Below are positions 1-32,856 of a stretch of 32,856 bases of DNA, piece after piece; within the stretch, counting starts at the first letter, position 1, and the number at the start of each line of letters is the position of its first letter. The position numbers and the translations under genes are program-made. The DNA is taken from the IMG/VR virus record IMGVR_UViG_2526164692_000012; one strand, written 5' to 3'. The DNA comes from a virus (Duplodnaviria; Heunggongvirae; Uroviricota; Caudoviricetes). Under the pieces are notes generated by a model, which did not search any database, was not told the DNA's origin, and saw only the letters and a program-made list of their open reading frames with translations.

Positions 1-9859: not shown

Positions 9860-10091
9860 GTCAATATTTCCTAATCCGATTTGTTGATACCGAAGCCCTG
9901 ACTGTTCCCGCAGTTGGGGCTTCACTGTTTTGATTTCTTTGCCGCATCAAGCATCACTTCTGAAAACGTGCGCTTGCCACTGAATACTCTTTCTCTTCTC
10001 AATTTTTCGTTCGTGCCAAATGATTCGCCATGAACAAAATTTGGTCTCAAAATGGTAAGCGCAATCTCTTTGACTACTGCATCCAAGCAAA

Positions 10092-10232
10092 TCACACTGT
10101 TACCCCCTCCCTCTTCAGGCTGTCCAGCACCCGTTTAATTACTTCTGCGCTGAATGAGCGACACTCTTCCTTTGCTTTTTCTTCAAGAATTTTTTCTAGC
10201 TTCTCTGGCATACGCAGTGTTTTTACCTTCAT
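10092..10232 (-). CDS. arc: Arc-like ribbon-helix-helix repressor, 46 aa
   Basis: Hand-translated ORF MKVKTLRMPEKLEKILEEKAKEECRSFSAEVIKRVLDSLKREGVTV (below the 60-aa ORF-track cutoff); RHH pattern; located immediately upstream of ant and divergent from mnt. Confidence 0.6.
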   Translation of the reverse strand: MKVKTLRMPEKLEKILEEKAKEECRSFSAEVIKRVLDSLKREGVTV

Positions 10233-10337
10233 TGCATCCTCCGTTGTATGTGGTACGCATACATAGTATTTAGGTACGCATTGATAGTCAATAGATACCT
10301 ACATATCCTGTGGTAAAAAATTATTCAGGATGCGCCG
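10233..10337. promoter_or_regulatory. Divergent arc/ant and mnt promoter-operator region (putative)
   Basis: 105-bp AT-rich intergenic region between divergent arc and mnt; contains direct repeats GGTACGCAT (10252..10260, 10272..10280) and TGTGGTA (10249..10255, 10309..10315) that may be operator half-sites. Confidence 0.45.
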
Positions 10338-10589
10338 ATGTCTGATCGTAAGTACAAAAACCCTCAAGTGAATCTGAGGCTTCCTGTAGAGATAAAGGAA
10401 CGTCTTATTGAACTGGCTGAGGCTAATTCTCGTTCATTAAATGCTGAGATGGTAGCAGCACTTGAGGCATGGACTGAAAAAAATAAACATATTCAAGCAC
10501 TAGATCTTGCAACTATAGCATCGCGGTTGATAGAGCTTGAGCATGAGGTTGAGAAGTTAAAATGTATGCATGGCAACAGTGAAAAATGA
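10338..10589 (+). CDS. mnt: Mnt-like ribbon-helix-helix repressor, 83 aa
   Basis: N-terminus with RLPVEIKERLIELAEANSRSLNAEMVAAL resembles P22 Mnt (same length, RHH followed by coiled coil); divergent from arc-ant. Confidence 0.7.
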   Translation: MSDRKYKNPQVNLRLPVEIKERLIELAEANSRSLNAEMVAALEAWTEKNKHIQALDLATIASRLIELEHEVEKLKCMHGNSEK

Positions 10590-10900
10590 AACGTATCGCT
10601 ATTTTGTTAATATTGTTCTTCTCTACAATAGTTTTCGCCAAACCAAAATCAGATAATGGCGATCTTAAAGGCCTGCAAGAACTCATGATAACTTCGAAAT
10701 TTGCTGGCATGTGCGGCACAATCAAACAAATGGCAACATTTCAAGAATCAACAAAAATGCCTGGCGGAGATGAGTTCTTACAGCGTTTTCTGACCACAGA
10801 GCAAGCAAGACTAGGAATGAATCCACAGGAATTTCTTGAAGCATGCCAGAAGTCAATTTCAGCTTATACCAATTATTACAATCTAACTTCTGATAAATAA
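10586..10900 (+). CDS. Small secreted protein of unknown function, 104 aa, signal peptide
   Basis: Start overlaps the mnt stop (ATGA); N-terminus MKRIAILLILFFSTIVFA is a typical Sec signal peptide; AT-rich. Confidence 0.6.
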   Translation: MKRIAILLILFFSTIVFAKPKSDNGDLKGLQELMITSKFAGMCGTIKQMATFQESTKMPGGDEFLQRFLTTEQARLGMNPQEFLEACQKSISAYTNYYNLTSDK

Positions 10901-10925
10901 TAGAAAGGATTTTATAAATAACTTT

Positions 10926-11411
10926 ATGAAAAAATCACTATTAATTATCCCGCTTCTGCTGGCTGGATGCGCAAAAGTAAGTGACTACCAAGCAAGTTGC
11001 GAACAACGCTATCCAAAGCTTAGTGATATGGCTAATTGCCTTGATGCCAGCGTGAAGAACGACTCACGCATGGCATCAGCACCAACACCTAAGCTGTATG
11101 TCCTTGCTGCGAAGATGCTCGGGCAAGGTGTCGATCAAGGCAAGATAAGTGACGCACAGGCAAGACTTGAGCTACAGAATCTTTATGTTCAATTACAAAG
11201 CCAAGAACAAGCCCAACAAATAGCACAAAGCCAAGCATTCCAGCAGGCTTTATTGAATTATCAGGCTGTAAACACAATGCAAGCGATCGAGCAAAAAGCG
11301 CGCCAGCCTGTTATAACTCAACATTACCCAACACGCGTTGACACATATACAAACTGCAATTCAGGATTTGGAAACACGGTAACATGCAACAGTAGCAGTA
11401 ATATCAGGTAG
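10926..11411 (+). CDS. Lipoprotein of unknown function, 161 aa
   Basis: N-terminus MKKSLLIIPLLLAGC has a lipobox (LAGC); Gln-rich coiled-coil-like middle region; Cys-containing C-terminus. Confidence 0.6.
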   Translation: MKKSLLIIPLLLAGCAKVSDYQASCEQRYPKLSDMANCLDASVKNDSRMASAPTPKLYVLAAKMLGQGVDQGKISDAQARLELQNLYVQLQSQEQAQQIAQSQAFQQALLNYQAVNTMQAIEQKARQPVITQHYPTRVDTYTNCNSGFGNTVTCNSSSNIR

Positions 11412-11425
11412 TTATATCTTATCTT

Positions 11426-13273
11426 TTATTGCTGTTCTGCTGTAATTTGGCTTGAAAGTATAGGGCGTATCGCATTTGCAGCATTATTTAGCGCTCTTTC
11501 ATAAGCTGGCGTTCCAGTTTTAGTGTTTGCCAGGCGTAAGAGAGCATTCCTTGCTGCTTTGGACTCATACAAGCGCATCATTGCACCAAAACCAGCCTCA
11601 AGCCCCATTGATACGCCAAGGGTCGCAGTTGCGCCAATCGTCCTTATCCTGTTGGCTTGCGATTGCCCCGTCTGAGTTACTACATTTGCGGTGTCTGACC
11701 TTGCTGTTTGCTGTAGAACTTCATGAAGAGCATCAAGCTCTTTCATGTGCTTTCCAGAAAAAATAGTGTTGTAAATTTCACCGCCTGACTGAGATTTCAG
11801 CTTATTAACTTCAGTGATGAACTTGGCTGGAGAGTCCCCTGCCTTTTCCGCTATTTTGCTGACGTAAGCTGCACGCATAGCATCTTTCCCCTTATCATCC
11901 AGTGCGCTCCAGATTCGTTTCACGTCAGATGGTTTTCTGCTTAATACAACGGTATTTATAAGTTCAGGACTGGCTTCACTGCTTGCCTTGTTGAGCTTGT
12001 TGGCAATGTTTTTATTAAGCACCTTATTATAAACGTTTGCATAATCGGAATTTGCTTTAAGGTATTTTGCTGCGTCTGATGCACCGAGGTTTTTAGCAAC
12101 TGCGTTACGAAGGTCTTTTGACATTGCATTCTCTACCATATTGGTAGCTGCTTTTGCCTGGTTGGGGAAGACCATAGCATCTCCCTGAACATTAGATCTA
12201 AATGCTGTTCTGTGCTGACGCAAGAGATCAAACGTAACATCCAAATCAGTTGCAGGGTTTGCTAATTCTTCACGTAGGTTACGCAAGGATGTAAGCAGGC
12301 TTTGATTGGCAGACGTCCCAAGCCGTTCCTGTCTTGCGATCGCTGTATTCAGAGCATTCATGGTATTTGTGGTATCAACTGCGGCATTACCCATTTTATT
12401 GGTGACGTCATTGATAACAGCGCCAGCGGCATCCTTCCGCCCCCTTAACGTGGTGGTAAGAGATTTCACCACATCATCAGGGTTGTACTCACCAAAACGG
12501 TCAAAATAATTACTTACCAGCTTACTACGCGTTGCATATTGCTCCGCTCGCTTTGAGCCTGTCCCGAGCAAAGCCCCCTCGGCATCCTGAGTTAGGCCGC
12601 GAGTAAAAGCATTTTTCGGCCGGATAACATCAGATGTCATTGGTGTCACGCCCATCGATTCTGATGTGGCAATTTTCTTCGCCACTTCTGGCGCAATATC
12701 ACCTTTTATAGCCGTTATTCCACGCCCTATTCCCTTTGCTGCTGCGGAAAGAACACCCTGAGCGGCAAGGTTAACTCCGGCATTTTTAGCTGCATTTTGT
12801 GCGAAATCGCCTTTCTGATTTGCGGCCTCTGCCAGTGATCCAATAGCCATGCTTCCTGCCGTTCCAACTCCTGGAACTAAATACCCACCAATTGTTTCTC
12901 CAGCTTGCGCATAAGGGTCTGTCGGTCGATCGACAGGGCGATAAACATCATCCAAAACCTTGGGGCCACCAAGACCCTGACTGATTGCATTAATCAGACT
13001 TGCGCCACCCTGCAATACGTCAAATGGTATGTTTACCAGACCACGACCAGCCTGTTCTGCAATTTGCCCTGCACTTTGACCACCAGTGAGCCAATCGCCA
13101 GCTTGTTGCATCAATGATGGTTCTTCACGTGCTGGTTCATTATTGGCCTGATTAACTGTTTGTTGCTGAACAGCCTGACCAGCAAAATACTCATCAATGG
13201 CGGTGCCAATATCTTCCGTGCTCGTACCATCAGGGAAGGTAAATGTCTTACCGTTTGCAGTTACTTTCATCAT
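11426..13273 (-). CDS. Ejection (DNA-transfer) protein, P22 gp16-like, 615 aa
   Basis: N-terminus [30 protein letters not shown] resembles P22 gp16; position and length fit. Confidence 0.75.
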
Positions 13274-14736
13274 TCCACCGTAAATTGAATGCCTGATTTT
13301 GAGGTATATGATCCGGATTGACTCTGCTGCTGTTGGGTATTTGTCGGTTGTTGGCTATTGCTCTGTTGTTGACTATTTGCAGCACTTGAAACCACCAAAG
13401 CATCATAAACGCGACCAGACTGACCACGTAATGAGTTATATTGGCCCTGCATTTTTCGCATTTTTGTTTCAGTAGCAGCCTTGGAATCACCGGGCTGAGG
13501 CAGGTACATTTTGGAATACTCCTGCATCTCTGGCAGAGTAATTGCTGCACCTGTTTCTGGGCGCAAAATTGCATACAAGGCGTCTCTCGCATTTACCATA
13601 TATTGCTGCTCCGCTGGTGATAGGCTTAAATTTGCAATAGTCCCATCACCAAGAGAGCGATTTATTAATGCAACTCGCTTAGGGTCAATGCTTTTACTAA
13701 GCTGATTCATTGAGTCCATTGAATCTTTTAATCGCAAAGCAAATCCTGCCGCCTTCTTGGAACCCTCATTAGCCTTATCTATGATGCTTTGCGCTTGTGG
13801 CAAGCTAATTGGTTTAATGCCATCACCAGATATAGGTTGGTTTAGTTTTCCGGCTTCCTCGCTGCCATCGGTGTAATACTTAGTTACCGAGCCATCAGGA
13901 TTGGTTTCAACCTTAAGTAATTTCTTAGCATTGGGATTAATTCCCGCCGCTGCCGCAAATGCCGCTGCACCATCTGGATCCGCCTTTAACATTTGCGCGT
14001 ACTGATTGTAATTCTGCATTGCGGCTGTTGGTGCATATGCTGACGTTAACGCATTTGCTCGGCTAATATCCTGCCCTCTCGCCTGAAGTGCTTCACCAGC
14101 CTGATTGCTGCGGATTGTCTCTGCCAGCCTGCCTCGGTCAATATCACGACCAGCCATCTTGTCCTGAACATTGAAGTAATCAATCGGACCAAGAGCAGCC
14201 ATTCCAAGGTGATCAACAAACTCACCAAATCCTGAAGGATTCTGCTGATACATCTGAGCAACGCTGTTAGGGTCAACACCGACGCGAGTCAGTTCCTTGG
14301 CGTTGTTTTGCAGCCATGATTGCATTGCTTCTGGAGACGATGACGCAAGGCGTGCGCCAGCCGCTAAGGTGCCGATAGAATTGCGCTGCTCTTCATCAAT
14401 GAATCCCATGCCTTTACGAACGGATTCAATCTGGTCTGGATATTGAGTAGCCAACTGACGCAAAGCACCGCGATCACCAGACGCATAAGCATTAGCGTAT
14501 GCCTGCTGAAATTCTTTCTGCCGCTGAGCCTGCTTTTCCTGCTGAACCCCCCCCGCAATACCTGAAAGGCCTTGCAAAGCAGTCAGCCCAACATTGTTAG
14601 CGCCTGAACGCTCAATATCATTGTTCTGCCTGATAAGCTGAAGCGTATTGCCGATGTCATTTACGCTCGGAGCGTTTGAGTTGACGCCGCCGATACCAGC
14701 CAACAATCCGCCATTTGATCCTTGCCAAGTAGCCAT
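13270..14736 (-). CDS. Ejection protein, P22 gp20-like, 488 aa
   Basis: Position between the gp7-like and gp16-like genes; 4-nt stop/start overlap with the downstream gene; Gln/Ala-rich like gp20. Confidence 0.65.
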
Positions 14737-14745
14737 GATTACCCC

Positions 14746-15438
14746 TTAAAACAACGAACCAAGCAATCCGATACCAGCACCAATGCCAGCGCCCCAAGGT
14801 GTTGATGTTCCCAAAAGGCTGGCAAGACCTGCACCGGCAATCGCACCAGACGTTCCGCCACTAATTGCTGTCTGAAGACTTGATGGTTTGTTGGCATTAG
14901 CAGCGGCAAGAGCTGCGCTTTGCTGTGCAATGCTGCTCATGTTGTTGGCGTACGTCTGCCCGGCGTTTGCCTGACCTTGCAGAGCACCAAGCCCAACGTT
15001 TGCCAGATTGTTGTAATTGCTCATCTGATTTGATAACCAAGACTGACCGAGTGTCGGCGCGATCGTAGCCAGTTGATTGCTTGTGGCTGTCGAACCAAGT
15101 CCACCCGTCGCCTCCGCAGCAGCAAGACTCTGGTAACGCGCCTGACCTGCAAGGTCTTTATACTGCTGAGAGTTGTAATACTGATTAAGTGCCTGCCCCT
15201 GACCTTCTAAACTGGAAAGATTCTGAAGCTGGTTAACATACTGCTCCGCAAGCGGCGTGAACGGAGCAAGGTTTTTCATGATCGTCTGCCACTGCTGATT
15301 TTGCAGGTCTGCGGCATACTTCTGAGCTTCTGCTGCATACTTTGCGCTTTTATCAGAGCTGCCACCTTTCCCGCCTTTTTCAGGGCAATAAGGTTCCTCG
15401 CCGCGCAGTTTTCTGCCCAGCTTAAATGCATATAACAT
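14746..15438 (-). CDS. Ejection protein, P22 gp7-like, 230 aa
   Basis: Position and length; Gly/Ala-rich C-terminus. Confidence 0.6.
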   Translation of the reverse strand: MLYAFKLGRKLRGEEPYCPEKGGKGGSSDKSAKYAAEAQKYAADLQNQQWQTIMKNLAPFTPLAEQYVNQLQNLSSLEGQGQALNQYYNSQQYKDLAGQARYQSLAAAEATGGLGSTATSNQLATIAPTLGQSWLSNQMSNYNNLANVGLGALQGQANAGQTYANNMSSIAQQSAALAAANANKPSSLQTAISGGTSGAIAGAGLASLLGTSTPWGAGIGAGIGLLGSLF

Positions 15439-15440
15439 AG

Positions 15441-15896
15441 CTATCTCCCGTGATTCAGGAAGTCGATTAGTTCTTCGCGTGTGGCGCTGTAAAACGTCAC
15501 GTCATCCACGCCTTTGAAGTATTTCTTGATGGTTCCTACACGCTTAAGGCCAATCATTGCGCAGTACATCTGACCGTGGCGGAATTTGCGCGCAGCGAAC
15601 GATGTGACGCACTGAACGGTGGTGTTAGTCAGAATGTATCGCCAGAACGCCAGCCCGATTTCCTTGCTGAAGCCGCGAATCTCTGACAGGTACATGGCGT
15701 GGCAATCGAATGTCAGCGGCTGAATCTCCTGATAGTAAACAATGCCGCCAAACTGACCGTGCACGTTAACCTCAAAGTAACGGCATTCAGGCTTGTAATC
15801 GTATCCATCACCATTGTTGCTTCCGGCAATAATGTCAGGGTGATTTCCGACTGCTTCGATCAGGTCGATGTTTCGCGTTGGTTTGAACTGAATCAT
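15441..15896 (-). CDS. Head-assembly/ejection-associated protein, P22 gp14-like, 151 aa
   Basis: Position between the tail-needle and gp7-like genes; length. Confidence 0.55.
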   Translation of the reverse strand: MIQFKPTRNIDLIEAVGNHPDIIAGSNNGDGYDYKPECRYFEVNVHGQFGGIVYYQEIQPLTFDCHAMYLSEIRGFSKEIGLAFWRYILTNTTVQCVTSFAARKFRHGQMYCAMIGLKRVGTIKKYFKGVDDVTFYSATREELIDFLNHGR

Positions 15897-16744
15897 TACT
15901 GCTCCGCGATTATCTTGATGGTTGTGGCAGTAAACGCCGCACCATTTGACTGAATGGTTAACGTGCTGCCATTTGTGGCAAGAAAGCCGTCTTTATCCAC
16001 GCTGAAGAACGTAGCTAACAAGATGTTGTCGGTTGTTGTCACCGCATTACGACTGCTAACCAACGTGTCAGGAACAGAACCGGAAAATGTTAGCTGCATT
16101 GACCTGTTGGCGGTTCCGCTGGGCCACGTCCCGACAATCGACAGCTTGAAGAACAGGGTTTTGTTCTCGTTGAACACAACCATCTTGTTGTTAACAGTGT
16201 CGAAGAATGGTGCCAACGTGCCGGATGACGGCGTGAGCGTTTTCAGCAGGCTAACAAGGTTGGTCGGCGCTGTCGGGATGGTTACTGATACGCCAGAGTA
16301 AACAACCTCTGACTTCTTGCGAGTAGTGGCATACTCCAGAGCATCGATGCGCGATTCATGGTCTGAAACCTGCGACTCCAGCGACTGAACTCTGGTATCA
16401 AGCGACGCAATATCGCTTTCATTCTGAGCGATTCGCGTTTCATGTTCCTGAAGAGTTGATTCTGCCTGGCTGATTCTCTCCTCATGATTAACAAGCGTTG
16501 CTTCCGCAGCAGAAATTCGCTGCTCATGGTCAGCGAGAATCACATCCTGCTCATCGTTCCTGACTTGTGCGTCATAAGCGCCCTGTCCGGCCTCGTTGGC
16601 CTTGTTAGCCACGTTACCAACATCAGTACCCTGTGCGATAACGTACAGCAGATATGACTGCGAAAAGATATTGCGTGGAAGGACTGATGTGTCGAGCCGT
16701 GTAGCCTGAATGATTACCGGCACATTGAGATTCGAATCCGCCAT
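15896..16744 (-). CDS. Tail needle protein (P22 gp26 / Sf6 gp9-like) with C-terminal domain, 282 aa
   Basis: N-terminus [43 protein letters not shown]...NDEQDV matches the P22 gp26 N-terminus as recalled; followed by heptad-like HE-RI repeats and a C-terminal domain absent from the 233-aa P22 protein. Confidence 0.8.
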
Positions 16745-18162
16745 TACTCAATCCTTATCTGGCAGCCAGACAGAGTGACAGGTGACTTCGTGATAACGCG
16801 CAATTTGAATCCGACATTTTTCCTTATTCGCCCGACACGCTTCCACAAAACGCGTTTGTCGTAAACGAACGGTTCATTCTGCTCAATTATCTGCTCACGC
16901 CCGTAATTGATGCCGTCAGTGGTTGCAGAGAGAAAAAGGCGGTCAGCATACTGCGCAACTCCAGTTGAAGATTCAACTTCAAGGTCGAAAACTCTGGCGT
17001 TATCTGCTTTGAACAACGGAGTAAACAGCAGGTGTTCCTGTTGAAGCCCATACTGGCTGCTGATATCGAACTGCAATTTGCCGGTAACCGATTCCAGCTT
17101 ATCGCCGCACGTTATCTGATTGCCTTCGTAAATGAAGTCGATAGCGCGGTACACATCGTCATACAAGCCAGTTTTCAACACACACCATTGCGGACCATTG
17201 GCGCTTGAAGATGCGTCGTACACGAGAACATGGCGCGGAAGGTGGATAATCAGCAACTCATGAGCATCAAATCTCAGCGATTCCATCACACCATCAGCCA
17301 GTTCATCAGCAGTGTAGGAGCGGAGGATTTTCTCAATGCTCGCGCTGGCGATTGGTGAAACCTGACCGGATCCGATGATGTATACAGACGGAGCACCTGT
17401 TGCCGGATTGCTGATGAACGCATAAGAATCAGCGAATGGCGTTTTGCAGTAAGTCCCGGCGATGCCTTTTTGCACCATCAGTGATGGCTGTGCGACATAC
17501 AAAGCGGCACCAACGGTGGTTGCGCCAGTCAGGGAAAAATACTCAATCGTCGATGAACCAAAGCAGACGATGAAGTCTCGCCATGTTCCGATTCCGATGA
17601 TGCCGTCAGGCTGCGACTCGGCACGATATTGTGCGCTGTAGCGGTCAGGATGCGATTCGTCTTCAAGGTCAGTGATAAACCATGAATCAGTGCCGTCTTT
17701 TGACCACGCATAACGCCCGCGTAAGCGCGTAATGTCACGAACAGAACCTAACTCATACTGCGTAAACCCGCTGTCTGCAGGCCAGTTTGAGACGGTTTTA
17801 ACCGTGCCATCATAGCGATACTCGACCAGTTGACCATTAACGCCTACAGCCTGAGATGTCCGACCATGTGCCATTGATACGCGACCACTTCCAGCGACGT
17901 CACCGACTTCGCTTTCGCCTTTGTAGAGCTTCCCACCACACACGCGATAAACAGCATTCTGCGCCATGTTGTACTCGACACCGCGCGATACACCATTCAC
18001 ATCAGAACGTTTGGCAATGCCAGGGAATGAGCGAAGATATCCGCTGCTGTTGAGTATTTCTTTGGGTGTAGCCAACATATTCACTGGCAGATAGTCGATA
18101 TAGTCGGCGTTTCGAAAGTCTTTGCCGACACCTTTCATAAGCGGAAGTTGCTGAATCGGCAT
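16744..18162 (-). CDS. Tail hub/accessory protein, P22 gp10-like, 472 aa
   Basis: Position and exact length match to P22 gp10 (472 aa). Confidence 0.65.
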
Positions 18163-18170
18163 TTATTCAC

Positions 18171-18653
18171 CTATGCGTTTGGGATATCGCCATCAATCAG
18201 AGGGAGATCGCCTGGATAATATCGGTCAGATGTAAACACGTCATATTTATTACCCTGTCCTACAGGAAAATCTCCACGTCGTCGCATTGAAGGAACAACC
18301 AGAGTGTCGGTCATCAAGGCATCATATGAGCGTTTGGCGTTACTGAGAACTTGCGGAGTTGGTTCAAGGCTGTAATCAGATAGCATTCTCAGCAATAACT
18401 GATAGCCTACTGCGTGTTTGTATTTTCTTGGAAGACCTGACTCATCATCTGGTAATGGCTGCTCATCTCCAGTTGCGAAAGCGTAACCAATGTCGCCGGG
18501 GTTAATCATCCACTCGGACATCATATCTTCCAGATCATTTACACCATCTTCAATTGATTGCGGCTCAACATCAGTCAGCGATGCATTAGAAGCAATAGCA
18601 AACTTACGAAGCGCAAAAAGGACGATCTCACCCTTTGTCAGTACTGTTGCCAT
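18171..18653 (-). CDS. Tail adaptor/head-completion protein, P22 gp4-like, 160 aa
   Basis: Position downstream of the coat gene and length. Confidence 0.6.
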   Translation of the reverse strand: MATVLTKGEIVLFALRKFAIASNASLTDVEPQSIEDGVNDLEDMMSEWMINPGDIGYAFATGDEQPLPDDESGLPRKYKHAVGYQLLLRMLSDYSLEPTPQVLSNAKRSYDALMTDTLVVPSMRRRGDFPVGQGNKYDVFTSDRYYPGDLPLIDGDIPNA

Positions 18654-18813
18654 TGTCTGCCGCCTTACGACCTCGCTTACTGGTCGGTTTCAATTCATCA
18701 ACTGAGGCAACAAAGCCCAACTTTTCGAAAAACTGGAAGTCTTTTTCTGCGATAACGGCCTGTACATGTCCGGATTCGTTATCTGCGGCAAGGAATACAC
18801 TCATGCGATCCAT
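18628..18813 (-). CDS. Small hypothetical protein, 61 aa
   Basis: ORF between the coat terminator and the gp4-like gene; no recognised family. Confidence 0.35.
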   Translation of the reverse strand: MDRMSVFLAADNESGHVQAVIAEKDFQFFEKLGFVASVDELKPTSKRGRKAADNGNSTDKG

Positions 18814-18828
18814 ATTGTTTCCTTAAAA

Positions 18829-18849
18829 CATAAAAGGGGCGGAAGCCCC
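18829..18849 (-). terminator. Intrinsic terminator/attenuator after the coat gene (minus strand)
   Basis: Minus strand: GGGGC-TTCC-GCCCC hairpin followed by UUUUAUG; immediately 3' of the coat stop. Confidence 0.6.
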
Positions 18850-18855
18850 TTGTTA

Positions 18856-20127
18856 TTACGGATTACCGAAGAACTGACCGCCCATGTGAGGGTTAAAGCA
18901 CACATATGCAGGCAGTAAGTCAAAGCGCATTTTTTGCACGTTGGCATCGCCATCTGCGTATTTATGTACGCGGATGGAGAAACCTTCATATGTTGCAACA
19001 GCAGAATCAATACTGTGCAGTTTCGGCAGTGGGATAGAGCCAAGTCCACAGAAGAACTTGTTATAGAACAGGTTTGGCTTCATTGTCTGGCTAGCAGTGC
19101 CTACTACAGATACGGCATCGCCTGCCGCTACCTGACGACTTACAGAGTTGTACTGCGGGTTTGTAGTGTCATAAATCGGAACACCAGAAAGCGTAACCGT
19201 CACATCGCCACTGCTGTCTGAATTAGCATCAGCAGTAACCGTTGCAGTGAAGCTAATTGGTGTGGCTCCGTTATACAACGCCTGTTTGGTCTGCTGTTGC
19301 AGCCAGTAGGTATTGGTGAATTTAACCTGATCACCAGCTTTCAGAAAACCTGTAACGCTGGCTGTCGCTCCGGTCAATGTTACAGTGAACTGGTATGAGT
19401 CTTTAACTGCGTTATAGGTAACAGTTGGCTGTGTTTTGACTGTCAGTGTTCCGCCAAATGCCCCCTGCGTACGAGAGGCAAGCCCATTAGACATCAGTGC
19501 GCGAATGCCGCCAAAATTGGTTGGAATCTGCGCATTCTCCCATGCAGTACGAACCAATTGATCTGAAGCGTGCAAACCAGTCTGCGCATCAGCAAGTCGC
19601 TGTGCAGACCATGGATCCATTACAGCATAGTTTTCACCTTCATTAACGCCGAGGTCTTTCAGGAAAGATGCCGTCTGCGCAACATCAGACCATTTGGTGA
19701 TTGGAGTATTGGGGCTACCAAGTGACAACGCACCGTTATTCATCATGAAGTGAGCAAGCTCTGTTTCAAGGTCGGTAACGATTCGCTGGCGAACCGGCGC
19801 GAGAATTTCTTCCAGTTGGTTAAGCTTGATCGCTTCCTCCAGTTGCTGATATTCAACAGCAACAGTGATGTAGTTACCTACACGCCCCGTAGCTTTACCT
19901 GAGTTCAGGTTGTTTTTATTTTGCCCTGAAATATCACCAGTGGGAGTACGGAGGGATGAGAATTGATGCGGACGTTTAAAGCTAACGCTATCGCCAGTGC
20001 TGGAGTTGATTTCACCTGCCAGCAACTGACGGTCTACGGTTTTCGCCAGAACTAAATCTGACATAAAACCAGGAAGGAATTTTTTCAGAACGATTTGACT
20101 GACGTTACTGTCGAGATTGTTAGGCAT
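18856..20127 (-). CDS. Major capsid (coat) protein, 423 aa (Sf6-type)
   Basis: Position after the scaffold gene, length, and following terminator; sequence is unlike P22 gp5 as recalled, consistent with the Sf6 coat lineage. Confidence 0.65.
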   Translation of the reverse strand: MPNNLDSNVSQIVLKKFLPGFMSDLVLAKTVDRQLLAGEINSSTGDSVSFKRPHQFSSLRTPTGDISGQNKNNLNSGKATGRVGNYITVAVEYQQLEEAIKLNQLEEILAPVRQRIVTDLETELAHFMMNNGALSLGSPNTPITKWSDVAQTASFLKDLGVNEGENYAVMDPWSAQRLADAQTGLHASDQLVRTAWENAQIPTNFGGIRALMSNGLASRTQGAFGGTLTVKTQPTVTYNAVKDSYQFTVTLTGATASVTGFLKAGDQVKFTNTYWLQQQTKQALYNGATPISFTATVTADANSDSSGDVTVTLSGVPIYDTTNPQYNSVSRQVAAGDAVSVVGTASQTMKPNLFYNKFFCGLGSIPLPKLHSIDSAVATYEGFSIRVHKYADGDANVQKMRFDLLPAYVCFNPHMGGQFFGNP

Positions 20128-20138
20128 TTATCTTTTCC

Positions 20139-21023
20139 TTATTCGATTTTTGCGCCGGGGCATAATTTGTTGAATTCGTCTTGTTTCGCATCAGCACCGC
20201 CACCACGTACTTCCGGCTCTGGCTTGATGGCTTTCTTTGGTTTTGGAGCAAGGCTTACCTGTTTGCTAATCTGCCCCAAGAGGAATGCTGCGCGAATTGG
20301 ATCTGTCTCAGCGGCTACACGCTGGCGTAATTGCTGGCTCTTACCTAAGCCATAGGCGAGTAGTTCAGAGCCTTCGTCTGCACAGTGAATGATGATTTCC
20401 TGCTGAATTGGTGGTAGCTCACTAAGAACAATGGCTTCCATTTCCTGATAATCTTTCACAGGAAGTTTGGCTGCCCGTTGTTTATGCGCTTCTACCCTTT
20501 GCTGGAAACGCTGCTGGTATTCCTGTTGCTGACGTAGTTTTTGTTGCTGCTGCTGTTCGACACGGCCTTTTTTCTCATGCCAATCAGTCAATGCCTGTTC
20601 AAACGCCTGTTCGTCATAATCACACGACTCAAGAGTCGGTTTTGGTGGAATAGCGTCTGGTTGTGGTTGCTGATGTTCCGCAGGCTTGGCTAATGCTTCC
20701 TCAAGCTGGCGTCGCAACTCACGGTTTTCTTTCTGTGTTTCTTTGAAGACTTTGCGAAGATCTTTCACCCATTGCGGTGCAGGTTGCCCGTCAATGTGAT
20801 CATCATCGTCAGCGTTAAGCTGAATTTCTTCATCACCAATACGCAAGGCGTAATCTTCTGGTGTCTCTTCGGTTTTTTCAGGATCAGTTGCCATCTCTTT
20901 TCCGTTGTCATCCTGGCTTTCATTCTCAGGCTGTGACTCTGTTTGGATGATGGTTTCTTCTGCATTTTCCTGTGTTTCAGACAGGTCAATAACCTGACCG
21001 TCGATGATCAGTTCGTTTTCCAT
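20139..21023 (-). CDS. Scaffolding protein, 294 aa
   Basis: Highly acidic, Gln/Glu-rich, coiled-coil-like composition; positioned between the portal and coat genes. Confidence 0.65.
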   Translation of the reverse strand: MENELIIDGQVIDLSETQENAEETIIQTESQPENESQDDNGKEMATDPEKTEETPEDYALRIGDEEIQLNADDDDHIDGQPAPQWVKDLRKVFKETQKENRELRRQLEEALAKPAEHQQPQPDAIPPKPTLESCDYDEQAFEQALTDWHEKKGRVEQQQQQKLRQQQEYQQRFQQRVEAHKQRAAKLPVKDYQEMEAIVLSELPPIQQEIIIHCADEGSELLAYGLGKSQQLRQRVAAETDPIRAAFLLGQISKQVSLAPKPKKAIKPEPEVRGGGADAKQDEFNKLCPGAKIE

Positions 21024-21036
21024 TGATTACTCCTGG

Positions 21037-23163
21037 TTAACTCGGCATTAAGTCTGCCGGTGACTGTGGTGGTGACTGGAATTGCTGTTGTTGTGACTCG
21101 GCGACATCTTTCAGAAGGCGTATTGCCTCCATCACTGCTTTGTCATCGATGTTTCTGGCTTGAGCCAGTTTATAGACAGTGTTTGCCTGACTCTCCATCG
21201 CATCCTGCTGGGCAGTAAATGCTTTGATTTGAGTTTGAGCAGTTTCGTTAGTTGCTTTTTGCGCTTCTGCCTGCGCTGCTACCATTTGCGCCTGAGCGAG
21301 AACCATTTCAGGATTTGGCTGGCTTTGTGCTGCCATTTGCGCCTGTTGAACAATCTGCTGCTCTTTCTCATTGCGTGGTTTTGCAATACCAGATATCAGC
21401 AGTTGGTTTCGGTTGTACTCTTTGAAGTCATCAAGGCCTTCGCCATCGATATTGTCCAGAATAATACCCTGAATTGCCGGGCGCATTGGGTCTGTTGGAA
21501 GCATAGAGCTAAGGACATTTGTCAGTACAGAAACCGTTGCATCACGTCGTGCTGTGTAGCTTGGTCCAACATCAACCGTCACATCGTATCGACCGACAGA
21601 AAGGTCATTTAACGCAACAACAGCCCCTGTTTGCCTGTCAACAACCTGTGCGCTCATGACAGCGATATCATCACTTCCATCTTCGTTAACGATGCGCACT
21701 TCACGTTCTGAACCGTACACTTCACGCGCCATTGACAGCCATACTTCACCAGCGCGTTTAAGACTTTTCGCCATATTGTCCAGATAGATAAACGAAGCCA
21801 TATCTGCTCTGTTCATCAAGTTGTTAACCGTTTCCTGAGCAATATTACTTGGCATCTGCTGCATGGCCTGACTGCCGCCTGTAACCTCCTGAATATCTGC
21901 ACTGGTTTGCTGTAGTAATGCAGCCAATGCCTGATTCATAACCGCAGGCTGTGTATATCCTGCCGGGGTAGCTCCAGCGATAATGTTGCCAGATTTATCT
22001 CTCACTTCGCGCAACGGCAAGAACGCTGGGCGTTTCTTGTTACGAGCCTCCCAGTGCTTCTCAAGTCCACGAATTTGCTCCATGCCAACTATAGGGATCT
22101 GACCGGGGTCTTGCGCTGCAGTATCAGCCAGCATTGATACCTGAAGGTTATACAAACGCTGTGGATCCATTGCTTTTGCAATGTGCCCTTCGACACGCTC
22201 AATGTCATCAATGAACCAGCGTTTTCCATAAACCGGGATGAGGGGGATATGTTCACCAGGAATACGTCGAGGTTTCTCAAGGAAACCATCACCATCCACT
22301 ACGGATACATACACACGACGGCGCTTCACTGAGCGCCTTGCCACTTCATGAAATCCAGCTATTGCCAGTTCATCTTCAATATCTTCAACCTGATCACTGT
22401 CGTATGTTGCAATCTCTCCAGTGATTGGATGTCGATAACTGATGACGTCAACAGACTCTTTACGAACTTCGTAATACTTCGCTATGTAAATAACATCTGC
22501 ATCAAACCAGTCATATTCCCAACTGGTCATAGACGTTACGTCCAGAGAAGCAGGAGGTTTCTTTCCGTATTCAGTCTCATATTTTTCAGGTGACAACGAA
22601 TACATGCAGAACGCCCACAACGCGTCAGATTTGTCGTACTTCTTAGCGTCAGGGTCAAACCACACAGAGCGCGACGGGTCGTATATTGGTTCAATAGCAA
22701 TACGCTGACGATCGTCCATGGGGTCGAATTCATTGACCAGCATCGACGTCAAACGGAAGCAACCGAAACCACCGGTAGCAGCGTCGTCAAATGCATTATC
22801 GCAAGCCTCACCGCCATCAGTTTCTTCGTAGTCAGCACGGAACAGACCATTTAATTTATTGGCTAACTCTTCGCTTGCCTCTCTGTCACCAGGGCGAAAC
22901 TTAACAGTGATTCTGTTATTGCGGTATTCTGCAATGATGCGGTTAAGTTCAGTTGCTACCTTATTGATTTCAAACTTAGGATACTTCTCGAACTGCTCAT
23001 CAAGCTTAGTTCTAGCCGCCGTTGCTCCTTCCCATTGACCTCCGGGGACACGAGCAAACCTCGTAGCTTCAATGCACTTTTCGCGCACTTCCTGCTGTGG
23101 AGAATAGGCGCGGTCAAACCTGAGCATGATCCGCTCATGTTTTTTCTCTAATGTCTCTGCCAT
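21037..23163 (-). CDS. Portal protein, about 708 aa
   Basis: Position downstream of TerL; start placed at MAETLEKK directly after the TerL stop (the ORF track extends 24 codons further upstream, overlapping TerL). Confidence 0.75.
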   Translation of the reverse strand: MAETLEKKHERIMLRFDRAYSPQQEVREKCIEATRFARVPGGQWEGATAARTKLDEQFEKYPKFEINKVATELNRIIAEYRNNRITVKFRPGDREASEELANKLNGLFRADYEETDGGEACDNAFDDAATGGFGCFRLTSMLVNEFDPMDDRQRIAIEPIYDPSRSVWFDPDAKKYDKSDALWAFCMYSLSPEKYETEYGKKPPASLDVTSMTSWEYDWFDADVIYIAKYYEVRKESVDVISYRHPITGEIATYDSDQVEDIEDELAIAGFHEVARRSVKRRRVYVSVVDGDGFLEKPRRIPGEHIPLIPVYGKRWFIDDIERVEGHIAKAMDPQRLYNLQVSMLADTAAQDPGQIPIVGMEQIRGLEKHWEARNKKRPAFLPLREVRDKSGNIIAGATPAGYTQPAVMNQALAALLQQTSADIQEVTGGSQAMQQMPSNIAQETVNNLMNRADMASFIYLDNMAKSLKRAGEVWLSMAREVYGSEREVRIVNEDGSDDIAVMSAQVVDRQTGAVVALNDLSVGRYDVTVDVGPSYTARRDATVSVLTNVLSSMLPTDPMRPAIQGIILDNIDGEGLDDFKEYNRNQLLISGIAKPRNEKEQQIVQQAQMAAQSQPNPEMVLAQAQMVAAQAEAQKATNETAQTQIKAFTAQQDAMESQANTVYKLAQARNIDDKAVMEAIRLLKDVAESQQQQFQSPPQSPADLMPS

Positions 23164-23165
23164 GT

Positions 23166-24578
23166 TTACCAACCGGAGGATGAGGGAACGTATATTTCTG
23201 TTTCTTCGCGGACCAATGCCGGGCAATGCATACACATCATCAGCGCATCAGCCAGGTTAGGAGATGGGATACCGAGCTTCTGCTTCATTTCGACCTTAGT
23301 CATAAGCTCCAGCTTCCCGTTGTTATTGAATTTGCGCTGAATCTGCGTAAGTTCTGCAAACAGCTTCTCCAGCATCTTCTCGCCTATCGCTTCTTTGTCG
23401 AAACTCAGCATGTCGTCGGGGTCTGCATACTCACCGTAGACAACCGCCCGATATGTCAGATACAGCCTGTCAGCCAGCGCGTAATAGAATTGCGCTCTCT
23501 TATTGCGGAACACATCACCAATAGTGCGAACGTTGTCGCCCTGTACGACTTCATCAGCCCATGCTCCGGCCTGATACGGTGCATCTTCATCGAATGGCGA
23601 TTCGCTGCCCTTGAACATCGTGGCGGTGATTTTCTTGCCGGAGAACGCTTCCGTTGTCTGTCTGCGTAGCCCAGCACCAACACCATCACCATCCCACAGG
23701 TAATGGTCAGCGCCGTCTTCAATCGCCAGCGAAGTAGCCCAGTCAGCACCCTCGTTGATGTCCATCAGCAGACCTTCGGCAATGCGCTTAACCACCGAAC
23801 CGTGACGCGATGCGTAACCTTTAGCATCTGGCCCTGTATCTGACGGGTCATGTGCAGAAACAACCGCGCCTTTCGCTTTCCATCCGAGTTTCTTGTGCGC
23901 ATCGGTTGCGGCTTCAAGCCATTCACGTTTGATGATTGCCATATCACTTGCGCTTACTGGCTCACCAAGCCAGATGTGACGATACAGTGTCGGATTTCTG
24001 CGTTTGCACTCTTCCATCTCCAGACGGAGAACTTCAGGAAAGTGCGGATTGTCGGTGTAGTTCACCGTCAGCAGGCAAATATCATCTGGAGGATTTACGA
24101 CGAATCGCTGATAGGTATCGTCGAGTATGTTTTTCGGGTTAAAGCTCACCCATATTTCGGAAAACGGCTTGCGGATGGTTGGTATCAGGATATCCCATGA
24201 TTCCTTCGTTACCGCTTCCGCTTCTTCCACCCAGCAGATATCAATGCCTTCGAGCGATTTAATCTTCGTCGGGTTGTTTTTTATGCCGTAGAACATGAAT
24301 TCAGCATTCGTTCCGAGATGACGAATCATTGAACGCTGAATTTCAAACTCAGCCGAATACCCTTCCCGCTCTATGGTGTCTTCAAGCAACCGGATTACCG
24401 AATCGCTGATACTGTTTTGCAGTTCACGAGCACAGAGGATGCGCACCGGCTGCCGACGCGCCGCTTCAACAAGCAGCCTTGCGATTGCCCATGACTTACC
24501 GCTACCTCGACCGCCTTTGGCGACTTTGTAGCGATGCGCCTCAATGAACGGTTCAAAGATAGGATTAATCGAGGTCAT
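23166..24578 (-). CDS. Terminase large subunit, 470 aa
   Basis: Walker A motif KGGRGSGKS near the N-terminus; length and N-terminus match my recall of Sf6 gp2; 4-nt overlap with the upstream TerS. Confidence 0.85.
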   Translation of the reverse strand: MTSINPIFEPFIEAHRYKVAKGGRGSGKSWAIARLLVEAARRQPVRILCARELQNSISDSVIRLLEDTIEREGYSAEFEIQRSMIRHLGTNAEFMFYGIKNNPTKIKSLEGIDICWVEEAEAVTKESWDILIPTIRKPFSEIWVSFNPKNILDDTYQRFVVNPPDDICLLTVNYTDNPHFPEVLRLEMEECKRRNPTLYRHIWLGEPVSASDMAIIKREWLEAATDAHKKLGWKAKGAVVSAHDPSDTGPDAKGYASRHGSVVKRIAEGLLMDINEGADWATSLAIEDGADHYLWDGDGVGAGLRRQTTEAFSGKKITATMFKGSESPFDEDAPYQAGAWADEVVQGDNVRTIGDVFRNKRAQFYYALADRLYLTYRAVVYGEYADPDDMLSFDKEAIGEKMLEKLFAELTQIQRKFNNNGKLELMTKVEMKQKLGIPSPNLADALMMCMHCPALVREETEIYVPSSSGW

Positions 24579-25015
24579 TTTCCGAATAGAGTGCTCATCG
24601 GTGATGTTTCAATCTGGATTGCGCCGCCGTCTTTGCCTGTTAGCTCGTGATCAACCTTGTCGCGCCATTTATCCTTCTGTCGATTCTTAAGCCAGAAGAT
24701 GGCAGCTGTTGTATCAGGCGGGTAATACTTCTCAAGCGGAGTTTCGACAATTCTGTTTTCAATAACACGAATATCGATGTCTGGAGCCACGAAGCCCATA
24801 GCGCGTTGATAAAGACGATCACTAACTTCTGCATCAGCGACGGCCTTACCCTTTTTTATGGACTCCGAAAACTTAGGATAATCAAGCTTCCACTTGTTAA
24901 TAGTTGACTCACTGACTTCAAAGAAATCAGCAAGTTCTGCATCGGTGTAGCCCAGCAAGCACAGTTTGCGTGCCTGTTCGGCATACGCCTCTTGATACTT
25001 TGTTGGGCGCGCCAT
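24575..25015 (-). CDS. Terminase small subunit, 146 aa
   Basis: Immediately upstream of and coupled to TerL; N-terminal HTH-like region (DAELADFFEVSESTINKWK). Confidence 0.7.
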   Translation of the reverse strand: MARPTKYQEAYAEQARKLCLLGYTDAELADFFEVSESTINKWKLDYPKFSESIKKGKAVADAEVSDRLYQRAMGFVAPDIDIRVIENRIVETPLEKYYPPDTTAAIFWLKNRQKDKWRDKVDHELTGKDGGAIQIETSPMSTLFGK

Positions 25016-25017
25016 GT

Positions 25018-25260
25018 TTATGCTCCTGTAGTGAACAGGTCTAACGCTTCCTTCGATTTACGCACCGCTTCGATAGTGCGGGTCGTGATATCTGAATTAG
25101 CGCCACCTGACTGGAAGTGAATTTTGAATAGCTCAAGCTTCAGCTCGTCAGTGCCAATGAATTGAAATGCTTCTTCTGCGGCTGCGTTCTGGTTCATGAC
25201 CAGTTTGTAAATCTCTAACTGGAATTTCTGTTCTTCAGTCATGGGAATAATCTCTGCCAT
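25018..25260 (-). CDS. Small hypothetical protein, 80 aa, upstream of terS
   Basis: ORF with plausible RBS (GGAG) ending adjacent to the terS start; hydrophilic, so not a holin. Confidence 0.45.
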   Translation of the reverse strand: MAEIIPMTEEQKFQLEIYKLVMNQNAAAEEAFQFIGTDELKLELFKIHFQSGGANSDITTRTIEAVRKSKEALDLFTTGA

Positions 25261-25379
25261 TATTGGCTCCGTTTATCCGTTAAAAGGGATATCAGTTAAG
25301 TTATCCCGTGTAGGGTATAAGCCATTATCAAAGCCACTCTGTAGGGAATGGCTTTTGTGATGGCGGTAATGACTCCAAC

Positions 25380-25883
25380 TTATTGATAGTGTTTTATGTT
25401 CAGATAATGCCCGATGACTTTGTCATGCAGCTCCACCGATTTTGAGAACGACAGCGACTTCCGTCCCAGTCGTGCCAGGTGCTGCCTCAGATTCAGGTTA
25501 TGCCGCTCAATTCGCTGCGTATATCGCTTGCTGATTACGTGCAGCTTTCCCTTCAGGCGGGATTCATACAGCGGCCAGCCATCCGTCATCCATATCACCA
25601 CGTCAAAGGGTGACAGCAGGCTCATAAGACGCCCCAGCGTCGCCATAGTGCGTTCACCGAATACGTGCGCAACAACCGTCTTCCGGAGCCTGTCATACGC
25701 GTAAAACAGCCAGCGCTGGCGCGATTTAGCCCCGACGTATCCCCACTGTTCGTCCATTTCCGCGCAGACGATGACGTCACTGCCCGGCTGTATGCGCGAG
25801 GTTACCGACTGCGGCCTGAGTTTTTTAAATGGCGGAAAATCGTGTTGAGGCCAACGCCCATAATGCGGGCGGTTGCCCGGCAT
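25380..25883 (-). CDS. insB: IS1 InsB' frame, 167 aa (expressed as InsAB' transposase by -1 frameshift)
   Basis: Sequence matches IS1 InsB as recalled; overlaps the insA 3' end in the -1 frame. Confidence 0.9.
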
Positions 25884-26077
25884 CCAACGCCATTCATGGC
25901 CATATCAATGATTTTCTGGTGCGTACCGGGTTGAGAAGCGGTGTAAGTGAACTGCAGTTGCCATGTTTTACGGCAGTGAGAGCAGAGATAGCGCTGATGT
26001 CCGGCGGTGCTTTTGCCGTTACGCACCACCCCGTCAGTAGCTGAACAGGAGGGACAGCTGATAGAAACAGAAGCCAC
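25802..26077 (-). CDS. insA: IS1 InsA, 91 aa
   Basis: [40 protein letters not shown] zinc-finger N-terminus matches IS1 InsA as recalled. Confidence 0.9.
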
Positions 26078-26132
26078 TGGAGCACCTCAAAAACACCATC
26101 ATACACTAAATCAGTAAGTTGGCAGCATCACC

Positions 26133-26282
26133 CGTAGAGCAAAGGATAAAGCTCACCGGAAAGAAGTAAATAACAAAATACTTGCTGACCTTATCAAGGT
26201 TGGTGCATCAGAAGATGTTGCTAAAAATATCATAACAGCCATCGTAAAAGGCGAAGTATTCGCAACAAAAATAACCTACTAA
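26133..26282 (+). pseudogene. 3' remnant of an early-left gene truncated by IS1
   Basis: Reading frame is open from inside IS1 through ...KILADLIKVGASEDVAKNIITAIVKGEVFATKITY-stop, with no start codon outside IS1. Confidence 0.4.
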
Positions 26283-26306
26283 TAAAACCAACATAAGGAA
26301 CCACCC

Positions 26307-26438
26307 ATGATTTACGCAATCGCGGGAGGCGCTCGCATGGGTGCCTTCCAATTAAATGAATCTTTACTTGAACGAATCACCCGTAAATTACGTGACGGAT
26401 GGAAAAGAGTTGAGGTCTTATTATGCGCAATGAAATAG
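26307..26438 (+). CDS. Small hypothetical protein, 43 aa
   Basis: ATG preceded by AAGGA; overlaps the next ORF in the usual phage early-operon fashion. Confidence 0.35.
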   Translation: MIYAIAGGARMGAFQLNESLLERITRKLRDGWKRVEVLLCAMK

Positions 26439-26575
26439 CCATCAATCACCAGATGCTTCGTGCTGCACAGAACAAAGCAGTAATAGCCAGATTTATTGGT
26501 GATTCAAAAATGTGGCTTGAAGCAAATAAAGCGATGAAATCAGCTATCAACCTTCCATGGTATCGCAGGAAATGA
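26423..26575 (+). CDS. Small hypothetical protein, 50 aa
   Basis: Overlapping start/stop arrangement with both neighbours. Confidence 0.3.
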   Translation: MRNEIAINHQMLRAAQNKAVIARFIGDSKMWLEANKAMKSAINLPWYRRK

Positions 26576-26742
26576 GCTTTACAGATAACTGGTCAGACGA
26601 AGAATTCATTCGTCAGATGAAAGAATTATTCGGTAACGAAGGAGATATTCATGTCACTTGCAACCACCGTGAAGGAGAGCAAGTTACAGAGACGCATGTA
26701 CACGCAGCAGGCGTTAATGTATCGCCAGAAGGGAGATCGTGA
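26572..26742 (+). CDS. Small hypothetical protein, 56 aa
   Basis: ATGA overlap with the preceding ORF; acidic. Confidence 0.3.
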   Translation: MSFTDNWSDEEFIRQMKELFGNEGDIHVTCNHREGEQVTETHVHAAGVNVSPEGRS

Positions 26743-26831
26743 AGGTGTTCGCGTCTTTTTAAATGCGGCAAAGACTGAAGTATTAAATCAGCGTTATTTC
26801 CTTGGGCCATGCCCATTCTGAGAACAAACAT

Positions 26832-27437
26832 ATGAGCAAAGAATTTTACGCAAGACTGGCAGCTATTCAGGAGAACTTGAACGCGCCAAAGAATCAGTAC
26901 AACTCATTCGGTAAATATAAATACAGAAGCTGCGAAGACATTCTTGAAGGCGTTAAGCCGTTACTGAATGGCCTGTTTTTATCAATCAGCGATGAAGTTG
27001 TGTTGATTGGTGATCGGTATTACGTGAAAGCCACGGCAACTATTACCGATGGCGAAAACAGTCATACGGCAACCGCTCTTGCACGAGAGGAAGAAAGCAA
27101 GAAAGGAATGGATTCTGCACAAGTTACGGGAGCTACAAGCTCTTATGCACGCAAGTATTGCCTCAATGGTTTGTTCGGCATTGATGATGCGAAAGATGCA
27201 GATACCGACGAGCATAAACATCAGCAGAACGCAGCAGCAAAGCAATCAAAACCATCACCTACACCTGAACAGGTTCTAAAAGCATTCACTGACGCAGCAT
27301 TGCAGAAAAACACCGTGGAAGAGCTTAAACAGGCGTTCGCCAAAGCGTGGAAGATGCTCGAAGGCACACCGGAGCAGCACAAAGCGCAGGACGTTTACAA
27401 CATCAGACGAGACGAATTAGAAGGAGCTGCTGCTTAA
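26832..27437 (+). CDS. erf: Erf-family single-strand annealing recombinase, about 201 aa
   Basis: MSKEFYARLAAIQENLNAPKNQYNSFGKYKYRSCEDILEGVKPLL... matches my recall of P22 Erf very closely through the first ~140 aa. Confidence 0.7.
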   Translation: MSKEFYARLAAIQENLNAPKNQYNSFGKYKYRSCEDILEGVKPLLNGLFLSISDEVVLIGDRYYVKATATITDGENSHTATALAREEESKKGMDSAQVTGATSSYARKYCLNGLFGIDDAKDADTDEHKHQQNAAAKQSKPSPTPEQVLKAFTDAALQKNTVEELKQAFAKAWKMLEGTPEQHKAQDVYNIRRDELEGAAA

Positions 27438-27820
27438 TGGCACATTCGATTACTGTAAGACTAAACAAGCCCGCAAGAGAGTTTCAGGCCGGGGAAAATA
27501 TCGGATTCAACATCCGTGCTGGCGTTCAGTATTACGATCGCCAGACAAAAAAGAAAGAATGGACAAACTACAGCACCGTTGTATTTGCCAAGCCGGGAGC
27601 GCAAGCGGATTACTACCGTAGTGTTCTTGTTGAAGGTGGCATTGTGGAAATTACCGGAGAAAACATCAGGGTTGATGTTTATCAGGGGCAAAATGGTCAA
27701 TCCATCACTCTTGAATTACTGAATGCAAAGATTGGATTTGCAACTTCAGGAAACAGCCCGCAGCAGCAAAGTAGTAACCAGCAGAACACTCCTGTATACG
27801 ACGATTCCATCCCATTCTGA
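27437..27820 (+). CDS. ssb: Phage single-stranded DNA-binding protein (short SSB), 127 aa
   Basis: Start overlaps the erf stop (TAATG); C-terminus ends ...PVYDDSIPF, resembling the acidic SSB tail DDDIPF; Gln/Ser-rich linker before the tail. Confidence 0.6.
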   Translation: MAHSITVRLNKPAREFQAGENIGFNIRAGVQYYDRQTKKKEWTNYSTVVFAKPGAQADYYRSVLVEGGIVEITGENIRVDVYQGQNGQSITLELLNAKIGFATSGNSPQQQSSNQQNTPVYDDSIPF

Positions 27821-27843
27821 TTTAGAAAAATAAGGATTTAATT

Positions 27844-28140
27844 ATGCCAGCGCCTCTGTATGGTGCGGATGACCCGCGCCGCTGTTCCGGCAATTCCGTA
27901 TCGGAGGTGCTGGATAAATTCAGGAAAAACTACGACCTGATAATGTCGCTACCGCAGGAAACGAAAGAGGAAAAGGAATTTCGCCATTGTATATGGCTTG
28001 CAGAGAAAGAAGAACGCGAGCGAATTTACCAGACATCAATCCGACCATTCCGCAAAGCCACATACACCCACTTCCCTGAATATATCGACCCGCGCCTGCG
28101 TAATTACCGCTCACGCTATGGCGCTATCAGTAATGACTGA
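27844..28140 (+). CDS. Hypothetical protein, 98 aa
   Basis: ORF with RBS-like AAGGA upstream; no recognised family. Confidence 0.4.
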   Translation: MPAPLYGADDPRRCSGNSVSEVLDKFRKNYDLIMSLPQETKEEKEFRHCIWLAEKEERERIYQTSIRPFRKATYTHFPEYIDPRLRNYRSRYGAISND

Positions 28141-28150
28141 GGAATTAACA

Positions 28151-28441
28151 ATGAAAACAATGAAGCTAAACATCGACCTCGGAAAATACGTTATTACCGG
28201 AACAAAACACGATCTGATTCTTAGCGAAAGAGGAATTATCAAAGAAGACGAGAATGCAGGGAAAGAAACACTAAGTCGTATCGGTTATTACAGCAAGTTT
28301 GAGCATCTGGTTAAAGAGTTATGCAACCGTGAAATCCTGTTATCTCAGGCGCAGACGCTACAGGATATTCAGCAGCATATCGAGACTTTAGGTGTGTCAC
28401 TTAGCATGGCTATTGACCAGTTCGTGGAGAGTAAATCATGA
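28151..28441 (+). CDS. Hypothetical protein, 96 aa
   Basis: ATG preceded by GAGGA; no recognised family. Confidence 0.45.
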
Positions 28442-28605
28442 GAGGACTTGCATACAATCCCGGCATTCTTCCGGCAGAAATGATTATTCGCCAGCGCGTA
28501 AAGCCAATGCCATCGAGAGAGGAATTGCTTAAGAGAAATTCTTTTCCATCAGTGAATCAAAACAAATATCTGAATGCGATGTGGCGTAAAGGAGGCAACC
28601 AGTGA
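28438..28605 (+). CDS. Hypothetical protein, 55 aa
   Basis: ATGA overlap with the upstream ORF and GTGA-type overlap with the downstream ORF. Confidence 0.3.
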
Positions 28606-29273
28606 GCAAGATTGACTATCAGGCACTGCGTGAGTTAGCAAAACAGGCAACACAGGGCGAATGGGTCGCATTCATTTCGCCGGGCACTGATACATATGCG
28701 GTGCATACGCCGGGGGATGAACGTTGCGGAGACATTATCAAATGGCCTGGCTTTGACGGCCAGAAAAATGCAGAGAACAACGCAGAATTTATCGCAGCTT
28801 TCAACCCTAAAGTAGTGCAGGCACTGCTGGATGAACGGGAAAGAAACCAGCAATATATCAAACGCCGCGACCAGGAGAACGAGGACATTGCGCTAACGGT
28901 AGGGAAGCTGCGTGTTGAGCTTGAGGAGACAAAATCAAAACTCAACGAGCAGCGTAAGTATTACGAAGGTGTTATCTCGGATGGAAGTAAGCGCATAGCA
29001 GAACTGGAAGCACGGGAAATAAAACCAGCCAAAGGTGAAGTTCTTGTCGTTGTTTCTGGTTTTACTGGTTGCGGAAAAAGCGCCATTGCCGGGGAAATAG
29101 AAATCGCGATGAAGGCTATTGGTGTACCGGTTCAGTGGACTAATGGCGATGCGGAAAAGCGCATGACAGGAGCTGACTGGCTGACAGCGATTGAGATGTA
29201 CAAACCAACAGTGCGCATCGTGGAAGTTAATGTGCCACGCGCCGCAGGCATTCGCATCAAAGAGGGTGAGTAG
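28602..29273 (+). CDS. Hypothetical early protein, possibly Ea22-like, 223 aa
   Basis: GTG start preceded by strong SD AAAGGAGG; central coiled-coil segment; family assignment is tentative and from recall. Confidence 0.5.
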
Positions 29274-29635
29274 TGCGTGTGGCATGTATCGGCTTGTTAC
29301 CGTACCCGACTCGTTTTTGGGCTTCTGCGCTAATTGCAAAGCCACATGTCCTGATAGCTGACAACATCATCCCGGCACCAAAGCGCCGCCATACCGGTAT
29401 TGCAGCGGCACGACGAGCAGCAAAGAGACGCAGGAGAGCAAAACGATGAAAAACCGTAAAGCAAAGATTCTGTTAGCTCGCAGAAACGGTGTTGGGGTCT
29501 GGCGATGGGTGAGGATTAGTAACAGACGAGTGAGGTTGATGGGGTGTTGCGGGGTGATGGGTCACAGTTGTTGCAAAAAGCCCAGCGCGGCGCAAAACCG
29601 CTGGAAAAACTACTTGCGGACTAAAGGAGAGTGAT

Positions 29636-29845
29636 ATGGCTATCGCTGCAAGTTACACCATGCATCTCTATTGTGATTGTCGCCAGTGTACGGAAGGTGT
29701 ATATCCAGTGCCAGACTTCGGTGAGTATATCGGTACGTCATGGTCTGGTTGTGCAAAAGAGGCCCGTAAAGACGGGTGGCGAATAAGCAAAGACAAAACA
29801 CGTACTTTTGCGCCCGGGCATAAAGTTTTGAGGATTAACACATGA
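29636..29845 (+). CDS. Small Cys-containing hypothetical protein, 69 aa
   Basis: Strong SD (AAGGAGAG) before the ATG; CxC...C pattern near the N-terminus. Confidence 0.45.
   Translation: MAIAASYTMHLYCDCRQCTEGVYPVPDFGEYIGTSWSGCAKEARKDGWRISKDKTRTFAPGHKVLRINT

Positions 29846-32856: not shown

Follow-up and report, generated by a model that had tools for sequence, protein, structure and literature searches.

A probable sar antisense RNA gene in the immI region of a P22-like prophage of Escherichia coli

Introduction

What does the structured DNA between the arc-like repressor gene and the antirepressor gene ant of a P22-like prophage encode, and on which strand does it act? The question is raised by positions 9860 to 10091 of a 32,856-nt stretch of viral DNA (IMG/VR record IMGVR_UViG_2526164692_000012), the whole of which is referred to here as the window. 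A first-pass annotation, made from the sequence alone, had proposed that a plus-strand hairpin in this interval is the terminator of a sar-like antisense RNA, and had favoured the shorter ant, with its start at 9859. The evidence assembled below leads, with high confidence, to the assignment of positions 9861 to approximately 9927 on the plus strand as the sar gene in the immI region of a P22-like prophage.

The immI region and its host

The window is a P22-like prophage, and 641 nt around sar are 100% identical to genomes of the E. coli O104:H4 outbreak. In the RefSeq annotation of these genomes, the minus strand carries genes for an Arc-family protein, for the antirepressor Ant and for the tailspike, and a divergent gene encodes a further, mnt-like member of the Arc family. 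Our own ORF and domain calls agree with this gene layout and describe a complete immI, comprising mnt, arc, ant and the tailspike gene. The arc-like gene (10092..10232, minus strand) encodes a ribbon-helix-helix repressor of 46 aa that matches PF03869 (Arc, E 3.4e-8) and is an Arc family protein in RefSeq. The mnt-like repressor of 83 aa (10338..10589, plus strand) matches the same Pfam family (E 2.9e-10) and corresponds in length and position to Mnt of P22 and epsilon34. The antirepressor gene (8981..9859, minus strand) encodes 292 aa with Bro-N and P22_AR_C domains, as identified with Pfam and PHROG, and corresponds to RefSeq WP_000835342.1, while the ORF and domain calls place the tailspike gene at 8880-6901 on the minus strand.

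A promoter scan identified two divergent and overlapping promoter-like sites in the region 10263..10309, namely Pant (TTGACT-17-TACTAT, 10291-10263, minus strand) and Pmnt (TTGATA-17-TATCCT, 10281-10309, plus strand), in an arrangement as in P22 (X01916). The element under study resides in an immI region with mnt, arc, divergent Pmnt and Pant promoters, and ant upstream of the tailspike gene. Two kinds of repeat were also noted in the Pant/Pmnt region, namely a tandem repeat of 21 nt (GGTACGCATACATAGTATTTA / GGTACGCATTGATAGTCAATA; 10252-10293) and an inverted one that spans 10267-10305 and has arms of 18 nt. These repeats, which together span 10252-10305, are candidate Arc and Mnt operators, with a sequence unlike that of the P22 operators.

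Two further elements were observed elsewhere in the window. Between ant and the tailspike gene, at 8944-8963 on the minus strand, there is a strong terminator-like hairpin (GACCCAGCCTCGGCTGGGTTTTTTTT) that includes a T8 run, and the epsilon34 annotation has a terminator at the same place. Additionally, a tRNA-Arg gene (anticodon CCT) is found at 3298-3372 on the plus strand and may mark the attachment site or an end of the prophage.

With regard to distribution, 649 of 5426 complete E. coli genomes contain sar-like DNA, O157:H7 included; in many O157:H7 strains, DNA resembling sar and its promoter is found with 96% identity over 100 nt. None of the 25 matches listed for sar-like E. coli DNA carries an ncRNA annotation, and only CDS features are found there.

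A plus-strand hairpin followed by a U-rich tail

The plus-strand sequence at 9892-9923 reads GAAGCCCTGACTGT-TCCC-GCAGTTGGGGCTTC, followed by ACTGTTTTGATTTCTTTG, so that the hairpin GAAGCCC...GGGCTTC with an adjoining T-rich tract, on which the first-pass annotation was built, is present as described. RNAfold and a terminator scan delimit a stem-loop of 14 bp with a 4-nt loop (UCCC) at 9892..9923, referred to below as stem-loop II, and a U-rich tail (ACUGUUUUGAUUUCUUU) at 9924..9940. Folding of 9885-9945 on the plus strand gave -23.4 kcal/mol (z -4.09), a stability reached by none of 200 shuffled sequences. When the segment was widened to 9850-9945, the plus strand folded with -30.6 kcal/mol (z -5.66), and a second hairpin was formed at the 5' side. 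The hairpin region adjoins the complement of the ant start codon (CAT, 9857-9859) and of the ant Shine-Dalgarno (SD) sequence (AGGA, complement of 9869-9872).

The same DNA could in principle act on the other strand, as an attenuator, terminator, processing or stability element in the ant mRNA, whether in Pant or in late-operon transcripts. A hairpin does form on the minus strand, where it follows the stop codon of a small ORF, and it is less stable (-18.4 kcal/mol, z -3.6) because the G-U pairs of the plus strand turn into A-C mismatches. Moreover, a hairpin on the target side is expected with any structured antisense RNA. The sequence 3' of the hairpin on the minus strand, GGUAUCAACAAAUCGG, has no U-tract, and the consensus scan reports a terminator-like site at the hairpin on the plus strand only. 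A minus-strand terminator was rejected on these two grounds, and a minus-strand role of any of these kinds appears highly improbable. The plus-strand reading has a weak point of its own, since four nucleotides (ACUG) separate stem II from the U run, which counts against its interpretation as the sar terminator.

Folding of the full leader (9856-10100) gave no sign of extra structure on the minus strand (z -1.6). The value for the plus strand (z -3.8) takes in the strongly folding sar hairpins.

A full-length match to the sar family

The plus-strand segment 9861-9926 matches the Rfam family sar (RF00262) with 63.7 bits, against a gathering threshold of 43, over model positions 1-68 of 68. The E-value of this match is 2.3e-12 in a search of 1.9 kb and 4.1e-11 in a search of the whole window, in which sar and a tRNA are the only RNA families above the Rfam threshold. 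A covariance model of our own (R1) matches 9861-9927 with 95.3 bits. Three other families gave matches below threshold that were taken as chance, namely ctRNA_pGA1 (23.6 bits, gathering threshold 45), mir-921 and snoR66.

The sar antisense RNA is accordingly placed at 9861..9927 on the plus strand, with a start at 9860 or 9861 and an expected 3' end at about 9926-9931. Both the fold and the Rfam alignment describe stem-loop I at 9861..9887, in which 9861-9866 pairs with 9882-9887 and closes a 15-nt loop containing the anti-SD sequence UUCCU (9868-9872). The minimum free energy fold, the terminator scan and the covariation described below agree on an RNA of two stem-loops, the second of which forms an intrinsic terminator with the U-tract. 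The RNA is antisense to the ant leader and lies over the ant SD, with its 5' end beside the ant start codon. The sar gene of the window is a genuine member of a long-known, curated family, and its sequence was already public, though unannotated as RNA.

A predicted promoter inside the 5' end of ant

Within the 5' end of ant, the promoter scan identified GTGAAA-17-TATACT with a TG extension at 9825-9853 on the plus strand, directed away from ant. It comprises a -35-like hexamer (GTGAAA, 9825..9830), found in the same columns as that of the epsilon34 Psar, and an extended -10 element (TGC TATACT, 9845..9853) that is antisense to the 5' codons of ant (Ser-Ile-Ala). The start predicted from this promoter is 9860/9861, beside the ant ATG (9859). 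At the level of its motifs, the element is predicted to be a constitutive-type sigma-70 promoter, Psar, although the weakness of its -35 hexamer counts against it.

The extended -10 sequence TGCTATACT is identical in the window, P22 and epsilon34 in an ungapped alignment. Furthermore, almost all of 95 homologous loci have a -10 of the TGnTAnnnT type at a constant spacing from the ant CAT. It is kept even where the N-terminal residues of Ant differ, for instance in proteins starting with M-H-D-H-S, which have TGCTATGAT, and this argues for selection on the promoter itself. The full-length RF00262 match, a promoter aligned with Psar and the correspondence with the columns of the epsilon34 sar together support the proposal that the hairpin is the terminator of a sar-like antisense RNA.

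The ant start codon

The position of sar has a direct bearing on where ant begins, as the hairpin would be coding if translation started at GTG 9925 and gave a protein of 314 aa. The reading frame is indeed open from 9925, over 314 codons. However, ATG 9859 stands in the same column as the ant start codons of P22 and epsilon34 (its complement being 9857-9859), is preceded by an AGGA SD (9872-9869) 9 nt upstream, and is the start chosen by RefSeq, whereas no SD is found ahead of 9925. Moreover, many homologous loci have in-frame stops that interrupt the extension and lack an alternative start, among them those of the CUS-3 type and of the types L026, L046 and L056. The alignment, the ribosome binding site, the RefSeq start and the stops in homologues together led us to reject the extension, to which we attach a negligible probability. 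The preference of the first-pass annotation for the shorter ant is in this way borne out, and the recognition of sar settles the ant start codon at 9859.

Comparative evidence and covariation

Homologous loci were collected by a pattern scan of viral contigs with the fixed part only (CCGAAGCCC-N18-GGGCTTC), which yielded about 95 sar loci with many variants after six obvious chance matches had been dropped. All 24 distinct 5' segments among them fold into a stem of 5-8 bp that closes a loop with an anti-SD sequence (UUCCU or CUCC).

Two MAFFT alignments (A2 and A3) were discarded, as they set stem I out of register between P22-type and window-type sequences. They were replaced by an alignment of 48 matches to a covariance model derived from six sequences of the window type; as two of the 48 are partial matches to the hairpin on the reverse strand, about 46 homologues remain. 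In this alignment, 98.4% of the cells are paired overall, and ten pairs show double changes. In stem I, all six pairs show double changes among the homologues, with 98.1% of the cells paired. In stem II, four inner pairs show compensatory changes. The search pattern had itself fixed the CC ahead of this stem, its seven outer pairs and the 5' base of pair eight, which are hence uninformative. The covariation score was 0.345, compared with 0.119 ± 0.010 for shuffled alignments (none of 500 reached the observed value) and at most 0.087 for slid registers, and it is to be read as that of an alignment fitted to the model.

A sample independent of the hairpin was obtained by choosing 80 loci only for their possession of an Ant relative at 75-99% identity. 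All 80 contain sar, with its end 2 nt from the ant ATG, so that sar is invariably linked to this ant family in the sample. The loci chosen in this manner add further variants of the hairpin in which inner pairs are compensated.

A small ORF between arc and sar

The locus is more than a simple intercistronic region between arc and ant. In an interval of 232 nt, sar takes up just the ant-proximal 67 nt, and a putative coding sequence of 57 codons (ORF57, 9922..10095, minus strand) lies between arc and sar. The GTG of ORF57 overlaps the TGA of arc (GTGTGA), and its own TGA, which overlaps the last 2 nt of the 3' arm of the hairpin, lies in the hairpin base. This overlap is compatible with sar, as the arc stop of P22 and epsilon34 also abuts the 3' end of sar.

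The coding status of ORF57 is doubtful. It matches phrog_17642 (E 1e-41) and is annotated as hypothetical in phiv205-1, and no Pfam family was matched. Only ten close clusters were found among 5.8 billion proteins, several of them frameshifted, and a tblastn search against phages returned a single record. The copies in phiv205-1 and in the locus L087 differ by just 3-5 nt, and the comparison with a Klebsiella copy revealed four synonymous and seven nonsynonymous codon changes, without a synonymous excess. The single-sequence AlphaFold2 model has low confidence (pLDDT 62, pTM 0.24) and is uninformative on this point.

At the nucleotide level, a stretch of about 52 nt in ORF57 is perfectly kept between the window and the Klebsiella copy (in the region of window positions 10024-10050, plus strand). 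It contains an imperfect palindrome with 13-nt arms, which reads GTTCATGGCGAAT-C-ATTTGGCACGAAC on the operon (minus) strand. As judged by eye, about 145 nt of the ORF57 segment are missing in L040-type loci, compared with window positions 9941-10087, between short direct repeats (TTGGATGC... and TTGATGCGG). In these loci, arc would lie about 33 nt from the hairpin, and a 12-codon in-frame remnant would be present.

A mosaic joint and a possible variable gene slot

Window positions 9844 and 9924 recur as the beginning and the end, respectively, of BLAST matches to other phages and to E. coli genomes. Furthermore, the 95 loci comprise 18 types of ant 5' sequence and 26 types of arc-side sequence in 47 combinations, and one Ant type (at least 75% identity) occurs with 11 different sequences on the far side of the hairpin. 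These combinations and breakpoints indicate that the sar hairpin doubles as a module joint. In CUS-3, the interval 1526-2007 of the locus, which includes sar, is annotated as 'bsq2; boundary sequence' on the arc-mnt side; no description of sar as a boundary sequence was found in the literature.

The gene that precedes sar on the operon strand stops either 4-7 nt ahead of the hairpin, in which case it is mostly Arc-like, or at the TGA in TGAAGCCCC. Among the genes that end at this hairpin TGA are those of an Arc-like protein and of ClpX-type C4 zinc-finger proteins, as well as ORF57. In the loci L085, L018, L043 and L004 (CUS-3), it is the gene of a small CxxC...CxxC protein that ends there, and PF06689 (ClpX C4-type zinc finger) is matched by the L085 protein with E 4e-11. 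The small genes found between arc and sar vary among phages and encode an extra Arc-like ribbon-helix-helix protein, small proteins with ClpX-type C4 zinc fingers, ORF57 and others, many of which terminate at the hairpin TGA.

These observations could be taken to mean that the sar homologue is kept mainly as a recombination joint between ant and the arc or accessory modules, with an RNA that is silent or dispensable here. The breaks at 9844 and 9924, the 47 combinations, the 11 partners of one Ant type and the CUS-3 annotation would all agree with such a role. The conservation of the -10 element, of the anti-SD loop and of compensatory changes in both stems speaks against it, as it points to selection for an RNA that is expressed and folded, rather than for DNA identity alone. 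A joint without a working RNA is therefore considered unlikely. The two roles are not mutually exclusive.

A more speculative extension, which we regard as possible but less probable than not by a clear distance, is that the hairpin is the fixed joint of a variable immI slot and that ORF57 is a real fourth component of the region, co-translated with arc, whose 3' end would be affected by sar pairing, while stem-loop II would permit pairing across phages. If this were true, the sar of a resident prophage could, by means of the near-invariant stem-loop II, pair with the ant leader of any heterologous P22-like phage that superinfects the cell. The mosaic joint and the variable slot for small genes could guide work on the evolution of immunity regions, and the verdict on sar is unaffected by them.

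Proposed mechanism and significance

P22 sar is an RNA of 68/69 nt that pairs with the ant mRNA, blocks its ribosome binding site and reduces the synthesis of the antirepressor; besides Mnt and Arc, it is required if lysogeny is to be properly controlled (PMC12197685, PMC7968456, PMC3134472). It has also been recovered by small-RNA sequencing of a P22 infection (PMC13397905). The papers searched offered no evidence that sar is transcribed in E. coli prophages, and none of them mentions RF00262.

By analogy with P22, the sar RNA of the window is probably made in the prophage and would repress the translation of Ant. Psar, antisense within the first ant codons, would initiate 1-2 nt beyond the ant ATG and read away from ant, giving a transcript of about 67-70 nt that ends a few nucleotides past 9923. 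The loop of stem-loop I would offer the anti-SD sequence UUCCU, and stem-loop II with the U-rich tail would act as the intrinsic terminator. As sar is encoded on the opposite strand, its complementarity to the ant leader is perfect between -2 and about -68, a stretch that takes in the SD AGGA. It could then pair with the ant mRNA from Pant, as part of an arc-ORF57-ant operon, block ribosome binding and lower antirepressor synthesis, thereby adding a post-transcriptional layer to the repression of Pant by Mnt and Arc. Control of the antirepressor in these E. coli prophages is very probably three-layered as in P22, through Mnt, Arc and sar.

In P22, Psar is activated by, and dependent on, convergent transcription from Pant. 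As 165 nt separate arc from sar in the window, any such dependence could differ quantitatively here.

The main value of these results lies in annotation, as the RefSeq annotation of O104:H4 has no ncRNA feature at the sar site.

Comparison with known systems

Other cis-antisense RNAs that mask an RBS or target the mRNA of a phage regulator are IS10 RNA-OUT and lambda OOP. The lambda OOP RNA covers the 3' end of cII and works through RNase III. Both OOP and the IS10 RNA-OUT are unrelated to sar in sequence, and neither has an Rfam match in the window. They are likewise small, structured cis-antisense RNAs that lower a regulator post-transcriptionally (PMC7968456, PMC3134472).

The closest known systems are P22, whose sar is the subject of Liao et al. 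1987, Wu et al. 1987 and Schaefer & McClure 1997 (as cited in PMC2629481 and PMC12197685), and epsilon34, in which sar is annotated (PMC2629481). The P22 sar (RF00262) is placed alike, in antisense orientation to the ant leader and SD and with a start beside the ant ATG, and the window shares with P22 the -10 element inside ant, the architecture of two stem-loops and the surrounding immI genes (mnt, arc, ant and tailspike). Stem-loop II is identical but for one loop nucleotide, whereas all six pairs of stem I are recoded in the window and still pair. The SD/anti-SD combination is AGGA/UCCU in the window and GGAG/CUCC in P22, and the tail of the window is more U-rich than AACUUUAC of P22 and has the better U run. 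The arc gene of the window encodes a different ribbon-helix-helix protein, of 46 aa compared with 53 aa in P22. The arc CDS of P22 and epsilon34 reaches the sar end or stops 1 nt from it, whereas in the window the arc stop is found at 10092, 165 nt from the 3' end of sar, so that the strict P22-type immI arrangement, in which the arc stop abuts sar and sar fills all of the space between arc and ant, is absent here. This separation is a variation in architecture and has no bearing on the definition of the RNA family.

The epsilon34 genome (NC_011976) carries an annotated sar misc_RNA and a Psar described as a "promoter, located by similarity with P22 Psar". Its promoter and RNA align with the window without gaps, the sar misc_RNA columns corresponding to window positions 9861-9928. 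The 34-nt hairpin core is identical in epsilon34 and the window, while that of P22 differs at one loop base; stem I and the flanking genes of epsilon34 are P22-type, unlike those of the window.

Follow-up and report, generated by a model that had tools for sequence, protein, structure and literature searches.

The exclusion gene sieA of phage P22 has its place beside gene 16, and in the P22-like (Lederbergvirus) prophage analyzed here this place is taken by something else. The analyzed stretch of DNA, 32,856 nucleotides long and referred to below as the window, carries two genes for exported proteins, ORF1 and ORF2, directly behind mnt. The locus raises the question of whether these genes constitute a single system or are independent of each other, and what the protein in the sieA place does for the phage or for its host. 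A first-pass annotation of the sequence had proposed a two-gene cassette in the sieA slot, encoding a secreted protein and a lipoprotein. That interpretation holds in part: it was right about the slot and about targeting to the envelope, and wrong about the two-gene system. The sequence from 10300 to 11450 matches E. coli O104:H4 outbreak genomes, including 2011C-3493, C227-11, and HUSEC2011, at 100% identity.

In the window, mnt, ORF1, and ORF2 are flanked by the immI switch on one side and gene 16 on the other. The genes for the tailspike (6901-8880), ant (8981-9925), and arc (10092-10232) are on the minus strand, and the sar antisense RNA (9861-9926, Rfam 63.7 bits) is on the plus strand. 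A putative sigma-70 promoter that resembles Pmnt (10281..10309, plus strand) is overlapped by a putative divergent Pant-like site (10291-10263, minus strand); each has 9/12 matches in a consensus scan, and their arrangement agrees with that of the annotated Pmnt/Pant pair of P22. The unit opens with mnt (10338..10589, plus strand), which encodes an 83-aa ribbon-helix-helix repressor of the Arc/Mnt family (Pfam PF03869, E=2.9e-10). ORF1 (10586..10900, plus strand; RefSeq WP_000820795.1, "hypothetical protein"; phrog_19844) encodes a 104-aa protein with a signal peptide, and its ATG shares bases with the TGA of mnt (ATGA, in the sequence gaaaAATGAaac), so the start on the mnt stop codon described earlier is indeed present. 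A junction of 25 bp (10901..10925, plus strand), with neither the PsieA leader nor the ribosome-binding site TAAGGAGAG of most relatives, separates ORF1 from ORF2 (10926..11411, plus strand; RefSeq WP_000749286.1, "lipoprotein"; phrog_6067), the sieA-slot gene, which encodes a 161-aa lipoprotein precursor with the lipobox LLAGC. These reading frames and coordinates are as first annotated. The slot is bounded by the convergent gene 16 for an ejection protein (11426..13273, minus strand), 14 bp past ORF2. Both genes are AT-rich, as had been noted, but mildly so, with a GC content of 37-40% against 42-50% in the flanks. In annotated P22 the order in the direction of mnt is mnt, orf59a, terminator, PsieA, sieA, and gene 16; the orf59a position is occupied here by ORF1 and the sieA position by ORF2.

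The distribution of the two genes bears directly on whether they form a system. ORF2 is found in 186 of 5426 complete E. coli genomes, only 18 of which have both genes adjacent, and about 168 of the 186 (about 90%) are without ORF1. Among the 80 best IMG/VR loci with ORF2, ORF1 is present in about 12 and absent from about 66; in the loci without ORF1, ORF2 is preceded by other mnt alleles, by orf59a, or by a lipoprotein gene on the opposite strand. To the question posed in the first-pass annotation, whether other P22-like prophages carry the pair at the same locus, the answer is that about 12 of these 80 loci do, and most IMG/VR loci hold just one of the two genes. Phages Gally, vB_EcoP-720R6, and VSe13 likewise carry ORF2 without ORF1. 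The ORF1 family occurs in 61 complete E. coli genomes, at ≥95% identity in 18 and at 60-80% in 43. An allele of 72% identity shows the same ATGA coupling to mnt, yet is usually not accompanied by ORF2. Some of the remoter ORF1 homologs lie elsewhere in the gene 16-mnt gap, and others are solitary small genes outside P22-like phages, in Yersinia, Methylophaga, Nitrosomonas, Pseudomonas, and Vibrio.

If ORF1 and ORF2 were nevertheless the obligate halves of one exported two-component system, as first suggested, the constant linkage of the closest alleles would be explained: an ORF1 allele of ≥95% identity is always followed by ORF2 (18/18 E. coli genomes and 10-12 IMG/VR loci), and the ORF1-ORF2 block persists where the gp16, ant, and tailspike alleles around it differ. 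Because the block adjoins several alleles of these genes, the simplest account is one ancestral fusion inherited as a block, and descent from one fusion accounts for the linkage of the close alleles. On a GC-rich phage contig (L126), an ORF1 homolog is also directly preceded by the gene for a lipoprotein whose C-terminal hairpin is similar. As a relative of ORF2 this lipoprotein was rejected, since BLASTP finds no similarity beyond the signal peptide and the hhalign probability is 11%; it is a single case, and the two proteins have only the C-terminal hairpin pattern in common. With ORF1 missing from most ORF2 genomes and the ORF1 family also living alone, an obligate pair is quite improbable. 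ORF1 and ORF2 are separately mobile genes.

The arrangement in the window is one of the rarer ones. ORF2 stands 25 bp behind ORF1 in 11 of about 85 loci, the window included. In this fused form the homology to the usual leader begins only about 10 nt upstream of the ORF2 ATG, PsieA and a strong Shine-Dalgarno sequence are absent, and the nearest purine-rich sequence, AAAGGA, lies 17-18 nt upstream of ORF2. Judged by this comparison, the fusion in the window is a minority arrangement and a derived one, in which ORF2 no longer has a promoter and a Shine-Dalgarno sequence of its own. The consensus scan revealed no promoter- or terminator-like site from the Pmnt-like site to the end of ORF2, the interior of ORF1 included, and a common mnt-ORF1-ORF2 transcript, which the first-pass annotation had expected, is for this reason the simplest reading. 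ORF2 in the window would then be expressed by transcription from Pmnt and by coupled or re-initiating translation. We propose that the mnt-ORF1-ORF2 unit is a fusion of two independent lysogenic-conversion ("moron") genes in immI accessory slots, and that ORF1 may also provide ORF2 with Pmnt transcription, and possibly with ribosomes, in the lineage of the window.

Outside this lineage, ORF2 is closely tied to the regulatory sequence of sieA. In one locus (L026) and its relatives, the segment comprising orf59a, the terminator, PsieA, and the ribosome-binding site matches P22 almost exactly as far as AAAACTAAGGAG, and directly after AAAACTAAGGAG the ORF2 frame opens at the place of sieA. In 18 ORF2 loci, 79 of the 85 nt upstream of P22 sieA are kept at 95-99% identity, and the kept PsieA fragment stops 10 nt short of the ORF2 ATG. 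The leader TAAGGAGAG-N7-ATG is retained in about 74 of 85 ORF2 loci. In most relatives ORF2 is an exact swap for the coding part of sieA and stands behind PsieA and the ribosome-binding site that serve sieA in P22, which agrees with the earlier assignment to the sieA slot. For sieA itself, a single copy with just 85 bp of upstream sequence gives full exclusion (Leavitt et al. 2024, PMC10883804). SieA is absent from about 140 loci with ORF1 or ORF2, as searched by tblastn with P22 SieA and by the motif FxRYPxEAxxFNK, and neither search detects it in a locus of the window type (L004); ORF2 and sieA are mutually exclusive. The close ORF2 family is confined to Enterobacterales, in at least 10 genera, and all examined loci of this family are in the gp16-tailspike gap of P22-like prophages (E. 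coli, Salmonella, Citrobacter, Morganella, and Xenorhabdus). Those of Citrobacter, Morganella, and Xenorhabdus are flanked by gp16 (PF26808) and the tailspike (PF09008), and in Morganella the ORF2-family gene is the sole gene between them. In another locus (L006), the same PsieA fragment precedes a 75-aa protein with two transmembrane (TM) segments. Since SieA (inner membrane), the ORF2 lipoprotein, and this 75-aa two-TM protein all stand behind PsieA, the cargo of the slot is consistently an envelope protein. A sequence-unrelated lipoprotein thus sits behind the promoter of sieA in many P22-like relatives. This is not startling in a region known as mosaic, but it provides a precise candidate for a second mechanism by which short-tailed phages may be excluded. 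Its carriers include the prophage of the 2011 O104:H4 outbreak strain, Gally of AIEC LF82, and about 3% of complete E. coli genomes.

The gene for SieA, like ORF2, is on the strand opposite to gene 16 and abuts the 3' end of gene 16, and in many ORF2 relatives both have the same promoter fragment and ribosome-binding site. Both are envelope proteins of about 160 aa that are expressed from P22-like prophages and confined to them. SieA (types A-C) is located in the inner membrane, with 3-4 TM helices, no signal peptide, and the FxRYPxEAxxFNK motif, whereas ORF2 is a lipobox lipoprotein of unrelated sequence with no TM helix and a predicted outer-membrane location. SieA lies between genes 16 and 9 under PsieA, as do the ORF2 relatives, but ORF2 of the window follows ORF1 and has no PsieA. 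Exclusion is demonstrated for SieA and is a candidate function for ORF2; the description that suits ORF2 best is that of an envelope moron of the prophage and a candidate for exclusion.

The ORF2 precursor consists of four parts. The signal peptide and lipobox L-A-G-C (10926..10970, plus strand), assigned from the sequence and alignments, begin the protein as MKKSLLIIPLLLAG followed by C-A-K, a canonical lipobox that matches the lipoprotein pattern [LVI][ASTVI][GAS]C; Cys15 is invariant in an alignment of 35 sequences and conserved in ≥90% of a second alignment of 50. The residue at +2 is Ala, and not the Lol-avoidance Asp; relatives have Thr, Val, or Gln at this position. According to the Lol rule, the absence of Asp at +2 predicts sorting to the outer membrane, which is thus the predicted destination of ORF2. 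The N-terminal helical domain (residues 16-92; 10971..11201, plus strand) has invariant Q22, C25, C38, and A79, and AlphaFold2 (AF2) models residues 18-70, with C25 and C38, as a helical domain with a pLDDT of 84-91. A Gln/Ala-rich, predicted helical linker (about residues 93-127; 11202..11306, plus strand) follows and ends at a conserved A-R-Q-P recombination joint; the AF2 model has a long helix at 76-125, with low confidence past about residue 100. The C-terminal tail (11307..11408, plus strand), identified by alignments, carries the type A hairpin TNC-x3-G-x-GN-TVTC-NSSSNIR. The tail is modeled as disordered, and its hairpin-like motif T-N-C-x3-G-x-GN-x-V-x-C bears C144 and C154. In the AF2 secondary structure there is no hydrophobic TM segment past Cys15, and soluble amphipathic helices are present instead. 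We infer the disulfides of ORF2 from the conservation of its cysteines and its membrane location from the Lol +2 rule. ORF2 matches the function-unknown phrog_6067 over its entire length (1-161/161, E=4.1e-109), and comparison with the Gally ortholog gives a pairwise dN/dS of 0.04 at a dS of 0.28.

A wider and still unnamed family became visible when a profile of the N-domain was run against 1.84 billion representative proteins. The profile matches 139 clusters (50% identity), 59 of them at E≤1e-10, and almost all are lipoproteins of 120-160 aa in which the domain begins at the lipobox Cys. In an alignment of 50 wider-family members, Q22, C25, C38, and A79 are invariant, C15, C144, and C154 are conserved in ≥90%, and the common C-terminus is T-x-C-x3-G-x3-4-C-x1-3, the last residue being Y, F, W, or R. 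A Pfam/NCBIfam scan of these 50 members gave no shared family. One distant member (L146) adjoins housekeeping genes (uvrC, UDG, EarP, and bio genes), and another (L148) is on phage- or plasmid-like DNA with DnaB and LPD37; a conserved partner gene beside the distant members was sought and not found. Within the close family, two proteins (P0007 and P0039) are 96% identical over residues 1-128 and have different tails past the A-R-Q-P joint. The type A tail (…CNSSSNIR) occurs in about 25 close-family clusters and type B (…C-x-S-Y/F) in about 51, and some close relatives of ORF2 end in the type B tail (…TTNCTTYGNQTRCQSY) instead of type A. On this pattern, the tail of the close family is modular and swappable.

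Searches of Pfam, NCBIfam, and PADLOC with ORF1 and ORF2 returned nothing above noise, profile searches of both proteins against PDB sequences gave no match and no known fold, and no similarity of either to known exclusion proteins was found. The earlier statement that the proteins belong to no recognized family therefore holds, with the exception of the function-unknown phrog_19844 and phrog_6067. No study of ORF1 or ORF2 turned up when the literature was searched by accession, locus tag, PHROG id, and key terms. Chance open reading frames are ruled out by the conserved families and by the dN/dS of 0.04-0.18, which indicates purifying selection. A weak match to GspK (E=8e-4, with a cut-off set at 130 bits) lies within the Gln-rich helix of ORF2 and was rejected; a Cronobacter record labeled "GspK" is probably the same artifact.

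Lipoproteins that ORF2 resembles in principle are known from other phages and mobile elements. Llp of T5 and Cor of phi80, N15, and HK022 are small phage lipoproteins that block superinfection from the periplasmic face of the outer membrane; they target FhuA and act against siphophages. ORF2 agrees with them in its predicted targeting signal and is similar in size, but it has no detectable homology to them, and its carriers are O-antigen-specific podophages. TraT and the Bor/Iss proteins of lambda are outer-membrane lipoproteins of mobile elements that are expressed in the carrier cell, and TraT also blocks OmpA-specific phages and conjugative entry. ORF2 has no match to the TraT or Bor Pfam families at E≤1, and its architecture is unlike theirs, with a helical N-domain followed by a Gln-rich helix and then by a C-terminal disulfide-type hairpin.

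Llp of T5 also provides a model for a role of ORF2 in the phage cycle rather than in the lysogen, as it blocks its receptor late in infection. ORF2 would then, for instance, keep progeny from being inactivated on cell debris, or play a part in lysis or release. The weak PHROG matches of ORF2 to an Rz-like spanin and to Cor would fit such a role, but they (E=0.05-0.08) span the signal peptide and lipobox only. Cor (phrog_1119, E=0.078) is matched over residues 1-29 and was rejected, as was an Rz1-type o-spanin (E=0.052), which covers only the signal peptide; ORF2 is distant from the lysis cassette and located in the immI/sieA gap. P22 sieA itself rises upon induction (PMC10883804), but the ORF2 ortholog described next is transcribed while late genes are silent, and a role in the phage cycle is distinctly unlikely.

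The ortholog of ORF2 in prophage Gally of AIEC LF82 (LF82_138/GALLYPH_13) is 98% identical and is transcribed in the LF82 lysogen, in line with the expression in a lysogen anticipated in the first-pass annotation. In LB overnight cultures, LF82_138 has 70 normalized reads against a prophage median of 15.6 (PMC9928086, Tables S1/S4), and at 4.5-fold above background it was not called a moron by the authors, whose cut-off is 5-fold (PMC9928086). Its log2 expression is about 8 in vitro (B1, B6) and 10.3 and 8.6 in macrophages (MB1, MB6), while that of the neighboring gene 16 is only 3.6-4.1 (PMC9928086). Because an opposite-strand gene lies between mnt and ORF2 in Gally, the ORF2 transcript there does not come from Pmnt.

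These expression data also bear on a reading in which ORF2, and perhaps ORF1, would alter the envelope for the benefit of the host (serum, macrophage, stress, or permeability), as Bor and TraT do, with no role in exclusion. LF82_138 is up-regulated in macrophages (log2FC 2.55, q=4.7e-27; PMC9928086), as such a function would suggest, but mnt and the tailspike of Gally increase along with it (PMC9928086), so the induction is regional and not gene-specific, and deletion of the whole of Gally left the survival of LF82 in macrophages unchanged (PMC9928086). The chromosomal members of the wider family beside housekeeping genes, the strong purifying selection on ORF2, and the non-phage contexts of the ORF1 family in Methylophaga, Nitrosomonas, Pseudomonas, and Vibrio favor service to the host. 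The absence of a Pfam match to Bor or TraT argues the other way, as does the distribution within Enterobacterales, where the family was found solely between gp16 and the tailspike of P22-like prophages, in place of sieA. Host benefit alone is the main rival explanation, possible but rather doubtful; if it applies, pathogenic E. coli would have in ORF2 a widespread prophage lipoprotein that is induced in macrophages.

The reading to which we lean, at somewhat short of an even chance, is that ORF2 may be an outer-membrane-anchored exclusion factor against P22-like phages, the counterpart of inner-membrane SieA. It could interfere with the trans-periplasmic conduit formed by the ejection proteins gp7/gp20/gp16, or it could mask an outer-membrane secondary receptor from the periplasmic side. 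Several observations weigh against an exclusion role. The dN/dS of 0.04 denotes strong purifying selection, as opposed to the diversifying selection often seen in arms-race proteins; the distant relatives among housekeeping genes (L146) point to a general envelope role, possibly borrowed by phages for host benefit; the shared slot and promoter of sieA may merely mean a convenient insertion point; and no recognizable Shine-Dalgarno sequence precedes ORF2 in the window. If ORF2 does exclude phages, it would offer a second point of access, at the outer membrane, to the way in which P22 ejection proteins pass through the envelope, and it would bear on host-range prediction for therapeutic or typing podophages. 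The published sieA strains and assays make ORF2 quickly testable.

A bolder version of the exclusion reading, which we regard as conceivable but on the unlikely side, is that ORF2 founds a new exclusion class in which an outer-membrane lipoprotein stops short-tailed, O-antigen-specific phages after adsorption and the hairpin sets specificity. Such a class would jam the ejection conduit, either while it assembles or as it crosses the outer membrane and periplasm. The swappable hairpin (type A …CNSSSNIR, type B …CxSY) would determine which phages or which host partner is recognized, and the 139-cluster family would be a general "gatekeeper" module of the envelope, common to phages, plasmid-like elements, and chromosomes. 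With either function, exclusion or service to the host, two uncharacterized families of exported proteins now have domain limits, invariant residues, and genomic contexts.

ORF1, the second of these families, would be a separate Sec-exported, three-helix periplasmic protein that acts alone. Its N-terminus (residues 1-18; 10586-10639, plus strand), which reads MKRIAILLILFFSTIVFA followed by KPK, appears by our own reading of the -3/-1 rule to be a typical Sec signal peptide. The mature part is modeled by AF2 as three helices (24-56, 61-76, and 80-102) with a pLDDT of 78. The family has invariant C43, C87, and a loop motif, FQESTKMPGGDEF, and the turn between helices 1 and 2 is conserved as FQESTKMPGGDEFxxRF. 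The two cysteines likely form a disulfide joining helix 1 and helix 3, and through the invariant loop FQESTKMPGGDEF ORF1 probably binds a conserved periplasmic target. ORF1 matches phrog_19844, which is of unknown function, over 1-104/105 (E=7.1e-64), and its pairwise dN/dS against the 72% allele is 0.18. ORF1 is without a close known relative. Ivy, PliC/MliC, and type VI secretion system (T6SS) immunity proteins are small periplasmic binders or inhibitors, and ORF1 resembles them by functional analogy only, in being small and Sec-exported, with a likely disulfide pair, a single loop of very strong conservation, and a gene that stands alone on mobile DNA; it has no sequence or fold match to them and is all-helical. 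P22 orf59a is, like ORF1, directly 3' of mnt in the mnt transcript, but it is unrelated in sequence and encodes a 59-aa basic protein with no signal peptide, whereas ORF1 is exported and overlaps the stop codon of mnt.

In several related loci the gap between gene 16 and mnt holds, on the opposite strand, a lipoprotein of another family that is unrelated to ORF2, the 161-aa lipoprotein of the sieA slot. This second lipoprotein is encoded at 3448-3867 (-) of locus L001, where it corresponds to GALLYPH_14 of Gally, the prophage of AIEC strain LF82, and at 4558-4989 (-) of the related locus L097, and the family is present too in three further related loci, L103, L104, and L106. Its members are 139-143 aa long with an LSGC lipobox and a hydrophobic C-terminus, and they show a weak match to the PEGA domain (E about 0.004). 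The transcript level of the second lipoprotein in LF82 (log2 up to 11) is higher than that of the ORF2 ortholog.

Other cargo is found behind PsieA, the P22 sieA promoter, and next to ORF1, the gene for the 104-aa exported protein that follows mnt. The 85-bp P22-type PsieA fragment is intact (98.8% identity) in the ETEC L4_E1441 locus (L006, 4374-4686, +), but the gene that it drives there is neither sieA nor ORF2: its 75-aa product has two predicted TM segments and is thus a third cargo type of the same expression slot. An extra small ORF (MKNILIGFVFGAACAASISVIAAQIVGG…, about 60 aa) lies between the diverged 72% ORF1 allele and ORF2 in locus L098 (about 4090-4275, +); its N-terminus is hydrophobic, and it possibly encodes another exported peptide. 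The gene 16-mnt gap appears to gather small envelope-directed genes.

The sole hint that the pairing of a lipoprotein with ORF1 recurs comes from a GC-rich (64%) phage contig, L126, in which the gene for a 125-aa lipoprotein is directly followed by those for an ORF1 homolog and for a small protein with two TM segments (3606-4653, +). The genes that border this group run in the opposite direction, are large and resemble those for virion proteins. The C-terminal end of this lipoprotein (…NCTSYGVGGTVQTNCR) has a hairpin pattern like that of the ORF2 family, although homology between the two is not detectable. In a Methylophaga locus (L132, 2022-5700), the ORF1 homolog is one of a run of short same-strand ORFs, including those for a TPR protein and an Excalibur-domain protein, that adjoins a divergent tyrosine recombinase with Phage_int_SAM_4 and Phage_integrase domains. 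By its gene layout, this arrangement looks like an integron cassette array and is a candidate for one. In a prophage-like region of Pseudomonas monachiensis (L134, 3932-5872), a gene for an LRAT/NlpC-P60-type protein is located about 400 bp downstream of the ORF1 homolog, and a cell-wall hydrolase (PF07486) is also nearby; from this single case, ORF1-family proteins may be connected with peptidoglycan-active enzymes.

Within the window itself, Rfam places a full-length sar antisense RNA at 9861-9926 (+) over the ant start, and the immI switch thus looks complete. The mechanical ORF of ant (8981-9925, -; GTG start, 314 aa) is longer than the RefSeq product, whose CDS is 8981-9859; the start region of ant, for which the two starts differ, overlaps the sar RNA region. 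A tRNA gene identified by Rfam at 3298-3369 (+), just 5' of the integrase ORF (3498-4691), is likely the attachment site. Between the integrase and the tailspike lies an acyltransferase-family gene (4908-6830, +; RefSeq WP_000178979.1). It probably serves in lysogenic conversion by modifying the O antigen and would thereby contribute one more cell-surface-altering prophage function.

Follow-up and report, generated by a model that had tools for sequence, protein, structure and literature searches.

A single IS1 associated with a contiguous 12,552-bp loss from the argW prophage of Escherichia coli O104:H4

The window, meaning the whole stretch of 32,856 nucleotides that was analysed, contains a P22-like prophage related to Sf6, HK620 and CUS-3, namely the one that occupies argW in the Stx2a-positive lineage of E. 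coli O104:H4. Comparison with an intact counterpart of this prophage showed one IS1 to be associated with the contiguous loss of 12,552 bp in an ancestor of the 2009-2011 strains. Neither a new mechanism nor a new kind of element is revealed; the value of the locus is that of a fully resolved IS1-associated prophage deletion, in which an intact near-isogenic progenitor places both breakpoints to the base and two further nested steps are visible in sister strains of a medically important lineage.

The argW locus and the layout of the prophage

The window was found to be 100% identical to E. coli O104:H4 2011C-3493 and to 10 other finished O104:H4 genomes, the finished genomes being those of the 2011 outbreak clade and of 2009EL-2071. 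The order annotated by RefSeq within the window is yfdF-mlaA-yfdC-argW, followed by the P22-like prophage and by the csc sucrose genes. On the basis of att repeats, tRNA and annotation the whole defective prophage (P22-like, Lederbergvirus) was delimited to 3358..31167. Its attL core CTGCAGGGGACACCA (3358-3372) forms the 3' end of tRNA-Arg-CCU (argW) and recurs at attR (31153-31167) as a 15-nt direct repeat of the argW 3' end, i.e., in the arrangement of a KplE1-type site, with integration into the argW 3' end and a core repeated directly at both prophage ends. The prophage now measures 27.8 kb, and 39.6 kb are obtained when the lost segment is restored and IS1 removed, which is a normal size for a P22-like genome.

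Next to attL are found the genes for the integrase IntS (3534..4691, plus strand; 385 aa, intact by RefSeq annotation and Pfam) and for an acyltransferase combining AT3 and SGNH domains (4920..6830, plus strand), a putative O-antigen acetylase representing the "conversion" gene of the prophage. Left of IS1, the minus strand carries the tailspike, immI, ejection, head and terminase genes; right of IS1, the genes from cIII-kil-erf-abc through to a torI-type xis (30879..31079; annotated as an excisionase of 66 aa) are on the plus strand. The reading frames of IntS and of the TorI-type protein are both intact (annotation, Pfam). The morphogenetic genes show the P22-type order terS-terL-portal-scaffold-coat-gp4-gp10-needle-gp14-ejection proteins-immI-tailspike, at the end of which the O104-specific tailspike (6901..8880, minus strand; 659 aa) possesses a P22-type head-binding domain, as documented by a match to PF09008 with E = 3e-67. 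A megablast search identified the terminase/portal region as 96-97% identical to HK620, Sf6, CUS-3 and several Lederbergvirus prophage records, and the early-left region as 96-98% identical to mEp213, HF4s, Sf101 and CUS-3.

Within the int region, a perfect octanucleotide tandem repeat (GTTTAATA x 5.5) was identified at 4678-4721, where it overlaps the int stop codon and lies about 200 nt upstream of the AT3-SGNH acyltransferase gene. The repeat is one unit shorter in NCCP15648 and 55989, its copy number hence being strain-variable, and as the stop falls within the second unit the Int protein is unchanged by the number of copies. At the equivalent position CUS-3 has the phase-variable heptanucleotide repeats of neuO, and a role of the octanucleotide repeat in acetylase expression is possible. 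The torI-type excisionase gene has one half of an argW 3'-end copy on either side: TTGCAGGTTCGATTCC, the annotated att core in CUS-3, is located just upstream of it at 30844-30859 and the KplE1-type core CTGCAGGGGACACCA about 75 nt downstream (compare argW 3343-3372), as though a 30-nt att segment of tRNA origin had been split by the xis cassette. A small DUF550-like pseudogene fragment with a missing C-terminus (29842-29967, RefSeq) lies upstream of a gene with a dATP/dGTP pyrophosphohydrolase domain; as this fragment is also present in the intact prophages of NCCP15648 and 55989, it predates the IS1 deletion.

IS1 and the segment missing from the prophage

The IS1 copy (IS1B type) was found to be complete, with 768 bp at 25365..26132 on the minus strand. 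An earlier note on this DNA had placed IS1 at 25261-26290, and this observation was confirmed, the quoted interval being wider than the element by about 100 bp of left flank and about 158 bp of right flank. The left end of the element is the IRR, which starts with GGTAATGACTCC (25365..25387), and the right end the insA-proximal IRL, which ends with GGCAGCATCACC (26110..26132); these terminal inverted repeats match at 18 of 23 positions, size and repeats both being those of the IS1 family. The 91-aa product of insA (25802-26077, minus strand) contains Zn_ribbon_InsA and HTH_Tnp_IS1 domains (PF03811, PF12759), and the insB' frame (25380-25883, minus strand) encodes the DDE transposase domain (DDE_Tnp_IS1, PF03400, E = 2e-78), the scores for all three Pfam entries lying far over the cut-offs. 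The A6C motif of the programmed -1 frameshift, AAAAAAC, resides at 25820-25826 (IS1 position 307), and RefSeq labels the element as IS1B transposase with programmed frameshift. Across all O104:H4 variants examined the IS1 sequence is 100% identical.

The 9-mers beside IS1, TGTGATGGC at 25356-25364 and CGTAGAGCA at 26133-26141, differ from each other exactly as quoted in the earlier note. A target-site duplication of 8-10 bp was not found, the 30-nt flanks sharing no repeat of 5 nt or more, and re-inspection of the junction likewise yielded no direct repeat of 8-9 bp, which had been named beforehand as contrary evidence. The missing duplication is expected of a deletion or recombination product and marks the history of this copy, not the IS1 family. 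Left of IS1, an intergenic flank of 104 bp (25261..25364) lies upstream of the first surviving gene of the late operon, which is hkbM-like (DUF2560; 25018..25260, minus strand; 80 aa) and neighbours terS, encoding the small terminase subunit (24575..25015, minus strand; 146 aa); terS and an 80-aa reading frame had already been noted here. Right of IS1, a frame without start codon is open from the first post-IS1 base and ends with a stop at 26280-26282. It represents the 3' remnant (26133..26282, plus strand; 49 codons and the stop) of a 969-nt early-left gene for a coiled-coil protein, sometimes named "TolA" by RefSeq, and its 49 codons are identical to the C-terminus of the 322-aa protein of the intact prophage. 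The gene is cut at codon 274 of 322 with its first 819 nt gone, which bears out the previous reading of an early-left operon beginning mid-gene. The first intact early-left genes are cIII (26307-26438, plus strand) and kil (26423-26575, plus strand; both by RefSeq annotation), which are now devoid of pL and N. As the junction is 100% identical in 11 independently finished O104:H4 genomes, it is no assembly artefact.

The O104:H4 isolate NCCP15648 (Korea, 2001; PMC9423916) possesses the same prophage at the same argW site, intact and without IS1, and its locus (L006) served as deletion reference. Window positions 1-25364 correspond to L006 57-25412 with 99.96% identity, the differences being three substitutions and one 8-bp repeat unit, and positions 26133-32856 to L006 37965-44688 at 100%, IS1 standing in place of the contiguous segment L006 25413-37964. 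As the flanks align to NCCP15648 up to the IS1 ends, the loss is fixed at exactly 12,552 bp, with the left breakpoint at 25364|25365 and the right junction at 26132|26133, and it lies within the roughly 10-15 kb that had been estimated before. The argW prophage of 55989 was considered as deletion reference and rejected, since the coiled-coil/cIII/kil block is absent from this mosaic relative and its immI and lysis modules are not the same ones. This prophage (NC_011748.1 2662000-2708000, L009) shares int, the acyltransferase gene, coat/scaffold and the erf-to-torI segment with the window prophage, and its tailspike is 99.4% identical to that of the window; it differs in the immI, ejection-protein, terS, lysis, Q/nin and replication modules and is hence regarded as a mosaic relative, not as the direct progenitor.

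Starting next to hkbM, the lost block comprises a DUF551 gene, a small ORF and the gene of an Rz-type lysis protein (RefSeq, NCCP15648), followed by those for the GH24 endolysin and the lambda-family holin, by tRNA-Thr and tRNA-Asn, and by Q, a Ser/Thr phosphatase gene, ninH/G/F/X/E/B and two small ORFs. Further to the right it contains a DnaB-type helicase gene, the gene of an O-type replication protein, one ORF, cII, cro and the gene of a LexA-family cI repressor, and it ends with three N-region ORFs and the first 819 of the 969 nt of the coiled-coil gene (85%). The immC, replication, late-regulator and lysis modules, which had been supposed to be missing, were recovered in this block as cI/cro/cII, O, the helicase, Q and holin/endolysin/Rz, and in addition to these predicted modules the nin genes, an N-like region and two tRNAs were lost. 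The latter are located at L006 27601-27756, between Q and the holin gene of the NCCP15648 prophage. Alignment to P22-like genomes, as proposed in the earlier note, gave a consistent result: in CUS-3 the flanks are about 12.8 kb apart and enclose the same modules, with lysis, Q, nin, P, O, cII, cro, cI, N and ral in between. At the left breakpoint, the next bases in the intact prophage are AATAAAAAAGGCCGCC..., which form part of a lost terminator-like hairpin, the breakpoint directly adjoining an A/T tract and this GC-rich structure. As a minor detail, the hairpin folds with -14.6 kcal/mol (z = -2.8) and is followed by a U-run; a terminator scan of the intact prophage gave no call for it.

Full-length copies of the breakpoint-proximal deleted segments with 100% identity were found in NCCP15648 only and in none of the outbreak-clade genomes, hence this DNA was lost rather than inverted or translocated. 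A synthetic IS1-less joint with 300 bp per flank was used as query for the direct joining of both flanks. None of the 361 matching phage records joins them, so that an intact phage running directly from the terS-proximal gene into the early genes, the other case that had been named as contrary evidence, was not encountered, and among 3,085 matching E. coli records the flanks come together in the 11 IS1-bearing O104:H4 genomes only.

For the remnant, the loss extends to cI, cro, cII and the N region with pL and pR, the replication genes, Q with the late promoter region (pR'/qut) and the lysis cassette, immC, replication, Q and lysis modules of a functional phage all falling inside the deleted 12,552 bp. 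As deduced from gene content, the late genes that survive, from hkbM to the tailspike gene, and the remaining early-left genes (cIII, kil, erf, abc through to xis) would be left without their native promoters and antiterminators, and since promoters, regulators, O/P and the lysis genes are gone, the remnant should be unable to repress, replicate, express its late genes or lyse. The immI genes (mnt/arc/ant) survive in the window allele and, again judging from gene content, int, the acyltransferase gene and the immI genes would remain self-contained and keep their own expression signals. A crude consensus scan across the IS1 junctions for outward promoters that might drive cIII-kil or the late genes found none, the only promoter being that of IS1's own insA. 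A candidate hybrid promoter spanning the IRL junction (TTGGCA-17 nt-AAGGAT, identified by eye) has a poor -10 element, and no claim is attached to it.

The structural, int, xis and acyltransferase reading frames are intact and all but three proteins share their accession with the counterparts of the intact prophage, in keeping with the previous statement that structural, integration and conversion genes had been preserved. The three substitutions relative to NCCP15648 across 25 kb (window 7352, 12643 and 23013) are all non-synonymous and alter the tailspike (A510V), an ejection protein (S210P) and the portal protein (G51R), the window allele being the derived one at the two substitutions that could be polarised with 55989. 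Such changes may fit relaxed constraint, three being too few for proof.

Nested deletions and the mechanism of the loss

Four further genomes were found to carry the same right IS1 junction with a different left one, i.e., those of 1070/13 (UK), its pAA- derivative, 2009EL-2050 and FDAARGOS_348. The right junction 26132|26133 is invariant in all 15 IS1-bearing genomes, and the left junction varies between 25364, 9242 and 8615, each with an identical 768-bp IS1. In 1070/13 and its pAA- derivative, as read in the chromosome of 1070/13, the left endpoint lies inside ant (9242..9243), with IS1 abutting 9242 and window positions 9243-25364 being absent, and in 2009EL-2050 and FDAARGOS_348 it lies inside the tailspike gene (8615..8616), with 8616-25364 being absent. 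The most parsimonious order is that the larger deletions arose from the window allele, which is also carried by 2009EL-2071, the sister isolate of 2009EL-2050. Since every later deletion proceeds from the IRR end of the element, the original insertion is more likely to have taken place at the IRL junction within the coiled-coil gene. The breakpoint falls exactly at an IS end, one junction is constant and the other variable, and a nested series of this kind, anchored at one end of the IS, is the classical pattern of adjacent deletion by IS1.

IS1 produces adjacent deletions that start from one of its own ends and leave the element in place; Reif & Saedler reportedly described them for the gal region in 1975, and Turlan & Chandler are said to have described replicative intramolecular transposition of IS1 in 1995. 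The earlier note had read the junction as the signature of an adjacent deletion or of recombination between IS1 copies, which is supported by the comparison with NCCP15648 and by the missing duplication, and a transposase-mediated IS1 adjacent deletion is considered the most likely mechanism of the 12,552-bp loss, being probable though well short of certain. The suggested course of events assumes that IS1 initially inserted into the coiled-coil gene and thereby created the junction 26132|26133. Next, replicative intramolecular transposition by the IS1 transposase, with the IRR end attacking a target 12.5 kb away, just upstream of hkbM, would have released the intervening 12.5 kb as a circle and left a single IS1 copy behind, with unrelated 9-mers on either side and hence without target duplication. 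The same IS1 would then have repeated this process at least twice, reaching ant in 1070/13 and the tailspike gene in 2009EL-2050.

The principal alternative is RecA-dependent recombination between two directly repeated IS1 copies, one upstream of hkbM and one in the coiled-coil gene, which would excise the 12.5 kb and leave one hybrid IS1 with one flank from each parent copy. This route yields exactly the observed single IS1 with non-matching 9-mers, the lineage is rich in IS1 (11-16 matching places per genome), and IS-associated losses are documented at other loci in these strains in Table 5 of PMC3486847. Since the two routes lead to products of identical sequence, they are inseparable by sequence alone. 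What makes recombination the less probable course, to be regarded as a doubtful though not a marginal one, is that it requires two independent same-orientation insertions within one 39.6-kb prophage, that the intact NCCP15648 prophage is without IS1, and that neither 5,426 complete E. coli genomes nor the metagenome scans yielded a parental insertion. The transposase-mediated deletion is favoured because it needs one event per step, whereas recombination needs an extra same-orientation insertion for every step, i.e., a further one for each of the two nested variants. The search for intermediates also covered the simple IS1 insertion with a 9-bp duplication, and no such intermediate was found in complete E. 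coli genomes: 16 E. coli records cover at least 80% of the junction query, none of them being a simple-insertion intermediate, and each E. coli record with IS1 and one flank has either the window allele, one of the nested deletions or, in the case of CE20, an unrelated IS1. The predicted intermediate junctions ...GAAGAAGAGCGTAGAGCA|GGTAATGACTCC and GGCAGCATCACC|TGTGATGGCAATAAAAAAGG had no exact match in metagenome contigs, and the actual left junction is absent from GTDB species-representative genomes.

That the deletion arose independently of any IS, by illegitimate recombination or abortive excision, and that IS1 was inserted at the scar afterwards, is formally possible, with nothing specific speaking for it, and appears highly improbable: a later simple insertion would have made an 8-10 bp duplication, which is not present, the deletions of the sister strains begin precisely at the IS1 end, and no IS1-free deleted allele was found in the collections (361 phage and 3,085 E. 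coli matches). Still closer to negligible is the assumption that no deletion took place, the observed order being a natural mosaic or satellite-like one, the result of inversion or translocation, or an artefact of repeats collapsed during assembly. Mosaicism is high among P22-like phages, and the 55989 prophage at the same site does differ in several modules; however, the right-hand gene is cut within its coding sequence, a version with 99.96-100% identity exists in intact form, the flanks are not joined in any of the matching phage records, the missing segments were not found elsewhere in the outbreak genomes, and independent finishing of 11 genomes gave the identical junction.

The chicken strain CE20 (NZ_CM188248.1, locus L004) was examined as a candidate for the ancestral insertion and rejected, as its prophage is an unrelated P22-like one located at torS, and its IS1 an independent copy. 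In this torS prophage, IS1 occupies 16001-16768, just upstream of the intact homologue of the coiled-coil gene, and an IS100 (L004 2931-4732) adjoins the DUF2560 gene; different IS elements have thus hit the same two neighbourhoods.

The tentative reading that this IS1 is a still-active recurrent deletion generator, having produced a nested series within about a decade of natural outbreak-lineage evolution, is given somewhat less than an even chance. If true, the series would run from the intact prophage to the loss of 12.6 kb and on to the loss of a further 16.1 kb or 16.7 kb, would possibly include the losses of the whole prophage and of csc/dsd/emrKY reported in other isolates, and would document prophage domestication in nature as a dated time series. 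In every sequenced intermediate, int and the gene for the O-antigen acetyltransferase are spared, the latter (4920..6830) being kept in every deletion variant, and this sparing could reflect selection for the conversion gene.

The published record and known systems

The locus has been named "prophage B" (PMC3486847), "O104H4-E" at argW (PMC3551546) and "prophage remnant / D-ROD4" (PMC3303846) in three earlier reports. Scholl et al. (2012) obtained their tailspike here and used it in the construction of an O104-targeted pyocin, described a "prophage remnant" that results from the deletion "D-ROD4" as compared to a complete prophage in 55989, and pointed to the retained acetylase (PMC3303846). 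By Ahmed et al. (2012), the Sf6-like "prophage B" is given as absent from 2009EL-2050, for which Table 5 lists "Prophage elements deletion by IS" (PMC3486847), and by Grad et al. (2013) O104H4-E is described as wholly lost in other isolates, with or without csc, dsd and emrKY (PMC3551546). The relevant passages of PMC3486847, PMC3551546 and PMC3303846 give no exact 12,552-bp interval and no 1070/13 endpoint, do not name NCCP15648 as intact counterpart and contain no remark on a shared IS1 junction. The remnant has been published before, as has the IS-linked loss; adjacent deletion by IS1 belongs to textbook knowledge, and the case is one of ordinary IS-driven prophage decay. What is added by the present work is the base-exact interval, NCCP15648 as intact counterpart, the 1070/13 endpoint and the single IS1 junction common to the variants. 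The deletion accounts for the state of the argW prophage in the 2011 outbreak strain, namely a remnant in which an O104-specific tailspike and a putative O-antigen acetylase are still encoded.

Among known phages, the closest likeness is to the argW-integrating P22-like podophages Sf6, HK620, CUS-3 and Sf101, which show the same gene order as the window prophage, 96-97% nucleotide identity in terminase, portal and hkbM and in cIII-kil-erf-abc, int and xis at opposite prophage ends, and an O-antigen- or capsule-modifying acyltransferase gene between int and tailspike. Unlike these phages, the window prophage is without the central 12.55 kb and possesses an O104-specific tailspike and an AT3-SGNH fusion acyltransferase. 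KplE1, a further defective argW prophage, is reduced to about 10 kb and has no morphogenetic module, and in contrast to it the window prophage keeps the full set of head, tail and ejection genes. With KplE1 (CPS-53 of E. coli K-12; IntS/TorI; Panis et al. 2010, PMC2951348) it has in common the argW core, intS and torI at opposite ends and its defectiveness. To the IS1 adjacent deletions of the laboratory the present series corresponds in that the IS is kept, one junction is constant, the deletions are nested from the IS end and no target-site duplication is found; it differs from such laboratory-selected deletions in that it concerns natural clinical isolates over about a decade.

Follow-up and report, generated by a model that had tools for sequence, protein, structure and literature searches.

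Nine open reading frames lie on the + strand between positions 27844 and 30747 of the window (the whole 32,856-nucleotide stretch of viral DNA that was analysed, IMG/VR record IMGVR_UViG_2526164692_000012), downstream of erf and a gene for an SSB-like protein. The original prediction, made from the letters of the DNA, had described tightly packed reading frames with overlapping stop and start codons and good ribosome-binding sites following "erf-ssb", and this description was borne out: stop and start codons overlap by 1–4 nt at five junctions, a Shine-Dalgarno-like match lies 4–18 nt 5' of each of the nine starts, two of the nine frames lie past 29845, and the upstream context was named correctly (PF04404 for erf; phrog_44 and the DDSIPF end for the SSB). 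No sigma-70-like site was found inside 27844-30747 and no promoter-like site within the array or immediately 5' of it, and an Rfam scan of positions 26000-31700 with permissive filters returned no RNA family. The terminator at 30811-30830 is the only strong one on the + strand after the array. All nine products match phage protein families (PHROGs) with E values of 1e-30 to 1e-83 and five exceed a Pfam gathering score, so the array is not a chance pattern. It has the co-oriented genes, the lack of internal promoters and terminators and the terminator before xis of a lambdoid pL operon, but a repressor-controlled pL and an N-type antiterminator are absent upstream of this copy. The gene anatomy and family memberships can be read directly from the DNA, as can the mosaic joints and the missing promoter region described below.

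Table 1. Genes and other features in and around the array (positions are those of the window).
Feature	Position	Strand	Evidence and remarks
tRNA-Arg(CCU), argW	3298-3372		followed by integrase
IS1 (insA/insB; RefSeq IS1B transposase)	25380-26077	-	adjoins late genes and a 5'-truncated TolA-like early gene
erf	26832-27437	+	PF04404 E 2e-44
SSB-like gene	27437-27820	+	phrog_44 E 4e-27; product C-terminus DDSIPF
abc2, anti-RecBCD protein, 98 aa	27844-28140	+	PF11043 E 4.4e-63; phrog_656
DUF5405 protein, 96 aa (93 aa from RefSeq start 28160)	28151-28441	+	PF17399 E 1.3e-5, above gathering score
DUF2737 protein, 55 aa, pI 11	28438-28605	+	PF10930 E 9e-32; ATGA overlap
Ead/Ea22-like protein, 223 aa	28602-29273	+	PF13935 E 4e-45; phrog_250 E 8e-83; GTGA overlap
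Ea22 C-terminal module, ~75 aa, residues ~137-215	29010-29246	+	Walker A (ten letters), NGDxEK, hhhhVE.N.PR
orf58, 58 aa, pI 12, Arg-rich C-terminus	29273-29449	+	phrog_13831 E 8e-41; GTG start, 1-nt overlap
orf62, 62 aa, pI 11.7	29446-29634	+	phrog_1380 E 9e-32; ATGA overlap
orf69, 69 aa	29636-29845	+	phrog_926 E 4e-36; 1-nt spacer
orf209, 209 aa, three-part fusion	29842-30471	+	PF04447 E 3.5e-42; PF04448 E 5.5e-21; ATGA overlap
eag, zinc-ribbon protein, 59 aa, CPxCG...CxxCG	30568-30747	+	RefSeq name 'Eag protein'; phrog_2945 E 2e-31
Intrinsic terminator	30811-30830	+	8-bp stem, 5 GC pairs, then T run; closes the array
torI, excisionase / recombination directionality factor	30879-31079	+	identical to K-12 CPS-53 TorI
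attR core	31153-31167	+	copy of last 15 nt of argW ('pawZ' in K-12)

None of the array genes had been thought recognisable, which was mistaken: Abc2, a member of the Ead/Ea22 family and a protein that joins DUF550 and DUF551 could all be identified. Judged by its sequence, the first frame is Abc2; residues 1-98 align with profile positions 1-97 of 97 of PF11043 (210 bits against a cutoff of 25), and the product matches the Abc2 chains of phage P22 in PDB entries 8B1T and 8B1U from end to end (E 1.8e-57, ~90% identical). The P22 protein, whose structure was solved on RecBCD (PMC9836394) in a RecBCD-Abc2-PpiB complex, has 97 residues compared with 98 in the E. coli O104:H4 copy, which has one residue inserted and a few others substituted near the C-terminus; in P22, as here, abc2 adjoins erf. 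Its identity to the P22 protein suggests that the product would bind RecC and modify RecBCD. The DUF5405 gene that follows is an insertion relative to phage HK633, which has none at the same position. Its start at 28151 has a GAGGA 7 nt upstream, and its product matches phrog_154 with a 3-residue offset (E 1e-30) and has no significant match among PDB sequences; the PHROG label of the DUF5405 family, 'replication initiation protein', could be traced to no evidence and was not adopted. According to an HK633 annotation note, the DUF2737 protein is a homologue of HK97 gp38.

The 223-aa product had been called a coiled-coil protein, and that label is upheld by its match to the Ea22-like family PF13935 (IPR025153; 154 bits against a cutoff of 27), which covers residues 2-136 and has a signature described as an N-terminal segment plus a coiled coil (PMC10834534). 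Its gene belongs to the pL operon and falls between recombination genes and xis, as it does in VT2-Sakai, HK633 and phiV10. The pL promoter drives ea22 expression, and the protein is pro-lysogenic (PMC7093339, PMC8614690), an effect that, like the tetramer, has been reported only for the lambda and Stx-phage proteins (PMC10834534, PMC8614690); the family has been put forward as a target for limiting the induction of Stx phages. The C-terminal domain (CTD) of the O104:H4 protein is unrelated to the solved CTD of lambda Ea22, no PDB sequence matching the protein below E 0.36. Membership in the family is still allowed, since the CTD is known to vary among members (PMC10834534).

The C-terminal part of this protein appears to be a module in its own right. 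In the alignment the N-terminus and coil are shuffled and the CTD is nearly invariant, and at least 448 protein clusters, ranging from enterobacteria to Stenotrophomonas, contain the module, which sits at either the C- or the N-terminal end of phage early proteins that are otherwise unrelated. It corresponds to no Pfam family, and we found no mention of it in the Ea22 literature examined. Its Walker A motif, GxxxxGK[ST], is invariant in two alignments and is carried by 147 of 150 representative matches. In a structure model of low confidence (pLDDT 62.7) a predicted strand (model residues 17-25) precedes the Walker A, and an invariant I-V-E follows the predicted third strand, where the low confidence of the model leaves its placement near the P-loop uncertain. 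A complete P-loop NTPase core, with at least five parallel strands, is absent; three strands are predicted. The P-loop region is related to that of APS kinase, but compared with that enzyme and other P-loop kinases the module is without the lid and substrate-binding parts and its second half is unaligned, so that with ~75 residues and three strands it is not a member of the kinase family. We tentatively suggest that these ~75 residues may form an undescribed, widespread and portable mini P-loop domain. If the module were to bind nucleotide, the oligomeric Ea22 scaffold could act as a nucleotide-sensing switch in the lysis-lysogeny decision, an idea made more attractive by the putative dATP/dGTP pyrophosphohydrolase encoded four genes downstream, and a nucleotide-binding test of the module could give the family its first biochemical handle.

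That downstream gene, orf209, encodes an N-terminal segment of 37 aa in common with HK633 gp29, a DUF550 domain (residues 42-137; 143 bits against a cutoff of 23, profile positions 1-96 of 97) and a DUF551 domain (residues 144-208; 75.6 bits against a cutoff of 22), and its middle segment is swapped relative to HK633. RefSeq splits it in two, a pseudogene and a CDS with an internal start. The DUF550 domain contains E69-x-x-E72 and E82-x-x-D85, which we take, by analogy with MazG enzymes, to be metal ligands. The full-length match to PF04447 is shared with the MazZ-type DUF550 enzymes of Z-genome phages. Unlike in MazZ of those phages, the domain is flanked here by a short N-terminal segment and DUF551, and the phage is of a type whose DNA is ordinary; the annotation of the 11-kb stretch lists neither PurZ nor DatZ, and similarity to the solved MazZ of S-2L is marginal (E 0.41). 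Conversion of dGTP and dATP to their monophosphates and PPi has been shown for a DUF550 protein of Acinetobacter phage SH-Ab 15497 (PMC12884076), and orf209 probably acts on the dATP/dGTP pool. The zinc-ribbon protein predicted further on is Eag. All of its zinc-ribbon profile matches are sub-threshold, the match to the Lar restriction-alleviation family PF14354 among them (22.7 bits, under a cutoff of 28.6); elsewhere its similarity is to zinc ribbons generically, and it has no significant match among PDB sequences.

Between ea22 and orf209 lie three small frames. The ends of orf62 are conserved and its middle is variable; its CC..CC cluster was considered as a metal site and rejected, as it is not conserved in other phages. 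As for the cysteines of the 69-aa protein, three of them (Y-C-D-C-x2-C) are conserved, together with the motif ARKDGWRIS.D..R..AP.HK, and the fourth is not. The 45 relatives of orf69 are all enterobacterial where a source organism is named, and its AlphaFold2 model (pLDDT 81.5) gave no fold match.

By its sequence the array is a mosaic whose joints lie at gene starts and domain borders. Identity breaks sharply between the abc2 stop and the next start, at the ea22 start and at the border between coiled coil and CTD, and within orf209 after codon ~37 and before DUF551. The prediction of a variable region agrees with what is seen in P22-like phages (P22, Sf6, HK620, HK633, Sf101 and HF4s), which share the anchors cIII, kil, erf, ssb, abc2, accessory ORFs and xis (TorI) and hold different inserts between them, HK633 and HF4s having the same synteny with different inserts. 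HK633 has 64% of the 5.1-kb stretch compared in common with the O104:H4 prophage at 97% identity (abc2, DUF2737, the N-terminus and coil of Ea22, the ends of the DUF551 protein, eag and torI); the O104:H4 array differs in the DUF5405 gene inserted after abc2, a different Ea22 C-terminal module, orf58, orf62 and orf69 where HK633 has gp32 and gp30, and a DUF551 protein whose middle segment is DUF550. The exo-xis region of lambda and Stx phages (orf60a, orf63, orf61, orf73, ea22, ea8.5) occupies the same place between the recombination genes and xis and is likewise pL-transcribed and non-essential, with an Ea22 of N-terminal segment, coiled coil and variable CTD, and VT2-Sakai has 86%-identical counterparts of orf58, orf62 and orf69 beside ea22. 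The lambda block orf60a-orf63-orf61-orf73 is absent from the O104:H4 array, however, and the recombination system is Erf/SSB/Abc2 rather than the Exo/Bet/Gam of lambda. In this respect the array illustrates neatly how modules are exchanged at translational-coupling joints.

The window is 100% identical to E. coli O104:H4 chromosomes, and other genes in it are P22-like (a tailspike head-binding domain, a P22-type antirepressor and an AT3-SGNH acyltransferase). The K-12 element CPS-53 (KplE1) occupies the same argW site, with IntS on the left, TorI on the right and the same attR core, but has YfdQ (DUF2303) and YfdR (5'-deoxynucleotidase) where the O104:H4 prophage has erf, ssb and abc2. The suggested comparison with the CPS-53 yfd genes was negative, TorI being the only, identical, gene in common; yfdP-yfdT were rejected as homologues of the array (BLASTP of orf209 gave E 0.17 with YfdT and E 0.06 with YfdS, a DUF551 protein according to PMC10834534). 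Unlike its P22-like relatives, the O104:H4 copy has lost its promoter region. An IS1-associated deletion, which the original prediction had not mentioned, took pL, N and the immunity/repressor, replication and lysis genes, and RefSeq flags the TolA-like CDS beside IS1 as missing its N-terminus. In strain 55989 identical array proteins are encoded behind an intact cI/cro/cII/replication region; the cIII-kil segment differs between the two (the match begins at query position 473), so the O104:H4 prophage is not simply a deletion derivative of that of 55989. At least 80% of the 5.1-kb stretch is present in only 17 of 5426 E. coli genomes, pieces of it in 5318, and it is identical across 16 genomes of the O104:H4 lineage. 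The O104:H4 copy of the array is a remnant that is most likely silent or expressed by read-through only, the missing promoter region being the sole basis for this view.

These findings are consistent with the original prediction of an accessory region in a lambdoid phage: the array is very probably the distal, non-essential stretch of the early-left (pL) operon in a P22-like prophage that is integrated at argW in E. coli O104:H4. In P22-type phages this part of the operon is called the 'ea' region, and its lambda counterpart is the exo-xis region. A transcript started at pL in an intact relative would cover cIII-kil-erf-ssb-abc2 and then eight further ORFs, ending at the terminator (30811-30830), with translation of the array genes presumably coupled by their overlapping stop and start codons. 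We infer the biochemical activities, all of them, and the expression state of the array. On RecC, Abc2 would re-tool RecBCD so that phage Erf/SSB recombination can act, as in P22 (assigned here from the ~90% identity). The remaining genes would be interchangeable accessory modules (Ea22 with its P-loop-like C-terminus, the DUF550-DUF551 protein, Eag and five small proteins, three of them very basic), and the set was probably assembled by recombination at conserved joints, namely ribosome-binding sites, gene starts and domain borders. We use "accessory module" for position and variability and not for mechanism, since only three of the nine products have a function that was tested in some phage. 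The array is thus a real but ordinary phage early-left accessory block. Its overall significance is small: the region is of the mosaic accessory kind typical of temperate enterobacterial phages, left behind here in a defective prophage of the lineage of the 2011 outbreak.

An early-left accessory region would be compatible with a role in host takeover or anti-defence, which the original prediction had raised; beyond Abc2 itself we found no support for it. The uncharacterised frames lie directly beside abc2, whose counter-defence role is known, the region varies strongly among otherwise syntenic phages, three products are small and very basic (pI 11–12), and screens of accessory regions, with Abc2 as a control, have found counter-defence genes (bioRxiv 10.1101/2023.04.06.535777). 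On the other hand, we found no product that resembles a characterised inhibitor in sequence or fold, Eag falls short of the Lar model as given above, the PADLOC-DB defence profiles gave no match to ten proteins at E <=0.01, and NCBIfam profiles gave only sub-threshold matches to the array products. None of the families was named in two accessory-gene screen papers at the terms searched, and the RefSeq accessions of the array proteins were absent from the literature searched. We therefore consider it possible, though doubtful, that at least one of the DUF5405 and DUF2737 proteins, orf58, orf62, orf69, Eag and the Ea22 module is a defence inhibitor or host-takeover factor. Considerably less probable still is domestication, in which the array would be kept and expressed in the defective prophage for a benefit that one product gives the host, in the way that CPS-53 genes of K-12 have been tied to stress resistance. 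All nine reading frames are intact and, as noted, the stretch is identical in the 16 O104:H4-lineage genomes, but O104:H4 is a recent clone, so that identity is uninformative on selection, and the native promoter region is lost with no promoter-like site in its place within or just upstream of the array. The link of YfdS of CPS-53 to oxidative-stress resistance (as cited in PMC10834534) bears little on orf209, as the two proteins have a domain family in common without significant pairwise similarity.

It could also be asked whether the stretches assigned to orf58 and orf62, which separate ea22 from orf69, are non-coding and conserved as a spacer or as an RNA element. RefSeq annotates neither, PGAP leaving 29274-29635 empty in both O104:H4 and 55989; their composition is odd (Arg/Trp/Cys-rich, pI about 12), the nucleotide conservation of orf58 is above that of its neighbours, all eight of its codon changes relative to Bas106 are non-synonymous, and in phage Av-05 only the C-terminal half keeps the frame. 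This reading seems unlikely, given how the frames behave elsewhere. Conservation as ORFs in other phages was confirmed in VT2-Sakai, phiV10 and Bas106, whose diverged copies keep both frames without a stop codon, even with as many as 33 changed codons in orf62, and all indels (a 21-nt deletion and a 6-nt insertion) are multiples of three. Relative to phiV10 the changes cluster at the third codon position (1, 2 and 8 at positions 1, 2 and 3), both frames have Shine-Dalgarno sites and ATGA-type coupling and match PHROGs over their full length (E 1e-32 to 1e-41), and the permissive Rfam scan was empty. Both are annotated in phiV10 and Bas106, orf58 as PhiV10p49 and Bas106_0024, so that two conserved small ORFs are lacking from RefSeq, where the three-part fusion gene is split as well.

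The window contains a P22-like prophage that is inserted at argW and has IntS and TorI at its opposite ends (table below), a layout shared with K-12 CPS-53/KplE1. Its acyltransferase gene lies where Sf6-type phages carry their O-antigen-modifying moron. The 5.1 kb around the array, for which we used the RefSeq annotation, is 100% identical to chromosomes of the E. coli O104:H4 outbreak lineage.

Layout of the prophage, ORFs of the array and the conserved ea22/orf58 joint
Feature	Coordinates	Strand	Position or junction
yfdC and tRNA-Arg(CCU) gene argW	argW 3298-3372		left part of window
Tyrosine integrase			next after argW
AT3-SGNH acyltransferase, 640 aa	4908-6830		low-GC patch (0.33-0.35), between integrase and tailspike
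Tailspike with P22 head-binding domain			after acyltransferase
P22-type antirepressor			after tailspike
Late genes, P22-like		-	before IS1
IS1	25380-26077		between late and early-left genes
Early-left genes		+	after IS1, then TorI
abc2 (ORF1)	27844-28140	+	then 10-nt gap
DUF5405 (ORF2)	28151-28441	+	then ATGA overlap
DUF2737 (ORF3)	28438-28605	+	then GTGA overlap
Ead/Ea22 (ORF4)	28602-29273	+	then 1-nt overlap
orf58	29273-29449	+	then ATGA overlap
orf62	29446-29634	+	then 1-nt spacer
orf69	29636-29845	+	then ATGA overlap
orf209	29842-30471	+	then 96-nt gap
Eag zinc ribbon	30568-30747	+	last of array
Copy of last 15 nt of argW			right of TorI, then csc sucrose genes
Joint AAGIRIK(x)GE/orf58 start	29240-29275; L004 1200-1234; phiV10 (L005) 1200-1234

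The tightly packed small ORFs of the original prediction, which ended at 29845, are present as described according to our ORF calls and junction table, and a Shine-Dalgarno-like match precedes every start in the array. No promoter-like site was found within 27844-30747, and the single good + strand terminator beyond the array is at 30811-30830; since two more genes precede it, the array extends two genes farther than predicted. The proposed "erf-ssb" context is also correct, because the gene between erf and abc2 (27437-27820), called only "hypothetical protein" by RefSeq, matches a phage SSB PHROG and encodes an SSB-like protein with the SSB-type acidic C-terminal tail DDSIPF. The interpretation as an early-left accessory region holds, but not the statement that none of the genes is recognisable, since Pfam and PHROG matches identify Abc2, Ea22, DUF550 and others. 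ORF1 is Abc2 (PF11043, 210 bits) and aligns over its full length with P22 Abc2 in PDB 8B1T (E = 1.8e-57). ORF2 is DUF5405 (PF17399 just over the cutoff; phrog_154, E = 1e-30); its gene probably starts at 28151, 9 nt before RefSeq's 28160, to judge from a GAGGA 7 nt ahead of that position and an offset of three residues in the PHROG alignment. ORF3 is a homologue of HK97 gp38, and PF13935 covers residues 2-136 of the Ead/Ea22 family protein. The orf69 product belongs to phrog_926, orf209 encodes a complete DUF550 (PF04447, dATP/dGTP pyrophosphohydrolase) plus DUF551, and the final ORF is Eag by RefSeq name and PHROG, with zinc-ribbon models, including Lar, matching below threshold only. Y-C-D-C-x2-C and the basic motif ARKDGWRIS are conserved in the orf69 protein, whose relatives are enterobacterial wherever the source names an organism; its structure model, of usable quality (pLDDT 81.5), gave no informative match in a fold search. 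PADLOC profiles matched none of the array proteins, an Rfam scan of the array region returned no RNA family, and comparison with the yfd genes of K-12 CPS-53 gave no homologues, TorI alone being in common. The array is ordinary, and phage regions of its kind are already catalogued.

RefSeq does not annotate orf58 and orf62, which are annotated in phiV10 and Bas106 and have full-length PHROG matches (E = 8e-41 and 9e-32, respectively). We aligned this part of the array with VT2-Sakai, phiV10 and Bas106 and translated it. The orf58 frame is preserved across a 21-nt deletion and a 6-nt insertion; its changes fall mainly at third codon positions relative to phiV10 and show no such bias relative to Bas106. 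The orf62 frame is open in Bas106 with 33 changed codons, its termini conserved and its middle variable, and its Cys cluster is not conserved in the phages compared. With moderate confidence, both are probably coding. In virulent phage Av-05 the in-frame part of orf58 is its Arg-rich C-terminal half only, retained in an unannotated 43-codon frame (KRRTGIAAARRAAK..., 675-806). This motif, KRRTGIAAARRAAK, may be the functional core of orf58, and it bears a putative likeness to arginine-rich RNA-binding peptides. In phiV10 (1407-1777, aligned to window 29446-29634) the orf62 homologue is tandemly duplicated (p50, p51), which suggests that this small basic gene is itself a duplicating unit.

Pairwise alignment with the P22-like phage HK633 shows near-identity that switches sharply on and off along the array. 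Identity runs through abc2 and its stop and is lost exactly past the next start codon, where the window prophage, compared with HK633, has DUF5405 inserted. It resumes at the Shine-Dalgarno sequence and start of ea22, breaks off in the N-terminal segment of Ea22, returns in the coiled coil, and is lost again across the C-terminal module and the small ORFs that follow. In orf209 the first ~110 nt match, the middle does not, and identity then holds from DUF551 through eag. The P22-like phage HF4s has the same anchors yet other inserts. At least 80% of the 5.1-kb combination occurs in 17 of 5426 E. coli genomes, and pieces of it in 5318. RefSeq's division of orf209 into a pseudogene and an internal-start CDS looks like a by-product of mosaicism; the frame is continuous from its ATGA-overlap start. 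An alignment of 31 Ea22 homologues shows a nearly invariant C-terminal module behind shuffled N-termini and coils. Ea22 proteins with unrelated C-terminal modules all share the end ...AAGIRIK(x)GE, after which come an identical Shine-Dalgarno sequence and the orf58 start; modules are probably exchanged by recombination at this conserved joint.

The Ea22 C-terminal module (residues ~137-215, window 29010-29246) is the sole modestly new lead from the array. It contains a Walker A motif, and residues 130-223 matched 448 clusters at E ≤ 0.001 among 1.84 billion representative proteins. Of the 150 matches listed, 147 have Walker A and 117 carry its specific form SG(F/L)TGxGKSA, which lies close to the C-terminus in 104 of these 117 and close to the N-terminus in 11. 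Proteins carrying the module span 110-620 residues without a Pfam domain, and one from Stenotrophomonas is encoded in a similarly tight array of small ORFs. A profile built from six diverse copies aligned with residues 29-68 of E. coli CysC (APS kinase) at 95.9% hhalign probability and 35% identity; because a weak NCBIfam hint had led to this comparison, it does not count as an independent search of a database. AlphaFold predicted strand-helix-strand-helix-strand at low confidence (pLDDT 62.7). We found no mention of P-loop, Walker motif or ATP in the Ea22 literature searched (PMC10834534, PMC7093339, PMC8614690). We conclude that the module is a truncated, P-loop-like portable domain.

IS1 directly joins the - strand late genes (DUF2560/terminase) to a 5'-truncated TolA-like early gene (25380-26300), and the prophage is defective, since it lacks the repressor, cro, N, replication, nin, Q and lysis genes. 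In E. coli 55989 the same array proteins (same accession numbers) lie behind a LexA-family repressor/cro/cII/replication region that is intact, which makes pL the native promoter context; the window copy has lost it. The cIII-kil segments of the two strains are unlike, so neither prophage arose from the other simply by deletion. The array would, in an intact phage, form the tail of the pL transcript, its ORFs translated by coupling, and Abc2 would redirect RecBCD to serve Erf/SSB recombination. Such redirection is established for P22 (PMC9836394); for this prophage it is carried over from P22 as a predicted activity. In lambda and Stx phages, proteins of the Ea22 family promote lysogeny (PMC7093339), and DUF550 enzymes hydrolyse dGTP/dATP (PMC12884076), the MazG-type acidic pairs being intact in the orf209 sequence. 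The O104:H4 copy of the array is most likely a silent remnant.

The last 30 nt of argW (3343-3372) are also found split into two pieces around torI. The upstream piece, TTGCAGGTTCGATTCC, lies just before torI at 30844-30859, and this 16-mer also precedes torI in K-12 CPS-53, HK633 and 55989; the downstream piece, CTGCAGGGGACACCA, is the attR core ("pawZ" in K-12) at 31153-31167, 74 nt past torI. It is as if torI had been placed inside a copy of the tRNA 3' end.
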